Origin: an uncultured Candidatus Saccharibacteria bacterium
GTDB taxonomy: Bacteria; Patescibacteriota; Saccharimonadia; Saccharimonadales; JAGQNJ01
Length of the DNA stretch: 64,000 nucleotides
NCBI GenBank assembly: GCA_964590205.1
Contig: CAZPVO010000002.1
Span: 65,005 to 129,004 of the forward strand
Direction of reading: 5' to 3'
In this document: in pieces, positions 1 to 64,000 of the stretch
Layout: the number at the start of each line of letters is the position of its first letter
Position numbering within the stretch: the first letter of the stretch is position 1
Notes under the pieces: generated by a model
The model's database searches: none
What the model was told of the DNA's origin: nothing
The model's input: the letters and a program-made list of their open reading frames with translations, nothing else
Translations under genes and position numbers: made by a program

Positions 1-311
1 TTATCCCGAAACTCGTCTTCTGAAACTTGTGGAGTTTCTAAATTATCAACAAGTCGTGAATCATTTGTGCCGATAGCAATCACAAACACAAAAGGCCAAC
101 TTGCCGAATAGCGAGCATTTATTTCTGGCTCAAGTCGCTTCAATAGTTTTGACGAGTCATCACCACCAACACCAAGATTCATTATTTCATGTTTGCGATC
201 TTTTTTTTCGAGATATAGCCTATTGTAGTCACGCTTAAGCCGATCAACCCAACCACCTTGACTATCCCATCGGCCATCAACAACACTGTCACCAAAAACT
301 AAAACTCGCAT
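1..311 (-). CDS. SGNH/GDSL-family hydrolase, N-terminal fragment (gene continues past the left window edge)
   Basis: Absent from the ORF track because it is cut by the edge. Own translation from ATG 311..309: MRVLVFGDSVVDGRWDSQGGWVDRLKRDY...VFVIAIGTNDS. The N-terminal GDS (block I) and GTND (block III) are SGNH hydrolase signatures. Confidence 0.6.
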   Translation of the reverse strand, partial: MRVLVFGDSVVDGRWDSQGGWVDRLKRDYNRLYLEKKDRKHEIMNLGVGGDDSSKLLKRLEPEINARYSASWPFVFVIAIGTNDSRLVDNLETPQVSEDEFRD

Positions 312-325
312 GCAAGTATTATAAC

Positions 326-1108
326 TTACTGGCGTTGGCGATAGCGCCAAATCGAAAGCGGGATAAAGACAATCAAAATACCGGCAATCCAAAGCAAACA
401 CTTCCACCAAGCTCCGGTACTTGGCAATCCAAGTGCTAATTCACGTGCGGCGTTAACAGCAAACGTGACAGGTTGATTCCGGGCAAACGCTTGCAGCCAT
501 GCTGGCATGGTTTGAATTGGCACAAACGCTGCACTGGCAAATGTCAGCGGAAAGATAAACACAAAGCCCGCTAGCTGTGCAGTTTCAGAATCTTTGGAAC
601 TTAATCCAAGATAGGCTGCCACCCACGACAGTGAAAAGCTAAAGGCCAAAACAAGCAGGAACATGGCAACTGCACCCCATAAACCATTTTGAAACCTAAA
701 GCCGTAAATCGAACCCATCACCAGCATAATAGTCATGACCATGACATTTCGCAGCATATCCGAAATTGTTCGACCAGCCATCACGGCAGATCGCGCCATT
801 GGCAAACTGCGGAATCGATCGACAATCCCTTTGCCCATATCTTCAGCTAAACCAATGCCTGTGTTAAGTGCACCAAACATCGTGGTCTGAACTAAAATTC
901 CAGGTAGCAAGAAGTCAATATACTTACCGCCTGGTATGCCGGTTGCTGCGCCAATAGCACCACCAAACACAAAGTTAAATAGTGTCAGGAAAATAATCGG
1001 CTGAATTGAACTAAAGAACAACAGCTGTGGCAAGCGAACATAGCGATACAAATTTCGCTTGGTAATTTGCCAGGTATCGATAGTACCGTCATAAAGCATC
1101 TTAAACAT
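326..1108 (-). CDS. ABC-2 type exporter permease (DrrB-like)
   Basis: Track ORF 326..1135 has multiple hydrophobic helices and lies directly downstream of the ATPase. The preferred start MFKML at 1108 gives an 8-nt overlap with the ATPase stop (1101). The longer start at 1135 is possible. Confidence 0.8.
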   Translation of the reverse strand: MFKMLYDGTIDTWQITKRNLYRYVRLPQLLFFSSIQPIIFLTLFNFVFGGAIGAATGIPGGKYIDFLLPGILVQTTMFGALNTGIGLAEDMGKGIVDRFRSLPMARSAVMAGRTISDMLRNVMVMTIMLVMGSIYGFRFQNGLWGAVAMFLLVLAFSFSLSWVAAYLGLSSKDSETAQLAGFVFIFPLTFASAAFVPIQTMPAWLQAFARNQPVTFAVNAARELALGLPSTGAWWKCLLWIAGILIVFIPLSIWRYRQRQ

Positions 1109-2081
1109 TTGGACGCCCTCGCGATTTTTTTGCAATCGTTTGGTCTTTGGCTTTTTCGCCGGTCAGCGTTAAGAAAACATCATCCAGTGATGGTCGGTGC
1201 AGGGCAATTGACTCAACTGCAACATTGGCATGATCCAACTCACGTACGACATCCAGCAAACTTTGTGAACCGTCACGCGCCGGTAAAGTAATAGTTGTGT
1301 CTTCAGCCGTTGGCTTTTTGGTTGAGAATTTATTGGCAATCTTCAGCGCAGCTTCAACGTCTACATCATTTTTGACCGAAAATTCCACTACATCACCACC
1401 GAGTTTAGCTTTAAGTTGGGTGCTTGTGCCTTCGGCAATAATTTTTCCGTGATCAATAATAGCAATCTTATCAGCAAGCTCATCAGCCTCTTCCAAATAT
1501 TGTGTAGTCAAAAGGATACTTGTGCCATCAGCAACTAAATCTCTAATAATCGCCCATAAATCCTGGCGAGTTCGCGGATCAAGACCGGTTGTCGGTTCGT
1601 CCAAAAATAAAACCTTGGGATGCCCAACCAGGCTGGCACCCAAGTCGAGACGTCGACGCATGCCACCAGAATATGTTTTAACTTGTCGCTTGGCTGCATC
1701 ATCAAGATTAAGTCGTTTTAATGTATCGTTGGCGCGTTTTTTGGCTTCTTTATGATTCAATCGATACAAACGACCAACCATATACAAGCTTTCATAACCT
1801 GTCAAAAAGCCATCAACTGCAGCAAATTGACCAGCTAAGCCAATTTGGGTTCGAACTTTTTCTGGGTTCTTAATTACATCAGTCCCTAAAACGTGTAGGT
1901 CGCCTTTGTCGGGCTCTAGCAGGGTAGTCCACATGTTCACCAGTGTGGTTTTGCCAGCACCATTTGGACCAAGCAGGCCAAAAATCTTGCCTTCTTCAGC
2001 CTCGATGTTCACGCCGGCTAGCGCTTTGACGTTACCATCAGAAAAAGTCTTATAGACATTGTGGGCTTCAAAAGCTTTCAT
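1101..2081 (-). CDS. ABC transporter ATP-binding protein (DrrA / daunorubicin-resistance-like)
   Basis: Walker A GPNGAGKTT, signature YSGGMRRRL and Walker B VLFLDEPTTGLD. An extra C-terminal domain of about 90 aa is typical of DrrA-type ATPases. Confidence 0.9.
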   Translation of the reverse strand: MKAFEAHNVYKTFSDGNVKALAGVNIEAEEGKIFGLLGPNGAGKTTLVNMWTTLLEPDKGDLHVLGTDVIKNPEKVRTQIGLAGQFAAVDGFLTGYESLYMVGRLYRLNHKEAKKRANDTLKRLNLDDAAKRQVKTYSGGMRRRLDLGASLVGHPKVLFLDEPTTGLDPRTRQDLWAIIRDLVADGTSILLTTQYLEEADELADKIAIIDHGKIIAEGTSTQLKAKLGGDVVEFSVKNDVDVEAALKIANKFSTKKPTAEDTTITLPARDGSQSLLDVVRELDHANVAVESIALHRPSLDDVFLTLTGEKAKDQTIAKKSRGRPNV

Positions 2082-2173
2082 TGATTCTCAATATAGCTCT
2101 GAATACTTAACAAGTCAAGTGTTTTATTTGTATCTGTTTTGAAACTTTTTATGGTAGGATATTACGTAAGCGC

Positions 2174-3142
2174 ATGATTGCAATTCTCAGCATTATTCTC
2201 ATCCTTTTGTCCGCCCTGTTCAGTGGTCTGAACTTGGGCTTAATGAGTTTGGATACGCACGAACTCCGGCGCAAAGCCAAACAAGGTAATCGCGATGCAG
2301 CTAAAGTTTACAAGGTTCGTAAACGCGGTAATCTTTTGCTTGTTAGTTTATTAATTGGTAATGTGGCCGTTATTTCAGCACTGTCTATTTTGCTGGATAC
2401 AAAATTCCACGGACTGGTTGCTGGTATTTTAACGACGGCACTCATTACCCTTTTTGGTGAGATTATTCCGCAAGCTCTTTTCTCTCGTTACGCACTCAAA
2501 TATGGTGCTCGTTTAGCATGGCTGGTTGAAATTTTGATGATTGTCATGTGGCCAGTTGCTGCTCCAATCGCCTACGTACTTGATAAAATGCTCGGCGATG
2601 AACTACCAACGTTTTATGCCAAGGCTGAGCTCACCCAAATTATTAAAGAACATTCTGATGTGAGTGACATTGATAAAGATGAAGCTCGGATCGCTACTGG
2701 CGCGCTGACATTTGGCGATAAGACAATTGCCAGTGTGATGACTCCCAAGGAAGTCGTTAATAGCATTGGCGCAGGTGTAGTTATCGATCAAGAAAAAATT
2801 AGTGAGCTTAAAGACAGCGGCCATTCTCGGTTTCCAATTATTAAAAGTGGTTCAGTGATTGGTGTCTTATATGCCAAGGATTTAATTAGTTTAAATGATT
2901 TTGAAAAAACAGCCGAGCAATTAGCCCGCAAAAAAGTTAGCACGGTCGTCCGTACTGCAAAGTTAGATGACGTACTTAATTTATTCATAAAGCAGCGTCG
3001 TCATTTGTTTGTGGTTACCAGCAAGTCCGGAAATTTTGTTGGAATTGTAACGCTCGAAGACGTGATTGAAGAAATTCTGCACGCCGAAATTGTTGATGAG
3101 TATGACAAGGTTGTCGACATGCGCAAAAGCCGCAAGTCTTAA
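2174..3142 (+). CDS. CNNM/DUF21 + CBS-pair membrane protein (CorC/TlyC-like divalent cation transport family)
   Basis: An N-terminal multi-helix DUF21-like membrane domain is followed by a tandem CBS-like region (VMTPKEVV..., ...IVTLEDVIEEI). At 322 aa there is no CorC_HlyC C-terminal domain. Confidence 0.8.
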   Translation: MIAILSIILILLSALFSGLNLGLMSLDTHELRRKAKQGNRDAAKVYKVRKRGNLLLVSLLIGNVAVISALSILLDTKFHGLVAGILTTALITLFGEIIPQALFSRYALKYGARLAWLVEILMIVMWPVAAPIAYVLDKMLGDELPTFYAKAELTQIIKEHSDVSDIDKDEARIATGALTFGDKTIASVMTPKEVVNSIGAGVVIDQEKISELKDSGHSRFPIIKSGSVIGVLYAKDLISLNDFEKTAEQLARKKVSTVVRTAKLDDVLNLFIKQRRHLFVVTSKSGNFVGIVTLEDVIEEILHAEIVDEYDKVVDMRKSRKS

Positions 3143-4083
3143 GCGAGTGGTTGCTCTGTAACTTTTGTCTCGCTTCTGGTTTTCTCGCTGAATTCAATTT
3201 TATTGATAGCCAATGCGCAGCCAACAATAATAATGCCGCCAACTACCGCACTGAGCGATGGTTTTTCACCGTACAAAATAAAACCAATAATTATGGCAAA
3301 GAATCCTTCTAGTAACAGTAAGCTTGCAGCAACGTAGGCTTTGATTGTATTAAAGACGAAGTTAACGAGCACGATAATCAATATGTTCATAAGAGATGAA
3401 ATCAAAAGAGCAACCGCTGATTTTGCGCTAACAGAACTTGGCAATAGCGGCTGGCGCGTAACGAGTACGCCCAAAAATAGTGGAATCCAGGCAAGCATCA
3501 AAAGAATAGCCGTGTTTTCATAATTGTTTTTAGCTTTGTTGTGAAGCCTCGATAACATAAAGCCAATATTAAAACCAAGCATGCTGGCAACTGCAGCTAT
3601 TTCACCTACCCCAAGTTTAATACCACCGAGTGTTACACCAGCAACTAGACCGAGCCCAAGAATGGAAAGCAAAATAAAAGGTGCTGATTTGGCGGGAATT
3701 TTCTCACGAAACATAATCCATGCCATCAATCCGGCAACTGGCAGTGACGATATAAATGCAACTGTGCTGAGGCTGGTGTGTTGTACGGCAATCGCTCCAA
3801 ATCCGACGCCGATTGTGTAGTATGTAAATGCCCTGAGTGCATAAATGCCCCAATCTTTTTTAGACAGTCCAGAAAACAAGCCATTGAATTTTCTTCTAAG
3901 TAAAATAAATGCAAGTACTGAACTAACTAGTAGTCGTATATAAACCTGTTGAGATGTTGTGAAACTCTCGCTCATCATACGTACCCACACACCCATAAAC
4001 ACAAAACACAGAGCAATAAATACCGCCGCCAACATCGCCCGAATTTTTACTGATTTTGGTATATTTTTCATATTCTTTGCCAA
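3139..4083 (-). CDS. EamA/DMT-superfamily transporter
   Basis: 314 aa with about 10 hydrophobic helices in two similar halves. Its 3' end overlaps the convergent CNNM gene end by 4 nt. ATG at 4071 (MKNIPK) is an alternative to the TTG start at 4083. Confidence 0.7.
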   Translation of the reverse strand: MAKNMKNIPKSVKIRAMLAAVFIALCFVFMGVWVRMMSESFTTSQQVYIRLLVSSVLAFILLRRKFNGLFSGLSKKDWGIYALRAFTYYTIGVGFGAIAVQHTSLSTVAFISSLPVAGLMAWIMFREKIPAKSAPFILLSILGLGLVAGVTLGGIKLGVGEIAAVASMLGFNIGFMLSRLHNKAKNNYENTAILLMLAWIPLFLGVLVTRQPLLPSSVSAKSAVALLISSLMNILIIVLVNFVFNTIKAYVAASLLLLEGFFAIIIGFILYGEKPSLSAVVGGIIIVGCALAINKIEFSEKTRSETKVTEQPLA

Positions 4084-4120
4084 TGTTCGATAGCCCTATT
4101 GTAAACTAAGATTAACTATT

Positions 4121-4714
4121 ATGAACTTCTGGATTATTGGAACTCTGGTCCTGTCACTCATCTCGCCAATTTCGTACACCAAAAGTATGCTGGCCGGCAA
4201 AGCCAAACCACACCGTGTAACTCGACTTATTGTTTGGCTTGCGAGTATCGCAGGAGTCTTGGGAGTTTTGCATACCAACAATGTTTCAGGCCTAATTTTT
4301 GCCTTAATTTTCCTTACTCGTGCAACATATATTTTGGCCATGTCATTTAAGTATGGTACTGGCGGATCATCGACCTTGGACAAAGTCTGCTTGGTATTAG
4401 GTATACTAGCAATCGTTGCCTACGTTATTACCAAGAATGGTTTACTTACGATTTCGTTAGGCCTGCTTGCAGACTTGATTGGTTATATCCCGACCTTTGT
4501 CAAAACATACAAACAACCTGCGAGCGAAGACCCGCTGTTTTTTGCCATTGAAGGCGTCGCGTCTTTTTTTGGAGTACTTGCCGTTTGGGCTTGGCAACCA
4601 GACATAATCCTTCCAGTCTATTTCACTCTTTGCTGCATAGTTATAGAATTGTTAATCTATCGCAAAAAGTTATCTAGATTGTTCCGGTTACGACCTGAGA
4701 TTGATCGTTATTAA
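4121..4714 (+). CDS. 7-TM membrane protein of unknown function (possible PQ-loop/SWEET-like 3+1+3 layout)
   Basis: 197 aa with seven hydrophobic segments. Two similar helix-loop units are present: ISPISYTKSMLAGKAKP and IGYIPTFVKTYKQPASEDP. I recognise no named family with certainty. Confidence 0.45.
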   Translation: MNFWIIGTLVLSLISPISYTKSMLAGKAKPHRVTRLIVWLASIAGVLGVLHTNNVSGLIFALIFLTRATYILAMSFKYGTGGSSTLDKVCLVLGILAIVAYVITKNGLLTISLGLLADLIGYIPTFVKTYKQPASEDPLFFAIEGVASFFGVLAVWAWQPDIILPVYFTLCCIVIELLIYRKKLSRLFRLRPEIDRY

Positions 4715-5300
4715 TCACGTATGCTTGGTTGTCGTTTAGTTTAATCGCGTCTGGATTATTTTTGTAAAGTTCCAGCATTGGCTTCAATGCTTCGTGCAAA
4801 CTCATATTATCAACATGCGGAATGATAATTTTGTCGGTTAGATTTAAGCCTTTCCAAATTACTTGCTCAGCAAATTTTGGCTCGTCCGCTGTTTCGGTTC
4901 CTTTCAAAGTTGGACCCATGACAATTGCACCGGCACTGTCGCCACCATACACCAAACCATTTTCGAGCAGCTCTCGAATTATATTTTCAAAACCGCTGCG
5001 TTTCATTTGATATCTTAGGCAAAACGTATTGCCACCAGCCGCCCAAACCGCATCGAATTCCTGCAGTTTAGTTTTAAGTTCAGCTTCATCAAAATCACGC
5101 AGGTCAAGAAGCTCAGTATTAAAGCCTTTGTCTTTTAGGTAATTCAGTAAATCTTTGTCCTTAAAATCGCGGGCCCGTTTAGCCAGAAAGTCTTTGGCAT
5201 TATTGATAAGAGCCAGCTTAGTTTGGGCCGGCTCTTTACCAACCAATCGTGCAAAGTCATCAGGCGTCGGCATTCGATACGAAGCCAAATATAATTTCAT
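4674..5300 (-). CDS. peptidase S51 / dipeptidase E family protein
   Basis: GGNTFCL and GDSAGAIV (nucleophile Ser) motifs. The start ATG shares 1 nt with the aspS stop (TAATG). Confidence 0.75.
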   Translation of the reverse strand: MKLYLASYRMPTPDDFARLVGKEPAQTKLALINNAKDFLAKRARDFKDKDLLNYLKDKGFNTELLDLRDFDEAELKTKLQEFDAVWAAGGNTFCLRYQMKRSGFENIIRELLENGLVYGGDSAGAIVMGPTLKGTETADEPKFAEQVIWKGLNLTDKIIIPHVDNMSLHEALKPMLELYKNNPDAIKLNDNQAYVINNDQSQVVTGTI

Positions 5301-6610
5301 TATGGCGCCAAGCGGTTAATGTCGCGTGGAAACAGTGCGGCTTCTTTGATGTTGTTAAAGCCAATAATCTTCTGTACTAGTCGCTCAAGTCCCAGCCCGA
5401 ATCCACCGTGCGGTGGCATGCCATACTTCATGGCGTTGAGTATCGGCTGGAATCCAGGATCATTTGGATCGCCGCCTGCTAATTTCTTGAGTTGCTCCAC
5501 AACTTTCTTGTAATCGTTTTCGCGCATACTACCCGTGGTGATTTCTACGCCGCGGAACAGCAGGTCAACTCGGTCGGCTAGGCTTGGGACTTTCTCGTCA
5601 GCTTTGTGGTAAAACTTCATCTCGTCCGCTGGCCATTCACTGACAAATACAGCCTCAGAACCTAAGTTCTTTTTGGCATAATCACAAATCCAGCGTTCTT
5701 CGTCTGGACGCAAATCTTTTTCTCCAACTGAGTTTTCGCCAGTGGCTTTAGAATATTTTTCGTGAATTTCAGCCATCGAAATTACGGGAATTTCTTTAGC
5801 AATAACTGGCTTAGTAGCGTTCCAACGTTTTAGTTCAGTCTCGTATTTTTTCCAAACACCGTCTACAACTTTGTGCAGCAAGCCGCTCAAAAATTCTTCT
5901 AAATCTTTGAGTGTGATGAAGCCCATTTCGCCGTCAACCGAAACATACTCGGTCATGTGACGCGTAGTGGCGCTTGGCTCCGCGCGATACACAGGTGCGA
6001 TCTCATACACGCGCTCGAATACACCCACAGCAATTTGCTTATAGAACTGCGGGCTCTGAGCAAGTGTAGCGACCTTGCCAAAATAATCCATGGTAAAAAC
6101 TTCGGCGCCACCTTCGGTTGGTTCGGCCAAAAGTTTTGGACTGTGCATTTCAGTGAAACCATTTTCGTCAAAGTACTCGCGGATTAATCTACAGGCTTCG
6201 GCCTGAATTTTAAAAATCGCCGTTTCCTGCAGGTTGCGAAGGCCAATCACGCGGTTGTCAAACAACGTTTCAAGATGCTCTGATTTGTGAGAAAGTGGTT
6301 TGTCTATTTCGATTGGCGGTTCGTCGGTGACTGGTACTAAAACAGTTAGTGTTGGTTTACGAAGTTCGGCGCCACCAGGTGCACGCTCTTCATCGTGTGC
6401 TGAGCCTTCAATACGAAGCACCGTGCCAATCTGCAAACCACGAAGTTTTTCAACTTCTTTTTTATCTTCTACCACCACTTGCACCAGCCCACTGCGATCA
6501 CGAACATTAATAAATGTCAGGCCGCCAAGCAAACGTTTTTTATGCAGCCAACCTTCAATGGTTGCTGACTTTCCAACTTGTTTTTTGATATCACTTGCAA
6601 GGGTTCTCAT
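5300..6610 (-). CDS. aspS: aspartate--tRNA ligase, short archaeal/type-2 form (possibly non-discriminating)
   Basis: 436 aa with an N-terminal OB-fold region, class II motif 2 (YRAEPS) and motif 3 (GGFGLGLERL). It is too short to contain the bacterial-type insertion domain. Confidence 0.9.
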   Translation of the reverse strand: MRTLASDIKKQVGKSATIEGWLHKKRLLGGLTFINVRDRSGLVQVVVEDKKEVEKLRGLQIGTVLRIEGSAHDEERAPGGAELRKPTLTVLVPVTDEPPIEIDKPLSHKSEHLETLFDNRVIGLRNLQETAIFKIQAEACRLIREYFDENGFTEMHSPKLLAEPTEGGAEVFTMDYFGKVATLAQSPQFYKQIAVGVFERVYEIAPVYRAEPSATTRHMTEYVSVDGEMGFITLKDLEEFLSGLLHKVVDGVWKKYETELKRWNATKPVIAKEIPVISMAEIHEKYSKATGENSVGEKDLRPDEERWICDYAKKNLGSEAVFVSEWPADEMKFYHKADEKVPSLADRVDLLFRGVEITTGSMRENDYKKVVEQLKKLAGGDPNDPGFQPILNAMKYGMPPHGGFGLGLERLVQKIIGFNNIKEAALFPRDINRLAP

Positions 6611-6750
6611 TTAAGGATTCTCCGAATTAATTTTGCTGATTCTAGCCGTATTTTGGACCATGCAAATGCGCTCGCTAGGCTAGCGCCTCTGCGGTCCGAA
6701 GATTTATGTTATCAACAAAATAATAGGTCATTACAAGGTGGTACTATACC

Positions 6751-7995
6751 CTATTTTTTTGATTCTGTCTCTGTTTTTTCTTCTTTTGGCTCTTCTTCAA
6801 TTTCCTCGTCTTGTTCGTCAGGTTCTGGTTCAGGTTTCTGTTCTGGCTCGCTTGGTTCTTCCTCGGGTTTTTGCTCAACTTCGGGCATAGATTCTTCAAT
6901 CGACTCTTGTGTTTCTTCTTTGGGTTTTTCCTTCAGCGGTTCCTCGACAGGTTTATCCTCGTCTTCGAGTTCAATTGTCTCATCAATATGTCTTTCAACT
7001 TTTGGTTGCTTTTTGCGAGCAACAGCGCTCCGATCGTGGTGATTACCAAAGTCACTTTTCGGTAACTCACCAACCATGTGTTTGAGAACCTCACTCAAAC
7101 TCACCACACCAACTAGATTTTCTTTACTATCGACGACTAAAAACAATGGGTGTTTAGTTTCGGCTAATGTGCCGATAACCTCAGAAATTTTGTCTTCTTC
7201 ATGAACGTAATACACATGCTTGGTCATCAAGTCTTTTACAAAACCACCGTCACGCGCGTCAAGCATATCGGCAATATTCAAAATACCAACGATGTCCTTT
7301 TTGTCCGAACCTTGATACACCGGAAAATGAGTATGGCCACTTTTGTGCAGCTCATCCATGGTAATCGGACCAACAGCGTCACTCGTGGCTACAACTTTTA
7401 CTTGTCGCCAGGGCGTCATGATGTCAGCAACTTTTTTGTCACCAACCAACAAGCTTTGAATAACCATGTCGAGATCTTTTTTGCTTACACGATTATCAAT
7501 TTGGGCCTTTTGCAGCTCGATCATTTCCAGCAAATCCTGCTTGGTATAAAGTCCAGTATGAATTGTTACGGGGCGATAGCGTTCAATCACTCGTGAGGTT
7601 TTGGAAAGCGGCGTGTGTAGCCATTCCAAAATTGCGGCAAGTGGTCGAGCAGTCACTTTTGCCGAAACAACGCCGGCTTTGGTAATGTGTGAACCCGGCA
7701 TCCAGGCAAAACCAAACCACACAGTTGCGATACAGCCAAATAAAGCGACCGGCCACGGAAAAGCTTTGCTCAAAAATACAAAAAAGCCACCGGCACTCAG
7801 TGCAATGATAATCCAAAGTAACATGTCCAAACTAAAGCCAAAGGCCACAACTTTATAAAAAATCTTTGAGATTTCATCGTTTTGATTAGCTTGTCTTTTC
7901 AGCTCTTTCACAGGAACGTGATGATAAGTTTTAAGAAGCGAAATACTCCAGAAGAGTATTCCCGCCAGGAGAAAACCAAATAAAAACGTTAGCAT
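6751..7995 (-). CDS. CNNM/DUF21 + CBS-pair membrane protein, second paralog, with acidic low-complexity C-terminal tail
   Basis: Same DUF21 membrane domain plus CBS pair as 2174..3142 (IMTPWRQV..., VVSLSEVLKHMVGE). The last ~75 aa are an E/K/P-rich tail (EPEQKPEPEPDEQDEEIEEEPKEEK). Confidence 0.8.
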   Translation of the reverse strand: MLTFLFGFLLAGILFWSISLLKTYHHVPVKELKRQANQNDEISKIFYKVVAFGFSLDMLLWIIIALSAGGFFVFLSKAFPWPVALFGCIATVWFGFAWMPGSHITKAGVVSAKVTARPLAAILEWLHTPLSKTSRVIERYRPVTIHTGLYTKQDLLEMIELQKAQIDNRVSKKDLDMVIQSLLVGDKKVADIMTPWRQVKVVATSDAVGPITMDELHKSGHTHFPVYQGSDKKDIVGILNIADMLDARDGGFVKDLMTKHVYYVHEEDKISEVIGTLAETKHPLFLVVDSKENLVGVVSLSEVLKHMVGELPKSDFGNHHDRSAVARKKQPKVERHIDETIELEDEDKPVEEPLKEKPKEETQESIEESMPEVEQKPEEEPSEPEQKPEPEPDEQDEEIEEEPKEEKTETESKK

Positions 7996-8079
7996 GTTAC
8001 TAATGATACTGTTTGGAGACTACTTTTTAAAGTCGGTCAAAAAAGTTATCATAGTACTGCTAAGGAGAGTTATCTATAT

Positions 8080-8754
8080 ATGAGCAAGCGTTTCTTAATT
8101 ATTCTGGCCGTTTTGGTTGTTTTATTTGGTGGATTTATTTGGTTCAGCAAAGCCAAGAAGACGAAAACTTCAACAAGCGGTAACAGTAGTGCGCAGGCAA
8201 CAAACCATGTTTCTGGCGCAGGCAATAAAAAAGTAACACTCACTGAGTATGGTGATTTTCAATGTCCTGCTTGCGGCTCTTACTATCCTTACGTTGAACA
8301 GGTTCGCCAAAAATATGGCGATGATATTACATTTCAGTTCCGTAACTTCCCACTCGTCCAAATTCACAAAAATGCCATGGCCGCTCACCGCGCCGCCGAA
8401 GCTGCGTCAAATCAAGGTAAGTTCTGGGAAATGTACAACATGCTTTATAGCACACAACAAAACTGGACCGAGAGCAGTAACGTTAGTCCGATTTTGGAAT
8501 CTTACGCGCAACAACTTGGTCTTGATATGAATAAATTCCGCGCTGACGTTGCTAGTGAACAAGTGAATGGCACTATTAATGCCGATATTAACTCAGGCCA
8601 ATCACTTGGCATTACAGCAACACCAACATTCTTCATCAATGGCAAAAAACTCGATCCGACACCAGACCGCAGTGTTGAGGCGTTTTCAAAAGTCATTGAT
8701 CAAGCCATCGCCGAGGCTAACCCCGGCCAAGCTCAATCTGCGCCAGCTCAGTAA
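8080..8754 (+). CDS. membrane-anchored DsbA-family thiol:disulfide oxidoreductase
   Basis: N-terminal TM anchor and a thioredoxin-fold CPAC active site (FQCPACGSYYP). Size and layout are DsbA-like. Confidence 0.8.
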   Translation: MSKRFLIILAVLVVLFGGFIWFSKAKKTKTSTSGNSSAQATNHVSGAGNKKVTLTEYGDFQCPACGSYYPYVEQVRQKYGDDITFQFRNFPLVQIHKNAMAAHRAAEAASNQGKFWEMYNMLYSTQQNWTESSNVSPILESYAQQLGLDMNKFRADVASEQVNGTINADINSGQSLGITATPTFFINGKKLDPTPDRSVEAFSKVIDQAIAEANPGQAQSAPAQ

Positions 8755-8879
8755 TTAATAAACTGCTGCCACGAAGGACGCTTAGAGTACACTGGCACTC
8801 GCACTTTTTTTGAGTGCATAACTTTAATTTTGACAGTCATTGGGCTGCCCCTTTCTATTTTTTTATTTTTGTAATTGCA

Positions 8880-8929
8880 AACTGTCCAAACCAATAAGAC
8901 AGTTAAATTGTTTTTTGTTTTATTTTTTG
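8880..8929 (+). terminator. possible intrinsic terminator downstream of the DsbA-like gene
   Basis: 7-bp inverted repeat AACTGTC (8880-8886) / GACAGTT (8898-8904) with an 11-nt loop, followed by the T-rich tract TTGTTTTTTGTTTTATTTTTT. The stem is weak and AT-rich and lies about 126 nt after the stop. Confidence 0.3.
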
Positions 8930-9053
8930 TCTTCTACAGCTCGCGGTTTCCACCTGCTGCATCGAAGTGTACGCCCATTGTGACATAAGCATTTTACCTG
9001 TGTCAACCTTCGTTTCTGATTATGTTTAAAAACTGATATACTAATCGGTAATA

Positions 9054-10433
9054 ATGGCAGAAAATAAAGATAAAGATATCGTTACTAAAACAATCGAGGC
9101 GCCTGCCGAGGCACTGGATAAAACGCTGCAAAAAACTCATGCTATTGGCAAGCGTCTTCAGAACGATAAAACCATTAAAAGAGGCAAAGATTACTGGAAC
9201 AATCTTGGTCCAGGCTTAACAACTGGTGCTTCTGATGATGACCCATCCGGCATCGCTACCTACTCGCAAGCTGGCGCACAATTTGGCTTTCACCTGCTTT
9301 GGATGGCTGCCTTCACCTTCCCACTTATGTCAGTTGTCCAGGAAATGTGTGCCCGAATTGGTTTAGTTACTGGCCGTGGACTAGCAGCTAATATCCGGGC
9401 TGTCCTTTCAAAGCGAGTCCTGTATGTCTGCTCGATACTGTTATTTGCTGCAAACTCTTTCAACATTGGGGCCGACCTTGGCGCTATGGCCAAAGGCGCT
9501 CAGTTGATTGCCCCAGGGTTTAGCTTTACATTGCTCGTTATTGGTTTTGCCATACTCATGCTGGGCTTACAGATATTTACGCCTTACGAGCGCTACGCCA
9601 AATACCTCAAGTGGCTGGCAATGGTGTTATTTGCGTATATTTTGTCAGCAATACTTGCCCATCTTAACTGGGGCGACGTTTTGCATCACGCTGTCATTCC
9701 ACACATTTCATTTGGCAAAGAAGAAATTCTCCTCGTCTGTGCTATCTTGGGTACAACTATTTCACCTTATTTATTCTTCTGGCAAACGTCACAAGAAGTT
9801 GAAGACCAAATCGCTGACGGCAAAACAAGCATAGCCCAACGGCAAGGTGCCAGTAAATCAGAAGTACGCAGCATGCGTATGGACGTTTGGTCGGGTATGC
9901 TCCTTTCAAACCTCGTGATGTTCTTTATCATTGCTGCTTGTGGCGCCCTCTTATATACGAGCGGTATCCACGATATTAATTCAGCCGCCCAGGCCGCCGA
10001 AGCCTTGCGGCCGTTCGCGGGCAATGCATCGTATGTTCTGTTTGCTATTGGCATCATCGGCACGGGTTTGTTGGCAATCCCGGTCTTGGCTGGCTCAAGT
10101 TCTTACGCAATTGTTGAAAGTTTGCAAAAACAAGGTAGCTTGAGCAAAAAACTCAAGCAAGCTTATGCTTTCTACGGTGTGATTATTATTTCCATGTTGG
10201 TTGGTTTAGGCTTGAATTTTATCGGCCTTAATCCAATCAAAGCCCTTATTTACTCAGCCGTCGCCAATGGTATTGTGGCGCCAGTTGTGCTAGTTCTTAT
10301 TCTTTTGATCGCGAGTAATAAAAAGGTTATGGGCGAGTGGGCCATAGGACCAGTCAGCAAAACTATTGGCTGGGCTACAACCATTCTCATGATTCTTGCT
10401 GGCGGTGCCGCAATTTTTGCACTCTTTTCTTAA
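9054..10433 (+). CDS. mntH: Nramp-family divalent metal (Mn2+/Fe2+) transporter
   Basis: DDPSGIATYSQAGAQFGF motif region characteristic of Nramp/MntH. 459 aa with about 11 hydrophobic helices. Confidence 0.85.
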   Translation: MAENKDKDIVTKTIEAPAEALDKTLQKTHAIGKRLQNDKTIKRGKDYWNNLGPGLTTGASDDDPSGIATYSQAGAQFGFHLLWMAAFTFPLMSVVQEMCARIGLVTGRGLAANIRAVLSKRVLYVCSILLFAANSFNIGADLGAMAKGAQLIAPGFSFTLLVIGFAILMLGLQIFTPYERYAKYLKWLAMVLFAYILSAILAHLNWGDVLHHAVIPHISFGKEEILLVCAILGTTISPYLFFWQTSQEVEDQIADGKTSIAQRQGASKSEVRSMRMDVWSGMLLSNLVMFFIIAACGALLYTSGIHDINSAAQAAEALRPFAGNASYVLFAIGIIGTGLLAIPVLAGSSSYAIVESLQKQGSLSKKLKQAYAFYGVIIISMLVGLGLNFIGLNPIKALIYSAVANGIVAPVVLVLILLIASNKKVMGEWAIGPVSKTIGWATTILMILAGGAAIFALFS

Positions 10434-10466
10434 AAAGAGTTATCGAAAAGTAAATATTTATTAACC

Positions 10467-12179
10467 ATGCATAACAGTATTTTTATTGAACTTTCCGCGC
10501 TTCTGGTTTTAAGTGCTGGCATTTGCATGGTTATGCGTGCATTCAAACAGCCGATGTTGATCGGCTATATTTTGACTGGGCTAATTGTTGGGCCATCAGT
10601 ACTGGGCATCGTAAAATCGCCGGAAGCTATTGAAGTACTTGGAACATTTGGTGTTGCGCTGCTGCTATTTATTGTTGGCCTTGGGCTAAACCCAAGGGTT
10701 GTAAAAGAAGTGGGGAAAGTTTCGCTGTTTGCCGGTGTTGGGCAACTTATCTTTACGACTGGTGTTGGCTTTGTACTTGTTCACGCCCTCGGCTATAACG
10801 CCATAACCTCTATTTACGTGGCGTTGGCCTTAGCTTTTAGCAGTACGATTATCATCCTTAAACTATTGGGCGATAAAAAAGATCAGCACAAACTCTATGG
10901 CAAAATCGCCATTGGACTTTTACTGGTGCAAGATATCACTGCGTGTTTTGCACTTGTTGCCGCATCGGCCAGCACCACCGGTTCATTGAGTGTTAACCAA
11001 TTAATTTGGCTGGTGTTGAAAGGTTCGTTATTAGTCTGTGGCACAATTGTGTTTTCCCAACTGGTGATCAGACGTTTCAACAATTTTTTAGCAAAATCAC
11101 AGGAGCTACTATTTTTATTCGCCATCGCCTGGGGCTTTGGCATTGCGACAGTTTTTTACAAAGCCGGCTTCTCAGTTGAAATTGGTGCCCTGCTCGCAGG
11201 TGTATGCTTAGCTGGAATGCCGTACGCCCAGGAAGTTGGTTCGCGCCTTCGCCCACTACGTGACTTTTTTGTGATTGTGTTTTTCATTGCACTTGGTGCA
11301 CGCGTTGATATCAGAAATGTCAGTGTCATCATTTGGCAAGTTCTAGCTTTGTCACTATTTGTGCTCATCGTAAAACCAATCATTGTTATGTTGATTATGG
11401 GAACGCTGGGTTACACCAAAAAAACCAGCTACAAAACCGGGGTCGTTATGGGCCAAATCAGTGAGTTCTCACTTATTCTGTTGCTTCTTGGCTTAGCTAA
11501 TAACCAAATTAGTAGTCAAGCTGTCACCATGGTAACGGTACTGGGCATTTTGACCATCGCGTTGTCGTCTTACTTCATTACTTATTCTGATGGCATGTAC
11601 AAATTCATGGAAAAATATTTGCCGCTGTTTGAACGCAAAAAAGTTCGAGCTGAGCACGACCAGCGAAAAGTTTATGATGCAGTACTATTTGGTTATCAAC
11701 GCGGTGGCAGTGAGTTTATTCCCGTTTTCGAAAAAATTGCCAAAAAGTTTATTGTTGTCGACTATGATCCTGAAGCGATCGATCTTATGGAGCGACACGA
11801 AGTTCCTTACTTGTACGGCGATGCGACTGACCTGGAACTATTAGGCGAGGTTAACATTCATCAGGCCAAACTAGTAGTGTCGGTAATCACCGATTTCAAT
11901 ACAAACATCTTTTTGCTCAAGCAGCTCGAGCAACACAATCCAAATGGTGTGATGATTTGCCACGCCGACAATGTTCAGCAAGCTGTCGAATTATACGGAC
12001 TGGGCGCCAGTTTTGTGGTTATGCCACACTTTATCGGTAATGAAAAAGTCAGTGCGTTCATCCGTAAAAATGGCTTCAAGAAAACCGAGTTCAAACACTA
12101 TCGTGAAAAACATTTAGCCTATTTGCAAAATCACTTTGACGTGCCAGATGACGACTTACCAGAAGAAAGTACCGAATAA
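10467..12179 (+). CDS. CPA2 cation:proton antiporter (Kef-type) with C-terminal RCK/TrkA-N-like domain
   Basis: About 390 aa of Na/H-exchanger-like helices are followed by a soluble Rossmann-like domain (VLFGYQRGGSEF...VVDYDPEAIDLM...YGDATDLELL). Confidence 0.85.
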   Translation: MHNSIFIELSALLVLSAGICMVMRAFKQPMLIGYILTGLIVGPSVLGIVKSPEAIEVLGTFGVALLLFIVGLGLNPRVVKEVGKVSLFAGVGQLIFTTGVGFVLVHALGYNAITSIYVALALAFSSTIIILKLLGDKKDQHKLYGKIAIGLLLVQDITACFALVAASASTTGSLSVNQLIWLVLKGSLLVCGTIVFSQLVIRRFNNFLAKSQELLFLFAIAWGFGIATVFYKAGFSVEIGALLAGVCLAGMPYAQEVGSRLRPLRDFFVIVFFIALGARVDIRNVSVIIWQVLALSLFVLIVKPIIVMLIMGTLGYTKKTSYKTGVVMGQISEFSLILLLLGLANNQISSQAVTMVTVLGILTIALSSYFITYSDGMYKFMEKYLPLFERKKVRAEHDQRKVYDAVLFGYQRGGSEFIPVFEKIAKKFIVVDYDPEAIDLMERHEVPYLYGDATDLELLGEVNIHQAKLVVSVITDFNTNIFLLKQLEQHNPNGVMICHADNVQQAVELYGLGASFVVMPHFIGNEKVSAFIRKNGFKKTEFKHYREKHLAYLQNHFDVPDDDLPEESTE

Positions 12180-12715
12180 TAAAGTTTTTGAGTTTCAATA
12201 TATTTACCGACTTTTCTTGGGATATCTTCGGTTTTAAAATTTCCGTTTCGAACTTTAGATGATGAGATTGTTGGCAAGGGAGTTTTAAGCACATGGTAGC
12301 TCATGTCGTGTGAAGCAACCGTGCCGCCCTGCCTTTTAGCAACAATAAATTTTACATTATTCACCAGCTCATCAAAACCTGGCCAGGTTGGTAAGTTTTC
12401 AAATATGTCGTGACCCATCAATAAATAAAGCTCAGCATTCTCAAATTTTTCTTTAAGTTGCGGTAACGTTTCACTGACGTCAAATTGCTTACTGGGCAGT
12501 TCAAGCAATTCAATATTTGGCACATCGCTAATTGCCAATTCAACCATGGCTTGTCGTTGCACGGGATCGGTCACATTTTGTTTATTACGTGGCGATTTTT
12601 CAATCAAAAAATAAACTTTGTCCAAGCTAACTTCATCAAGAGCAGCTTTTGCGAATGTTAAGTGACCATTATGAATTGGGTCAAATGTCCCTGCAAAAAT
12701 CCCAACTTTATTCAT
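12131..12715 (-). CDS. nadD: nicotinate-nucleotide adenylyltransferase
   Basis: GIFAGTFDPIHNGHL (HxGH motif) and ISSSKVR (ISSTxxR-type motif). The start MNKVG at 12715 overlaps the stop of the upstream small gene by 8 nt (ATGAATAA). The track ORF extends to 12769. Confidence 0.85.
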   Translation of the reverse strand: MNKVGIFAGTFDPIHNGHLTFAKAALDEVSLDKVYFLIEKSPRNKQNVTDPVQRQAMVELAISDVPNIELLELPSKQFDVSETLPQLKEKFENAELYLLMGHDIFENLPTWPGFDELVNNVKFIVAKRQGGTVASHDMSYHVLKTPLPTISSSKVRNGNFKTEDIPRKVGKYIETQKLYYSVLSSGKSSSGTSK

Positions 12716-12878
12716 CAAGTGCCATGCCTTCGCAACATTTAGTTGGCATCTTGCACTCGGGACAAACAAAATGACCGTGCACTGGAATTATTGGATAGTG
12801 CCCGCAGTTGTCACAAAAGAATTCTGGCGACTTTTCTTTGACGAGTTCCTCGTAAACTTCATCAGTCTGTTCATTCAT
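12708..12878 (-). CDS. small zinc-ribbon protein (56 aa)
   Basis: CDNC...CPEC four-Cys ribbon. ATG 12878 overlaps the upstream gene stop by 8 nt (ATGAATGA). It resembles the C-terminal ribbon of the upstream protein (CPKC..ICEG versus CPEC..CCEG). The 88-aa form in the track is probably an over-extension. Confidence 0.55.
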   Translation of the reverse strand: MNEQTDEVYEELVKEKSPEFFCDNCGHYPIIPVHGHFVCPECKMPTKCCEGMALDE

Positions 12879-14385
12879 GCCCATCATTCTCCAATTGTTT
12901 TTGCCTAAACATCTCTTCGGCGTGATATATGGTGGCTTCCTCATTATTGTCCTCGGCTTTAATATTACCTTCACAGATTACCTCACCTGTACAAGCATCA
13001 ACTTCGTAGTTACATTTTGGACAACACCAGTTCTTTGTTTCTTTATCCACGACATCTTTTTTATCAACATATTCGTGACACCTAAAGCACCTGATCCGGC
13101 CACTTGTATCATTTTCGCTATTTTCGAGCTGATTAGCTTCACTCAGTTTTGCAGTTTGCAGATCTGGTGCATTACCCAGTTTTGCTTCTTTCTTTTCGGT
13201 ACCTGCGCCACACATCGTAAAGATAGCTTTATCCGTTGCTTGCTCTAACGCTACTTGCATGGCAGCCTCGTCACCATTCTTATAATGAACACGAGCTTGT
13301 TGCAACTCAACGTGTGCTTCCTCGCCAAAAATACGTGTATCAATTCTATCGTCAGTAACAACATAAGCCAAGGCATGTTTCTTGGTAAGTTCATAGAGTT
13401 TTTCGATAGCATCGATTGGCTTATGCAACTCATCTGCCGAGGCGACTATCTCTTGTACTATCTTGCCAACCGTTTCTTTCAGGTCTTTCTCACGTTGACG
13501 ACATACTTCCAAGTACTGGTCGTAGTCCTGAACTTCTTGATTAGAGCCAAAGAATAATCCACCGGCCAGCTCGTCGTATAGTTTGACGATGTCAAGAACA
13601 CCATTTGGCATGTATTTCTTTGGAACTAATAGAGGTCGCTCCAGAAGCTCTGTTACACTCAAGCCTTCAGAACTTTGGCCAAAGAATTCGTATATTTTTT
13701 TAACTGTTTCGATATCGTGTCGTGGACCGTCTTTTTCGGTTACTCCGGCCACAAAAGCTGATTGAGTTACAAGTTTACCGTCTTTGACCGTCGTCGCTTG
13801 CAGTACACCTGTCATTGTTGCACCAAAGAAGCTGTGATCCTCTAGCTGATCTCGCGGAATATCATCAGGGCAGAGGGATGAAACTAACAAGTAGCAGTCG
13901 TCGAGTTCATCTGTACGAGCATAATGACCAATCCGGGTACCGTTAACCGTTTCGGCTTTAGTTCGATTCAGAATAGGTTCAAATTTTGAAGTATATTTGA
14001 GCGCATTCGTATAAACAGCGGTGTGAGACTGGCCAAATTGCACAATAGAGCCGTCTGGTTTAATTTCCGAAACAATATCAGTTATGTGTCCTGACTTATA
14101 AATACCCTCAATGGTAGCAATACTGGCATTTTTATTTATATTTGGCAGCGCGCTGCCGTTACCATTTGCTGCTTCTTTTACAGCACCAAGGAGTGACATG
14201 CTGTCTTCATCAACTGGCTCGACAACTATTTCTTTTGATGCAAGTGCTCGTCCGATAAATCGTGCAGCATCGGCTCGAATCAGCTTATCTTGTTCTAACT
14301 GATCAACTCGAATAGCATGTGGTCCTCGTGGGCCGTCAGGCTGTTCAATCCCAGGTAGTACTTCCGCAAAGGCTGCTCCGGCCAT
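12871..14385 (-). CDS. uncharacterised ~504-aa cytoplasmic protein with C-terminal CxxC...CxxC zinc ribbon
   Basis: Long clean ORF with no family I can name and no signal peptide or TM helix. CFRC...CPKC lies near the C-terminus. The track start 14415 (MFPAREQDFF) sits inside the leader hairpins. ATG 14385 (MAGAAF) follows the U-tract, with AGGA 7 nt upstream. Either start is possible. Confidence 0.7.
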   Translation of the reverse strand: MAGAAFAEVLPGIEQPDGPRGPHAIRVDQLEQDKLIRADAARFIGRALASKEIVVEPVDEDSMSLLGAVKEAANGNGSALPNINKNASIATIEGIYKSGHITDIVSEIKPDGSIVQFGQSHTAVYTNALKYTSKFEPILNRTKAETVNGTRIGHYARTDELDDCYLLVSSLCPDDIPRDQLEDHSFFGATMTGVLQATTVKDGKLVTQSAFVAGVTEKDGPRHDIETVKKIYEFFGQSSEGLSVTELLERPLLVPKKYMPNGVLDIVKLYDELAGGLFFGSNQEVQDYDQYLEVCRQREKDLKETVGKIVQEIVASADELHKPIDAIEKLYELTKKHALAYVVTDDRIDTRIFGEEAHVELQQARVHYKNGDEAAMQVALEQATDKAIFTMCGAGTEKKEAKLGNAPDLQTAKLSEANQLENSENDTSGRIRCFRCHEYVDKKDVVDKETKNWCCPKCNYEVDACTGEVICEGNIKAEDNNEEATIYHAEEMFRQKQLENDGHE

Positions 14386-14410
14386 AAAAAAATCCTGCTC
14401 GCGGGCAGGA
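14386..14410 (-). terminator. intrinsic terminator of the leader expression platform
   Basis: Minus-strand hairpin UCCUGC-CCGCGA-GCAGGA (14410..14393) followed by U7 (14392..14386). Confidence 0.55.
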
Positions 14411-14520
14411 AACATAACTTGTGCTCCTGCTCGGGAGGCTTAGTAGCCAGATCGGACTTTAACCGTTGCGGCACAGTGAGGGAATTTCACCCTCTTCTTG
14501 GCATCTTTATTTTGTTAAGT
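14386..14520 (-). promoter_or_regulatory. cobalamin-type riboswitch candidate (class II / AdoCbl-variant-like aptamer plus terminator/antiterminator platform)
   Basis: Minus-strand nested helices: CUUA/UAAG, GCCA/UGGC, and GAGGG-UGAAAUU-CCCUC (14494..14478). These are followed by ACGGUUAAAGUCCGA and CGAGCAGGAG containing an SD. From memory the blocks align closely with class-II cobalamin aptamers of the env8 type. The duplicated CGAGCAGGA (14433..14425 and 14401..14393) flanks UCCUGCCCG (14410..14402). Confidence 0.55.
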
Positions 14521-14526
14521 ATTAGT

Positions 14527-14535
14527 AGTATAGCA
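14527..14535 (-). promoter_or_regulatory. extended -10 promoter element (TGcTATACT) for the riboswitch operon
   Basis: The minus strand reads GGTGCTATACT. This would place the transcription start a few nt before the first aptamer helix at about 14520. No clear -35 element. Confidence 0.3.
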
Positions 14536-14572
14536 CCAAGTTCAAACACTAGATGTAGTAGTTTTAGCTATA

Positions 14573-15382
14573 TCAGTGCAAAAGCGCAAAGCCCAAAATA
14601 ATAACACCAAGCACCACACGGTACCAGGCAAAAACACTTAAACTATGTTTGGAAAGGTATTTCAACAAAAACTGAATAGCAAAAATACCGCTCACAAACG
14701 CCGAGATAATTCCAGCAATAAAAATTCCCTTTTCGCTTCCAATTGCGCTGAGAGCAGATTTTTTGAGTAGCGTGTCAGCAATAGCGCCAAACATGATTGG
14801 TATTCCAAGTAAGAACGAGAATCGAGTTGCCGCCACACGGTCCATTCCAGCGAATAAACCAGTCGTGATGGTTGCGCCAGAACGCGATACACCTGGAATT
14901 ATCGCCAATGCCTGAGCTAAACCAATCGCTACAGCTTGTTTAGGCTGCGTATCATCTAGCTGAGTTTTATTCTTGACCCGACGAGCATACCATTCAGCCA
15001 AGAACATGACGCCACCGGCAACAATTAATGAACAAGCGACCAATGTTGATGAACGAAACTTTGACTCAGCAGTGTCTTTAAGTAAAAAACCAGCCACTGC
15101 TGCCGGAATAGTTGCAAGCACGAGCAGCCAGGCCAACCGAAATTCCTTGGCAGACTTATTAAAAATCGCTTTAATCAACGTCAGAATATCTTTTCGGAAG
15201 TAAATAATTAGCGCTGTAAACGTTCCGATGTTAAGCGCCATATCGAACAAAAAGCCAGCCTGCGGCGTTTGATTAATACCAAGCCACTGGTGAAACAAAA
15301 TTAAGTGGCCTGAGCTGGAAACTGGGATAAATTCAGTCAGTCCTTGCACAATACCGAGGATAATTGCTTGGATGAGGTTCAC
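14573..15382 (-). CDS. uppP: undecaprenyl-diphosphate phosphatase
   Basis: N-terminus NLIQAIILGIVQGLTEFIPVSSSGHL is the BacA/UppP signature. 269 aa with about 8 TM helices. The GTG start overlaps the upstream stop (GTGA). Confidence 0.9.
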   Translation of the reverse strand: MNLIQAIILGIVQGLTEFIPVSSSGHLILFHQWLGINQTPQAGFLFDMALNIGTFTALIIYFRKDILTLIKAIFNKSAKEFRLAWLLVLATIPAAVAGFLLKDTAESKFRSSTLVACSLIVAGGVMFLAEWYARRVKNKTQLDDTQPKQAVAIGLAQALAIIPGVSRSGATITTGLFAGMDRVAATRFSFLLGIPIMFGAIADTLLKKSALSAIGSEKGIFIAGIISAFVSGIFAIQFLLKYLSKHSLSVFAWYRVVLGVIILGFALLH

Positions 15383-15837
15383 TTGGTTTTAGCCTTTCTT
15401 TTTAGTTCTGCTAACCTTGGCATAAAACTATGCGCTGCGCCGTCAAGTCCCAATACTTTGAGCGCACCAATCAGTACATATAGTTGGTCAATACTTGCCT
15501 GATCAACTGTAGCATCTTGGTCGGCTCTTTTGAAATAGTACTCGACTTTTTCAACCAGCCATTTCTCTTGATCTTCAGAAATTTTATTTGAGGAAATCCC
15601 CGCCTCGTCGGCCATATTTACTACTTCAAGGGACCGGGCTTCATTATCACGCTTTTTTATATGCCCTCTTTTTATCAAGCTATTCACATGCAGCGCTACA
15701 GTTGCCACAGAAGTGTAACCAAGGCCGTCCATAATTTCACGGTAGCTTGGACTATAGCCGTGCTGCTTAATAAATTCCTCGATAAAACTTAAGAGTTCTT
15801 TTTGCTTTTTAGTAGGACGAACTTTTGATTCATTCAT
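15379..15837 (-). CDS. LexA-N-terminal-like winged-helix DNA-binding protein lacking the S24 peptidase domain
   Basis: KQKELLSFIEEFIKQHGYSPSYREIMDGLGYTSVATVALHVNSLIKRGHI resembles the LexA DNA-binding domain. The remaining ~75 aa are helical, with no Ser/Lys peptidase motifs. Confidence 0.6.
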   Translation of the reverse strand: MNESKVRPTKKQKELLSFIEEFIKQHGYSPSYREIMDGLGYTSVATVALHVNSLIKRGHIKKRDNEARSLEVVNMADEAGISSNKISEDQEKWLVEKVEYYFKRADQDATVDQASIDQLYVLIGALKVLGLDGAAHSFMPRLAELKRKAKTK

Positions 15838-16322
15838 TATTTTTTCCTTACCTGATGACGAACATGCTTAGGTCGATGCAACGCCGGGGCCGCGGGCCGC
15901 TTTGGTCCAGGTTTGGATTTCTTGGCAAACACCCAGAGCCGGTACCAAACATAGTTCCAAATTGTAAAAAACCCGGCTGAGACGAATTGACCAATGTATG
16001 GTGTGATGCCAACCTTGCTCAAGCTCCATACAATCGCTGTATCGATACCCAGGTTAACACCTGAGAGTAAAACGTAGCGACCAGTAACTTTTTGGAGTTG
16101 TTTCCGTGCATGTGTATCGCCAAAAACCCAAAATCGTTCCAGAAGAAAATTAACAGTTAGACCAAACAGATACGAAATAACTTTTGACGGAATAATTCCC
16201 CACTTCAGCCCACTGTAAAGTACCGCAAACAGGATATAGCCAGACCAAAACCACGCACCACCGGTCAGCAAATATTCAATCAGGCGAGTTGTTAGTTTTT
16301 TAGAATGATTTTTCTTTGCCAT
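15837..16322 (-). CDS. GtrA-family membrane protein
   Basis: 161 aa with four hydrophobic helices and the GtrA-like motif NFLLERFWVFGD. Basic C-terminal tail. Confidence 0.7.
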   Translation of the reverse strand: MAKKNHSKKLTTRLIEYLLTGGAWFWSGYILFAVLYSGLKWGIIPSKVISYLFGLTVNFLLERFWVFGDTHARKQLQKVTGRYVLLSGVNLGIDTAIVWSLSKVGITPYIGQFVSAGFFTIWNYVWYRLWVFAKKSKPGPKRPAAPALHRPKHVRHQVRKK

Positions 16323-16371
16323 AACACTTATGTATAGGATACCAGAAGATGGTATAGTTTATGGGTAGAAT

Positions 16372-17799
16372 ATGAAAAACAACGCCTCACTGCTTTATAG
16401 TTTTTTTTTGATAGTTGGTGATTTTGTTTCCTTGCTAGCAGCTTTTGTGATCGCCTATATTTTGCGCGTTAGCTACGCTGATCGGCCAATTTTCGCGCCA
16501 GTCCATGCACGAACGTATTTTGGGTTCTTTCTTCTGATCGTACCATTCTGGCTTTTGATCTTTGCGTTCCTTGGTTTGTATAACCGCTCAATCTACGAAA
16601 AACGCTTTAGCGAATTTGGCCGACTCTTTTTAGGTTCATTTGTGGGGCTCTTATTTATAACAGGTATCGCTTACTTTAGTAACCGCCCGATTTTTCCAGC
16701 CAAGTTAGTTCCTGTTTATGGATTCCTGCTCACGTTTGTACTCTTAGTTATTAGCCGAACAATCTTGCGATTTTTGCGTCGCATATTATTCGGTTACGGC
16801 TACGGAATAAGCAACTTACTAATTGTTGGTAACACCGAAGCGACAAATGAGTTAATTGATTGGTTGGCCGAGCCAAAACAATCTGGCTACAAAATTATTG
16901 GTATTGTTGGCAAAACTGGCCAAAGTCGCGATCATATCAAACGTTTTGATAGTTTTGACGATGCGATTTCGAGTCTTAAATCAAATCGTATTCACAGTAT
17001 TATGCAGACTGAGCTATTCCACGACAGCGTTGAAAACAACAAGATTCTTACCTTTGCCCAGACGCACCATGTTGCGTACAGATTTATTCCAGGAAACTCA
17101 GAATTATTTGTAGGAAACATCGATGTTGAATTGTTTCAATCTTCGATTCCTATGATTGCCGTTCACCAAACCGCTCTGGTGGGTTGGGGACGCATTATTA
17201 AAAGATTATTTGACTTCTTTGTGGCGCTCATTATTTTGGTGGTTCTGTCGCCGTTCATTTTGTTAATTGCACTTTTAAATCTGATTTTTACTGGTGGGAT
17301 ATTTTTCCGTCAAACCCGGCTGACGCGTTTTAATCATAAGTTTAGGGTTTTCAAATTCCAAACACTCAAAAAAAAATATAACGGTCTGACGCCTGAGCAA
17401 GGCTTTACCAAAATGGGCAAGCCAGAACTTATTAAGGAATTTCGCGATAATGGTGACTTCTTACCAAACGATCCGCGCATTACAGGCTTTGGGCGATTTT
17501 TGCGGCGCACAAGTTTGGATGAAATTCCGCAGCTTTTTAACGTACTGAAGGGCGACATTAGTTTGGTTGGACCACGAGCACTTATTCCAGAAGAACTCGA
17601 ACAATACGCTAAGAAACACACAATATTAAGTGTTAAATCCGGCCTAACTGGACTGGCCCAGGTTTCCGGGCGTAAAAACATCAGTTTTGACGAACGTCGT
17701 AAACTCGATTTGTACTACGTGCAGAACTGGAGCTTCTGGTTTGATCTGGTAATTCTTATAAAAACGCTGCGCGTCATAATTAATAGCAACGACCAATGA
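16372..17799 (+). CDS. polyprenyl-phosphate sugar-phosphate transferase (WbaP/CpsE-like initiating enzyme)
   Basis: N-terminal TM helices, a central domain, and the C-terminal bacterial sugar transferase domain with DEIPQLFNVLKGDISLVGPRA. Confidence 0.85.
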   Translation: MKNNASLLYSFFLIVGDFVSLLAAFVIAYILRVSYADRPIFAPVHARTYFGFFLLIVPFWLLIFAFLGLYNRSIYEKRFSEFGRLFLGSFVGLLFITGIAYFSNRPIFPAKLVPVYGFLLTFVLLVISRTILRFLRRILFGYGYGISNLLIVGNTEATNELIDWLAEPKQSGYKIIGIVGKTGQSRDHIKRFDSFDDAISSLKSNRIHSIMQTELFHDSVENNKILTFAQTHHVAYRFIPGNSELFVGNIDVELFQSSIPMIAVHQTALVGWGRIIKRLFDFFVALIILVVLSPFILLIALLNLIFTGGIFFRQTRLTRFNHKFRVFKFQTLKKKYNGLTPEQGFTKMGKPELIKEFRDNGDFLPNDPRITGFGRFLRRTSLDEIPQLFNVLKGDISLVGPRALIPEELEQYAKKHTILSVKSGLTGLAQVSGRKNISFDERRKLDLYYVQNWSFWFDLVILIKTLRVIINSNDQ

Positions 17800-18902
17800 A
17801 AAAAGATCTAAAAGTTGCTATTGTGCATGACTGGCTAGTGGGAGGCGGTGCAGAGTTGGTTGTTGAACAACTGCACAAAATGTATCCCGAAGCACCCATT
17901 TATACGTCTTATTGTTCGGACGAGTGGCGCAAGCGACTTGATAACAAAGTTGTAACTGGCTGGCTACAAAACTGGCCGTTTTCAAAACTTCGCAAATACA
18001 TTCCGGTGCTACGAATTTGGTGGTTCACACATTTGGATTTCTCAAGCTACGATTTAGTGATTAGCAGTTCAGGCAATGGCGAGGCTAAGGGTGTTAAAAC
18101 TTCAAAAGACACGATGCACGTTTGTTATTGTCACTCGCCTACTCATTTTTATTGGCGGCACTACAACCAATATATAAAGAGTCCTGGCTTTGGCATGATG
18201 AATCCGGTTGTGCGCCTGGGACTTAAACTTTTAGTCGGCCCACTCAGGCGTTGGGACAAAAAAGCTGCACAGCGACCAGATTATTACATTGCCAACTCAA
18301 CTCATATTAAAAAAGATATCCAAACATATTATGGACGTGATTCAGTCGTGATTTACCCGCCAGTTAATGTTGATCGATTTAAAATTTCTGGCGCTCAGCG
18401 AAAAAACTTCATCACGGTTGGTCGACAAGTACCCTACAAAAAAGTTGATCTTAGCGTGCAAGCTTGCAGCAAATTGAATTTGCCGCTAACTGTGATTGGT
18501 CGTGGTCCAGAAAACGAGCACTTACAAAAAATGGCCGGAACAAGCGTTACTTTTGACACAAATGCCAGCGACGAAGCCGTCAATAAATACATGGCCGAGG
18601 CCAAAGCTTTTATGATTGCGGCATTTGAAGATTTTGGTATCACACCAGTGGAAGCATTGGCAGCTGGAACGCCAGTAATTGCCTACAAAGCTGGTGGTGC
18701 ACTCGATTACGTCACGCCTGAGACTGGTGTGCTCTTTGAAAAGCAAACGGTTGAGAGTTTACAAAAGGCCCTGGTAAGTTTTCAAAGTAAAAAGTTCGAC
18801 TCCGCCAAAATTAAAGCATCGGCCGAAAAGTTTTCAGTTCAAAATTTCCAAAAAAATCTGAATGAGTTTTTAAACCTTGTTATTAATAAGGAGAATAAAT
18901 GA
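17796..18902 (+). CDS. GT4-family glycosyltransferase
   Basis: GT-B fold with an EX7E-type motif (EDFGITPVEALAAGTPVIA). 4-nt overlap (ATGA) with the upstream gene. Confidence 0.8.
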   Translation: MKKDLKVAIVHDWLVGGGAELVVEQLHKMYPEAPIYTSYCSDEWRKRLDNKVVTGWLQNWPFSKLRKYIPVLRIWWFTHLDFSSYDLVISSSGNGEAKGVKTSKDTMHVCYCHSPTHFYWRHYNQYIKSPGFGMMNPVVRLGLKLLVGPLRRWDKKAAQRPDYYIANSTHIKKDIQTYYGRDSVVIYPPVNVDRFKISGAQRKNFITVGRQVPYKKVDLSVQACSKLNLPLTVIGRGPENEHLQKMAGTSVTFDTNASDEAVNKYMAEAKAFMIAAFEDFGITPVEALAAGTPVIAYKAGGALDYVTPETGVLFEKQTVESLQKALVSFQSKKFDSAKIKASAEKFSVQNFQKNLNEFLNLVINKENK

Positions 18903-19915
18903 AGAATATTTTAGTGACAGGCGGTGCGGGATTTATTGGTTCTCACACAGTCGTTGAACTGGTTAGTGCCGGCTACACTCCAATTATCGTCGATAACTTT
19001 AATAATTCTGATCGCAAAGTTTTGGACAGATTAGAGAAAATTACCAGTCAAAAGCCGATTTGTTACGACCAAGATTATCAAAACAAAGCCGAGCTGCTGA
19101 AAATTTTCAAAAAACACCAAATCGATGGCGTCATTCATTTTGCAGCATACAAGGCTGTTGGTGAATCTGTTGAACAGCCGCTCAAGTATTATCAAAACAA
19201 TATTGCCGGACTCATTACACTTATGGACGCCATGGAAGAATTTGGCATGAAGAATTTGGTGTTTTCATCATCCTGCACCGTTTATGGTGATCCTGACAAA
19301 GTCCCAGTTACCGAAGACAGCCCAGTCAAACCAGCCAACTCACCATACGGCGCCACCAAGCAAATGGGTGAAACGATTATTCGCGACATCACTAAGGTAA
19401 GCAAAAACTTGCGCTCGCTTGCATTACGATATTTTAATCCAATCGGTGCCCATCCTTCTTCATTAATTGGCGAGCTACCGATTGGTGTGCCAAACTGCCT
19501 CGTCCCTTACATCACGCAAACGGCGGCCGGCATTCGCGAAAAGCTAACAGTAAATGGTGATGATTATGACACGACGGACGGTACTTGTATTCGCGATTAC
19601 ATTCACGTGGTTGATTTGGCCAAAGCGCACGTTAAAGCACTTGAGTATTTAGCCAAGCAAAAGCCAAGCTTTTATGACTATGTGAATTTTGGCACTGGCA
19701 CAGGCAGCAGCGTGCTTGAAGTCATTAACACATTCGAAAAAGTTTCTGGTCAAAAATTGCCTTACGAGATTGGTCCACGTCGACCTGGCGATGCAGTGAC
19801 TGTCTACGCTTCAACAGACAAAGCTACGAAAATTTTAGGCTGGAAAGCTGAACTCACTTTAGCCGATGCATTAAAAGACGCTTGGAACTGGCAACAAACA
19901 TTGCCTAAATCCTAA
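18899..19915 (+). CDS. galE: UDP-glucose 4-epimerase
   Basis: GGAGFIGSH Rossmann motif, SSSCTVYG and YGATK (YxxxK). 338 aa, GalE-like throughout. Confidence 0.85.
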   Translation: MKNILVTGGAGFIGSHTVVELVSAGYTPIIVDNFNNSDRKVLDRLEKITSQKPICYDQDYQNKAELLKIFKKHQIDGVIHFAAYKAVGESVEQPLKYYQNNIAGLITLMDAMEEFGMKNLVFSSSCTVYGDPDKVPVTEDSPVKPANSPYGATKQMGETIIRDITKVSKNLRSLALRYFNPIGAHPSSLIGELPIGVPNCLVPYITQTAAGIREKLTVNGDDYDTTDGTCIRDYIHVVDLAKAHVKALEYLAKQKPSFYDYVNFGTGTGSSVLEVINTFEKVSGQKLPYEIGPRRPGDAVTVYASTDKATKILGWKAELTLADALKDAWNWQQTLPKS

Positions 19916-20358
19916 GCTACTTCGTGGCCAGTTTCTCTATTAATGCGACTTGAGCTGTCCCGTTTCACGATTGAGTTGCTACCAACTCCAAAGACCAATT
20001 TAATCCCGAGCTCGTTACATGTTTCTGTTTCTAGTATTGCTCGTTCGCCATCACGATCACCACCATTGGCAAATACTAATTCGTCATCTGGATATTTAAT
20101 TGCAATCTCGCGAAGCGTTTTATTCTGACCAGGATCACTATCAACAGACAGCATAACTTCGTCCACAGCTCGTAGTGCCGACATCAGCCGCACACGATTA
20201 TTCTCATCCAGAATGATCTTACCCTTTTTTAAATGTTGCTGATGGTCGTTATTAACAACAACTATTAGGTAGTCACCTAATGTGCGAGCTTCTTCAATCA
20301 TATCCAAATGTCCACCGTGCAGAGGATTAAAGTAACCGCTAACAATTATTCGTTTCAT
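19912..20358 (-). CDS. cytidylyltransferase-like nucleotidyltransferase (HxGH class; TagD/RfaE-domain-II-like)
   Basis: IIVSGYFNPLHGGHLDMIEEA carries the HxGH motif of the cytidylyltransferase superfamily. 148 aa. Confidence 0.65.
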   Translation of the reverse strand: MKRIIVSGYFNPLHGGHLDMIEEARTLGDYLIVVVNNDHQQHLKKGKIILDENNRVRLMSALRAVDEVMLSVDSDPGQNKTLREIAIKYPDDELVFANGGDRDGERAILETETCNELGIKLVFGVGSNSIVKRDSSSRINRETGHEVA

Positions 20359-20375
20359 CGCTCTATAGTAGCAGA

Positions 20376-22183
<1,808 letters not shown>

Positions 22184-22184
<1 letters not shown>

Positions 22185-22783
22185 TGACTGACAACAAATC
22201 CGACGTTAAGCAAACCAGTAGTCGCGCAGTTCATAAAACCAAGTTTGAGGGCATGCTAATTTTTGATCTGAATATTTTTGAAGATCCGCGAGGCAAATTT
22301 ACTGAAGTTTGGCAAACCGAAGCCATGGCTGAGTTGGGACTTCCCGAAGTAAATCCAAAACAACTCGGCATTGCTCATTCTAAAAAAGGCACAATCCGTG
22401 CTATTCACGCCGAACCTTATGACAAAATTGTGCACGTTGTGCGTGGCAAAGTTTTTTGTGCCATGACTGATCTTCGCAAAGATTCAAAAACATTTGGCGA
22501 AGTTGAAACTTTCGAGCTCGATTGCAACCAAATGCTGTTTATTCCAAAAGGTGTTGGCAACGGTGTGCAAGCCATTTCTGATGAAGACGTCGATTACGTG
22601 TACTGTGTGACTGGCCTTTGGAGTGCTGAAAAAGCTTACTCAGGTGGCTACCTGGCTATCAATTTTGCCGATCCAGATTTAAACATCCAGTGGCCAATTG
22701 GCGAAGACGGCTGGATTGTGTCACTCAAAGATCAGCAAAACCCAACCATGCGTGAATCGTTTCCGGAGAAATACAATGGATAG
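22184..22783 (+). CDS. rfbC: dTDP-4-dehydrorhamnose 3,5-epimerase
   Basis: Cupin-type RmlC-like sequence (FEDPRGKFTEVW...IRAIHAEPYDKIV). It lies between rfbB and rfbD. Confidence 0.85.
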
Positions 22784-23633
22784 TTCACGCTTTCTAATTA
22801 TTGGTGCGAACGGCCAACTTGGCACGGCGCTTAAAGCTCAATACCCAGATGCACAGGCCGCTGATGTCGATGAACTTGACATTACTAATAAAGAATCTGT
22901 TAACAATTACGACTGGTCCGTTGTTGACGTTATATTAAATGCCGCAGCCTTTACTAATGTTGATGGTGCTGAAACACCTGAAGGAAGAGTTGGTGCCTGG
23001 AAGGTTAATGCCGAAGCCGTCAAAAATCTTACCTATGCTGTTTGGAAACATCAGCTCAAGGCTATTGTTCATATTTCGACTGACTATGTATTTGACGGAA
23101 CTCAGCAACAGCACGATGAGAATGAGCCTTTTGCACCACTGAGTGTTTATGGTGCTAGTAAAGCGGCTGGCGATTTATTGGTTGCTCAAGTAGATAAACA
23201 CTATATCCTGCGAACCAGCTGGGTGATTGGCGAAGGCAAGAACTTTGTCCGCACTATGCTTGAGCTCGCCAACAAAGGCATTAACCCAACTGTTGTGTCC
23301 GACCAAGTTGGCCGCCTAACTTTTACATCTGAGCTTGTTCGCGCTATCGATCACCTGCTGAGCACTAACGCCGAATTTGGCACTTATAACGTCACAAACG
23401 GTGGCGATTCTGCCAGCTGGGCCGGCATTACACGTAAGATTTATGAATTTGCCCACCTTGGAAACTCTGTCACTGACACTACGACTGAAGAATATTACAA
23501 AGGCAAAGAAAATATTGCGCCGCGACCATTAAACAGCACACTTAAGTTAGATAAAATACAGGGAACTGGTTTTGAGCCCGTGAACTGGGAAGAAGATCTT
23601 AAAAAATATGTTGAAAAGGAGCTCGGTAAATGA
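22776..23633 (+). CDS. rfbD: dTDP-4-dehydrorhamnose reductase
   Basis: The start MDSSRFLIIGANGQLG (Rossmann motif) at 22776 overlaps the rfbC stop by 8 nt. STDYVFDG and YGASK motifs are present. The track ORF start 22698 is an over-extension. Confidence 0.85.
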   Translation: MDSSRFLIIGANGQLGTALKAQYPDAQAADVDELDITNKESVNNYDWSVVDVILNAAAFTNVDGAETPEGRVGAWKVNAEAVKNLTYAVWKHQLKAIVHISTDYVFDGTQQQHDENEPFAPLSVYGASKAAGDLLVAQVDKHYILRTSWVIGEGKNFVRTMLELANKGINPTVVSDQVGRLTFTSELVRAIDHLLSTNAEFGTYNVTNGGDSASWAGITRKIYEFAHLGNSVTDTTTEEYYKGKENIAPRPLNSTLKLDKIQGTGFEPVNWEEDLKKYVEKELGK

Positions 23634-24493
23634 AAGGCATTATTTTAGCTGGTGGATCTGGAACTCGTTTGTATCCAATTACGCTCGGCGTCAGTAAGCA
23701 ACTGATTCCACTGTATGACAAGCCGATGATTTATTATCCGCTCAGCGTTTTAATTAACGCGGGTATTAATGACATTCTAATTATTTCAACTCCGCAGGAT
23801 TTGCCACGTTTCGAACAACTCCTCAGTAGTGGTAAAGACATTGGCTGTGACTTTAGTTATAAAATTCAAGACAAGCCACGTGGTCTAGCAGATGCATTTG
23901 TGGTTGGTGCTGATTTTATTGGCGATGATAAGGTTTGCATGATTTTAGGTGATAACATTTTCTTTGGTTCCGATTTTGATGCCAAAGTTCGCGAAGCAGT
24001 CGATTGTGACGGTGGTGTGATTTTTGGCCAGCAGGTTGCTGATCCAGAACGTTACGGCATTGTCGAATTCGATAAAGACATGAAGGTTGTCTCTATTGAA
24101 GAAAAGCCCGAAAAACCAAAATCAAATTACGCTATTCCAGGGCTCTACTTTTTTGATAACAAGGTTGTTGAATACGCGAAGCACGTTAAGCCAAGTGCTC
24201 GTGGTGAAGTAGAAATTACTGAGCTGCATAACGCCTATTTGCGCGAAGGAAAACTCAAAGTTCAGCTGCTCGATCGTGGTACGGCCTGGCTCGACACTGG
24301 AACATTTGCCAGCATGAATCAAGCTGCTCAATTTGTACAAGTAATCGAAGAACGCCAAGGCATTAAAGTCGGTTGTATTGAAGAAGCCGCTTGGCGCCAA
24401 GGCTTTATTAACGATAAACAGCTAGAGGAACTCGGCAACAAATTCCTCAAAAGCGGCTACGGTAAATATTTGCTTGAACTGCTTAAGAGTTAA
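23630..24493 (+). CDS. rfbA: glucose-1-phosphate thymidylyltransferase
   Basis: MKGIILAGGSGTRLYPIT... is the RmlA signature. 287 aa. Confidence 0.9.
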   Translation: MKGIILAGGSGTRLYPITLGVSKQLIPLYDKPMIYYPLSVLINAGINDILIISTPQDLPRFEQLLSSGKDIGCDFSYKIQDKPRGLADAFVVGADFIGDDKVCMILGDNIFFGSDFDAKVREAVDCDGGVIFGQQVADPERYGIVEFDKDMKVVSIEEKPEKPKSNYAIPGLYFFDNKVVEYAKHVKPSARGEVEITELHNAYLREGKLKVQLLDRGTAWLDTGTFASMNQAAQFVQVIEERQGIKVGCIEEAAWRQGFINDKQLEELGNKFLKSGYGKYLLELLKS

Positions 24494-25018
24494 TTAAGCA
24501 GCAGTGGGTTCTGGGCTATGATAGGGTCGAACTTCGCATTGTTGACCTAAGCGTCGTTGCTCATAAGCAGTAGTTGCCACACCTTGCCCACGAAATTCTG
24601 GTTGTACCCATATATATGCATCGTCATACCAAACCGGATCAGCATAAGGTTCTAGTGGCTCCATGAGGTGTCTGGATACTATGACTCCTAATGATTTAGG
24701 CATTTCGCCACAGCCATTTCCATCTTGAATTATATGTAGGTTCCAGCCACTCTCTGACTGAACGTGCCGTGGAGTTCCAGTAAAGTATCTGCCCGGCAGT
24801 AGTTGAGCGACGCCAGCATTTTCTACTGCATTCCATATGCTGTCTGCAGCAAGCCTAAGCTCTTCGGGAACCTCTTCATCAGCGCTAAATGCTTCGACAA
24901 CTGTTCTAGTTCTTGATAACAATTCACCTTCCCATTTTCGCGCATAACTATTAGACCAATGCTTTGCATCAAACCCCACCGCCCTAGCTTCGGGAGTCCA
25001 TATTCTGTCAAATGCCAT
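24494..25018 (-). CDS. hypothetical protein with C-terminal GNAT-like motif
   Basis: 174 aa. IWVQPEFRGQGVATTAYEQ resembles GNAT motif A (V.PE.RG.G). The N-terminal half is unrecognised. Its stop abuts the rfbA stop with zero spacing. Confidence 0.4.
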   Translation of the reverse strand: MAFDRIWTPEARAVGFDAKHWSNSYARKWEGELLSRTRTVVEAFSADEEVPEELRLAADSIWNAVENAGVAQLLPGRYFTGTPRHVQSESGWNLHIIQDGNGCGEMPKSLGVIVSRHLMEPLEPYADPVWYDDAYIWVQPEFRGQGVATTAYEQRRLGQQCEVRPYHSPEPTAA

Positions 25019-25085
25019 GGTAATTCTCCTCTGTTACTAATTGGTATTATCTACCCAATTAGCAGATTTGCAAGCATGAACAGAA

Positions 25086-25538
25086 TTAAAGTAATCTTAG
25101 GTTGGTGAGTGAGATTATACTTGGGGGCGAAAGCTTATAATCTTTTAGTTTGTCCACTGGCACCCAAATTGGTTCAATAAAATCATCCTCGATGGTTAGT
25201 TTTACATCTTCGGCTTTTTGCTTTAGATGGACCTTATAATTGTAAAACGTCATTTTTACTAACACGTGTTCGCCTGTGTCACGCAGTTCTTTTTCGCTAT
25301 CGTTCTTAAACGCATCGCCGGGCATTTTTTCTATATTCTCATTTGTAATATCAATGCCTGTTTCCTCGAGTGTCTCACGGATCAATGCCTGAATATGTGT
25401 TTCACCTTCCTCTACCCCGCCACCTGGAATAATAAGCGTGCCTGGATACACACCGCCTTTGCGACTTTTGCCCATGAGTAACTTGTTGTCACTACTAAAA
25501 AGAAATGGTCCAACAATGTCTCGATAAATTGTGCGCAT
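25086..25538 (-). CDS. NUDIX hydrolase
   Basis: Nudix box GGGVEEGETHIQALIRETLEETGI. Confidence 0.8.
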   Translation of the reverse strand: MRTIYRDIVGPFLFSSDNKLLMGKSRKGGVYPGTLIIPGGGVEEGETHIQALIRETLEETGIDITNENIEKMPGDAFKNDSEKELRDTGEHVLVKMTFYNYKVHLKQKAEDVKLTIEDDFIEPIWVPVDKLKDYKLSPPSIISLTNLRLL

Positions 25539-25570
25539 ACTTATAAACTACTGTAAAACGTCCCAAATTG

Positions 25571-25867
25571 CTACGTAAGGAATCGCGTACTAATGAACCA
25601 GTTCTTGGTTGCAGTATCTACCTTAACGTGATGCTTTACTCTAAATCCTTGCTGACGCATGATTTCTACCACCCCATCATCAAGCTGAAAAAATTTAGCC
25701 TTTTGGCCTTCTCCAGGGAAGTGTCGAACATGATTATACTGAGACTCATCAAAAGTATGTGCCGATGTATTATCTGGTTTAACATTGAGTAATTCACTAC
25801 CAAAAATTACACTAAATTCAATTGGACCTGCCGGGAATTCACCAACTCCTTCAGAGTCTATACTCAT
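25571..25867 (-). CDS. hypothetical protein (98 aa)
   Basis: ORF in the same orientation as its neighbours. No recognisable motif. Confidence 0.4.
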   Translation of the reverse strand: MSIDSEGVGEFPAGPIEFSVIFGSELLNVKPDNTSAHTFDESQYNHVRHFPGEGQKAKFFQLDDGVVEIMRQQGFRVKHHVKVDTATKNWFISTRFLT

Positions 25868-25921
25868 AAGACTATTATAAAACCAAACGAGCAGTTTGTT
25901 GAATTTTACTGTGTTGAAAGT

Positions 25922-26518
25922 CTAGTTGAAGGTTGTTGGGATATTGTAAAGCTTAGTAGCATCTGGGTCTGGACCTTCGCTAGCTTGTACAACTACCCAT
26001 GTATCATTTACTTTTTTAAGTGTATATGGAGTGCTGGCGCTTTTGCTTCCGTTATTGCAGGTTGCGGTCAACTGTGCAAACGTTTTATCTGTAGAATACA
26101 TGACTACTTTTTTATCTGTTCCCATTGTGCCAGCTGTAAAAACAAGTGCCTTTTTGGTTGTTGGGTCAACGCTTGCTTCGCAGTATGCTTTTGCCGCAGC
26201 CAGAACAGCATCGTCAGTTGTCGTTGTTTTAGTGCTGCTCGATGATGAGCTTGATTTGCTTGCTGCAGCCTTTGCGTCGGCAACTTGCTTATTTAAATCA
26301 CTAACCTGTGAGTTTAACTGTTGTACTTGAGCGTTTGCAGATTTAACTTTCTGATTCTGCCAATAGTAAACTCCGTATGCTGCACCTGCTATCAAAACCA
26401 ATACCAACAAAACCTTTAAAACACCCTTGCCCTTGCCACCACTTTTTTGTGGAACTGGCGTTATTGGTGTTACTCCCGCGGATTGAGCGGCAGCTTGATT
26501 TTCTAATTCATCGTCCAT
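25922..26518 (-). CDS. membrane-anchored hypothetical protein (coiled-coil + Ser/Thr-rich linker + small globular domain)
   Basis: One TM helix (VLKVLLVLVLIAGAAYGVYYW), a Q-rich coiled segment, then the run SSSSSSSTKTTTT. Confidence 0.5.
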   Translation of the reverse strand: MDDELENQAAAQSAGVTPITPVPQKSGGKGKGVLKVLLVLVLIAGAAYGVYYWQNQKVKSANAQVQQLNSQVSDLNKQVADAKAAASKSSSSSSSTKTTTTDDAVLAAAKAYCEASVDPTTKKALVFTAGTMGTDKKVVMYSTDKTFAQLTATCNNGSKSASTPYTLKKVNDTWVVVQASEGPDPDATKLYNIPTTFN

Positions 26519-26762
26519 GTAAGGATCCTCTTATATTTTAAGTGCTTATGCTTACAGTTTATCATGCGAACTGTCATTTTTTTACAACAATCATTCTTGC
26601 ATGTTTTTCTCTTGGCAAGGTCTTCCCTGATTGTAGCCTAGCTTACACATTACCTTCTTAAAAATCAAAATATTGTTGATTAAAACAGTGGTAAATTAAA
26701 CACTTGCTCGTTCGAATTTTTGCATTACAATTGCGGCCATGAAAAAGTCAGTGCGCACATAT

Positions 26763-26770
26763 TGTATAAT
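26763..26770 (+). promoter_or_regulatory. extended -10 promoter element (TGTATAAT)
   Basis: TGTATAAT lies 14 nt upstream of ATG 26784, with AAGGAGGG in between. This implies a very short leader. Confidence 0.3.
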
Positions 26771-26783
26771 GTAAGGAGGGTAA

Positions 26784-27545
26784 ATGAAAAAAAGATTATC
26801 AGAAATAGGTTTCTCGGTATTTTACTTGCTGGCAGCACTAGTTGTGATTGCTGTTATAGGCATTGTTGCATGGAAAGTATTTGCCAAGAAGCCTGGCACA
26901 ATGGAAAGCTCCTCTAACTCACAGACAACTCAGAATACTCAGCAAGTCCCAAAACAAGAGTTAGCAACATATAAGAACGATAAAGCTCGGATTACTTTTC
27001 AGTACCCAACAACTTGGAAAAGTGAATCTCAAGACTTAGTTAATCCTAATGATGGATCCTATGATGGCACAAAGGGGTCAATAACATCCCCTAGTGGCAA
27101 CAAACTGGTTTGGAATTATGTATTTGTCGGTGGAGGTGGCGGACAATGTGAGCCCCTTCCAAGCGACCAGCCGTTCCACCCGGGTAACGACTGTCCATCA
27201 AAACAAATTATTTCAGTTGAAAAGGTACAAACTATTAAGAATCCATCCAACGCACCCGGAGATATATTCCAAGACAGTATGTTCATCACGAAAACCAAAT
27301 ACCTTTCCAATGCATCAGGTGAAAAAGAATCATTCCAAATTTGCTTAGACCCATACTTTACATCAACAACTAACGGTCATACCGATATGACCCCAACCCC
27401 AGAGACTGTTATGGGATTTCTTGCTCCTTGCGAATTCTTTAAGATTGGCTTTGGTGCAAACTTTAGTGTAAATAGCGAAGCGGATTTTAATTCCCCCGAT
27501 GCTAAAACTGCCGAACAAATAATGAAAACTTTCAATTCCTATTAA
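26784..27545 (+). CDS. membrane-anchored/secreted hypothetical protein
   Basis: Strong SD (AAGGAGGG), an N-terminal hydrophobic helix and a Q/T/S-rich linker. The FQYPTTWK segment is common in secreted proteins of small-genome bacteria. Confidence 0.5.
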   Translation: MKKRLSEIGFSVFYLLAALVVIAVIGIVAWKVFAKKPGTMESSSNSQTTQNTQQVPKQELATYKNDKARITFQYPTTWKSESQDLVNPNDGSYDGTKGSITSPSGNKLVWNYVFVGGGGGQCEPLPSDQPFHPGNDCPSKQIISVEKVQTIKNPSNAPGDIFQDSMFITKTKYLSNASGEKESFQICLDPYFTSTTNGHTDMTPTPETVMGFLAPCEFFKIGFGANFSVNSEADFNSPDAKTAEQIMKTFNSY

Positions 27546-27594
27546 GCAATAAGATTCTAGAAGAATACTAATAACATCGTTCAGGAGGATTATT

Positions 27595-29328
27595 ATGGAT
27601 CGTTCGCATTCTATAGAAGTACCCCAAGATCTTGACATGAATCAAGAAATTAACAATATTGACCCCTACCAAACTCGATCAGTTTTCAAACAAATAAGAA
27701 GGGTGGGCACACGTGCACTAGTAGCACTTGGTATGACTTTTACTTCAGTAGTTGGCTCGCAAGCTACTGAAGTAGCAAACCACGCTCAAATTGCAGAAGC
27801 AATGACAAATGATTACCCTAGTCCTTTGATGCCATGTGTGGCACAAGGCCCAAACTACGGCAAGACAACGGGCACTGGCTACTGGTGTGATGGATACCAG
27901 TGGGGTGATCTAAAGACTGGTAATCAAAACTCATCCCGTGGTTTTGGATACAGAAACTGTACTGACTGGGCGGCATTTCGCGCTCAAGAATTAACAGGAG
28001 TATTAGTACCTTACGGTGCAAAAATGGGGGATGCTGGTATGTGGGATAATAATGCCCCTACGTATGGCTATACTGTAACCTCTGTGCCAGAAGCAGGTGA
28101 TCTTGCAGTTTGGGATGGTACTAGAACTAACCCATATGGACATGTTGCTGTCGTTGAGTCTGTTAATCCTGACGGGACAGCTAATATTTCCGAATATAAC
28201 CATGGTATGGATGGAAACTATGGGACCAGAACGAGTATAGTTGCCAATCACTATATAGATCTTAATGGTCCAAATAAGCCTGCCCAAACAGTTCCAGCTG
28301 TTGAAGGGCCAACTTTCATGCCATCAATGGTTCAACGACCTTCTGGTGAAACCGTTACTGTCGATGTTGGCCCAAACAATAGCTTAGACTATTACTTTAA
28401 TGCACTTGGTTCTGGAGTGTGGGGGAAATTAGCAACCGGTGGACAAGCCTTTTCTTCGCCAGCTATGATTCAACGTTCAAATGGAGAAACGGATATTATT
28501 ACGCAGGGGCCCAATCATAGTTTGGATTATTACTTCAACAGCCAGGGTTCCAGTACATGGGGTAAACTCGCAATCGCAGGAGCAAATGCTGCTTTTTCCG
28601 CACCAGCAGTTGTACAACGTTCAAATGGAGAAACTGATGTTGCAGTTGTGGGCCCGAACAACAGTCTGGATTTTTACATTAATTCGCTTGGCTCACCAAA
28701 CTGGGGCAAGTTAACTGTTCCCGGTGCCCAGGCTTTCTCAAAACCAGCTATGGTGCAAAGATCATCTGGCGAAACAGATATAGCCACCCTTGGGCCAGAC
28801 AATACTTTGAATTTTTACTATAACCCTGCCGGAACAACCAGCTGGGGAGTTAGTCACGTCGCAGCCAATGGCTGGGCATGGAGTGCACCATCAATGATCC
28901 AACGCCCAACTTCAGGAGAAACAGACATTGCTGTTCAAGGCCCAAACAATAGTCTCGATTTTTACATGAATACCCAGGGTTCACCATATTGGGGGAGATT
29001 GCCAGTTGCAGCCAGTGGTTCGACTTTTGCCACACCAAATCCACCGTCAATGACACAAAGGCTCAATGGTGAAACGGATATTGTTGCTCGTGGGCCAAAC
29101 GACACAGCCAACTTTTTCTTTAACACATTTGGTACTTCAAACTGGAACAAAGTTCCGGTTGCCACCCCCGGTTTTAGTTTTAGACAGCCAGCAATGATTC
29201 AAAGGCCAAACAATGAAACAGATCTAGCTGTCGTTGGACCAAATAACCGACTAGATTTTTATTTTAACCAGTATGGCTCGCCGTATTGGGCAAACTTCCC
29301 GATCGCAGGCAACAATACTGCGTCCTGA
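27595..29328 (+). CDS. secreted CHAP-domain peptidoglycan hydrolase fused to seven tandem ~47-aa propeller-like repeats
   Basis: SD AGGAGGA. CHAP catalytic pair context: RNCTDWAAFRA (Cys) and YGHVAVVESV (His). Seven repeats of (P/A)xM(V/I)QRxxGETD(I/V)xxxGPNNSLDFYxNxxGSxxWG follow. Confidence 0.75.
   Translation: MDRSHSIEVPQDLDMNQEINNIDPYQTRSVFKQIRRVGTRALVALGMTFTSVVGSQATEVANHAQIAEAMTNDYPSPLMPCVAQGPNYGKTTGTGYWCDGYQWGDLKTGNQNSSRGFGYRNCTDWAAFRAQELTGVLVPYGAKMGDAGMWDNNAPTYGYTVTSVPEAGDLAVWDGTRTNPYGHVAVVESVNPDGTANISEYNHGMDGNYGTRTSIVANHYIDLNGPNKPAQTVPAVEGPTFMPSMVQRPSGETVTVDVGPNNSLDYYFNALGSGVWGKLATGGQAFSSPAMIQRSNGETDIITQGPNHSLDYYFNSQGSSTWGKLAIAGANAAFSAPAVVQRSNGETDVAVVGPNNSLDFYINSLGSPNWGKLTVPGAQAFSKPAMVQRSSGETDIATLGPDNTLNFYYNPAGTTSWGVSHVAANGWAWSAPSMIQRPTSGETDIAVQGPNNSLDFYMNTQGSPYWGRLPVAASGSTFATPNPPSMTQRLNGETDIVARGPNDTANFFFNTFGTSNWNKVPVATPGFSFRQPAMIQRPNNETDLAVVGPNNRLDFYFNQYGSPYWANFPIAGNNTAS
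28315..29325 (+). repeat. seven tandem coding repeats (46-52 codons each) inside the CHAP protein
   Basis: The QR..GET cores start at residues 245, 291, 339, 386, 434, 486 and 534 of the 577-aa product. The repeats are diverged at DNA level. Confidence 0.7.
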
Positions 29329-29329
29329 T

Positions 29330-30208
29330 TTATCGAGGGTTGTTCTTTACAAAATCTTTGATGTAACCCAGCACGTCGACAGTCGTGTCCCAGCCAAGTT
29401 CAGTGCGCGCTTTGTCCGAAAGTTCTTCCTTAGCAGTTCCTGAACGTCCTGAATACCGTTCGGTTAGTACTGTTTTGCCACCAAAGGCTTTAGCAATTTG
29501 GAGCACCGAAAACTGTTTTTTGTTATTGAGTGAATAGCCATCGCCCTGCCCTTTTTCACCGACCAAAATGATGCCACGAGCTAAATCACCAACGTATGTA
29601 AAATTCCTTTTTTGAGTTCCTGGTGGGTCAATCGTTAACGGCCGCCCATGTAAATAATCTTGCTGAAATTTAGCAATTAAAGTCATGTACTTACCAGTGC
29701 CCTTTTCGCGTGGACCAAAAGCATTGTAGAAATAGCAAATGGCGTAGGGCAAGTCGTACCATTTACCGTAGTTGTTAACTAGGTCCACGTTCATGGCTTT
29801 GGTAAACGAGTATGGGTTTTGATGCCGACCGTTGCCTTCAATAGCAAATTTGGTGCTTGAGCCTGCATAAACAAGCTTCCCCACTTTGCGCTGGCGGCAA
29901 AACTCTAAAACAGCGAATGTGCCAGTAATGTTCAGATCAAAAACCTTTTCGACATCCTCAAACGACGGTGCAATTCGAGCATACTCACCAAGGTGAAAAA
30001 CAATCTCTGGCTTTTCGGGCACAAGTTTAGCAATATTTTTAGTATGCCCACGTCGATACTCGGCACCCTTAATATGGTTTTTGGCACTGCCATTAAAATA
30101 GTTGTCGAGCGAAATGACTTTGTTATTTTTGTCTTTCACTAATTGCTCAATTATGTGTGAGCCAACATGTCCAGCACCCCCAGTAACAAGGATGATTCTT
30201 TTAGCCAC
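29330..30208 (-). CDS. NAD-dependent epimerase/dehydratase (SDR; possibly acting on UDP-glucuronate)
   Basis: VTGGAGHVGSH Rossmann motif and YSFTK (YxxxK). 8-nt overlap with the upstream ugd. Confidence 0.7.
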   Translation of the reverse strand: MAKRIILVTGGAGHVGSHIIEQLVKDKNNKVISLDNYFNGSAKNHIKGAEYRRGHTKNIAKLVPEKPEIVFHLGEYARIAPSFEDVEKVFDLNITGTFAVLEFCRQRKVGKLVYAGSSTKFAIEGNGRHQNPYSFTKAMNVDLVNNYGKWYDLPYAICYFYNAFGPREKGTGKYMTLIAKFQQDYLHGRPLTIDPPGTQKRNFTYVGDLARGIILVGEKGQGDGYSLNNKKQFSVLQIAKAFGGKTVLTERYSGRSGTAKEELSDKARTELGWDTTVDVLGYIKDFVKNNPR

Positions 30209-31520
30209 GAACTACTTCCCGACCAATACTTTCGTAGTGGAAACCCTCGGATTTAACTCGTTCTAAATCGTACAAATTGCGTCCATCAAAAATAACTGGC
30301 TTTTTAAGTCCTTTTTTCATTTTAGCGAACGATGGCTCAGTAAACTCCGGCCATTCGGTTGCAATGATTAATGCATCGGCACCTTTGAGTGCGTCGTAAG
30401 AACTCTTCACAAAACTGAGCTTCTTGTTTTTGCCGTAGAATTTCTTTACGTTATCCATAGCTTCGGGATCAAAAGCTACAACGCTAGCACCTTCTTGGGT
30501 TAGCGTTTTGATGATCTCAACGCTTGGTGCTTCACGAATGTCGTCTGTATCTGGTTTAAAAGCCAAACCCCACAACGCAAATTTTTTGCCTTCTACGTTG
30601 CCTTTGTAGTAATTAAGAACTTTTTGAGCCATACGATGTTTTTGCTGATCATTAACTTCCGTCACGGCCTCGAGAATTTTAAAGTCGTAATCGTTAGCCA
30701 TAGCAGTGCGGTGTAGTGCCAGAACGTCTTTAGGAAAACAGCTGCCGCCATAGCCGATACCAGGAAACAAAAAACGTTTACCAATTCGATCATCAGAACC
30801 GATACCGAGCCGAACTGCATCAACGTCTGCACCAACTTTTTCGCATAAGTTTGCAATCTCGTTCATAAACGAAATTTTAGTTGCTAAAAACGAGTTGGCT
30901 GCATATTTTGTCATCTCTGCGGATTTCTCATCCATGAAAAAAATTGGGTTGCCTTCTTTTACAAATGGTTCGTAGAGTTTATTTAAAACTTTCTTGGCTT
31001 TCTCGGAACTCGTGCCAATTACCACACGGTCTGGTTTCATAAAGTCGGCAACCGCAAAACCTTCGCGCAAAAATTCCGGATTTGAAACAACATCGTATTT
31101 TACTTTGGCATTTTTGCCAATGTGCTTGCTCACTCGGTCGGCTGTGCCAACTGGCACGGTACTTTTATCGATCACAATGGCGTAGTGATCCAAAGTTTTT
31201 CCAAGGTCATCTGCCACGCCTAATATATAAGACAAGTCCGCGCTGCCATCTTCCCCTGGCGGCGTTGGTAGTGCGAGAAAAATTACCTCAGCTTCTTTGA
31301 TGCCAGCTTTAAGATCAGTCGTAAAATGCAAACGATCTTCTTTAATATTGCGCTTAAATAGTTTCTCTAAATCAGGTTCGTAAATCGGTACTTGACCGGC
31401 TTTCATTTTCTTAACCTTGGCTTTGTCGATATCAACACACGTGACATCGTTGCCCATTTCGGCAAAGCATGTGCCTGTTACAAGTCCAACGTATCCGGTT
31501 CCAACAACTCCAACTTTCAC
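30201..31520 (-). CDS. ugd: UDP-glucose 6-dehydrogenase
   Basis: MKVGVVGTGYVGLV N-terminus and the catalytic GGSCFPKD motif. 439 aa. Confidence 0.9.
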   Translation of the reverse strand: MKVGVVGTGYVGLVTGTCFAEMGNDVTCVDIDKAKVKKMKAGQVPIYEPDLEKLFKRNIKEDRLHFTTDLKAGIKEAEVIFLALPTPPGEDGSADLSYILGVADDLGKTLDHYAIVIDKSTVPVGTADRVSKHIGKNAKVKYDVVSNPEFLREGFAVADFMKPDRVVIGTSSEKAKKVLNKLYEPFVKEGNPIFFMDEKSAEMTKYAANSFLATKISFMNEIANLCEKVGADVDAVRLGIGSDDRIGKRFLFPGIGYGGSCFPKDVLALHRTAMANDYDFKILEAVTEVNDQQKHRMAQKVLNYYKGNVEGKKFALWGLAFKPDTDDIREAPSVEIIKTLTQEGASVVAFDPEAMDNVKKFYGKNKKLSFVKSSYDALKGADALIIATEWPEFTEPSFAKMKKGLKKPVIFDGRNLYDLERVKSEGFHYESIGREVVRG

Positions 31521-31553
31521 CTATCCCCTCGCTTTCCTCTAAAGTTCCAGTTA

Positions 31554-32990
31554 CTACTTTTTTTGTAATCCTGTCTTAGTAATGACCGAGCTTTCCTGAT
31601 ATTCGTAGTCAGTATTAATTTCCCAAAGATCGTGATGTGTGCCGTCAGCTACATTCTCAGCAGCCAGAATTCCCATCAAAATACTGTGATCTTGGTTATT
31701 GTATTTGAATGCACCATAGCGACCGATAACCTGCAGGTTTTTGAAACTACGCACGTAATCTTCAACTGCCTTCAGTGGTTTTTTGTAACCACGTCGATAA
31801 ACTGGATAGCACTTTGGCACGCGAATCACTTTACCCTCTTTGACTTGATCTGCTTTTACCAGACCAGTCTTCACGATTTCTTCTTTTGCCAGCTTAATGT
31901 ACTGCTTATCGTCCCAACTCCAAAAATCGTCTTCATCAAAGCACCAATATTCCATGGCCAGAATACTTTCCTTCTTGCCTTTATTGATTTCTTTAACCCA
32001 GTTTCTAAAGTTAGTAATTCGTCCGGTTCGAAGTTCCGAGCTGTGCACGTAAATCCAGTTGTCCGGAAAAATTTTGCGAGCATTAACTTTTAGATACACG
32101 ATTAGCGTGTTGCGAAACTTAAGATTCTTGGTAGCCTTAGCAACTTTGTCCGGTACATGCTTCATGCGACTCACAAGTAAGGTTAGTGGCATTGATGAAA
32201 TCACTTGATCGTATTCAATTTCTTTGCCATTCACAAGTTTTACGCCATACACAGTCTTACCACGAACCAACATTGAATCAATAGGTGTTTGAAGATGTAC
32301 TTTGCCGCCATTTTTCTCGATGGACTTTTTCATTAGCTCATAAACCTGGCCAGTGCCTTGTTTTGGAAAAGCAAATTGATCAACAAGGGTTTTGTGCTTT
32401 TCGCCACCGCCACCAAATACTGCACTTTTTACCGCTTCCCAGAGTGACAACTTTTTAATACGCTGTGCAGCAAAGTCAGCATCAAGTTCAGTACACGGAA
32501 TTCCCCATAATTTTTCTGAATAAGTTTTGAAAAAGTGTCGATACAAACGCCTACCAAAACGAGCCGTCACCCAACTCTCAAAACTATTTCCCAAATCGCG
32601 GCCACCTGGCTTAATTCGCTGCCAGCCATAACTCGCCATACAAAGAAACGCTTCAAAAAGTCCAAGGTTCTTGAGTGCATCGCCAGCTTTAATTGGATAG
32701 TGATAGAATTTATTCTTAAAGAAAATTCGGGTCAGACGATCAACCATTTCGTAATCTTTACCAATAACCTCAAGCCATAATTCATTCACGCGAGTATCAC
32801 TACTAAAAAATCGATGTGGACCAATATCAACGATCTGTCCCCACAATTTCCATGAACGCGCCATGCCACCTACGAATGGTGACGCCTCATAAAGATCAAC
32901 TGGCACACCTTTTTTTGCCAATTCATACGCTGCCGTAATTCCAGCAGGCCCCGCACCAATTACTGCGATCTTTTGTTTTTTATTCGCCAC
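31554..32990 (-). CDS. FAD/NAD(P)-binding oxidoreductase (amine-oxidase / UDP-galactopyranose-mutase-like fold)
   Basis: IAVIGAGPAGITAAYELAKKG...LYEASPFVGGMA dinucleotide-binding motif. 478 aa. GTG start. Confidence 0.7.
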   Translation of the reverse strand: MANKKQKIAVIGAGPAGITAAYELAKKGVPVDLYEASPFVGGMARSWKLWGQIVDIGPHRFFSSDTRVNELWLEVIGKDYEMVDRLTRIFFKNKFYHYPIKAGDALKNLGLFEAFLCMASYGWQRIKPGGRDLGNSFESWVTARFGRRLYRHFFKTYSEKLWGIPCTELDADFAAQRIKKLSLWEAVKSAVFGGGGEKHKTLVDQFAFPKQGTGQVYELMKKSIEKNGGKVHLQTPIDSMLVRGKTVYGVKLVNGKEIEYDQVISSMPLTLLVSRMKHVPDKVAKATKNLKFRNTLIVYLKVNARKIFPDNWIYVHSSELRTGRITNFRNWVKEINKGKKESILAMEYWCFDEDDFWSWDDKQYIKLAKEEIVKTGLVKADQVKEGKVIRVPKCYPVYRRGYKKPLKAVEDYVRSFKNLQVIGRYGAFKYNNQDHSILMGILAAENVADGTHHDLWEINTDYEYQESSVITKTGLQKK

Positions 32991-33025
32991 TATTCCTCCT
33001 TAACCCCACCGATCTTTCACTTAGA

Positions 33026-33538
33026 TTAATACAAAATTTTCTTTCTTCCTATAAAATTCCAGAAAAAGACAACAATCGTAGAAACAATCTTAGCAATTCG
33101 GTAGTCAACATGCATCCACTGAACCATGCCAGCAATAATTGCCAGGTTTAGCGCAAGTCCAATTGCGCAGATAATAAAAAAGATCGTAAATTCAGCTTTT
33201 TTTGAAGCAAGTTGGCGATCGGCAAACACCCACCAAACACTCAATGCGTAATTAACTAGCACGCCAAGCGTAAAACTAATAGTGGCAGCCACCAAATAAT
33301 TAATACCGAGCTTTTCTTTCATGATGACAAGTGTGCCAAAATCGACGACCAACGCAACAACCGAAACAACCAAGCTTCGAATAAGCTGCACCATCGTATT
33401 GTGGCTCGGCTTTAGCTTGACGATTTCAATAACTAAATCTTTGATCGCCAGTATCGGATTGTCATCACCCGGCAGGGGCACTTCCTCGACATCATGAACT
33501 TTATTCATGTATTTTCCTAAGACTCCTTTGCCAATCAA
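33026..33538 (-). CDS. GtrA-family membrane protein (second copy)
   Basis: Four helices, with WWVFADR and FFWNFIGRKKILY GtrA-like motifs. Confidence 0.7.
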   Translation of the reverse strand: MIGKGVLGKYMNKVHDVEEVPLPGDDNPILAIKDLVIEIVKLKPSHNTMVQLIRSLVVSVVALVVDFGTLVIMKEKLGINYLVAATISFTLGVLVNYALSVWWVFADRQLASKKAEFTIFFIICAIGLALNLAIIAGMVQWMHVDYRIAKIVSTIVVFFWNFIGRKKILY

Positions 33539-33558
33539 TTATACCTTAACTCGCATGC

Positions 33559-34914
33559 TTAGTGGAACCATGTAAAGATGACGCTGACGCTAGCGAACAG
33601 CACAATGATTGCCAGCGCAACATTTGTTCGCCATTTGATGGTATGTCGATAACGACCAATCAAAGCTGGCATTAGCAATATGAGTGTTGGAATTAAGTAG
33701 CGAGCTTGTAATTGCTCAACAAATGATTGATGCGGATTAGACCAAAAAATGTAGAGACCTGCAAAAATAAAAGCAACATTCGTAAGCGCCACCAACCAAA
33801 AGATAATTGTAGGTTTGTTGGCGGTACGCTCTTTTTTATCCTGATATCCAAAACTCAGAAACAGTGCGATGATTGCAACTGCCAAAGCCCATGGTTGCAA
33901 AGCAATATCGCCAACACCAAACTCTCCAAAAAATCCGGCGAGCAAACCTGGTTGACGCAATGTTGAGAGAGAAGCTTTTATAAAGCCAAAAGGATGAGTC
34001 AGCATAAATTTTTCCTGCACTTTTGGATCGGCGAACACACCAACCGAATGCTGTAGAGCCGTTGGCTGAGTATGCACATGCCGAAGTGATACAAGTGTTA
34101 GTGCAAAAGGAATTAATGCCGCTGCGATTACACCCAGTGCCGTTACAAATTCTTTTTTGCTGAACTTAACGTTTCTAAACGGCAATGCCAACAGTGCAAA
34201 AATCAGGACAAAATACGTTTGCTTCGAAAGCGCCACAGCCGCTGCCAAACAGCCAACAATAATCCATTGCTTTGTGTCGATATTTTTTTGCCTAAACAAA
34301 CTATATAAATAAGACACAAACAGCGCAGTTGATCCTAACACAAACGTGTCGGCTGAAAGAGACGCGCCTAAATACAACACCATCGGCAACAGCCCAATTA
34401 CAAATAATGCCTCCTTGTTTTTGCCGATTATTTTTAGAGCAAAGTATAAGCAAAGCCCTAAAAACACCAGATTAAAAATGCGTGCCGCAAAAAATTGAAC
34501 CCAAATGCTCTGCGTAAAAATTCTGGCTAAGCCCAAACCAAGTGCTTGTGGCAGATAATTTACAAATGGGTAAATCGCTACATTCGTAAATGGTATTGAA
34601 TCCTGATTATTTGGATTTAACCTTTGGCTCAGTTGCGCCTTCATGGACGAAAAGTAGTGATACTTTTGTCCTGGAGTTAAAATGTTTTCGCTCACAAAGT
34701 TCGTTAAGCTTTTTGGAACATTACCGCCCGCTTCATCACCAATATTGTCAGGCACGAGTTTAAACGTTGAAACTTGGTAGGCTCTATATAAATGAGTGCT
34801 CTCGTCGTGCGTGTAAATTGGCGGTGTAACAAAAACAAAAAGCAAACCAAAGACAAAAAATATCGTAATAAATACGTTTTCCTTGGGCTTTAAAAAATTT
34901 CGAATTTTGTCCAT
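33559..34914 (-). CDS. polytopic membrane protein, GT-C-like glycosyltransferase candidate (DUF2142-like)
   Basis: About 450 aa with at least 10 TM helices. An extracytoplasmic loop after TM1 carries an acidic motif (YTHDESTHLYRAY). ATG 34914 (MDKIRNF, GGGGA SD) is preferred over TTG 34941. Confidence 0.5.
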   Translation of the reverse strand: MDKIRNFLKPKENVFITIFFVFGLLFVFVTPPIYTHDESTHLYRAYQVSTFKLVPDNIGDEAGGNVPKSLTNFVSENILTPGQKYHYFSSMKAQLSQRLNPNNQDSIPFTNVAIYPFVNYLPQALGLGLARIFTQSIWVQFFAARIFNLVFLGLCLYFALKIIGKNKEALFVIGLLPMVLYLGASLSADTFVLGSTALFVSYLYSLFRQKNIDTKQWIIVGCLAAAVALSKQTYFVLIFALLALPFRNVKFSKKEFVTALGVIAAALIPFALTLVSLRHVHTQPTALQHSVGVFADPKVQEKFMLTHPFGFIKASLSTLRQPGLLAGFFGEFGVGDIALQPWALAVAIIALFLSFGYQDKKERTANKPTIIFWLVALTNVAFIFAGLYIFWSNPHQSFVEQLQARYLIPTLILLMPALIGRYRHTIKWRTNVALAIIVLFASVSVIFTWFH

Positions 34915-35015
34915 AAATCCCCGGCTCTTGGTCACTATCAATATACTTGTTTTACAACATAAAAACTACATCTGATATTACAAACTAGTGCTAGAATAGA
35001 TTGACTAGGAGTACG

Positions 35016-36626
35016 ATGCGAAAGCCAAAGGGTAAGAGCGCAACGACAAAACTGCGCCAACGACTTTCCAAGACAAATTATTGGGTTCTTGCTATTCTTA
35101 CCGCAGCAATTTTGGTGCTGGTTCTTAATATTTATGTCGCCCAAACCAAACGAGCTTTCACCAGCGATGACGTCGTCACACAAGTTATGGTTCACGACCA
35201 TATTGCCACTGGCGGCAAGGGCACGCTATGGTTCGGCGAAGACAATTTTGTTATAAAAATTCCTTTTTATCAGCTTGGTGATTTACTAATTGCAAACTCA
35301 CGAAAGGTCATTATTGCCACAGTTGTTTTGCTCGACGTCGCTGGTTTTATTCTGTTCTTTTATGCCGCGCTTTATTTCTTGAAACGTTTCAAAGTTAGTG
35401 GCAAAATTTCGCTGCTAATACTCGTCTGGTTAGCGACGATTTACAATCTGGTCTTTTACTGCCTCATGAATCCGAATCTTCGTAATGTTGAAATTGGAAT
35501 AAGTTTTGTGGTTCTCATGTTGTTTGCAAAATATCTTGATGGCGATTTTGTATTTAAAACCCGCTGGCAAAAGTTTTTGCTTGTTGTGCTGGCAGGGCTA
35601 CTTGGAATGTTTTTCTACAGTGATCCGTTTTATATGTATATGCTCGCTGGACCGCTTATTCTGTTTTTGTTAGCACAAATAATTTGGCTCAGGTTTAATC
35701 AGCGCATCGGACGAGCATTAGTATTTGTGTTTGCGTCGCTCATCAGCTCATTTGTATGGCTCAAGTTTTTCAAAATTTTCTTTCATTTTTCATTGAAACA
35801 TTCGGAAACTTCGTTTGCCGCTTTTAATAGTCTTGGAACAACTATTCCGCAGTATATTTTTGATTACTTCCATTTGCTGACAGCTGATTTTTGGGGCCGA
35901 CAAGTGTTTTCGCCAGTTGGCGTTCAAACTTCGCTTAATGCACTGCTCCTTATTTGTACGACCGGCATGATAATTTACATGCTTGTTCGCAGAGTTAGTA
36001 AAAAGACCGATCCCTGGCTGACATTTTTCTTAGCTATGCCGATTTATATTGGCGCAATATTTATTTTTAGTCAGAACACCGTGCTCAGCGGATATGGGTC
36101 GGTCCGTTTCTTAGTCATGTCACCGTTTTACATTGTATTTGCCATGGCAATATTTTTTGCCGAGCTTAAAAACATAATGCTTAAACGTTTGCTGACGCTC
36201 GTTCTTTGCTTGAGCATTATTTTAAACGTTGGTTGGCTGTTGGTTTCGGTTGTTAGGCATCCTGCCGCTAATCCAAATGCTGCGAATTTTGCCATTGTTG
36301 ATGCAATTAAACAAAATCATTTTGATAAAGGCTACGCTCACTATTGGGATGGAAACATTAATGAGTATTTGAGCAATTACTCAACTAAAATTGTGCGAGT
36401 TGAATGTTTCACTAAAATTGATTGGCTCATGGATCAAGGCAATGAGTCAGTACACGCCGACAAAACGTTCTATATATATGACAAACAATATTCAGCAAAG
36501 TGCAGTCCGGATGATATTAATGAAAAACTTGGCGAGCCATCCAAAACGATTCCAATCAATGATCAGATTACGATTTTCACTTATGATTACGATATTGGAG
36601 CTAAGTTTAACGAGATGAAACTCTAA
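35016..36626 (+). CDS. polytopic membrane protein, GT-C-like glycosyltransferase candidate
   Basis: About 11 TM helices followed by a ~130-aa C-terminal soluble domain. ATG 35016 has an AGGAG SD and is preferred over TTG 35001. Confidence 0.5.
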   Translation: MRKPKGKSATTKLRQRLSKTNYWVLAILTAAILVLVLNIYVAQTKRAFTSDDVVTQVMVHDHIATGGKGTLWFGEDNFVIKIPFYQLGDLLIANSRKVIIATVVLLDVAGFILFFYAALYFLKRFKVSGKISLLILVWLATIYNLVFYCLMNPNLRNVEIGISFVVLMLFAKYLDGDFVFKTRWQKFLLVVLAGLLGMFFYSDPFYMYMLAGPLILFLLAQIIWLRFNQRIGRALVFVFASLISSFVWLKFFKIFFHFSLKHSETSFAAFNSLGTTIPQYIFDYFHLLTADFWGRQVFSPVGVQTSLNALLLICTTGMIIYMLVRRVSKKTDPWLTFFLAMPIYIGAIFIFSQNTVLSGYGSVRFLVMSPFYIVFAMAIFFAELKNIMLKRLLTLVLCLSIILNVGWLLVSVVRHPAANPNAANFAIVDAIKQNHFDKGYAHYWDGNINEYLSNYSTKIVRVECFTKIDWLMDQGNESVHADKTFYIYDKQYSAKCSPDDINEKLGEPSKTIPINDQITIFTYDYDIGAKFNEMKL

Positions 36627-36672
36627 TGATCACGAGGCTAAGCTGCTATACTAACGATCAGGAAAACCGCGC

Positions 36673-38577
36673 GTGAAGCAACTAAAACAATTATTTACCA
36701 GTCCGTATTTCTATATTTTTATGATTACGTATTATGGTGTGTGGTTAATGTGGGATTCATTGCGCCTACCGTATCGCGGCCCTGCTGGTGTTATAAGTTA
36801 TTTGCCGTCAATTCACTTTAATCCAACGAATAATTTACTCCGGTTTTTAGTCGCTGTGTTAATGCCACCGATCGCATGTTTAATTTTTTGGCTGCTGACG
36901 GGAAGTGCTTGGCGTGGCAAATTAACTTCTAGAAAAATTCGTATTGTTGTTGCTGCACTACTAGTGATAAGCGCAGTTGCTTTGGCTTGTTTTATGGGCA
37001 TTGTTCAGGGAAGCACCGATTCCAAGAACCAGCCGCAAACTTATGGTGGTCCGTATAACTATGCCCTGCTCGATACATTTCACGAAGGTGAAACCTTAGG
37101 CCCAGCAGTTTCTTATCAGCAAAAAGACCTCAAGCCTTATCGTGATTTTGTGATTATTCACGGAGTATTCCAAGATCCTCTCCGTACTGTCATTGCTTTT
37201 AAATTATTTGGGCAAAGCATTGGTGCCGCGCGAGCATTTGGTGTAATGCTGCTCATGTTTACATTCATTTTGTACTACGCGTTACTGCTTGTTTTGTTTG
37301 AAGGCAATGTTTATAAATCATCGGCTGGTATGGCGGCCTTGGCGTTGTTACTTTTCCCATCACTGACAATTCCATTTATTGGCAAATCGCTGATTGGTGT
37401 GGCATTTCCGTTTCGAGATATTCCAACAATTCTGTTTTTGATGGCAGCAGTTGCCGGCTTGAGAGCAATTCTAAAAACTAAAAAGTGGTCGCAAATTATT
37501 TATAGTGGTTTGATTGGTTTTATTGTTGCAGCTGGCTTTGCGAACTCGATCGACCGCGCCATGTATATTGCAGTACTCTCAGTTGTTTGGCTCATCATGG
37601 TTGGACTGGTTCGTTACAAAGGATTTTGGAAACAAACATTCCTGCCGTATGTTTTTGGTGGCTTGGTTGGCGTTCCCGTGCTGGGAATGGCACTTAAGTG
37701 GGACTTTATTGATCTTGCAAAGTACCTGCTTAGCATGTCGCGTTACAAAGAGTACCTCGATGGTGTTCCATTTGTACGACCCGACTCAGGGGTAAGTTTG
37801 ATTCTTTTAGCCGTTTCATTCGGTGTTTTAGTGGTTGGCTGGTACATTTTGAAGACGCTCACTTCACCTGCCATGAAGCGCGGCAACTTTAAACACAAAG
37901 TTAAAACTGCGAGTGAACTTTTAGGAAAACTTGTTGAGCAGTACTATGTCGTGATTTTACTGTTTGTAACATCAGTATTTTTCCTAAGAAGTGCGATCGG
38001 TCGTGCCGATATAGGTCATTTAGTATATAGCATTCAGTGGCTGTATTTGCTTATCGCTTTTTTGGTTATTAATTACCTGTCTGCGTCCCGTAAAAAGAAT
38101 TCAATTGCCTTGGCTCTTATAAGTGTTATCTTGCTTGGTTCAACTCTTTTGTATTACGCTGGTCAAACGTATAAAATCAATCTTTCAAAAGATACTTTCC
38201 CAATCCACGCAAGCGACACAAACTTTATTCGTCCGGATTACAAACAAACTGCTGATTACCTAAAGCAAAACCTCAAGCCAAGCGAATCATTTATGACACT
38301 AACTTCTGAAGGTTCATACTATTACTTTGTTGATAAACCTTCACCAACCCGGTGGTATGTTTTGTGGTATGCCTACACTCACCCACAGCGCCAGGAAATT
38401 GCCGACAAGTTAGCAAATGATCAAAACATTAAGTACATTGTGACGAATGATAATTGGACCAGCAATTTCGATTACGTGCCAAATCCTGCTCGATTCCCAG
38501 AAGTTTATAGTGTACTTACAGATAAATACGAACCACAGACTGGCTTTGGTCAGCAAACCGTTTGGGTTCGTAAATAA
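36673..38577 (+). CDS. large polytopic membrane protein, GT-C-like candidate
   Basis: 634 aa, GTG start, at least 12 TM helices and a ~130-aa C-terminal soluble domain. No named family recognised. Confidence 0.5.
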   Translation: MKQLKQLFTSPYFYIFMITYYGVWLMWDSLRLPYRGPAGVISYLPSIHFNPTNNLLRFLVAVLMPPIACLIFWLLTGSAWRGKLTSRKIRIVVAALLVISAVALACFMGIVQGSTDSKNQPQTYGGPYNYALLDTFHEGETLGPAVSYQQKDLKPYRDFVIIHGVFQDPLRTVIAFKLFGQSIGAARAFGVMLLMFTFILYYALLLVLFEGNVYKSSAGMAALALLLFPSLTIPFIGKSLIGVAFPFRDIPTILFLMAAVAGLRAILKTKKWSQIIYSGLIGFIVAAGFANSIDRAMYIAVLSVVWLIMVGLVRYKGFWKQTFLPYVFGGLVGVPVLGMALKWDFIDLAKYLLSMSRYKEYLDGVPFVRPDSGVSLILLAVSFGVLVVGWYILKTLTSPAMKRGNFKHKVKTASELLGKLVEQYYVVILLFVTSVFFLRSAIGRADIGHLVYSIQWLYLLIAFLVINYLSASRKKNSIALALISVILLGSTLLYYAGQTYKINLSKDTFPIHASDTNFIRPDYKQTADYLKQNLKPSESFMTLTSEGSYYYFVDKPSPTRWYVLWYAYTHPQRQEIADKLANDQNIKYIVTNDNWTSNFDYVPNPARFPEVYSVLTDKYEPQTGFGQQTVWVRK

Positions 38578-38661
38578 GAGTCGCAAGCGAACAGTAGTGC
38601 GGCTGTTGATTTTTTGATACTTTTTATGGTAAAGTACATCTGTTAGTACAAAAATAAAACT

Positions 38662-39258
38662 ATGGCTCGATACAACATCAGTAAACCTATGAAATCTAAC
38701 CGTCGCCAGACAATTTTTTTGGCTATTGGTGCAGCTATCGTTATCATTATTGCCATCATCGCATTCTTAGAATTAACAAACCGAACCTACTTCTTTCATA
38801 AACGACCAACTCTTGACCAAGTTGCCACTCAATCAACACCAACCTCAAGTAAAGGTGAATCTGGAAGCTCAAGTTCAAGCACTAGCTCTGGTCAAACAAA
38901 TAATCCGCCAACAAGTTCTAATAACTCCAGTAAAACCGGAGGCTCCGCACCTACTGGCCAACCTCCAAAGCAGCCCTTTGGAAATTTTGTGAGTAGTCAT
39001 ACAATTAATATGGAGGTCAACGAGTCCTCTGTCTGTAATACAAGCGTCGGAGCAACCTGTGTGATTTCATTTACCAAAGATGGTGTCACGAAATCACTGG
39101 AATCCAAGGCAACTAATTCCGACGGTGCAGCTTTTTGGCAATGGACGCCAAAAAGTATTGGCCTGACTACTGGTACATGGCAAATTACTGCCACCGCTAG
39201 TGCAAATGGCCAAAATGCCAGTGCTACAGACCAGCAAAAACTCGAGGTACAGCCATGA
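38662..39258 (+). CDS. membrane-anchored hypothetical protein with Ser-rich linker and small beta-rich domain
   Basis: TM helix IFLAIGAAIVIIIAIIAFL, then an S/T/G/P-rich linker. 4-nt overlap with the next gene. Confidence 0.45.
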   Translation: MARYNISKPMKSNRRQTIFLAIGAAIVIIIAIIAFLELTNRTYFFHKRPTLDQVATQSTPTSSKGESGSSSSSTSSGQTNNPPTSSNNSSKTGGSAPTGQPPKQPFGNFVSSHTINMEVNESSVCNTSVGATCVISFTKDGVTKSLESKATNSDGAAFWQWTPKSIGLTTGTWQITATASANGQNASATDQQKLEVQP

Positions 39259-40595
39259 AAAGACTAACTGCTTTACTCGCGATTTTTCTACTTGTCGTCA
39301 CACTCGGCATGGGCCTAGTGCATCCTAAAAAAGCTCACGCTTCATTTGTTGCAAACAACTTAATTGCTGACGGTGCGTTTGATTTTGTAAACTCAATGAA
39401 CACCGTCCAAATCGATAGTTTCCTGAACAGTTTTCCAAATAGTTGTATTAGCCCAAACAGCGGATTTGAAGCAGTTGTACCGACAGGCTACACACCAAAT
39501 GGCGGCTTTACCTATGGCGCATATGTTTCGGCTGGAAGTGTTATTGCCACCGCAGCTCAGGTTTACGGCATTAATCCACAAGTGCTCCTTGTAACTTTGC
39601 AAAAGGAACAGAGCTTAGTTCAAGGTGGCGCTGGTTATTGTGATAATGGTGATGAAAATAAATACGCTGCTGCCGTTGGCTACGGTTGTCCGGATAGCGG
39701 TACCGTGCATAGTTATACAGATATTTTTATGTACCGCAGAAACGGTGTTCCGCATACCAATACTGGACCAACATGTGTAAACAGTGCTGCAAAGGCCGGC
39801 TTCTCTCAACAAGTCATTCGAGCCGCGTGGTTGCTAAAGTTTGGCCAGCAAAGATCACTCGGCCGCACAGGCTGGGCGGTTATTAGTGGATCCTGGGATA
39901 ATTCAGACGACTTATCAACTTGTTACGGCGGGCCAATGACACAAGGCGTCTTTAAGCGCTGTGCTAGTGAATCTTCACCAACTGCCTACGACGGATGGAT
40001 AACAATTGATGGTCTGGCAACCCATATGGACACTGGTGGTACTGCTGCACTTTACTGGTACACCCCGCACTTCCACGGTAATCAAAATTTTGTAAATCTT
40101 TTTGAAAGCTGGTTTGGTAGCACTCAATCACCGGCTACTTGTACGGGTAGTGAAACTCCAGGAACATACGTGCGAAGGTTCTACAATCCACGAACGTTTG
40201 AACATTTCTACTCCGCCTATGATTGTGACATTCCATTCCTACAGCGAATCGGTTTCATTAACGAAGCGCCTGTCTTTAATACCACGCCGTGTGATGCTGG
40301 TTACGCCGTGCCAGTTTATCGATACTACAACCCACAAACCGGTCAGCACATGTGGAACACGCTTAACGAGAATCAGGCTCAGCTTGATGCCGGAGGCACA
40401 GGCTACAAAGTTGAAGCCGGAATTGTTTTCTGTACAGCTCGTAGTGACTCCGGAGCACCAAATCACGTCATAAGATATTACAACCCAACTACTTTCCTTC
40501 ATTTATGGGGCCCGCCAGCTTCACCTGCCGACCAAGATATTCTTAACCGCGCCGGCTACACCCAGGTTGAAGGTACCGTTTTCTGGGCACAATAA
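39255..40595 (+). CDS. secreted protein: possible cell-wall-active N-terminal domain plus three C-terminal R-x-Y-N-P-x-T-x-x-H repeats
   Basis: Signal peptide ending AHA|SF. The segment GINPQVLLVTLQKEQSLV recalls glucosaminidase/lysozyme-like wall enzymes. Repeats: VRRFYNPRTFEHFY, VYRYYNPQTGQHMW and VIRYYNPTTFLHLW. Confidence 0.5.
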   Translation: MKRLTALLAIFLLVVTLGMGLVHPKKAHASFVANNLIADGAFDFVNSMNTVQIDSFLNSFPNSCISPNSGFEAVVPTGYTPNGGFTYGAYVSAGSVIATAAQVYGINPQVLLVTLQKEQSLVQGGAGYCDNGDENKYAAAVGYGCPDSGTVHSYTDIFMYRRNGVPHTNTGPTCVNSAAKAGFSQQVIRAAWLLKFGQQRSLGRTGWAVISGSWDNSDDLSTCYGGPMTQGVFKRCASESSPTAYDGWITIDGLATHMDTGGTAALYWYTPHFHGNQNFVNLFESWFGSTQSPATCTGSETPGTYVRRFYNPRTFEHFYSAYDCDIPFLQRIGFINEAPVFNTTPCDAGYAVPVYRYYNPQTGQHMWNTLNENQAQLDAGGTGYKVEAGIVFCTARSDSGAPNHVIRYYNPTTFLHLWGPPASPADQDILNRAGYTQVEGTVFWAQ

Positions 40596-40596
40596 A

Positions 40597-41514
40597 TTAG
40601 TGAATCATTTCTTGAAGACCGGTTTTTAGATCGGTCAACGGCATCTCGCCAAACTCGTCAGTAAAGCGCTCTGTGCTGATTTTGGCACTCTTCAAAAAAG
40701 TCTTAGGTTCTTCTTGATGATTAACTTCAATTTTCTTTCCGGTTACTTGCTCGAGCGCCTCGATAATTTGATTCACACTTGTCTGGGTACCACTACCAAG
40801 ATTGTAAATCCGTTGCTGTGTATTCTCGGCAAAAGATTTTGTGATCATTTTAGTTATGTCGCGGATAAAAATGTAGTCGCGCGTTGCTGAGCCATCGCCC
40901 AAAACATTGAGTGGCTGCCCTTCCTGCATTTGCCCTAAAAAGGCCGGGATAACACCTTGGTTATTACGAAAAGCCTGACGCGGTCCGTAAGGGTTTGTCA
41001 GTCGATACACAACGTATTCCAGACCAACTTTGCGGTTAAAGTAGGCCAAGTAGTTTTCGATTGCCAGTTTGTTAATACCATAAGGAGACACTGGGGTTGC
41101 AGCGTCAGTTTCAGCGGCTGGTTTTTCCTCAGCCAAGTGTCCGTAAATTGCGCCCCCAGATGATAAGTAAATAATCTTGTGGACACCTGCATCAACTGCC
41201 TCCTGGAAAATATCGATACTTGGTTTCAGATTTTTTTCAATATCAGTAAATGGATCATTGTCAGAGCTGGCCGGAGTTGTAGCCGAAAAAGCATGAAAAA
41301 CGTAATTAACACCATTTAGAACTTTTGCTCTAGTGTCAGTATCGTAAATGTCTCCCTTAATAACTTCAACTTGGTCACTTTGGTTGAATTGTGGATCGCT
41401 AGTATACAAATCAAAAGCTCGTACCTGGTAGCCAGCACTCACAAGTTCATCAACTAAATGGCTTCCGATGAAACCATTTGCACCAAGTACTAAACACAAT
41501 TGATTATTTTGCAT
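40597..41514 (-). CDS. NAD-dependent sugar epimerase/dehydratase (SDR)
   Basis: VLGANGFIGSHLVDEL Rossmann motif and YGINK (YxxxK). 305 aa. Confidence 0.8.
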   Translation of the reverse strand: MQNNQLCLVLGANGFIGSHLVDELVSAGYQVRAFDLYTSDPQFNQSDQVEVIKGDIYDTDTRAKVLNGVNYVFHAFSATTPASSDNDPFTDIEKNLKPSIDIFQEAVDAGVHKIIYLSSGGAIYGHLAEEKPAAETDAATPVSPYGINKLAIENYLAYFNRKVGLEYVVYRLTNPYGPRQAFRNNQGVIPAFLGQMQEGQPLNVLGDGSATRDYIFIRDITKMITKSFAENTQQRIYNLGSGTQTSVNQIIEALEQVTGKKIEVNHQEEPKTFLKSAKISTERFTDEFGEMPLTDLKTGLQEMIH

Positions 41515-41560
41515 AAGTCCAAATAATTATCTCATTAATTCAATGGCCAGGCTAGGTCTC

Positions 41561-44086
41561 TCACAGATCTTTTACAATCTCGTCAATCATCGGCTTGTAA
41601 CTATGGTTGGCTTGGTCCTGTGCAACTTTATTCGAGTATTTTGACATGTCAGCCAGCGCTTTGTTGCTGGTTTTTTCTTTGTTAAGCACTTGCTCAAAAA
41701 CATCTGCAATTTGGTTGAAATCAGCACTGTCCAGATAAAAACCATTTTTGCCTTCGAATAATTGTTCGTCAATTCCTGACGAATCGTTTCGCAGTACTGC
41801 ATGGCCCGCCGCCATGCCTTCAAATACAAACAGCGGTAAGCACTCGCGCAGCGAGTAACAAATAGTCATGTTTGATTCCATCATCAGCTCCGATGAACGA
41901 TCATGCGTCACACGGCCATAATGCTTAAAGTGATCGCCGAGTAGCTTATCAGCATGCTTAAGAATTTGCCGAGAGAGAAAGTCACTTTCGACACCAACAT
42001 AAACAAGTTCGAAATCACGATATTTGGATGCGTCTTTTTGATAATTATTTTTCAAGAAATTACCAAGCGCATAAAAAACTGGCAGTTGACCTTTGCGACC
42101 ATCGCCCATCGTACCTGGCAAAATAAAGCTGAGCTTATCAAAATCTTGTGATCCGCGAACTTTTTGGTACTTTTTTGGAATGATGTACTTGTATGGCTGC
42201 TTGCGAATGTTGGTTTTGTTTTCAAAAAACTTTTGATAATTTTCGAGCGCTTTACCTGCCGCAATAAAGATTACAATTTTATTCGATTTTATAAGTTTTT
42301 TGATCCGTTGCGCTTCGTGTGGCTCAAATACTAACTCAGGTTCGTCTTCATGCACAAACCAAACTAGTTTTTTGAGTACATTGGATTCGAGCCCATAGTA
42401 GAGAGAGTTTTTAAGAATTTGTGTATGACCAACCGTGTTAAGCACGACAATATCATCTTTTATAAATGGCACACCGATTTCGCGGCTAATATGCAGCTGC
42501 GGTTTTATACCGGATTTATTAAGCCTAGTAATATTTTGCTTAAGCGCCGGATTAAAAGTATGGAATTCAAACGGTACATTTTTATGCTCTTTGACAATCG
42601 TTTCGGCAAGATCCATAAATACGTACGGCGCACCAGAAAAATCTAGTTGGTGCGACACCATAACAATGCCTGGTTTGTCGCGTTTGGTACCGATTTTGCC
42701 AGACAAACGATTTTTGACTTTTGTGCGCATAGCAAAATAGGTGTTTTTTGCACCAAATTTTCGTGCATATGCTGGAATCATTTTTGCTTTGCCAGCCAGC
42801 TGACGCACTCTTACAATTTTTCCGCCGCGTCTTATTCCATATTGATACACCCCTTGAGTTTGCAAGTCTGGCGCCTGGGCATGCGAATTAATATCTTTCG
42901 CTAGATCCTTCGTAACTTCGTCCCAATATAAACTTTTTCGCAAACCTTTCAGATTACTTTTAACATCTTGCAGCGTATTTTCATCCTTAAGAGCATCGAC
43001 GAGGTTTTTACTAATCGCCTCCGAACTTAGCCCATCAAGTTTAATGGCAGCCTTTTTCGCCAACAACGTTTCGCCTAGTGGATCGCCTCCATTGGTAATA
43101 ATCGGCAAATCTGCCCAAACGTAGTCAACAACTCGCGTTCGCCAAGCCAGTTCATTTTCGTCGCCGATCTTATTAATCACAACCACGAGATCGCTGTCCA
43201 AGTACCAGTCGGCACGGTCATTGTATTTGATCCAGTCTTGCATCACGACGTGGTTTTTACGCGAGGCGTCGGCTTCAATGTAATCAACGAGTTCTTCATA
43301 TGCTTTCACAAAATCCGGGTGAGTATTAAATGGATTTTTGGCACCCACAATTACTAGCTTTGTTGGGATTTCCTCATTGGCCGCCTCGATTGCATCAATC
43401 AGATTACTCAGATTGAACCAAGGATAAATGCCACCAAACCACAAGATTTTTTTGTACTTGCCTCCGTCTTTGCCCATTAATTTTGTAATCGGTTTTTCGC
43501 TAACTTTCGGCTCGTCTTTATAAATACCGTACGGCACAATCTTTATTAGTTCTTGGCCATAGGTGACTGGATTAATTCGACCTAAGCCAGAGAGTACGCC
43601 CATGTAATAACGCTTTTGGGCCTCGGAGGCGCACAGGAACAAATCACCGCGTTTTAAAACTTCGCCCCAACGATAGACATCATCAGTAAAAGCATGGTAT
43701 TCGCGGTCAATGTCGTCACTATTTCGTGCAGAGACTTCGACATAAATTGGTACATAACAATCCAGTATTAGCTGCTGATTGGGTTTAACACTCTCGGCAA
43801 CTTTTACCGACAATCCACCCATGCAGTAGCTGATAATTATTGTATCGAACTCGCGCACCAATGCTTCAATTTCGGTTAAATGCCAGGTGGCAATATTGAT
43901 ACCTTCAAAATTATCTGTAAACTTATCTTTTTTATACTCGTCGCTGTATGCAACAGTTATATCAAGATCTGGATCGTTGGCCTTTAAGCCCTTAGCTAAC
44001 CCCCAGCATCGCAAACCGCCACCTTCAACTTTACTGTGTTCGGGAGTTGGTACTGGTCCGTTTGATAAGATCAAACACTTGCTCAT
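41561..44086 (-). CDS. large two-domain glycosyltransferase (tandem GT-B/GT4-like modules; candidate glycan polymerase)
   Basis: 841 aa. The N-terminal half is GT-B-like. The C-terminal half carries an EX7E-type motif (FEGMAAGHAVLRNDSSGIDE). Confidence 0.75.
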   Translation of the reverse strand: MSKCLILSNGPVPTPEHSKVEGGGLRCWGLAKGLKANDPDLDITVAYSDEYKKDKFTDNFEGINIATWHLTEIEALVREFDTIIISYCMGGLSVKVAESVKPNQQLILDCYVPIYVEVSARNSDDIDREYHAFTDDVYRWGEVLKRGDLFLCASEAQKRYYMGVLSGLGRINPVTYGQELIKIVPYGIYKDEPKVSEKPITKLMGKDGGKYKKILWFGGIYPWFNLSNLIDAIEAANEEIPTKLVIVGAKNPFNTHPDFVKAYEELVDYIEADASRKNHVVMQDWIKYNDRADWYLDSDLVVVINKIGDENELAWRTRVVDYVWADLPIITNGGDPLGETLLAKKAAIKLDGLSSEAISKNLVDALKDENTLQDVKSNLKGLRKSLYWDEVTKDLAKDINSHAQAPDLQTQGVYQYGIRRGGKIVRVRQLAGKAKMIPAYARKFGAKNTYFAMRTKVKNRLSGKIGTKRDKPGIVMVSHQLDFSGAPYVFMDLAETIVKEHKNVPFEFHTFNPALKQNITRLNKSGIKPQLHISREIGVPFIKDDIVVLNTVGHTQILKNSLYYGLESNVLKKLVWFVHEDEPELVFEPHEAQRIKKLIKSNKIVIFIAAGKALENYQKFFENKTNIRKQPYKYIIPKKYQKVRGSQDFDKLSFILPGTMGDGRKGQLPVFYALGNFLKNNYQKDASKYRDFELVYVGVESDFLSRQILKHADKLLGDHFKHYGRVTHDRSSELMMESNMTICYSLRECLPLFVFEGMAAGHAVLRNDSSGIDEQLFEGKNGFYLDSADFNQIADVFEQVLNKEKTSNKALADMSKYSNKVAQDQANHSYKPMIDEIVKDL

Positions 44087-44172
44087 AGTAAACGTAAAAA
44101 TCCTGCTTTATCTCAGATTATCTATTAATTTCTACCTGGCTTATTGTATCATTGTAAGGATATCAATTTATT

Positions 44173-45210
44173 ATGAAAAAAGATTCTGAGCTTTTAAGTT
44201 GTTGGCCTGATGGGTACTCTCGCTATTACATTATTTCGAGAGCACTGCATGATATTTTTGGAAAGCAGAAAATAAACATCCTCGACTTGGGTGGTGACTC
44301 CAAGTGGATGTACGAGTTTTTAAACGAGCAAGGCGTAAACTTTTCGCTGCATATTGTTGATCAGCGCAAACCAGATTTTAAAAATCCGAATGTTAAGTAC
44401 ACCAAGGGCGATTTCTTCAAGCTAAAGGCATCTGAGTATTTATCTGATGTCACGGTTAATACTGATGTGCTGGAACATGTTCCGAAAGACATGAAAATAC
44501 CATTTGTCGAAAAATGCTTGGAACTTACTAAAAAAGTAGCCGTATTTTCTGGGCCATTTGAAGCGCCAGATGTAACACTGGCCGAGAAGAGTATTGATAA
44601 CTTGTCAGTGAAAGTTTCCGGGAAGCAGCAGCGCTGGTTGAAAGAGCATTTTGAGTTTGGCAAACCAAAAGCTAAAGACATTGAGGCGGTGCTTCAAAAG
44701 CAAAGTCTGCCGTACGTGTGTCTATATTCAAACAACATCAACAACTGGTTACTGACGTTTACGGCAAATCTGGTACATCAACAAGTTAGCAATTTAGAAG
44801 ATATGGATGGATTGAACCGTTTTTATAACGAACATATCTTAAGTATTGGCGACTCTGCTGGTACGCCATACCGACGAGTGTACGTTGTGTTTAAAGACAA
44901 GAGTTTAGCTAAAAAAGTTGATGCATTGCAAAAGGAACTATCGGGCGATGAGTCCACTAAAACACTTTTCTACTCGAAAGTTATGGAAGCATTCGCAGGC
45001 AAAGTTATTTCGCTAGGTAAAGAGGCTGCGCAAGCGACCAAGAAAAGCGCTGAAAATGAACGAAAATTGGCAGAGGCAAAAGTTCAGCTTGCTGAGCAAA
45101 ATAACGTTATCGAAGATTTATCTTCACGACTCGACTATATTCAATCAAAGCTGCCATACAAAGTTGCTCGAAAACTTAAACACACTGTTAAAAAAGTATC
45201 ACGTAAGTAA
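44173..45210 (+). CDS. class I SAM-dependent methyltransferase with C-terminal coiled coil
   Basis: Motif I ILDLGGD and motif II/III region VTVNTDVLEHV. The C-terminus KSAENERKLAEAKVQLAEQNNVIEDLSSRLDYIQSKL is heptad-like. Confidence 0.7.
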   Translation: MKKDSELLSCWPDGYSRYYIISRALHDIFGKQKINILDLGGDSKWMYEFLNEQGVNFSLHIVDQRKPDFKNPNVKYTKGDFFKLKASEYLSDVTVNTDVLEHVPKDMKIPFVEKCLELTKKVAVFSGPFEAPDVTLAEKSIDNLSVKVSGKQQRWLKEHFEFGKPKAKDIEAVLQKQSLPYVCLYSNNINNWLLTFTANLVHQQVSNLEDMDGLNRFYNEHILSIGDSAGTPYRRVYVVFKDKSLAKKVDALQKELSGDESTKTLFYSKVMEAFAGKVISLGKEAAQATKKSAENERKLAEAKVQLAEQNNVIEDLSSRLDYIQSKLPYKVARKLKHTVKKVSRK

Positions 45211-45230
45211 TTTATTTTTCGTTCTTGTTT

Positions 45231-46448
45231 TTAAGAATCAAAAGAAATTTTGTGATCTATATTGATGAGCCCAGCACTTTGCAAAGTTTTTCGAACTTTA
45301 AACTTTGATAAGTTTTCGCGCCAATCATATGTCGTATGTCCGTCATCGCTAGCAGCAGCCGGTGATATAAAGTAATCACCCGATAGAAACGCGTTTGGCA
45401 CTTCCCATGTTGTCTCAGTTTTCTGACCCTTCTTAACATTTTTGGTTTCAACCTTCGACCATTTAGTATTGGAAGTAAACACTCGATGCCCGGCTGCGTC
45501 CAGAATAGTAACGCCGTACACAGGTGTGTCACAGTCTTTGTTGGCTTTATATTTCACTGTCACAAATAACGAAGTGTCCTTGTCGGTGAAAACAGCTTTT
45601 GCATCTGCTGATGGCTTGTTGCTAATCGTCGCTGAAACAATTTCCATGTCACGATTTCCCCAGCGCTCCTTTGTTGCCGTGCTCACTTCTTTGCCACTGA
45701 GCCGTTCTTCTTCACGGTTAATAATATCAGTGTACTCGTTGACCACCTTATCGATGTCACCGTGAGCTTTTATGTGTCCTTTTTCGAGCAAAATTCCCTT
45801 GTCGCAATATTCACGCAGCGCGTTTGAATCATGGCTGACAAGAATCACGGTTTTCTTATTTTTCTTGAGCTCTTTGAAGTAGTTAAAACATTTTTGCTGG
45901 AAAATTGCGTCGCCCACAGCTAATACTTCGTCGAGTAGTAAAATGTCGCTATCGGCACGAATCGCAATCGAAAACGCCAGGCGAACCTGCATACCACTTG
46001 AGTAATTTTTGAGCTTTTGATCCATAAATCGCTCCAGTTCAGCAAACTCAACAATGTCATCATACATGGCATTCATTTGCTTACGGTTGAATCCAAGAAG
46101 TGCACCATTAAGGAACACATTTTCTCGGCCGGTCAGCTCATGGTTAAAACCAACACCGAGCTCAATAAACGGTGTCAAACTACCTTTAACTTGAATGTTG
46201 CCCTCATTTGGCGTGTATATTCCAGCTAGTAGTTTTAAGAGTGTACTTTTACCGCTTCCATTGCGTCCGACAATACCAAAGAATTCGCCCTTTTTAATTT
46301 CGAACGAAATATCATTGAGTACTTTTTGGTGCTCAAACGTGCGGCGTTTGTAAAAATTAATGACAGCGCTTTTAACAGACGTTGTTTTTTCATGCGGAAG
46401 TTTAAACTCCTTAATGACATCCTCAACTTTTATGGCAATGTCTTCCAT
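45231..46448 (-). CDS. polysaccharide/teichoic-acid ABC exporter ATPase with C-terminal glycan-binding-type domain (Wzt/TagH-like)
   Basis: Walker A GRNGSGKST, signature YSSGMQVRL and Walker B ILLLDEVLAVGD. A ~160-aa beta-rich C-terminal extension follows. Confidence 0.85.
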   Translation of the reverse strand: MEDIAIKVEDVIKEFKLPHEKTTSVKSAVINFYKRRTFEHQKVLNDISFEIKKGEFFGIVGRNGSGKSTLLKLLAGIYTPNEGNIQVKGSLTPFIELGVGFNHELTGRENVFLNGALLGFNRKQMNAMYDDIVEFAELERFMDQKLKNYSSGMQVRLAFSIAIRADSDILLLDEVLAVGDAIFQQKCFNYFKELKKNKKTVILVSHDSNALREYCDKGILLEKGHIKAHGDIDKVVNEYTDIINREEERLSGKEVSTATKERWGNRDMEIVSATISNKPSADAKAVFTDKDTSLFVTVKYKANKDCDTPVYGVTILDAAGHRVFTSNTKWSKVETKNVKKGQKTETTWEVPNAFLSGDYFISPAAASDDGHTTYDWRENLSKFKVRKTLQSAGLINIDHKISFDS

Positions 46449-55382: not shown

Positions 55383-56912
55383 TTATTGCACGGTGCTTAT
55401 AATGGTGTATTTGTTGCGATTAACGCCGGCATTATCGATAGCACTATTCATCTGATTAATAGCAATACTTTTTGTTAATGGATCATAGTCAAACTGACCT
55501 GTCGCTGGATTATAGGCAAGCGAACCAATATAAGGAGTGATGTAAATAACATTGCCATATGGTGTTACTGTCAGGATTGGATTGCTTTCGATTGCCAAAA
55601 CTTTTTTATCAATACTATCAGTGTCTTGTTTTGCACTATCAATACTTAGTGCAAATTCTTGTTTTTTGTTGTCCGTGACACTTACAATGTAGCCGTTCAT
55701 TAATGGCTGCATTCGGCTAAAGTTAAAGTCGCCGAGACTATAGTCGATGTAAGCTGTGCGCTGATCTACGTCAAACTTAAAGATAGCTTTTTGTGACTTA
55801 CTGGCGGCTAGAAGACCAGTCGGCGTACTTAGAATGCTATTGATATCGTAGACTTTGTAGAGCTCTCGTGGTTTTTTGCCGGCAATATCGTAAACAGTCA
55901 TAATGTTCGAAGAGTTAAGCAGGCAGAACTTGTTTGTTCCGCAAAATTGAGCACCAGATAAGTCGCCAGGTATCACAAAGTGCTTAACTGCGCCAGGTTT
56001 GCCGTAGTCGACTTCCGTTTGACCAGTTACGGGCGCTGCGCCAGGATTACCGCCAGGATTTCCCTGATAATATGCTGTTAGCAAAGTGCCATTACTTGCA
56101 TCAATGATATCTTGATTTGCCGAAAGACCTTTGGTTTTTGGTTTTCCAAGAGACATAGTAGTTGGCGAGCCATTAATATCTGAGTAGTAGAGCATATTAC
56201 TAAAGTCCGGCGAATATACCAAAAAACCTTTATCGAACGCTCGAACATTGTAAGTCGAATTAGCGTCCGCACCATTCAGTGCTATACCCTTAGCGTCGAC
56301 AAGATTAAGAACGTCTGATGCGTTGCCAAGTTTGTAAACTTTGTGTTGAGGATTGTCGGCGGCTGTTTTTATTAGAATGTAATTGCCACTTGGTGTCGTA
56401 AATGTTCCTTCGACCTGACCAAGCTGTCCGGGTATCGTTGGGTTCGTAACATAAGTTGGAAAATCTTTTGTCGGCGGTACGTGGTACTTAACGTCTTTAT
56501 ACATGCCGCCAGGACAACTATATGAAAAAGATGATCCATTAATACTGTCCATGCATTGTTCCGGACTTTTTCCTACAAAGACTCGCTCATGCTCGGGTAG
56601 CGGCTTGATTGTCACGGTAGTTTTTCTGAGGAATCCGTGTAATGATGTGACCTCCATAAAACTGTCGGTGCCATTTTGGGCAAGAACTTCGTAAGAACCT
56701 TTGGGCAATTTCTTCCGCACTGTTTTATCAGACGAATTAAACGTGAGTGTTTTCTTGTCACCTTGTTTGTATAGCTGATATGCATATTGTCCATTGCCAG
56801 TTTGGGTGAGTTCAATTCGGGACTGTTGGCTTAACCAAATAAGTGCATAGACTGCGAGAATAGCAATGACAGTAAGAACGATGTAACGCCTGTATCTTCT
56901 AGCATATTCCAT
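55383..56912 (-). CDS. membrane-anchored extracytoplasmic hypothetical protein (beta-rich), last gene of the T4SS-linked block
   Basis: N-terminal basic stretch plus TM helix (YIVLTVIAILAVYALIWL). The remaining ~470 aa are G/N/T/Y-rich with no recognisable motif. Confidence 0.5.
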   Translation of the reverse strand: MEYARRYRRYIVLTVIAILAVYALIWLSQQSRIELTQTGNGQYAYQLYKQGDKKTLTFNSSDKTVRKKLPKGSYEVLAQNGTDSFMEVTSLHGFLRKTTVTIKPLPEHERVFVGKSPEQCMDSINGSSFSYSCPGGMYKDVKYHVPPTKDFPTYVTNPTIPGQLGQVEGTFTTPSGNYILIKTAADNPQHKVYKLGNASDVLNLVDAKGIALNGADANSTYNVRAFDKGFLVYSPDFSNMLYYSDINGSPTTMSLGKPKTKGLSANQDIIDASNGTLLTAYYQGNPGGNPGAAPVTGQTEVDYGKPGAVKHFVIPGDLSGAQFCGTNKFCLLNSSNIMTVYDIAGKKPRELYKVYDINSILSTPTGLLAASKSQKAIFKFDVDQRTAYIDYSLGDFNFSRMQPLMNGYIVSVTDNKKQEFALSIDSAKQDTDSIDKKVLAIESNPILTVTPYGNVIYITPYIGSLAYNPATGQFDYDPLTKSIAINQMNSAIDNAGVNRNKYTIISTVQ

Positions 56913-56951
56913 ATTCTTTCCCCCTTTGCTTAATCCTCAATATCATTATGT

Positions 56952-59858
56952 CTACTTAACCTTTGTTCCATAGCCAGTTATGTAAGGTGCATCCAACGGT
57001 TGCTGAGACATTCGTACAGTGTCACCATCGTTACCACCAATAATAGTTGCGATGTTACCATTAACGGCTATCACGATTGCGACGTGTTGATTGTATGGCG
57101 CGATATTATTATCGTTAATTTGAATATCACCAGGTTGGGGTGTATAGCCGGCTTTATCATGATAACCACCATTCTTTTCAAACCAAGCTTTAACACCAGT
57201 AACAGACGCTAGCCTCCATCCGCCGCTTGTGCCGTCAGTAAAAGGAGTACCTGCTTCTTTGAGAACCCAGCTTACGAAATCGGCACACCATTCTTCTTCA
57301 ACTCCATCCGAATATTTCTTCTGACAGTCTGATCCCTTTTTGCAGTCTGAGCCGTGCTCGGCCTGTTCTTTTTTGGCTACTTCTACAATACTACTGGCGG
57401 CTCCACTACTCGAGCTGTTTGAGTCGCTGCAACCTCCCGACGAACCTGTCGGGCTACCAGAAGCTGCACCTGCACCCGAACCGTACCTGGCAAGAATATC
57501 CTGAGCAAAGCTAAGTCTAGTCGCTTCTCGCTCTACGCCAGCTCTTTCATACTCTTTCAGGAAGACATGTTCAGCTTCTTCAACGGTCGTTGTCTTTTTT
57601 AGATCATCCCCTGCTGCCTTTTCGTTTAGTGTGGAGTTTCCTTCCATTTGACGCCAGACCAAGTCAAGCTGAAAAGCTAAATCACCTGGGCCGGCAGAAG
57701 AGCCGCTGGCTTTATTGTATACATCAAGCTCTGGCAATATTTTGGTTCCAGGCGTAAATTGCACGATACCATAGCCTGCATTGCCCGGTGTGTCGCTGTC
57801 GCCGCCTGGAGTTGGTGTGTTCTCGACTCGCCGTGGGTTAATGCCTGACTCAGCTTTCATGTTTCCAAGAACTCCAGCAATTTTGAAAGGCTCTTTATAA
57901 CCATCTTTTGTTGCAAAGAAATTCCAAGCCTTTTGTTCATTGTCTGTGCCGGCTAATTGCTGGGCAGCACCACCACAGCAATCACTGGCTGCTTGTGAAC
58001 CACTCTGGCCATTTTTAGCTGCAAGAACTTTGTTGGCTGATGCCTGAATCTGGGCCTTAAGTTGTGGGTCTGCATTTGCGGCTGCTTCAAGCTTATCGAT
58101 AATTGTCTTGAGCTGTTTTTCACCACCAAACAGAGCAACATCGGTTCCTGCTTTAACGGCGTTAACTACGACGTCTGGGTTTGCCACATACTTCGCAACA
58201 GGCCCAAGAGAACCTGCTGACAAGTCATCTGTTACAACAACACCACCAAACTTATAATCCTTACGCAGTAAATCATACGCTGGTTTGCTCAGCGATGCGG
58301 GTTGGCCGTTGGTGAGACCTGGAACATTATAGTTGCTCATCATAACCCAGGCATTGCCGGCTGAAGATGCTAGCTTTTCGTAAGGCTTAAGGTCACTTGC
58401 TTTTAGCTGATCAAGCGCTGGAGTGTTACCAATTGTTACGTCAGAGTTAACGGTTGTATTACCAATACCTGGGAAATGTTTGAAGGTCGGAATAACCCCC
58501 CCGGCAGTTAAACCGTCGGCGAAAGCCTTAGCTTTTTCAACAATCACGTCAGGATTGTTAGAGAACGAGCGGTCAATTTTACCAATTGCATCACTGTTTG
58601 GGTTATCGATGTCAAGCACCGGCGCAAAATCTAGTCCAATTCCAGCTGATTTCATTTTGCTGGCAGCACCATTTGCGGCTGTTTTTACTTGATCCGGAGG
58701 CATTGTTCCCATCTGTCTGGCGCTGGAAGGCAGGATTTTCATACGGTCAATTTTTCCACCTTCTTCGTCAATACTAACGAGTGGCGCTGGGCTAAATTTG
58801 CTTTTGGCTTCAGTAATATTTGCCGGGTCGAGCATTTCATTTGAGAATTCATTCGTCACAAAGATTCCGCCGACGTGATAGGTGCCAATCGCTTCAATCG
58901 CTTCTTGTTTTGTATCGGTTCGAACAAATAATATCTGTGCAATTTGATCGCGCAAGTTAGTCAGATTTCCTTGTCCTGGTGGTGCGCTGGTTGGCTGAGA
59001 GGTTGGATCTGTCGGATTTGCTGGCGCTGCTTGGGCCGACGCATGTCCGTTAAACAACCTGTTAACTTTTGCCAGGAAATTTTTGCTGCCCTGGTCTTGT
59101 AAATATGACGCTGCACCGGCAGGCTTTGATGAATTACCTGTAAGACCATTTGTGACAAGTTCAATCAGTTTTATCTGCCCGGAGCTATTGGGGTGAATTC
59201 CGTCACCACCCAGCAGTTTAGCAGGGTCGTGTGTTCCGTCTCCGCCGGGATCAATAGCACTAGCATAATCAAGGACTTTTATTGTTCCGGCGGCGTCGAG
59301 TGCCTTGAGTTTTGTGTTCATTGGCACGACGTAAGGAGCAACATTACCGGCTGTAACGGCGATATTGACCCAGTATATTTGAGCCGATGAGTTGACGCCT
59401 TTAAACTTACTGATAATTGTGTCGGGATCATTGGATTGAATACCGCCGTTTGTACCTAGGGCAATCACAATTGCTTGGGCATCATGAATGGCGCTCTGGT
59501 CGGTATTAAAAGCATTTTCGCCAGTACCTTGTGTCCCAACCTGTGCAGCTGAGTCCTGACCAGGCGTAACCCACGAGCGCCCAACACGGGCACTAATGGT
59601 GGCGTTAGGAAACTTTTGTTTATAGGTTGTTGCTACACCAGCAGTTATAGAGTCACCTAAAATGTATACTTTTGCATCACTACTTAAAGATCCCGCGTCT
59701 GTTTGAACTGTTTGTCCACACTCTTTAGCGTAGTAGGTTGTATTGTGGATGACAGCATTAATGTCATCCCAGCTAATCGAAGCTCTTACAATCGGCACGA
59801 AGATAGCCAGTATGCTAAATGACAGGACTGATATAAATGCAATAAGTCGTTTTATCAT
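56952..59858 (-). CDS. 968-aa secreted multi-domain cell-wall hydrolase: SGNH esterase + GH3 beta-N-acetylhexosaminidase-like + phage-tail-type lysozyme + CHAP
   Basis: Signal/anchor MIKRLIAFISVLSFSILAIF. SGNH: VYILGDSITAG...GDGIHPN (59154-59672). GH3: SIDEEGG, KHFPGIGNT, VVTDDL (58014-58961). Lysozyme-like: AGVLGNMKAESGINP...GYGIVQFT (57474-57941). CHAP: EWCADFVSW...NQHVAIV (56955-57326). Confidence 0.8.
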   Translation of the reverse strand: MIKRLIAFISVLSFSILAIFVPIVRASISWDDINAVIHNTTYYAKECGQTVQTDAGSLSSDAKVYILGDSITAGVATTYKQKFPNATISARVGRSWVTPGQDSAAQVGTQGTGENAFNTDQSAIHDAQAIVIALGTNGGIQSNDPDTIISKFKGVNSSAQIYWVNIAVTAGNVAPYVVPMNTKLKALDAAGTIKVLDYASAIDPGGDGTHDPAKLLGGDGIHPNSSGQIKLIELVTNGLTGNSSKPAGAASYLQDQGSKNFLAKVNRLFNGHASAQAAPANPTDPTSQPTSAPPGQGNLTNLRDQIAQILFVRTDTKQEAIEAIGTYHVGGIFVTNEFSNEMLDPANITEAKSKFSPAPLVSIDEEGGKIDRMKILPSSARQMGTMPPDQVKTAANGAASKMKSAGIGLDFAPVLDIDNPNSDAIGKIDRSFSNNPDVIVEKAKAFADGLTAGGVIPTFKHFPGIGNTTVNSDVTIGNTPALDQLKASDLKPYEKLASSAGNAWVMMSNYNVPGLTNGQPASLSKPAYDLLRKDYKFGGVVVTDDLSAGSLGPVAKYVANPDVVVNAVKAGTDVALFGGEKQLKTIIDKLEAAANADPQLKAQIQASANKVLAAKNGQSGSQAASDCCGGAAQQLAGTDNEQKAWNFFATKDGYKEPFKIAGVLGNMKAESGINPRRVENTPTPGGDSDTPGNAGYGIVQFTPGTKILPELDVYNKASGSSAGPGDLAFQLDLVWRQMEGNSTLNEKAAGDDLKKTTTVEEAEHVFLKEYERAGVEREATRLSFAQDILARYGSGAGAASGSPTGSSGGCSDSNSSSSGAASSIVEVAKKEQAEHGSDCKKGSDCQKKYSDGVEEEWCADFVSWVLKEAGTPFTDGTSGGWRLASVTGVKAWFEKNGGYHDKAGYTPQPGDIQINDNNIAPYNQHVAIVIAVNGNIATIIGGNDGDTVRMSQQPLDAPYITGYGTKVK

Positions 59859-62800
59859 GGTGCATCCGCCGCGCAGTTTAGATGAAAATGGGCGCCTTTG
59901 GCTTGGGTGGTTGCAGGTGTATCAAGGTCAGCACTTCCACCTTTAGGGCGCATGATATCGTTAGCAGGACCTTTATACTGATCATTTGGTAATCCAATCC
60001 AGGACTGTCCTGGCAGAAGCGTCGCAGCATCTTTTATGAATTCTAGTGAGCGGTCATTGAAGCCGGAGTAGTCCTCGCCTGTCGGAACACCGAGATTGTC
60101 GATATTCCCAAGGTCAACAGCTAACCCGGCAGCATGTGGTCCACCACCGCCAGTTGTTTGCCAGATAGAGAACTTATACTTCTGAGCCAATTTTAGTATT
60201 ACGGCCAAAATAGTGCGCTTCATCTGAGGATTAAGCAAGTTAGCGCCACCCTGTATATTGCCGGTAGCTTTTATTTGTTGAATCAGCTCATCTGGAGTGC
60301 CTTGTGGCAAGTTTGGATCAACAAGCGAGGCGCTGCCTGAACCACTATCACCTGTTGGATCGGCAATATCATTCAGGTGGTCAAGTACGTTGTTATTTCG
60401 TTTTGAAAGCCGCCAGCGCATAACCATCGCTGGGCCAAATTCATTATTATCCTTGCCAAGGTTATGTGGTGAGCAAAGACCTCCATTTTCGTATACATTT
60501 CCATCTGAGTCGCGTTGGATGTCTCCGCCTGATAATAATTCACCCATGGTTTTCGTGAAGCACTCGTTATACTTCTTTTCTATATCACCTTCCTTGCCAG
60601 ATTGCTTAAGGATTACATCATTAGCAAGAGGGAAATAGGTTGGGTCATTTTGAATGGTTTTGAGTTCATCCTCAGACCAGCACCATTGAATATTATGATA
60701 GTTTGTATCAGAGTTATTATTATTGGCTTGCGCAAAAGCCATTTGTTGCTTGAATGGATTCAACGCACCAGCCAAACCACTGCTAAAAATCGAGGTGTTA
60801 AAGCGGCTGGCTGTACCTGCAAGCGTTTGACCAAACGTCTGTACGTTGGTTAGTTTTTCGGACATGCCAACACCCATATTAACCAGTAGCGAATCAGGAT
60901 TATCGAGAGCTAAGTAGCGCTGATATACACTCTCTTGACCTTTTTGATCATTGAGATAAGCTACATTGGCCTGATCACTTGACGCCGCTTCTGGTTGGGT
61001 GAGTGGTCGCCCATACATCATCTGACGACACATCTCATTACCGGCAAGGTTACCTCCTACATCTGCTGCATTGGCCAGGTCATCCTGCCGTAGCGTACCT
61101 CCTTGCAGCGCATCCAGGCGCGACAAGACTATAGTCTTAGCCAATATCGTCAATCCAGCTAATCCAGCTGCCTGTCCAAGCAAGTTAACGACGGCCTTTT
61201 TATTAATTATTGTTCGACGAACAGAGGCAATTATTTCCTTAGAAGCCACTTTCCAGGAACCTTCAGCAAGCGCGTCTGCCGCCTTCGAATCACCATCAGT
61301 GACAACAGCCAACGCTACTTCAATAACACCAATAGCTGCACCAACTCTCCAGTCAGCTACTGTATGGCAAACAGGCGAAACAACAGTATCAAATTTTTGG
61401 CCTCCAGGGAAAAGTGCGGCGAATAGACCAAAGGTTCCTCCGGCCCCAGCTTGAGGGCTTGAGACTTTGTCGGTCGGAACTGGTATATTCCGATTTCGGG
61501 CTCGTTGCTCTGGTATTGATGGACTAATGTCCCCAAGGGCACGATTGGTTGCCCCCACTGCTTCAGCAGTGGTCTTGCCAGCTTTTTGCTGGTCTGCCGC
61601 AGACTCAATACTGAAGAATTGTTTTATTGCCGTGCCACTTTGAGCATCAACAGTGCCTTGCGAATGCTCAACCGATCCATCGTAAATTGTGCACATTGCC
61701 AGAGCAACTTGGGCGACTGTTGAAAACGTCTCAACAGCATGGATTTTAGGATCATTAATTTGGCTTTCAATAGCTTTATCTGCGCCATCTGAGATTGTTC
61801 TCGAGGATGCATAGGTCTGGTCGGCTTTTTGCTTTGCTATTTCTGCCGGGTCTGTTGGTGCATTTTGCGAGGGTCCAGTTAGCGCTTCGGCACACTGCGG
61901 GTCAGCTATACATGCGTCTTGCTGTGCCTGTGCATCGGTAACTGCATCATCGATTGCCGGTATAACGCTACCTGTCGACGGTTTCTCATTGACTCTTTCG
62001 ACCCTGTTCTTGAGTTCCAGAGCATCTGCTGCGTTCTCCTTAGTATTAGTGAAATCTTTGCCAAACTTATCCCACCAATGCAGCTTAACGCCAACTTTTT
62101 CGTAGATTTTGTTGGCCACGGCACTACGAATAAATGTATGATTCGTTTGCATGGCATTATCCAAATTAGCACTGATTTCAGCACCAAATGTGATGTCATC
62201 TTTCGGAGTCAACGGGTTGACCTTGTTTTTCACTCGTTGCCACAAGTTCACCTTATCAATCGGTATTTCATTACCCTTTATGCGTACAGCTTCTATACGC
62301 TGATAACCACTCCACGTCGGTTCACTATAGACAAAATCGATGTCACCGGTTGCCTGCATGTTTTTAAACGTCCGTTCAGGTCGCCACTTATCAAGCTTGC
62401 CCCATGTATCACTGCGAACACCTTCATAAAAACTTTTAAGTTTACCTTTATCAGCTTCAGAGGCAGTATCGACGGCAATTTTTTCACCGCTAACTTCGTC
62501 CATACTTTGCCGAAATGCTCGACCTGTTCGGGCCATTTGAAAGCCGGCAATATGCTCGGCGAGGTTGGGGATCTTAAGCGTCGCAAATAGTATGATAGCT
62601 ACAAATAATAATATAGCCAGACCGCTTCCACCCAGGCCAAAACCAAAGAGAGCCTTCTTTTTTCCGCTACTTAAATTGGCGGCTCTATTGCTGATTTTAT
62701 TTTTAAAACCGCTCAAAAAGCCGCTTCCACCACCATCTTGCTGGCCACTGTCGCCAGATCCTTTGCCAGAAGCCTTTACTTTGCCAACAGCTGCACCGGC

Positions 62801-63058
62801 ACGTCTGTAGAAGCCGCCACCAGTTTTATCCTGCAAAGCCTCTTGTTCATTATGGGCGGGGCCAGCAGAGGGGCTTTCTTCATCGTAGAGGCCAGAGCCA
62901 TCTGCTTCTTTGAGCGCCAAATCAGCCGGGTTCGGTGTTTGACGGTTGGCGTTGTTGCGACGAAAATCCTCAATTGGAGGTTGATTCCATTGGTGTTCAA
63001 GACCATCTGAATCTTGGTCTTCTTCACTATCGGGTCGTGATGCTGTACCTGGTCCCAT
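59855..63058 (-). CDS. 1067-aa T4SS-associated membrane protein with disordered N-terminus and C-terminal LAS/M15-type metallopeptidase-like motif set
   Basis: About 145 aa of acidic/Gly-rich N-terminus, then a TM helix (GGSGLAILLFVAIILFATL) and a large central region with further hydrophobic segments. The C-terminus has GPHAAGLAVDL (HxxGxAxD) and GAHFHL (HxH). ATGA overlap with the downstream hydrolase gene. Confidence 0.6.
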   Translation of the reverse strand: MGPGTASRPDSEEDQDSDGLEHQWNQPPIEDFRRNNANRQTPNPADLALKEADGSGLYDEESPSAGPAHNEQEALQDKTGGGFYRRAGAAVGKVKASGKGSGDSGQQDGGGSGFLSGFKNKISNRAANLSSGKKKALFGFGLGGSGLAILLFVAIILFATLKIPNLAEHIAGFQMARTGRAFRQSMDEVSGEKIAVDTASEADKGKLKSFYEGVRSDTWGKLDKWRPERTFKNMQATGDIDFVYSEPTWSGYQRIEAVRIKGNEIPIDKVNLWQRVKNKVNPLTPKDDITFGAEISANLDNAMQTNHTFIRSAVANKIYEKVGVKLHWWDKFGKDFTNTKENAADALELKNRVERVNEKPSTGSVIPAIDDAVTDAQAQQDACIADPQCAEALTGPSQNAPTDPAEIAKQKADQTYASSRTISDGADKAIESQINDPKIHAVETFSTVAQVALAMCTIYDGSVEHSQGTVDAQSGTAIKQFFSIESAADQQKAGKTTAEAVGATNRALGDISPSIPEQRARNRNIPVPTDKVSSPQAGAGGTFGLFAALFPGGQKFDTVVSPVCHTVADWRVGAAIGVIEVALAVVTDGDSKAADALAEGSWKVASKEIIASVRRTIINKKAVVNLLGQAAGLAGLTILAKTIVLSRLDALQGGTLRQDDLANAADVGGNLAGNEMCRQMMYGRPLTQPEAASSDQANVAYLNDQKGQESVYQRYLALDNPDSLLVNMGVGMSEKLTNVQTFGQTLAGTASRFNTSIFSSGLAGALNPFKQQMAFAQANNNNSDTNYHNIQWCWSEDELKTIQNDPTYFPLANDVILKQSGKEGDIEKKYNECFTKTMGELLSGGDIQRDSDGNVYENGGLCSPHNLGKDNNEFGPAMVMRWRLSKRNNNVLDHLNDIADPTGDSGSGSASLVDPNLPQGTPDELIQQIKATGNIQGGANLLNPQMKRTILAVILKLAQKYKFSIWQTTGGGGPHAAGLAVDLGNIDNLGVPTGEDYSGFNDRSLEFIKDAATLLPGQSWIGLPNDQYKGPANDIMRPKGGSADLDTPATTQAKGAHFHLNCAADAP

Positions 63059-63101
63059 ATTACCCTTTTAGTTTTTACCCTTGCTTAGTTCAATTATACG
63101 C

Positions 63102-64000
63102 CTATACCCCTGGTCTCAACTGATTATTCAAATCAATAGTACCCTGTTCGCCGGGTGCACTGCCAATCTGCTCAATTTGCTGGATTTGCTCCGGATTACT
63201 GGTAATCAAACTTGTTTCCGTTGCACTGGCAGTAATTTGAATATGCACATGATTCTGACCAGCAAAGAATAATCCCTGGCCAACCGGGAATTGACTGAGT
63301 CGCTTACGTTCTTCGCTCGTGAGCTTAAACACATCAGCCAGCACATCAACCGCAGATGTCGATTGCTTAAGCAGAATTTGCATCGAGGCGTTAGCAACGA
63401 TTGCTCGCCCAAGCCGACTACCCATAAAGTCTTCAACGTCCTGGCTGATAGTAGTAACGCCCAGGTTATACTTACGTGCTCGCTTAGCGAGAGAGAACAA
63501 GAAGTTAGCCGAATCTTCGTACTTCATAAATTGCCAGGCCTCATCCACAATCAAGAGACGACGTTTTTTGTCTGTTTTTGTGCGATTCCAAATATAGTTA
63601 AGCGCAATATACATGGCGACCGGGCGCAATTCGTCTTCAAGGTCACGGACGTTAAAGACGATCATTTGATTATCAATATTGATATTTGACTGCTGCGAGA
63701 ATATACCCGCAAACGTACCACTAGTATATTTGCGTAACCTTTGAGCAAGCTGAGGACCAGTGTTGCCCATGTGCAACAATGTGTCGTACAAGTCAATAAT
63801 TGTTGGTGGCTGAGTGTTGTGAGTCAATGGATCCGCCGTAATGCCAGCCTTGGCGTAGGTTTCAATTAAGGCTGCGTCAAGATCAGCTTCTTCTACAGGT
63901 GATAAGGCTGGAATCGTTGCGCCAGACATCTGAGCTTGCGCGCCACCCATCATGAGTCGCAACAAACCATGCAGTGTTATCAAGTTACTTCGCAGCGGAT
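63102..64000 (-). CDS. VirB4-family type IV secretion ATPase, C-terminal part (gene continues past the right window edge)
   Basis: Walker B context RRLLIVDEAWQFM, then KYNLGVTTISQDVEDF and QILLKQ, typical of VirB4/TrsE/CagE ATPases. The frame stays open to position 64000. Confidence 0.8.
   Translation of the reverse strand, partial: PLRSNLITLHGLLRLMMGGAQAQMSGATIPALSPVEEADLDAALIETYAKAGITADPLTHNTQPPTIIDLYDTLLHMGNTGPQLAQRLRKYTSGTFAGIFSQQSNINIDNQMIVFNVRDLEDELRPVAMYIALNYIWNRTKTDKKRRLLIVDEAWQFMKYEDSANFLFSLAKRARKYNLGVTTISQDVEDFMGSRLGRAIVANASMQILLKQSTSAVDVLADVFKLTSEERKRLSQFPVGQGLFFAGQNHVHIQITASATETSLITSNPEQIQQIEQIGSAPGEQGTIDLNNQLRPGV

Follow-up and report, generated by a model that had tools for sequence, protein, structure and literature searches.

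The gene at positions 27595-29328 of the window (the whole 64,000-nucleotide stretch of DNA analysed here) encodes a predicted exported protein in which a CHAP domain is joined to a C-terminal region of about 340 residues that, by sequence comparison and an AlphaFold2 (AF2) model, is a closed propeller of seven blades and a homologue of the Photorhabdus lectins PLL and PHL. The repeat type is already known; the combination of CHAP with a PLL-type propeller is a sensible one. The explanation to which we tentatively give first place, and which could about as easily prove wrong as right, is a lectin-targeted peptidoglycan hydrolase that is exported and probably membrane-tethered, with the producer's own rhamnose-containing wall as the favoured target.

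The open reading frame (ORF; Table 1) has the layout given in the preliminary description, a CHAP domain followed by repeats, over 577 amino acids (aa). Pfam PF05257 matches aa 115-202 with 69.5 bits (cut-off 26; E 3.5e-19) over profile positions 4-81 of 81, and AF2 models the domain with a pLDDT of about 85-94. The catalytic Cys and His had been placed in NCTDW and GHVAVV, respectively; both fall within the Pfam match and both are invariant among orthologues. PDB chains of the CHAP/C51 type, including 2k3a, 2lrj, 5t1q and 4cgk, match this part of the protein (E 1.5e-8 to 1e-5), and phmmer against the PDB pairs Cys122 with its counterpart Cys in C51/CHAP chains of solved structure. The region around His183 aligns with 'YGHVAFVE...SEHN' of the solved C51 protein 9eum, with Cys, His and Glu/Asn all matched. 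Judged from these alignments, the Cys122/His183 centre is intact, and a third polar residue is probably supplied by Glu200 or Asn202 (in SEYN), the latter kept in at least 90% of the 14 orthologues. Muralytic activity is predicted, and the bond type (amidase versus endopeptidase) is not distinguishable from CHAP sequence. Partial NCBIfam matches to PcsB, ScrM and PRK08581 cover only the CHAP part (E 3e-10 to 3e-5); their whole-protein scores of 22-39 bits lie far under the equivalog cut-offs of 400-839, so these identities were rejected and the protein is orthologous to none of the three.

Table 1. Features of the CHAP-propeller gene and its upstream neighbour, in window coordinates.
Feature	Position	Strand	Details
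Upstream gene	26784..27545	+	253 aa, own Shine-Dalgarno sequence; 49-nt gap to the CHAP-propeller gene; membrane-anchored, PsbP_2-like, pilin-like N-terminus
Shine-Dalgarno AGGAGGA	27583..27589	+	5 nt before the ORF ATG; read from the sequence
Complete ORF	27595..29328	+	577 aa + stop: anchor/signal (predicted), CHAP, seven-bladed PLL-type propeller
Hydrophobic segment aa 37-55 (VGTRALVALGMTFTSVVGS)	27703..27759	+	Kyte-Doolittle mean 1.2-1.65; preceded by KQIRR
CHAP (peptidase C51) domain aa 115-202	27937..28200	+	Pfam PF05257, PDB matches, model
Catalytic Cys122 codon (NCTDW)	27958..27960	+	invariant in 14 orthologues
Catalytic His183 codon (GHVAVV)	28141..28143	+	invariant in 14 orthologues
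Interdomain linker aa 216-241	28240..28317	+	AF2 pLDDT <50 at aa 231-237
Propeller blade 1	28318..28455	+	aa 242-287
Propeller blade 2	28456..28599	+	aa 288-335
Propeller blade 3	28600..28740	+	aa 336-382
Propeller blade 4	28741..28884	+	aa 383-430
Propeller blade 5	28885..29040	+	aa 431-482; longest D-A loop
Propeller blade 6	29041..29184	+	aa 483-530
Propeller blade 7	29185..29325	+	aa 531-577; conserved C-terminus ...GNN(S/T)AS

Beyond a linker whose length differs across the orthologue alignment, the remainder of the protein (aa 242-577) consists of seven successive repeats of 46, 48, 47, 48, 52, 48 and 47 aa, with no eighth unit in the protein, which bears out the earlier count of exactly seven repeats of 46-52 residues. 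Pairwise identity between the seven units is 38-64% (mean 51%), and the region aligns with itself out of register at E 3e-56, far past chance. A tandem repeat was looked for at the DNA level and none was found, indicating that the repeats are old. Counted over the 98 blades of the 14 orthologues (seven per protein), the conserved residues are P (98), Q (94), R (98), G (96), E (98), T (91), W (97) and N (95); by these counts the repeat consensus of the preliminary description was accurate, and the signature of this divergent subfamily reads QR..GETD..GPNNSLDFY.N..W.

The AF2 model of the repeats contains 28 strands arranged as seven sets of four, with a pLDDT of 92-97. In a Foldseek search of the PDB, the best 22 matches were all PLL, PLL2-5 or PHL (E ~1e-16 to 3e-18), with superpositions reaching target-normalised TM-scores of 0.79-0.88 at an rmsd of 2.4-4.2 A over 346-366 columns. 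The closed propeller in the model and the agreement of Foldseek thus uphold the seven-bladed fold that had been proposed for checking with AlphaFold. At the sequence level, phmmer against the PDB retrieved PLL2 (6rfz; E 7.2e-10) and PLL3 (6t96; E 2.1e-6) with the repeats, and the precomputed annotation of an identical protein (P0001) carries Pfam PF26607 (Beta-prop_PLL). The repeats, originally taken to be of an unfamiliar type, therefore belong to the PLL/PHL family, which is designated PropLec7A in the lectin classification (PMC11186620). A match to an established family was one of the outcomes that the preliminary description had named as refuting its view. SH3b, LysM, CW_binding, SLH and choline-binding repeats had rightly been excluded, and the targeting or binding role then suggested, although predicted, is the natural reading beside a CHAP hydrolase. 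When the repeat region was scanned with a Pfam set lacking PF26607, only RnlA_toxin_N, Beta-prop_ACSF4 and Choline_bind_3 were returned, all judged to be noise. RnlA_toxin_N (PF19417) scored 30.7 bits (cut-off 24) on a 25-residue fragment inside blade 2 (aa 297-321) and was judged a false positive; this fragment turns up again in 8 of 88 propeller relatives. The DUF346 repeat (PF03984) gave no match at E up to 10.

The N-terminal segment is probably a Sec signal or a membrane anchor, as predicted from its composition. A hydrophobic segment is also present in 13 of the 14 orthologues (Kyte-Doolittle mean of 1.2-2.0 for the protein and its orthologues), an AxA motif (AEA) lies downstream of it at aa 67-69, and AF2 models an N-terminal helix at aa 26-53. 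Neither a lipobox nor an LPXTG motif occurs in the 577-aa protein.

In the window, the gene lies between rmlBCDA and a set of genes encoding an epimerase, UDP-Glc dehydrogenase (UGDH), an FAD-oxidase, GtrA and a DUF2142 protein. Two further genomes (loci L084 and L085) have orthologues with 52-57% identity at the same place, flanked by rmlA on one side and by the FAD-oxidase/GtrA genes on the other, and this glycan-locus synteny was found in three of the five PLL-type loci examined, L082 and L088 being the exceptions. The preliminary description saw an accessory block interrupting the glycan locus: non-glycan genes do occupy positions 24494-29328, but the position of the CHAP-PLL gene is kept in the two other genomes, which marks it as a stable, fast-evolving resident and not a recent insertion. 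In the close relative L085, RmlA, RmlB, UGDH and the FAD-oxidase are 86-92% identical to their counterparts in the window, whereas joint divergence is seen in the propeller (62%), rmlC (37%), GtrA (68%) and the 634-aa and DUF5648 proteins (49-53%); the CHAP subtype also differs between the two proteins. Directly upstream, the 253-aa protein has a marginal Pfam match to PsbP_2 (28.3 bits) and a homologue in the same neighbourhood of L088 (38% identity; E 4e-61). No terminator-like site was found on the + strand between this gene and the CHAP-PLL gene, and the context suggests that the two are possible operon partners. A conserved small pilin-like gene, missing from the window, lies just upstream of the CHAP-propeller genes in six related loci.

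In the explanation that we favour, CHAP would cut the peptide part of peptidoglycan, at either an amidase bond or a cross-bridge bond, and the propeller would act as a multivalent carbohydrate-binding module anchoring the enzyme to a repetitive cell-wall glycopolymer. Choline-binding, SH3b and CWB2 modules serve other autolysins by the same anchoring logic. The preferred target would be the producer's rhamnose-containing wall polysaccharide, specified by the surrounding locus, and the preferred role self-wall remodelling or cell separation, with the targeting module co-varying with the glycan. The producer's own glycan is suggested both by the location of the gene within an rml/wall-glycan locus in the window, L084 and L085, and by the joint divergence of the propeller, rmlC, GtrA, 634-aa and DUF5648 proteins in L085. 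Partnership of the propeller with wall hydrolases recurs: of its 88 nearest relatives, 14 have CHAP, and the homologues with precomputed Pfam annotation include one fusion each to an M23 domain, an Rv2525c-like domain and a C39-like peptidase.

The fast divergence and domain swapping would be expected just as much from an arms race with the host, and a lysin or adhesin directed at the host is a possibility that we rate clearly below a self-directed hydrolase. Here, the propeller would read a wall glycan of an actinobacterial host (for example, a rhamnose-rich or O-methylated one) and CHAP would locally breach the host's peptidoglycan where the cell attaches or feeds; with the same lesser likelihood, swapping of propellers (PLL, FG-GAP, RCC1) and of CHAP subtypes would set the host range. 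Cultured Saccharibacteria are obligate epibionts of Actinomycetota, and host binding by TM7x is inhibited by rhamnose and other sugars and involves a contribution from a PLL-like heptabladed minor pilin (PMC11623550). Also in keeping with a host target, the gene evolves far faster than its flanks, the CHAP subtype has been exchanged in a close relative, and in CHAP orthologues elsewhere the propeller is of the FG-GAP or RCC1 type instead. Among named organisms, only Amycolatopsis (P0026, 53% identity) has a 'QR..GE' propeller, and the nearest named CHAP is that of Friedmanniella, both from the host phylum, and PLL2 binds the O-methylated sugars of mycobacterial PGL-1 (PDB 6rgg). Against these points stand the embedding of the gene in the producer's wall-glycan locus in three genomes and the anchor-like N-terminus, which would keep the enzyme at the producer's membrane. 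Moreover, the window encodes a dedicated second hydrolase (56952-59858) with GDSL, GH3/NagZ-like, phage-tail lysozyme and CHAP domains, which could cover a host-directed role; the 1067-aa ORF adjoining it, suspected to be VirB4-like, has no Pfam, NCBIfam or PDB match. In published work, lysozyme and peptidase genes next to virB4 were essential for epibiotic growth (PMC12102498).

Whichever glycan is read, the likely sites on the propeller differ in their residues from those of the characterised lectins. Ligands of the PLL family, which include L-Fuc, L-Rha, Gal and O-methylated sugars, are bound at inter-blade sites (PMC12203525; PMC5584973; PMC11186620), and the Foldseek matches include PHL with L-rhamnose (PDB 6rgr). 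Sites were mapped by aligning the protein to PLL2 blade by blade and reading the alignment against published PHL residues. The hydrophobic (fucose-type) site comprises two Trp residues and a Thr/Ser in the B-C turn (Thr194, Trp199 and Trp214 in PHL; PMC5584973). In the window protein, the Thr is replaced by Pro and the first Trp by Asp or Asn in seven of seven blades, and the second Trp gives way to Leu, Leu, Leu, Ser, Leu, Val and Phe in blades 1-7; by this alignment, none of the seven blades keeps the PLL fucose pocket. The polar (galactose-type) site of PHL consists of Arg186, Glu188, the stacking Trp202, Gln251 and the C-D-loop Trp259 (PMC5584973), of which the C-D-loop Trp alone is retained (97 of 98 blades). 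The Arg is changed to Glu (98/98), the Glu to Asp/Asn (95/98), the Gln to Asn (95/98) and the stacking Trp to Phe, Tyr, Ile or Met. A polar site with altered chemistry may persist, and the ring of inter-blade polar-type sites is the likely candidate binding surface, because all five positions are near-invariant even though four of the residues differ. Sugar binding is predicted from family membership and from conservation of these polar positions, not from retained ligand residues; since the site residues are different, ligand specificity is not transferable from the PLL lectins.

The loss of the canonical fucose-site residues from every blade would also suit a propeller that is no lectin and works as a platform for protein interaction or regulation, or gives CHAP a rigid spacer, its Gln-Arg and Glu-Thr-Asp residues forming a WD40-tetrad-like inter-blade network. 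We consider this unlikely. Arg and Glu are invariant in 98/98 blades, as is typical of structural networks, yet the conserved positions are those of the PLL polar site, and all characterised members of the PLL fold family are lectins. The partners found among other propeller relatives can be read both ways: fusions to kinases and TIR domains make a sensor or interaction role plausible, and the small pilin-like protein encoded upstream in six related loci is a possible protein partner, whereas fusions to GH43, arabinofuranosidase and wall-peptidase domains suggest carbohydrate targeting.

The subfamily is rare and patchy, with the QR..GET signature found in about 20 clusters at 50% identity among 1.84 billion representatives. 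When 185,579 GTDB species representatives (596 Gb) were scanned with motifs derived from the alignment of orthologues, none of the 21 pattern matches was confirmed, with about 35 expected by chance (our own estimate), which indicates that no family member with these motifs is present among the GTDB species representatives. An insensitive homologue search with CHAP only (118 candidates, 6 matches) returned no orthologue from cultured Saccharibacteria, and, of the papers searched, none combined 'Saccharibacteria' with 'CHAP domain' and none mentioned PF26607. Rarity of this kind, together with diversification and module swapping like that of polymorphic toxins and bacteriocins, would accord with a secreted bacteriolysin used against competitors, including rival Saccharibacteria on the same host, with the propeller reading the competitor's surface glycan. 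Such a role appears improbable, more so than a non-lectin propeller: no gene of immunity type lies consistently next to the gene (its upstream partner, missing from the window, is pilin-like), toxin-delivery domains are absent, and its place within a locus for glycan biosynthesis is stable. A phage endolysin or prophage remnant is very improbable and was rejected. CHAP is common in endolysins, and weak PHROGs endolysin matches, confined to the CHAP part, were obtained (E 9e-8 to 5e-4). A tblastn search of 50,697 phage records, however, found no match for the propeller; a viral fold library yields generic propellers only (rmsd 3.8-28 A; target-normalised TM <=0.70); the flanking genes are for glycan biosynthesis and not of phage type; and the gene encodes an export segment at the N-terminus and keeps its chromosomal synteny.

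Little is understood of the ways in which ultrasmall epibiotic Patescibacteria recognise cell walls and open or remodel them, and this gene is a concrete candidate: a predicted wall hydrolase coupled to a putative lectin propeller with seven sites, encoded within a rhamnose/wall-glycan locus and outpacing its neighbours in divergence. Studies of TM7x suggest that rhamnose-containing polysaccharides of the host wall are recognised in a lectin-like manner, with the lectin-ligand pair still missing (PMC11623550); if the protein described here does recognise a host, it would supply that pair. If it is a plain self-wall autolysin, it would be the first propeller-type wall-binding module that we have found, and of modest general importance. 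Either way, the PLL family, hitherto studied only as free Photorhabdus lectins, is extended to a predicted enzyme-targeting module, the altered binding-site chemistry of which may serve lectin engineers.

Among known systems, the Photorhabdus PLL lectins (PLL, PLL2-5 and PHL; PF26607/IPR007132) share with the window protein seven W-motif repeats of about 47 aa, a closed propeller, and blades in register on a P...G...G.(D/N)N.L......W..G..(S) scaffold. They are stand-alone proteins, cytosolic or secreted, of an insect pathogen, whereas the propeller described here is the C-terminal module of a putative enzyme from a Saccharibacterium; identity in the Foldseek alignments is only 16-21%, and the Gln-Arg ending strand A is specific to the subfamily of the window protein. 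Gram-positive CHAP hydrolases (PcsB, secretory antigens of the SsaA/ScrM type and staphylococcal amidases; C51) have in common with it the CHAP fold, the Cys-His centre and an extracytoplasmic location, predicted in the present case, but use coiled-coil, LysM, SH3b or GW modules in place of a propeller. The pairing of a catalytic domain with multivalent repeats for a wall polymer is found in LytA, with its choline-binding repeats, and in PlyC, whose PlyCB binds a rhamnose-containing polysaccharide; the CWB2 proteins of C. difficile bind PSII and are encoded next to the polymer locus. The proposed targeting logic and the locus linkage are alike in these systems, and the binding fold differs, being here a seven-bladed lectin propeller. 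Within the Saccharibacteria, the closest parallel in form is PilX2, a minor pilin of Nanosynbacter lyticus TM7x, which is likewise a surface protein with a C-terminal heptabladed propeller, is reported to resemble PLL-type fucose lectins in structure and has been implicated in host binding (PMC11623550). The PilX2 propeller, however, is built of RCC1 repeats on a pilin stalk with no enzyme domain, whereas the window protein carries true PLL-family repeats fused to CHAP and has no pilin N-terminus.

Both the catalytic domain and the propeller of CHAP-PLL belong to known families, and their fusion is already present in databases under the automatic name "surface antigen"; a literature search found no paper on a CHAP-PLL protein and no study of CHAP domains in Saccharibacteria. 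Its reading frame is preceded by a strong Shine-Dalgarno sequence (AGGAGGA, 5 nt 5' of the ATG). The CHAP domain spans residues 115-202 (Pfam, E 3.5e-19) with its catalytic residues intact: Cys122 (NCTDW) and His183 (GHVAVV) are invariant in 14 orthologues and match the catalytic positions of CHAP/C51 proteins of known structure (phmmer against PDB sequences). The N-terminal hydrophobic segment is also conserved. We class CHAP-PLL as a putative modular wall hydrolase whose lectin-propeller targeting module comes from a divergent PLL subfamily.

Residues 242-577 are filled by exactly seven repeats of 46-52 aa, which share 38-64% identity with one another (mean 51%); aligned to itself out of register, the region scores E 3e-56. 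The array contains no DNA tandem repeat, which marks it as ancient. An AlphaFold2 model (51 homologues; pLDDT 92-97 over the repeat region) folds it into seven sets of four strands, and the top 22 Foldseek matches in the PDB are the Photorhabdus propeller lectins PLL, PLL2, PLL3, PLL4, PLL5 and PHL (E ~1e-16 to 3e-18; TM normalised to target 0.79-0.88), superposed at an rmsd of 2.4-4.2 A over ~350 columns, that is, the whole closed ring; BP39L and CV39L rank next. Plain phmmer against PDB sequences likewise matched Photorhabdus laumondii PLL2 (E 7.2e-10) and PLL3 (E 2.1e-6) across the repeats, and precomputed Pfam annotation places PF26607 (Beta-prop_PLL) on an identical database protein and most homologues. 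The preliminary description had thus read the ORF, the CHAP domain with its Cys and His, the seven consecutive repeats and the propeller correctly; its "unfamiliar type" of repeat gives way to the PLL family by phmmer, PF26607 and Foldseek, the kind of match to a well-described family that it had named as contrary to its claim. This family is PropLec7A in the lectin classification, with Gal, Glc, L-Rha and L-Fuc reported as ligands (PMC11186620). Separately, a match to RnlA_toxin_N (PF19417; 30.7 bits, gathering threshold 24) covers only a 25-residue piece of blade 2 (residues 297-321) and recurs at the same place in 8 of 88 relatives; it was set aside as an apparent systematic false positive on PLL-type blades.

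In a blade-by-blade alignment, the blades are in register with those of PLL2 on a common scaffold, and site residues were read against published PHL sites (PMC5584973, PMC12203525). At the hydrophobic (fucose) site, Thr of the B-C turn is Pro and the first Trp is Asp or Asn in 7/7 blades, while the second Trp is replaced by Leu, Leu, Leu, Ser, Leu, Val and Phe. At the polar site, Arg becomes Glu, Glu becomes Asp, the stacking Trp becomes Phe, Tyr, Ile or Met, and Gln becomes Asn; the C-D-loop Trp is kept. The residues near-invariant over 98 blades of 14 orthologues (P 98, Q 94, R 98, G 96, E 98, T 91, W 97, N 95) comprise polar-site positions and a subfamily-specific Gln-Arg. We infer that CHAP-PLL retains a ring of putative polar-type inter-blade sites with changed chemistry; the same residues could conceivably form a purely structural salt-bridge network.

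A propeller phmmer search of 1.84 billion representatives returned 693 proteins at E <=1e-3, 341 at 1e-10 and 87 at 1e-30, with the QR..GE(T) signature in only ~20 of the 59 best-scoring relatives counted; a motif scan confirmed no family member in GTDB species representatives. Just one homologue bearing the QR..GE signature comes from a named organism, the actinobacterium Amycolatopsis sp. NPDC004747; this protein has 664 aa and a propeller 53% identical to that of CHAP-PLL. Those of its blades that could be read from the sequence have Phe in place of the near-invariant C-D-loop Trp, and its N-terminal ~340 aa carry no Pfam domain. In the 88 nearest relatives the propeller is most often joined to CHAP (14), FG-GAP_3 occurs in 13, and others include TIR, GH43, arabinofuranosidase, kinase and C1/C2/M23 peptidases; C39-like peptidase and Rv2525c-like fusions occur among further homologues.

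CHAP-PLL is linked to a wall-glycan locus. Four non-glycan genes (hypothetical, NUDIX, membrane protein, PsbP_2-like membrane protein) separate it from rmlA, and beyond it lie convergent genes for an epimerase, UDP-glucose dehydrogenase (UGDH), FAD-oxidase, GtrA and DUF2142. Orthologues occupy the same slot, rmlA to FAD-oxidase/GtrA, in two other genomes (loci L084 and L085); those of L082 and L088 do not. Comparison of the window with L085 gives 86-92% identity for the flanking RmlA, RmlB, UGDH and FAD-oxidase but only 62% for the propeller; the catalytic part in L085 belongs to another CHAP subtype, whose alignment to ours is confined to the surroundings of the His (31% identity over 45 aa). 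CHAPs 45-52% identical to ours are fused to FG-GAP propellers or unassigned C-terminal regions, and an RCC1 propeller is joined to a more distantly related CHAP (42% identity, covering 20% of the query). Given the shared slot, the divergent propeller and the swapped CHAP and propeller types, the gene is a stable locus resident, yet one in which divergence and the exchange of modules are concentrated.

The glycan locus itself is a mosaic relative to L085/L084. Low identities to L085 (RmlC 37%, RmlD 69%, GtrA 68%, 634-aa and DUF5648 proteins 49-53%, adjoining epimerase only 24%) suggest that individual glycan genes were recombined or replaced. In 6/6 related loci, the CHAP gene is preceded at 20-160 nt by a co-directional gene for a 181-212-aa protein, regardless of which C-terminal module the CHAP protein carries. 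The N-terminus of this small protein resembles that of a prepilin (K/R-G-F-S/T, in some cases with Glu5), and its core, DPSEGGKYLVIkEWGVRfpLP, is conserved. This family is absent from the window, where the PsbP_2-like protein, with a pilin-like N-terminus, lies directly upstream instead.

Coordinates of features in the window and in related loci
Feature	Position (strand)	Remarks
514-aa ORF	12871-14415 (-)	no Pfam or NCBIfam match
AdoCbl-II (B12) riboswitch	14440-14518 (-)	43.6 bits, gathering threshold 36.5
Glycan locus	21165-40595	
rmlB, rmlC, rmlD, rmlA	21165-24493	
198-aa protein	25922-26518 (-)	one transmembrane helix, coiled-coil-like Q/N-rich stretch, Ser/Thr-rich linker; weak PHROG "Rz-like spanin" match (E 6.6e-5), probably compositional
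PsbP_2-like protein	26784-27545	38% identical to L088:6594-7349
CHAP-PLL	27595-29328 (+)	577 aa
RnlA_toxin_N match	28483-28557	
DnaA	51601-52974 (+)	
Second CHAP protein	56952-59858 (-)	968 aa
1067-aa ORF	59855-63058 (-)	no match in Pfam, NCBIfam or PDB
Small upstream protein	L082:7323-7931	
Small upstream protein	L084:7239-7877	
Small upstream protein	L085:7417-7980	
Small upstream protein	L086:7220-7840	
Small upstream protein	L087:7353-7964	
Small upstream protein	L088:7419-7964	

CHAP-PLL would be exported or membrane-tethered, its CHAP domain cutting peptidoglycan peptides and its propeller, as a multivalent lectin, holding the enzyme to a wall glycopolymer of repetitive structure. We favour the producer's own rhamnose-containing polysaccharide as the target, because synteny holds in three genomes, the propeller co-diverges with glycan genes in L085, the N-terminus is anchor-like and a separate four-domain hydrolase lies elsewhere in the window. 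The main rival, action on the host wall, draws support from an epibiotic lifestyle, from the sugar-inhibitable host binding and PLL-like propeller pilin of TM7x (PMC11623550), from arms-race-like evolution and from the affinity of both CHAP and propeller to Actinomycetota proteins; interest in the protein would be much higher were the propeller a host-glycan reader. A phage origin was rejected.

DnaA shares 88% identity with its counterpart on the chromosome of an uncultured Candidatus Saccharibacteria bacterium, and its 80 best genome matches are nearly all Saccharibacteria, Saccharimonadales or Patescibacteria MAGs, the few others bearing generic or evidently mislabelled titles; since dnaA lies inside it, the window is near the origin of chromosome replication. 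The riboswitch lies in the 5' leader of the 514-aa ORF, which appears to be B12-regulated and uncharacterised, in a genome of reduced size. The second CHAP protein combines GDSL lipase/esterase, GH3 (NagZ-like beta-N-acetylhexosaminidase), phage-tail lysozyme and CHAP domains, and the 1067-aa ORF lies immediately upstream with a 4-nt overlap. Lysozyme and peptidase genes adjoining virB4 are reported to be essential for epibiotic growth (PMC12102498); the four-domain hydrolase resembles these genes, and the pair may represent the module for wall degradation that has been linked to the T4SS in Patescibacteria (PMC12102498).

Follow-up and report, generated by a model that had tools for sequence, protein, structure and literature searches.

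What is a set of type IV secretion system (T4SS) genes doing beside the replication origin of a Saccharibacteria chromosome, and did it arrive there with a conjugative element or is it a fixture of the lineage? The window, by which we mean the whole 64,000-nt stretch analysed, ends on its right side in four tightly packed minus-strand genes, namely the C-terminal part of virB4 followed by genes for proteins of 1067, 968 and 509 aa, and the initial annotation had left both answers open. The coordinates and strand that it gave for these four open reading frames were confirmed by the ORF list and by domain search. The 509- and 968-aa genes are 39 nt apart, the 968- and 1067-aa genes overlap by 4 nt and 43 nt separate the 1067-aa gene from virB4. 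The block had been described as lying 8 nt from the convergent recF; the closeness is real, but 7 nt lie between the two stop codons, 8 being the difference between the coordinates. Scans of the locus for promoters and terminators gave matches at chance level. A rather doubtful possibility is that expression of the T4SS is linked to transcription at the replication origin through the convergent recF junction, which is terminator-less.

The flank that the block faces is a canonical origin region, with jag-yidC-rnpA-rpmH on one side and dnaA-dnaN-recF on the other. Pfam domains confirmed the identities proposed for dnaA (51601..52974, plus strand; Bac_DnaA at 1e-71 plus the N- and C-terminal domains), dnaN (53213..54304, plus; three of three beta-clamp domains) and recF (54323..55375, plus; SMC_N and AAA_23), the last being convergent with the block. 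To the left of dnaA and divergent from it lie rpmH, rnpA, yidC and jag; the first two occupy 50883..51373 on the minus strand (rnpA, 50883-51227, Ribonuclease_P 6e-20; rpmH, 51236-51373, Ribosomal_L34 5e-20). The rpmH-dnaA spacer (51374..51600) is a candidate oriC segment, with DnaA-box-like 9-mers at 51456, 51488 and 51552. Five of the 20 one-mismatch DnaA-box matches of the window fall within 51456-53026, an interval picked post hoc, where about 0.5 would be expected. An open reading frame in the dnaA-dnaN spacer was compared with an 81-aa gene present at the same place in a relative, and their equivalence was rejected for lack of homology.

GC skew had been suggested as a means of confirming the position of the origin. 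Skew alone did not provide it: plain GC skew of the window made no clean switch at dnaA, the replication term of a skew regression was not significant (0.018, 95% CI -0.009 to 0.045), and the GC3 skew component alone flipped sign (from about -0.07 to +0.03), with few genes contributing. Synteny and the cluster of DnaA-box-like sequences did support it, and the placement of the block beside the dnaA origin region, with transcription directed towards it, was confirmed. In contrast, the premise that genes to the right of dnaA should be co-oriented with replication did not hold, the leading strand carrying just 52% of the coding bases over the 51 kb left of dnaA. We thus rejected head-on orientation as an anomaly: the orientation is real, but because strand bias is almost nil in this genome, it calls for no special explanation. 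In a slow-growing genome of this kind, head-on transcription would be cheap.

The window contains the C-terminal 298 aa of a VirB4-type ATPase (63102..64000, minus), that is 47% of the protein, in frame, without a stop codon and cut by the window end. The fragment carries a Walker B-like motif (LLIVDEAW) and, among NCBIfam models, it is matched best by "VirB4-like conjugal transfer ATPase, CD1110 family" (conju_CD1110, 3e-44), at 151 bits against a cut-off of 325 with just these 298 aa present; TraC-F-type (1.5e-29), VirB4_plasma and VirB4_CagE come next, and Pfam gives P-loop_TraG (2.6e-15). The full-length ortholog from the related locus L001, 91% identical over the part found in the window, scores 365 bits and therefore passes the curated CD1110 cut-off of 325. 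We also considered that the ATPase might have nothing to do with type IV secretion and be a translocase of the FtsK/HerA type, since the central domain of this ortholog has a weak DUF87/HerA match (1e-7). However, the top matches all belong to VirB4/TraC families, the ortholog exceeds the VirB4 cut-off, and genes for PrgI (VirB3), a TrsD-like protein and a TrbL/VirB6-like protein lie directly upstream of virB4 in relatives, so that an FtsK/HerA identity was ruled out and retains next to no probability. The family matches correspond to the MPF_FATA-related type, in agreement with the Gram-positive-type T4SS originally proposed.

We then compared the locus with those of relatives. VirB4 relatives are encoded in 512 species genomes; the best 80 of the 512, all from Saccharibacteria and 81-91% identical, provided the loci compared, which sample one part of Saccharibacteria and not the whole phylum. 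In every one of the 63 loci that reach recF, the virB4 block is convergent with recF-dnaN-dnaA and runs from virB4 through a gene for a protein of about 1000 aa and a hydrolase gene to one or more genes for small anchored proteins. The virB4-to-recF interval of these 63 loci measures 4.7-8.7 kb and is filled by co-directional open reading frames in a constant order of size. On the upstream side of virB4, the order VirB6-like ... PrgI - TrsD-like - VirB4 and its strand are kept in 52/52 loci. A relative from the JGI metagenomes illustrates the whole arrangement: TrbL_3, 558 aa, PrgI, TraC-like, VirB4, 1065 aa (M23), 988 aa (with the same four domains as the 968-aa protein) and 523 aa, followed by convergent recF-dnaN-dnaA and then by rpmH-rnpA-yidC. 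A search of these metagenomes for an exact 37-mer taken at the end of the window gave no match. The same layout is found beside dnaA in Southlakia epibionticum ML1 (SEML1_0001-0013; gene table, PMC10633639 supplement). The synteny check thus bore out the lineage-specific fixed apparatus that had been named as one of the two options. Judging from these relatives, the remaining machine genes (TrsD-like, PrgI/VirB3 and VirB6-like) would lie just past base 64000, probably together with those for an NTF2/VirB8-like protein and VirB2-like pilins.

The other option was acquisition with a conjugative element. For the block to be a recently integrated ICE or plasmid-derived island that landed next to recF, one can invoke its VirB4 family (CD1110, TraC), which is characteristic of the ICEs and plasmids that single-membrane bacteria carry, its overall GC content (0.467-0.471, above the window mean of 0.428) and the fact that the locus runs past the window end, where mobility genes could sit. 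The GC excess, however, is confined to codon positions 1 and 2 and comes from Gly/Ala-rich proteins, the GC3 of the block (0.385-0.392) being that of the background (0.397 +/- 0.034). Position and orientation are constant in the 63 recF-reaching loci as well as in S. epibionticum, and identity between the window and L001 is higher for VirB4 (91%) than for dnaN (82%) or recF (71%). A domain scan of the visible 8.6 kb gave the same outcome as the initial annotation, without relaxase, coupling protein or integrase. The 10-kb flanks upstream of virB4 in L001 and the JGI relative contained no relaxase, coupling protein (T4CP) or integrase; no integrase domain occurred among the scanned ORFs and no tRNA gene was found. 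In the published census, relaxases occur near virB4 in only 15 cases (PMC12102498). On the grounds of fixed position, background GC3 and the lack of mobility genes in the scanned parts, acquisition with a conjugative element, at least a recent one, was rejected as highly improbable.

Taken together, these results lead us to conclude, with a probability of about 0.88, that the block makes up the origin-side end of a chromosomally fixed, vertically inherited Saccharibacteria T4SS of the Patescibacteria VirB4 clade, related to MPF_FATA and orthologous to SEML1_0004-0008. The origin position would be ancestral and may raise gene dosage.

Variation among loci is much greater in the three genes that separate virB4 from recF than in the T4SS core. 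In the 63 loci, VanY, M23, lysozyme, CHAP, NlpC/P60 and amidase domains are found at the two positions that follow VirB4, and the rapid divergence seen here is a local particular of the block.

The 1067-aa protein (59855..63058, minus) has no Pfam match and was characterized from transmembrane prediction and homologs. From its N-terminus it consists of a disordered Gly/Ser/Asp-rich region, a transmembrane segment (aa 145-163; 62570..62626, minus; Kyte-Doolittle score 2.44), a Cys-containing exported body and a peptidase-like C-terminus. It had been called a membrane protein; the membrane anchor stands, and the protein is more likely single-pass than polytopic, a second hydrophobic segment (aa 622-640) being weak. 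The conserved sequence LKIPNLAEHI (aa 161-170) overlaps the C-terminal end of the transmembrane segment, and its residues L161, I163, P164, N165 and I170 are invariant in the homolog alignment (A5). The homologs (P0002-P0011) are 28-50% identical, and a protein of about 800-1300 aa directly follows VirB4 in 61/63 loci. The exported region of about 750 aa is without recognised fold; the AlphaFold2 model of the protein, made from an 11-sequence alignment, had a mean pLDDT of 39.9, too low for a fold search.

The C-terminal domain (aa ~905-1067; 59858..60346, minus) is probably a zinc peptidoglycan peptidase of the M15/LAS type, an assignment that rests on motifs and sub-significant profile matches. 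It contains H975-x2-G-x-A-x-D982 and H1057-x-H1059, the motif residues H, G, A, D, H and H being invariant among 23 family members. One member of this family matches Peptidase_M15_3 (6e-5) and two related C-termini match Peptidase_M74 (7e-4). PDB searches with the single sequence and with a first profile were uninformative; in a further profile search, M15 peptidases accounted for 5 of the 7 top matches with the motifs aligned, at E values (0.16-0.6) that are not significant. Comparison with VanY-type C-termini by hhalign aligned just 15 motif columns. The domain is rare, with 25 representatives among 1.84 billion, and the swapped C-terminal peptidase module would be a local particular of the 1067-aa protein.

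The 968-aa protein (56952..59858, minus), which had been annotated as a hydrolase, is one, and can be described more precisely from its Pfam domains as a predicted secreted modular peptidoglycan hydrolase with four domains behind a signal-peptide-like N-terminus. The first is an SGNH/GDSL esterase domain (aa 66-228; 59175..59663, minus; Lipase_GDSL_2, 8.8e-7), whose 30 bits are slightly under the gathering score of 32.9. It is followed by a GH3 N-terminal domain of the NagZ-type beta-N-acetylhexosaminidases (aa 302-612; 58023..58955, minus; Glyco_hydro_3, 1e-51; NCBIfam beta-N-acetylhexosaminidase, 2e-33), whose nearest solved structures are 4yyf, 6gfv (LpqI) and 5iob (E values from 1e-50 to 1e-44). 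Next come a lysozyme-like domain (aa 639-790; 57489..57944, minus; Phage_lysozyme2, 7e-26), which resembles phi29 gp13 (3csr, 5e-4), and a CHAP amidase/endopeptidase domain (aa 854-942; 57033..57299, minus; CHAP, 5e-10). Among 64 proteins from the hydrolase position, lysozyme domains are the commonest (28), followed by CHAP (15) and SGNH/GDSL (12), GH3 being found in just 5. The four-domain architecture recurs in the 988-aa protein of the JGI relative and in locus L081, and the NagZ-type GH3 domain is a local particular of this copy. PrgK, TraG and CwlT of Gram-positive conjugative systems combine a lysozyme or transglycosylase with CHAP or NlpC/P60 and M23-type modules, and we take PrgK, TraG(pIP501) and CwlT to be functional analogues of the 968-aa hydrolase.

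The last gene encodes a membrane-anchored exported protein of 509 aa (55383..56912, minus), whose single N-terminal transmembrane helix (aa 10-28) agrees with its earlier description as anchored. Its AlphaFold2 model (mean pLDDT 68.7, pTM 0.61) shows a small beta-sandwich and a beta-propeller (aa ~166-460), for which Foldseek against the PDB returned generic WD40/propeller matches and nothing more specific. Homologs are 29-60% identical, and in relatives the final gene or genes of the block often encode PEGA or Big_5 domains. The protein is also present on an 8.4-kb Logan contig, whose span falls inside the window. It is tied to the T4SS by position alone, and its positional counterparts SEML1_0004/0005 fall outside the T4SS range of Wang et al. 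(0006-0019; PMC10633639).

Do these three genes belong to the machine? They could instead form a separate operon for wall remodelling or daughter-cell separation, brought next to the T4SS by genome compaction only. Their modules are ordinary peptidoglycan hydrolase types, their variability far exceeds that of the core genes and canonical VirB1 homologues are mostly not associated with virB4 (PMC12102498). Set against this are the S. epibionticum counterparts, which are essential like the core and are counted within the T4SS (PMC10633639), the position kept in 63/63 loci, and the co-directionality with virB4 across gaps of 43 nt, a 4-nt overlap and 39 nt. A precedent also exists in pCF10-type systems, where the gene after virB4 encodes PrgK, a membrane-anchored multi-hydrolase. 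We therefore consider a separate operon improbable and regard the three genes as part of the T4SS end. Its two hydrolase proteins would play the VirB1/PrgK role, opening the cell's own peptidoglycan for passage of a channel or pilus, and would probably also breach the host bacterium's wall where the two cells touch.

We then considered what the machine transports. Since neither the visible part of the cluster nor the flanks of relatives contain a relaxase or coupling protein, protein transport or host contact and uptake is likelier than DNA conjugation. The opposite possibility, that the machine moves DNA by an unconventional form of conjugation or by import of the Ced kind, draws on the ancestrally conjugative nature of VirB4 systems, on weak NCBIfam matches to CedB and CedD, the ATPases of archaeal DNA import, and on the lack of de novo nucleotide synthesis in Saccharibacteria (PMC10633639). 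However, the CedB/CedD scores are far under the VirB4/TraC scores, and relaxase and T4CP are lacking from the visible part of the cluster and from the flanks of relatives, relaxases being scarce in the published census too (PMC12102498). The distant t4cp homologue is non-essential in S. epibionticum while the T4SS is essential (PMC12102498), and loss of comEC-dependent DNA uptake has no effect on viability (PMC12857230). A DNA transporter is thus unlikely, and a protein or contact apparatus remains the preferred reading.

The fast divergence and module shuffling of the hydrolases would represent adaptation to host wall chemistry. Going further, the three rapidly evolving genes that lie between virB4 and recF could do more than help assembly and form a module for breaching and harvesting the host wall, with a domain content that follows the chemistry of that wall. 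In this lineage the hydrolase would then have acquired an SGNH esterase together with an exo-N-acetylglucosaminidase of the NagZ/LpqI type, the solved structures nearest to the latter being actinobacterial, and the 1067-aa anchored protein would have traded its M23 peptidase for the rare M15-like module. We regard this extension as rather doubtful.

Attachment to host bacteria is the way of life of cultivated Saccharibacteria and probably of many other Patescibacteria, and in the one genetically tested species the T4SS belongs to the small number of machines with a demonstrated essential role in it. The link between the T4SS and host association, noted at the outset, is indeed present in the literature (PMC10633639 and PMC12102498), and Saccharibacteria T4SSs are reviewed in PMC12857230. 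The system seen in the window is of a known kind, but 63 species show a rigid core and origin position while the wall-degrading accessory proteins swap modules freely, and this variable cassette is the likeliest place for determinants of host specificity.

The closest known system is that of S. epibionticum, where the T4SS corresponds to SEML1_0006-0019 according to Wang et al. (Cell, PMC10633639). SEML1_0004-0011 were scored essential at later time points by Tn-seq (Wang 2023, PMC10633639), this being the only organism for which essentiality of the T4SS for epibiotic growth is known. As here, dnaA-dnaN-recF lie on one strand and a convergent string extends to virB4, made of one or more small exported proteins, a hydrolase with lysozyme and Cys-peptidase domains, an approximately 1100-aa protein with a DD-peptidase fold, and VirB4. 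In both genomes the block meets recF closely or with an overlap. Relaxase and T4CP are lacking from the S. epibionticum cluster and from this one as far as visible. After VirB4, S. epibionticum has a protein with a C-terminal DD-peptidase domain and a lysozyme/lysozyme/Cys-protease protein (PMC10633639); the former, SEML1_0007, is essential and has 1113 aa with a C-terminal Hedgehog/DD-peptidase domain (PMC10633639). From the gene table rather than the sequences, we equate the 1067-aa protein with SEML1_0007 and the 968-aa protein with SEML1_0006. The latter differs in its modules, its 643 aa comprising glucosaminidase, lysozyme and Cys-protease, whereas SGNH and NagZ-type GH3 domains precede lysozyme and CHAP here. 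The final gene differs too, a single 509-aa beta-propeller protein replacing two small proteins (prealbumin-like and PEGA). Beyond virB4, the S. epibionticum string continues with TrsD-like, PrgI and VirB6-like genes and, past the VirB6-like gene, with an array of VirB2-like pilins (SEML1_0014-0019; PMC10633639).

Both the kind of system and its dnaA-side position are already published, and the present copy is one more ordinary example. In the Patescibacteria survey (Quinonero-Coronel 2025, Microb Genom, PMC12102498), the VirB4 clade is related to MPF_FATA, TrsD, PrgI/VirB3 and VirB6 adjoin virB4, few relaxases occur, the genes downstream of virB4 include glycosidases and peptidases of non-canonical kinds, and the cluster is near dnaA/dnaN, for which a gene-dosage benefit was proposed. 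In the sections consulted, the survey does not deal with the head-on orientation, the convergent recF junction or a domain census of both hydrolase positions. Pilin arrays are reported for Patescibacteria systems in PMC12857230 and PMC12102498.

With the Gram-positive conjugative systems (pCF10 Prg/Pcf, pIP501 Tra, ICEBs1 and CTn2 CD1110), the locus shares the VirB4 family, CD1110 being the best model, and the order PrgI/VirB3 - VirB4 - membrane-anchored cell-wall hydrolase. Unlike these ICEs and plasmids, it has no relaxase, coupling protein or integrase among the genes found, and it is chromosomally fixed at the origin in every species examined. It also differs in that the hydrolase function is divided between two large proteins, in the exported region of about 750 aa within the 1067-aa protein and in the pilin arrays of Patescibacteria systems.

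The four minus-strand ORFs at the right end of the window form one tight gene string: a VirB4-type ATPase gene (298 aa, in frame and without a stop, from 63102 to the window end) is followed by genes for three exported or anchored envelope proteins of 1067 aa (59855-63058), 968 aa (56952-59858) and 509 aa (55383-56912). Going up from the 509-aa gene, there is a gap of 39 nt, then an overlap of 4 nt, then a gap of 43 nt. ORF coordinates and domain matches thus confirm the four-gene type IV secretion (T4SS) block that the initial annotation had placed beside recF. The block converges with recF (54323-55375, plus strand), which is preceded on its own strand by dnaA (51601-52974) and dnaN (53213-54304), both identified by domain search. 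Left of dnaA, and on the opposite strand to it, lie rpmH (51236-51373), rnpA (50883-51227), yidC (49878-50855) and a jag/KhpB-like gene (49356-49877). Jag-yidC-rnpA-rpmH together with dnaA-dnaN-recF is the canonical bacterial origin neighbourhood.

We then looked at other evidence for the origin. Five of the window's 20 one-mismatch matches to DnaA-box-like 9-mers fall within 51456-53026, an interval picked post hoc in which about 0.5 would be expected. One such 9-mer is found at 53018, in the 238-nt dnaA-dnaN spacer (52975-53212), and another inside dnaA, at its 3' end (52920). In L082, a locus of a relative, this spacer contains an 81-aa ORF; the 66-aa ORF of the window's spacer showed no homology to it, and the spacer may therefore be a second part of oriC. 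Cumulative GC skew across the window had no clean minimum at dnaA. In a regression separating replication and coding-strand effects, the replication term was 0.018, with a 95% CI (-0.009 to 0.045) that spans zero. The GC3-skew component does reverse, being about -0.07 on the left of dnaA and +0.03 on the right, the right side comprising seven genes only. GC skew is thus a weak witness for the origin, and the placement at dnaA proposed earlier was upheld by synteny but not by skew.

If the origin is at dnaA, transcription of the block is head-on, as had been stated. The accompanying expectation that genes here should be co-oriented with replication did not hold: over the 51 kb preceding dnaA (window 1-51600) only 52% of coding bases are on the presumed leading strand, so that there is practically no co-orientation bias and the head-on orientation is not anomalous. 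Genes of this region switch strand in short runs. The orientation of the block was identical in every locus examined and is therefore ancestral.

The VirB4 fragment matched best the CD1110 family of VirB4-like conjugal transfer ATPases (3e-44), followed by TraC-F-type, VirB4_plasma and VirB4_CagE; the Pfam match was the TraG P-loop domain. Its full-length ortholog in L001, the locus of the closest genome, scored 365 bits against a curated CD1110 cut-off of 325. These matches exclude the reading of the ATPase as FtsK/HerA only. In L001 and in the JGI relative, a relative with precomputed annotation, the N-terminal domain of VirB4 is a separate TrsD/TraC-like gene of about 296 aa whose end meets or overlaps the beginning of the 638-aa ATPase gene (8100-8990 and 8990-10906 in L001). 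This split arrangement was kept in 52 of 52 loci.

In a scan using one genome per species, a relative of the VirB4 fragment was encoded in 512 genomes. The best 80 of these, 81-91% identical and nearly all labelled Saccharibacteria or Saccharimonadales, were taken further. VirB4 was convergent with recF-dnaN-dnaA in all 63 loci that reach recF, the remaining 17 being on contigs that end before it. The VirB4-recF interval measured 4.7-8.7 kb (median 5.7 kb) and was filled by ORFs co-directional with VirB4 whose sizes always followed the same sequence: about 800-1300 aa, then 350-1010 aa, then one or two of about 130-540 aa. In 52/52 loci, TrsD-like, PrgI (VirB3) and VirB6/TrbL-like genes lay upstream of VirB4 with constant order and strand. 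The JGI relative reads TrbL_3, 558 aa, PrgI, TraC-like, VirB4, 1065 aa (M23), 988 aa with the same four domains as the window's 968-aa protein, and 523 aa, then convergent recF-dnaN-dnaA and rpmH-rnpA-yidC. Both arrangement and position are therefore fixed across species. Identity between the window and L001 was 91% for the visible portion of VirB4, 82% for dnaN, 71% for recF, 51% for the 509-aa protein, 47% for the 968-aa protein and 46% for the 1067-aa protein.

This constancy bears on the two readings initially offered, a conjugative element or a fixed lineage-specific apparatus. The GC content of the block, 0.467-0.471, is about 4 points above the background of 0.428, as might be seen in acquired DNA. 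The excess sits entirely in codon positions 1 and 2 of genes for Gly/Ala-rich secreted proteins, however, and GC3 (0.385-0.392) equals the background (0.397 +/- 0.034), so that the shift is no sign of horizontal transfer; in relatives the block is no richer in GC than its flanks. We found no relaxase, coupling protein or integrase gene in the VirB4-upstream flanks of L001 and the JGI relative, and no tRNA gene in the 64-kb window or L001. The codon-position pattern and the fixed position across species argue against recent insertion of a conjugative element, a reading left unsupported, and layout and position favour the fixed apparatus. The argument concerns recent insertion; for a far earlier date, PMC12102498 proposes that the system as a whole passed from single-membrane bacteria into Patescibacteria.

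The 968-aa protein has a signal-peptide-like N-terminus and four enzyme domains: an SGNH/GDSL esterase (aa 66-228; 30 bits, slightly below the Pfam gathering score), a GH3 N-terminal domain (aa 302-612, window 58023-58955; 1e-51), Phage_lysozyme2 (aa 639-790; 7e-26), resembling the phi29 gp13 tail lysozyme, and CHAP (aa 854-942; 5e-10). The GH3 domain is of NagZ type. Its closest solved structures are 4yyf, 6gfv (LpqI) and 5iob, all actinobacterial enzymes, with E values from 1e-50 to 1e-44. Hosts of cultivated Saccharibacteria are Actinobacteria, and the domain may possibly have been captured from a host. Judged by domain matches in 64 proteins, those at this second position after VirB4 are built, mosaic-like, from peptidoglycan-cleaving modules: Phage_lysozyme2 (28/64), CHAP (15/64), GDSL (12/64), NlpC/P60 (8/64), M23 and Amidase_3 (7/64 each), Glucosaminidase (6/64), C39_2 and SLT (5/64 each), with GH3 in only 5/64.

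The 1067-aa protein gave no match in a Pfam search. It has an N-terminus rich in Gly, Ser and Asp, a single strong transmembrane segment (aa 145-163) whose end is overlapped by a conserved LKIPNLAEHI (aa 161-170), and a large body with invariant cysteines; an AlphaFold2 model of the whole protein had a mean pLDDT of 40, too low for use. The last ~165 aa (window 59858-60346) carry H975-x2-G-x-A-x-D982 and H1057-x-H1059, residues that 23 relatives of this domain share without exception. The domain is rare: 1.84 billion proteins yielded 25 representatives at E <= 1e-3, and its location is invariably C-terminal. One family member matched Peptidase_M15_3 at 6e-5, two related C-termini matched Peptidase_M74 at 7e-4, and five of the seven top PDB profile matches were M15 enzymes aligned at the motif (E 0.16-0.6), including T5 endolysin, VanY-like carboxypeptidases and ChiX. 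These similarities are consistent with an M15/LAS zinc peptidase but not conclusive. For the corresponding region of SEML1_0007 of Southlakia epibionticum, the fold given by Wang et al. is Hedgehog/DD-peptidase (PMC10633639). C-termini at this first position included VanY in 16/46 and M23 in 2/46. In each of the seven closest full-length homologs the C-terminal module is M23; the window's protein and L046, another related locus, carry the rare M15-like module instead, indicating that the C-terminal module was swapped. This M15-like domain also terminates ~600-aa proteins with lysozyme or GDSL domains; peptidase modules are thus shuffled between the locus's two hydrolase genes.

The 509-aa protein begins with a transmembrane helix. 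In a model of moderate confidence (pLDDT 68.7, pTM 0.61), a small beta-sandwich precedes a beta-propeller, and a fold search returned generic propellers only; PEGA or Big_5 domains are common at this last position in relatives. The propeller protein may act in binding or as a scaffold. Its stop codon and that of recF are 7 nt apart (55376-55382), which leaves no room for a terminator, and the sole nearby hairpin-plus-T-run is weak and lies inside the 509-aa gene (plus strand, 55630-55655). In relatives the junction is similarly tight or overlapping. Such an arrangement would imply overlapping antisense transcription.

Two of the three envelope proteins, then, carry several peptidoglycan-cleaving modules, as do the Gram-positive T4SS hydrolases PrgK, TraG of pIP501 and CwlT. 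By analogy with these and with S. epibionticum, the hydrolases would breach the peptidoglycan of the cell itself, and possibly that of the host too, to let a channel or pilus through; the speed at which they diverge and swap modules suggests that they adapt to the host. Since no relaxase or coupling protein gene was found in the visible part of the cluster or in the flanks of L001 and the JGI relative, protein export or contact-dependent exchange is suggested over conjugation.

A system of this kind, and its location at the origin, have been described before. In S. epibionticum, an "apparent T4SS (SEML1_0006-0019)" was described that is essential by Tn-seq, closest to Gram-positive conjugative systems, equipped with a pilin array and without recognisable relaxase or coupling protein (Wang et al. 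2023, PMC10633639). According to the tables there, dnaA (0001), dnaN (0002) and recF (0003) are on the plus strand; the minus strand carries 0004 (249 aa), 0005 (PEGA, exported), 0006 (643 aa, two lysozyme-like domains and a Cys protease; PF18013 and PF01832), 0007 (1113 aa, C-terminal Hedgehog/DD-peptidase), 0008 (VirB4), 0009, 0010 (PrgI), 0011, 0012 (NTF2-like) and 0013 (VirB6-like). RecF and SEML1_0004 overlap by 4 nt (PMC10633639). Quinonero-Coronel et al. 2025 (PMC12102498) places these VirB4 proteins in a Patescibacteria clade related to MPF_FATA, with TrsD, VirB3 and VirB6 genes accompanying virB4, relaxases rare, and dnaA and dnaN abundant nearby, for which a gene-dosage benefit is suggested; a 2025 review restates these points (PMC12857230). 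In view of these two accounts, the block noted initially is a rediscovery of a described system, to which we make small additions: a count of domains across the variable cassette, the M15-like and GH3 modules, and the convergent junction with recF, which lacks a terminator.

What the first reader, a model, noticed from the sequence alone, without database searches (positions are those of the whole stretch)
56952..59858. Single 968-aa secreted enzyme combining four different wall-degrading catalytic modules
Four motif sets occur in one polypeptide, separated by P/T- or S/G-rich linkers. They are an SGNH esterase (GDS...DGIHPN), a GH3 NagZ-like module (DEEGG, KHFPGIGNT), a phage-tail-type lysozyme (GNMKAESGINP...GYGIVQF) and a CHAP module (WCADF...HVAIV). 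In principle this could de-O-acetylate, cleave glycan strands in two ways and cut peptide stems. Gram-positive T4SS hydrolases such as CwlT, TraG of pIP501 and PrgK carry two or three modules; four, including an esterase and a GH3, is unusual. The start overlaps the upstream T4SS gene (ATGA). For an epibiotic or parasitic small-genome bacterium, such an enzyme could act on the host wall as well as its own.
Basis: partly seen in the sequence, partly recalled or inferred. Interest (0 to 1): 0.65.

Follow-up and report, generated by a model that had tools for sequence, protein, structure and literature searches.

The report
Four-module T4SS cell-wall hydrolase
A Saccharibacteria (TM7) gene beside the type IV secretion genes encodes one exported protein with four different cell-wall-cutting modules; it is a new variant of a known secretion-system helper enzyme, and its extra modules suggest tuning to the host bacterium's wall.

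Summary
Window 56952-59858, on the minus strand, is one 968-aa ORF. It has a Sec-type signal and four modules: SGNH, GH3, phage-tail lysozyme (PF18013) and CHAP. Their catalytic residues are conserved across 36-126 relatives. The genome is a Saccharibacterium.

The gene lies in the chromosomal, oriC-proximal T4SS cluster (VirB4, large membrane protein, hydrolase, then recF-dnaN-dnaA). This is the position of SEML1_0006, reported essential in Southlakia epibionticum. I read it as the VirB1/CwlT/PrgK-like wall-opening enzyme of that T4SS.

What is new:
- The SGNH module's nearest solved relatives are the peptidoglycan O-acetyl-handling domains of OatA and PatB.
- The GH3 module resembles LpqI but is not a canonical NagZ: the Asp-His dyad is replaced by Asn-x-Asp, part of a three-position co-varying switch.
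- Across Saccharibacteria the lysozyme core is nearly constant, while the modules around it are swapped (SGNH, GH3, GH43, alginate lyase, GH73; CHAP, M23, C39, M15, amidases).
- SGNH-GH3-lysozyme-peptidase is therefore common. Only the CHAP version is rare.
- The neighbouring membrane protein carries a fifth, LAS-type peptidase module.

No enzyme activity, and no choice between own wall and host wall, was tested. Verdict: a new variant of a known kind, of moderate interest.

The parts
56952..59858 (-). 968-aa ORF: the multi-module wall hydrolase (stop codon included)
   Evidence: identical protein on an independent contig
59781..59858 (-). Residues 1-26: Sec-type signal peptide or N-terminal anchor (MIKR + 20 hydrophobic residues + VRA|S)
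   Evidence: Hydrophobic segment 6-24. The A-x-A-like motif is kept in orthologues. No dedicated signal-peptide predictor was run.
59124..59693 (-). Residues 56-245: SGNH module (S70, G93, N137, D219, H222), probable O-acetyl-peptidoglycan esterase
58011..58967 (-). Residues 298-616: GH3 N-terminal-type module. Nucleophile D544, K460/H461, D364, R430. The acid/base position is N471-S472-D473 instead of D-[ST]-H.
57474..57953 (-). Residues 636-795: Phage_lysozyme2 (PF18013) lysozyme-like module (E670/S671, Q700, E771), preceded by the conserved C627-C628
   Evidence: (phi29 gp13)
56955..57353 (-). Residues 836-968: CHAP module (C858, H925, N943)
59855..63058 (-). Upstream, translationally coupled 1067-aa protein with few predicted TM segments (145-163 and 622-640). 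It occupies the position of SEML1_0007.
59858..60337 (-). C-terminal ~160 aa of the 1067-aa protein: probable LAS/M15-type zinc peptidase module (H-x6-D ... H-x-H), a fifth wall-active module in the locus
   Evidence: The same position is Peptidase_M23 in L002 and Hedgehog/DD-peptidase in SEML1_0007.
63102..64000 (-). C-terminal part of the VirB4-like T4SS ATPase (CD1110/TraC type). The frame is open to the window edge, so the gene is cut by the window end.
55383..56912 (-). Downstream 509-aa protein with one N-terminal TM segment and no family assignment; last gene of the cluster, 39 nt after the hydrolase with its own RBS
51601..55375 (+). dnaA-dnaN-recF: the conserved chromosomal anchor that converges on the T4SS cluster

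Best explanation
This is the wall-opening enzyme of the chromosomal, oriC-proximal type IV secretion system of a Saccharibacterium. It is the functional counterpart of VirB1, CwlT, TraG(pIP501) and PrgK, and the positional orthologue of SEML1_0006.

Proposed mechanism:
1. It is exported by Sec. This rests on the signal peptide and is inferred.
2. Its core is a lysozyme-like PF18013 module, which cuts the glycan backbone, joined to a CHAP module, which cuts stem peptides or the MurNAc-L-Ala amide. This is the glycosidase-plus-peptidase design of phage tail lysins and monoderm conjugation hydrolases.
3. Two accessory modules sit upstream. The first is an OatA/PatB-like SGNH domain. With no acetyl-donor partner, it most likely strips 6-O-acetyl groups that would block the lysozyme. 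The second is an LpqI-like GH3 beta-N-acetylglucosaminidase with a non-canonical Asn-x-Asp acid/base arrangement.
4. With the LAS-type peptidase on the translationally coupled upstream protein, the locus would open a local breach in peptidoglycan for the T4SS and its pilus.
5. The breach would be in the bacterium's own wall and probably also in the actinobacterial host's wall.

Shown here: the domain identities, conservation of the catalytic residues, the synteny, and the module swapping. Inferred: every enzymatic activity, the substrate, and whose wall is cut.
For: Domains and catalytic residues.

Synteny:
- The order VirB4, ~1000-aa membrane protein, hydrolase, recF-dnaN-dnaA is kept in at least 10 Saccharibacteria loci.
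- The hydrolase start overlaps the upstream stop as ATGA.
- The VirB4 is of the monoderm CD1110/TraC type, as described for Patescibacteria (PMC12102498).

Literature on the orthologous position:
- SEML1_0006 (GH73 + PF18013 + Cys peptidase) and its T4SS neighbours are scored essential in Tn-seq (PMC10633639).

Other support:
- A PF18013 + NlpC/P60-like protein sits in an Enterococcus plasmid transfer region next to a VirB2-family gene and a MobL relaxase.
- A non-homologous alpha/beta esterase replaces SGNH in P0006 and P0017.
- GH73, another N-acetylglucosaminidase family, occupies the GH3 position in S. epibionticum. This suggests selection on the activities rather than on the folds.

Host-directed component:
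- The hydrolase is 26-47% identical between genomes whose VirB4 C-terminal fragments are 70-91% identical.
- The same locus position carries GH43-PL2-CHAP in another genome.
- An Alginate_lyase2-PL2-CHAP relative also exists, but its genomic context was not examined.
- GH43 and alginate lyase act on polymers other than peptidoglycan.
Against: - No activity was measured for any module.
- The GH3 module fails the NagZ Asp-His dyad test, and NagZ/LpqI enzymes are exo-acting recycling enzymes, so its contribution to making a breach is unclear.
- The SGNH module's nearest relatives are O-acetylTRANSFERASES, not esterases.
- Essentiality of the orthologue does not show that it acts through the T4SS.
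- The 1067-aa neighbour is not recognisably VirB6.
- The CHAP part of the full-length model has low confidence.
- The host of this genome is unknown.
Confidence: 0.6

Rival explanations
1. It is mainly a host-wall harvesting enzyme rather than a channel-assembly factor. It would work as a disassembly line: de-O-acetylate, cut glycan, trim GlcNAc, cut peptides. This would turn host peptidoglycan into soluble GlcNAc, muropeptides and amino acids for an auxotrophic epibiont. Linkage to the T4SS would then reflect co-regulation at the contact site. This overlaps with the best explanation and differs in emphasis.
For: - The GH3 module belongs to the LpqI/NagZ recycling lineage, and its closest non-Saccharibacterial relatives are actinobacterial (PMC6572805).
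- Divergence is fast and module exchange extensive.
- GH43 or alginate-lyase modules occur in relatives.
- Stand-alone secreted-type GH3 genes exist elsewhere in Saccharibacteria genomes (L011, L012, L015).
Against: - The gene keeps a strictly conserved position inside the T4SS cluster, with translational coupling.
- No transporter or catabolic gene for amino sugars was seen next to it.
- Nothing here measures uptake or growth benefit.
Confidence: 0.25
2. It is a housekeeping autolysin for the bacterium's own growth, budding or daughter-cell separation. It merely sits next to the T4SS genes near oriC.
For: - Multi-module glucosaminidase/muramidase/peptidase autolysins are common in monoderms (general knowledge).
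- Essentiality of SEML1_0006 would also fit a division role.
- The window holds a second CHAP protein, so wall hydrolases are not confined to the T4SS locus.
Against: - The synteny with VirB4 and the membrane protein persists across deep divergence.
- GH43 and alginate-lyase variants, the GH43 one at the same locus position, make little sense for self-peptidoglycan.
- A housekeeping enzyme acting on a constant self substrate would not be expected to diverge and swap modules this fast.
Confidence: 0.08
3. Not all four modules are catalytic. The GH3 module, having lost the Asp-His dyad, would be a carbohydrate-binding or targeting domain. Alternatively, the SGNH module would act as an O-acetyltransferase or transacetylase rather than an esterase.
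For: - The NagZ dyad is absent.
- The NCBIfam NagZ model scores 115.7 against a cut-off of 207.
- The best SGNH structural and sequence matches are the transferases OatA and PatB.
Against: - The GH3 nucleophile D544, K460, H461 and D364 are invariant and R430 nearly so (119) in 120 relatives.
- N-x-D is a discrete state that co-varies at three positions (67 of 120), not random decay.
- The same state occurs in free-standing actinobacterial GH3 enzymes and in PDB 5bu9.
- No AT3 or MBOAT acetyl-donor domain was detected in the protein or in its two flanking genes.
Confidence: 0.15

Closest known systems
SEML1_0006 of Ca. Southlakia epibionticum ML1 (Wang et al. 2023, PMC10633639)
   Same: Same locus position: dnaA-dnaN-recF | small genes | hydrolase | ~1100-aa protein with a C-terminal peptidase | VirB4. 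Same core of PF18013 lysozyme plus a cysteine peptidase. Scored essential in Tn-seq along with the T4SS genes.
   Different: SEML1_0006 is 643 aa, with a GH73-type glucosaminidase (PF01832) upstream of the core. The window protein has SGNH + GH3 there.
Monoderm T4SS peptidoglycan hydrolases: PrgK (pCF10), TraG (pIP501), CwlT (ICEBs1)
   Same: Encoded within a VirB4-containing MPF_FATA-type cluster. Has an N-terminal export or anchor segment. Pairs a glycan-cutting module with a cysteine-peptidase module (CHAP or NlpC/P60). Presumed role is a local wall breach (PMC12102498; otherwise general knowledge).
   Different: Those enzymes use SLT or other lysozyme families and have 2-3 modules. Here the glycosidase is PF18013, and an SGNH and a GH3 module are added. 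The system has no relaxase or coupling protein, according to the literature on Patescibacteria.
Phage tail lysins such as phi29 gp13 (PDB 3csr/3csq) and SPO1-like 'tail lysin 2'
   Same: The PF18013 module is homologous: phmmer E 5e-4 to gp13 and tblastn E 1e-12 to Bacillus phage tail lysins. gp13 likewise joins this lysozyme to a peptidase (M23), as do the relatives P0007 and P0011.
   Different: It is not part of a virion. It is chromosomal, carries a Sec signal and has extra modules. No phage or plasmid record matched both the PF18013 and the CHAP parts in one place.
LpqI / NagZ (GH3 beta-N-acetylglucosaminidases; PDB 6gfv, 4yyf)
   Same: Best sequence match of the GH3 module (E 1e-48 to 1e-50). 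It has the single-domain GH3 fold, the KHFPG motif, the nucleophile Asp and the substrate-binding D/R/K/H residues.
   Different: The Asp-His catalytic dyad said to be used by all known NagZ enzymes (PMC6572805) is replaced by Asn-x-Asp. The preceding His becomes Ile. The module is fused into a multi-module exported protein.
C-terminal SGNH domain of peptidoglycan O-acetyltransferase OatA (PDB 6vjp/6wn9, 5ufy) and PatB (7tjb, 8tlb)
   Same: Closest solved relatives by profile (E 5e-13) and by fold (Foldseek E 2e-8, TM 0.65-0.79). The Ser/His and GTN oxyanion residues are shared.
   Different: There is no membrane acyltransferase-3 or MBOAT partner to supply acetyl groups, so an esterase (Ape-like) direction is inferred. 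Identity is only about 20%.
PF18013 + NlpC/P60-like protein of Enterococcus faecalis plasmid pBE15_1 (NZ_CP110064.1)
   Same: Two-module lysozyme plus cysteine peptidase, encoded after a large unannotated protein and a TrbC/VirB2-family gene, with a MobL relaxase nearby.
   Different: 390 aa with no SGNH or GH3. About 32% identity over the lysozyme part only. No VirB4 was identified in the stretch examined.

Membership tests
SGNH/GDSL hydrolase superfamily | Block I GDS (Ser nucleophile), block III GxN (oxyanion Asn), block V DxxH | tested here: met
   S70, N137 and D219-x-x-H222 are present. Across 80 relatives Ser is kept in 79, Asn in 79, His in 79 and Asp in 46.
SGNH/GDSL hydrolase superfamily | Curated Pfam score threshold (PF13472, 32.9 bits) and the SGNH fold | tested here: inconclusive
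   The single sequence scores 30.0 bits, below the cut-off. However, the family profile hits the OatA SGNH domain at E 5e-13, and an AF2 model of pLDDT 94 matches SGNH folds.
OatA/PatB-type peptidoglycan O-acetyltransferase | SGNH domain coupled to a membrane acetyl-donor partner (AT3 domain or MBOAT PatA) | tested here: not met
   No such domain was found in the 968-aa protein or in the two flanking genes. The rest of the genome was not examined.
O-acetyl-peptidoglycan esterase (Ape-like activity) | Release of acetate from 6-O-acetyl-MurNAc of peptidoglycan | not testable with these tools
   Inferred from the OatA/PatB relationship and the absence of a donor partner.
Glycoside hydrolase family 3 | GH3 N-terminal (beta/alpha)8 domain with the nucleophile Asp in the [ST]-D-D/E motif | tested here: met
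   PF00933 E 1e-51. D544 is invariant in 120 of 120 relatives. The model has pLDDT 85-92 over this domain.
NagZ / LpqI beta-N-acetylglucosaminidase subfamily | Asp-His catalytic dyad in KH[FI]PG[HL]G-x4-D-[ST]-H | tested here: not met
   The query has KHFPGIG-NTTV-N471-S-D473, aligned column by column to D-S-H of 4yyf, 6gfv and 5iob. NF003740 scores 115.7 against a cut-off of 207.
Phage_lysozyme2 (PF18013) lysozyme-like family | Family HMM above threshold and the conserved catalytic Glu of the GN-x3-ES motif | tested here: met
   91.5 bits against a cut-off of 28.2. E670 is kept in 124 of 126 relatives and E771 in 124 of 126. There is a weak direct hit to phi29 gp13.
CHAP domain (PF05257) | Family HMM above threshold; catalytic Cys and His plus a polar third residue | tested here: met
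   40.2 bits against a cut-off of 26. C858 is kept in 36 of 36 relatives, H925 in 36 of 36, and N943 in 33 of 36 with Asp in the other 3. The profile gives weak hits to Gsp amidase and LysK CHAP.
T4SS-associated peptidoglycan hydrolase (VirB1-like functional class) | Encoded inside a T4SS gene cluster with VirB4 | tested here: met
   VirB4, then the 1067-aa protein, then the hydrolase, with an ATGA overlap. The order is conserved in at least 10 genomes.
T4SS-associated peptidoglycan hydrolase (VirB1-like functional class) | SLT-type lytic transglycosylase domain homologous to VirB1/TrsG | tested here: not met
   There is no SLT hit in this protein; the glycosidase is PF18013. One orthologue (L009) does carry a weak SLT match.
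T4SS-associated peptidoglycan hydrolase (VirB1-like functional class) | Required for assembly or function of the T4SS | not testable with these tools
   The only available evidence is the published Tn-seq essentiality of the positional orthologue SEML1_0006.

The most novel reading that the evidence does not exclude
The locus would encode a host-envelope 'can-opener' whose specificity is set by module exchange. Three claims make up this reading:
1. An almost constant PF18013 lysozyme core is combined with interchangeable upstream modules (OatA-like SGNH, GH3, GH73, GH43, alginate lyase) and downstream peptidases (CHAP, M23, C39-like, M15/LAS, amidases). These would be chosen to match the surface polymers and peptidoglycan chemistry of each Saccharibacterium's host.
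2. The GH3 module would represent an uncharacterised catalytic variant (Asn-x-Asp with a carboxylate acid/base in place of the NagZ Asp-His dyad) that arose more than once.
3. The enzyme would also release GlcNAc and muropeptides that feed the epibiont.
Probability: 0.3. Interest if true: 0.8.

Novelty: new variant of a known kind. Interest (0 to 1): 0.57.

Why it matters
The Patescibacteria T4SS is reported to be the first T4SS essential for its owner's growth, and what it does is still unknown (PMC12857230, PMC10633639). Its linked hydrolase is the component whose biochemistry is easiest to test.

- If the extra modules target host-specific wall features, such as O-acetylation or non-peptidoglycan polymers, the enzyme's module set could predict host range. 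It would also give a direct handle on how an epibiont opens its host's envelope.
- Separately, the Asn-x-Asp GH3 state is widespread, in Actinomyces, Microbacterium and many Saccharibacteria. One structure is solved (5bu9). I found no biochemical study of it in the searched library.

Tried and rejected
- Plus-strand reading of the coordinates: full of stops. The gene is on the minus strand.
- Assembly chimera: rejected. The identical protein is on an independent contig, and the same architecture occurs in four data sources.
- Mobile element or prophage origin of the locus: rejected. The cluster sits next to dnaA-dnaN-recF in every genome examined. GC is only slightly higher than the rest of the window, 0.46 against 0.42. 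No phage or plasmid record covers more than 47% of the PL2-CHAP part.
- Canonical NagZ: rejected on the dyad.
- GH3 decay or pseudo-enzyme: unlikely, given the invariant nucleophile and the discrete co-varying state.
- Sequence searches of the C-terminus of the 1067-aa protein against Pfam and PDB gave nothing. Only a small family profile gave weak Hedgehog/DD-peptidase hits, E about 0.03.
- The full-length AF2 model was poor for the CHAP part, because the alignment mixed CHAP and M23 tails. It was not used for fold search.
- Literature searches for a description of SGNH/GH3-containing Saccharibacterial T4SS hydrolases, or for PDB 5bu9 biochemistry, found none.
- Paralogues of the four modules elsewhere in the window: none by tblastn, although a distinct CHAP protein exists.
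Full report
**1. The observation**

Window 56952-59858 holds a single ORF of 968 codons, on the minus strand. The plus-strand reading is full of stops.

Pfam finds four non-overlapping modules:
- Lipase_GDSL_2, residues 66-228, E 9e-7; its 30.0 bits are just under the 32.9-bit cut-off.
- Glyco_hydro_3, residues 302-612, E 1e-51.
- Phage_lysozyme2, residues 639-790, E 7e-26.
- CHAP, residues 854-942, E 5e-10.

The N-terminus (MIKR, 20 hydrophobic residues, VRA|S) looks like a Sec signal or anchor. The start codon overlaps the stop of the upstream gene as ATGA. The same protein is on an independent Logan contig, and the same architecture is present in JGI, ENA and NCBI assemblies. It is therefore not an assembly artefact.

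**2. Organism and locus**

Related loci are all Saccharibacteria MAGs. The closest complete chromosome is an 840-kb 'uncultured Candidatus Saccharibacteria' genome.

In the window, the plus strand carries dnaA, dnaN and recF at 51601-55375. Converging on them from the minus strand are:
- a VirB4-like ATPase of the CD1110/TraC type, cut by the window end;
- a 1067-aa protein;
- the hydrolase;
- a 509-aa single-TM protein.

This order is conserved in at least ten Saccharibacteria loci. Further upstream in relatives lie PrgI (VirB3-like), TraC-like and TrbL_3 genes.

This is the oriC-proximal, relaxase-less, MPF_FATA-like T4SS described for Patescibacteria (PMC12102498). Tn-seq in Southlakia epibionticum reports it as essential (PMC10633639). 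In that organism the gene at the same position is SEML1_0006, 643 aa, with PF01832 glucosaminidase + PF18013 + cysteine proteinase. It is scored essential. Its upstream neighbour SEML1_0007 carries a C-terminal Hedgehog/DD-peptidase domain.

**3. The four modules**

*SGNH.*
- A profile of 15 family members hits the C-terminal SGNH domain of S. aureus OatA at E 5e-13. It then hits PatB and S. pneumoniae OatA.
- An AF2 model of residues 56-248 has pLDDT 94. Its best Foldseek matches are again OatA (E 2e-8), with PatB also near the top.
- S70, N137 and H222 are each kept in 79 of 80 relatives.
- No acetyl-donor (AT3 or MBOAT) domain was detected in the protein or its neighbours. I therefore infer the esterase direction, that is de-O-acetylation of MurNAc. 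That direction is an inference.
- Two relatives carry a non-homologous alpha/beta esterase at the N-terminus, alone (P0006) or after an SGNH module (P0017). This argues that an esterase activity is what is selected.

*GH3.*
- The best solved relatives are the LpqI-type enzymes 4yyf and 6gfv, at E about 1e-50 and 1e-48.
- The nucleophile D544, K460, H461 and D364 are invariant in 120 relatives; R430 is kept in 119.
- The Asp-His dyad that 'all known NagZ enzymes' use (PMC6572805) is N471-S-D473 here.
- This is not decay. Among 120 relatives the site is bimodal. KHFPG-H-G..D-x-H occurs in 40 and KHFPG-[LIF]-G..N-x-D in 67, with three positions co-varying.
- The N-x-D state also occurs in free-standing GH3 genes of Actinomyces and Microbacterium and in PDB 5bu9. 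I found no biochemistry for it.
- A rough neighbour-joining tree places the window's N-x-D clade inside a D-x-H clade. This hints at more than one switch (weak evidence).
- I propose that D473 is a carboxylate acid/base. This is an inference.
- GH73, another N-acetylglucosaminidase family, occupies the equivalent position in SEML1_0006. This supports a GlcNAc-MurNAc-directed role for the GH3 module.

*PF18013.*
- E670 and E771 are each conserved in 124 of 126 relatives.
- Relatives include phi29 gp13 and Bacillus and Staphylococcus phage tail lysins.
- Another is a PF18013 + NlpC/P60-like protein in an Enterococcus plasmid transfer region.

*CHAP.*
- C858 and H925 are invariant in 36 relatives. 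N943 is kept in 33, with Asp in the other 3.

**4. Family-wide picture**

An exhaustive HMMER search of 1.84 billion representatives gave 448 hits at E<1e-30. In my domain census of 165 relatives:

| Architecture | Count |
|---|---|
| GH3-PL2 | 45 |
| SGNH-GH3-PL2 | 25 |
| SGNH-PL2-CHAP | 16 |
| SGNH-GH3-PL2-CHAP | 6 |

Most of the 25 SGNH-GH3-PL2 proteins end in a further, non-CHAP region of about 170-230 aa.

The C-terminal tails of PL2-containing relatives in general include several peptidase types. Pfam assigns M23, Peptidase_C39_2 and Amidase_2/3. NlpC/P60-like and M15/LAS-like tails I read from sequence motifs only.

Upstream modules also include GH43 and Alginate_lyase2. The GH43 variant sits at the same dnaA-proximal locus, as does an SGNH-PL2-CHAP variant.

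Between the window and its nearest complete genome, identities are: VirB4 C-terminal fragment 91%, DnaA 88%, hydrolase 47%, membrane neighbour 46%.

The design is therefore a conserved lysozyme core surrounded by fast-swapping modules. The four-module layout is common in this phylum, and only its CHAP-ended form is rare.

**5. A fifth module**

The C-terminal ~160 aa of the 1067-aa neighbour is strongly homologous (E 1e-59 and 1e-48) to the C-terminal module of two hydrolase relatives. It has an invariant H-x6-D ... H-x-H pattern and gives weak profile hits to Hedgehog/DD-peptidase structures. At the same position L002 has Peptidase_M23 and SEML1_0007 has a Hedgehog/DD-peptidase domain. Two translationally coupled genes thus supply five wall-active modules.

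**6. Interpretation**

- Best supported (0.6): this is the VirB1/CwlT/PrgK-like wall-opening enzyme of the Saccharibacterial T4SS, with accessory de-O-acetylase and N-acetylglucosaminidase modules.
- Host-wall action is suggested by the module exchange, the fast divergence, and the GH43 and alginate-lyase variants. It is not shown.
- Rivals are nutrient harvesting from the host wall, a self-directed autolysin, and partly non-catalytic or transferase modules.
- No enzymatic activity was tested.

**7. Novelty**

T4SS-linked multi-module hydrolases are known, and the Saccharibacterial one has been flagged as essential. I found no description in the searched library of three things:
- the SGNH (OatA-like) and GH3 (N-x-D) additions;
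- the module-swapping pattern at this locus;
- the conserved linker cysteines.

I rate it a new variant of a known kind.

Noticed in passing
window 56952-59858 (residues C47, C627-C628, C810) and 165 relatives: Cysteine is rare in the family (0.85%), yet each inter-module linker carries conserved Cys. 119 of 126 PF18013 modules have Cys in the 35 aa upstream, and 104 of those have exactly two, usually CC or CxC. All 33 CHAP modules have a Cys in the preceding S/G-rich linker. 78 of 126 proteins have exactly one Cys between the signal peptide and the first module. The chance expectation is 0.26 per 35 aa. The cysteines could be disulfide staples around a CC hub, or processing or attachment sites.
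   Followed up: partly
window 59858-60337 (-), C-terminus of the 1067-aa protein: A probable LAS/M15-type zinc peptidase module (H-x6-D ... H-x-H) that is itself mobile. It forms the C-terminal module of hydrolase relatives P0160 and P0122. Peptidase_M23 replaces it in the orthologous protein of L002.
   Followed up: partly
window 58440-58481 (-), residues 460-473; loci L002-L081: GH3 active-site switch at three co-varying positions: KHFPG-H-G..D-x-H against KHFPG-[LIF]-G..N-x-D. The second state is shared by Actinomyces and Microbacterium GH3 genes, many Saccharibacteria and PDB 5bu9. I found no biochemical study of it.
   Followed up: partly
window 14440-14518 (-): An AdoCbl-II (cobalamin) riboswitch, RF01689, 43.6 bits. 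It lies directly upstream of ORF 12871-14415 (-), a 514-aa protein with no Pfam match.
   Followed up: no
window 27595-29328 (+): A second, unrelated CHAP-domain protein of 577 aa (CHAP at residues 115-202, E 3.5e-19), outside the T4SS locus.
   Followed up: no
L082 (Enterococcus faecalis plasmid pBE15_1, NZ_CP110064.1) 7791-8963: A 390-aa PF18013 + NlpC/P60/CHAP-like protein. It follows an 848-aa unannotated protein and a TrbC/VirB2-family gene, with a MobL relaxase downstream. This may be a Firmicutes counterpart of the Saccharibacterial core enzyme in a pilin-bearing monoderm transfer system.
   Followed up: partly
L083 99-2309; P0165: Relatives carry GH43 or Alginate_lyase2 in front of the PF18013-CHAP core. 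The GH43 version lies at the same dnaN/dnaA-proximal position. These modules act on polymers other than peptidoglycan.
   Followed up: partly
window 1-64000: No tRNA gene was detected in the 64-kb window. The T4SS end of the window (56-64 kb) has a slightly higher GC (0.46-0.47) than the rest (0.40-0.44).
   Followed up: no
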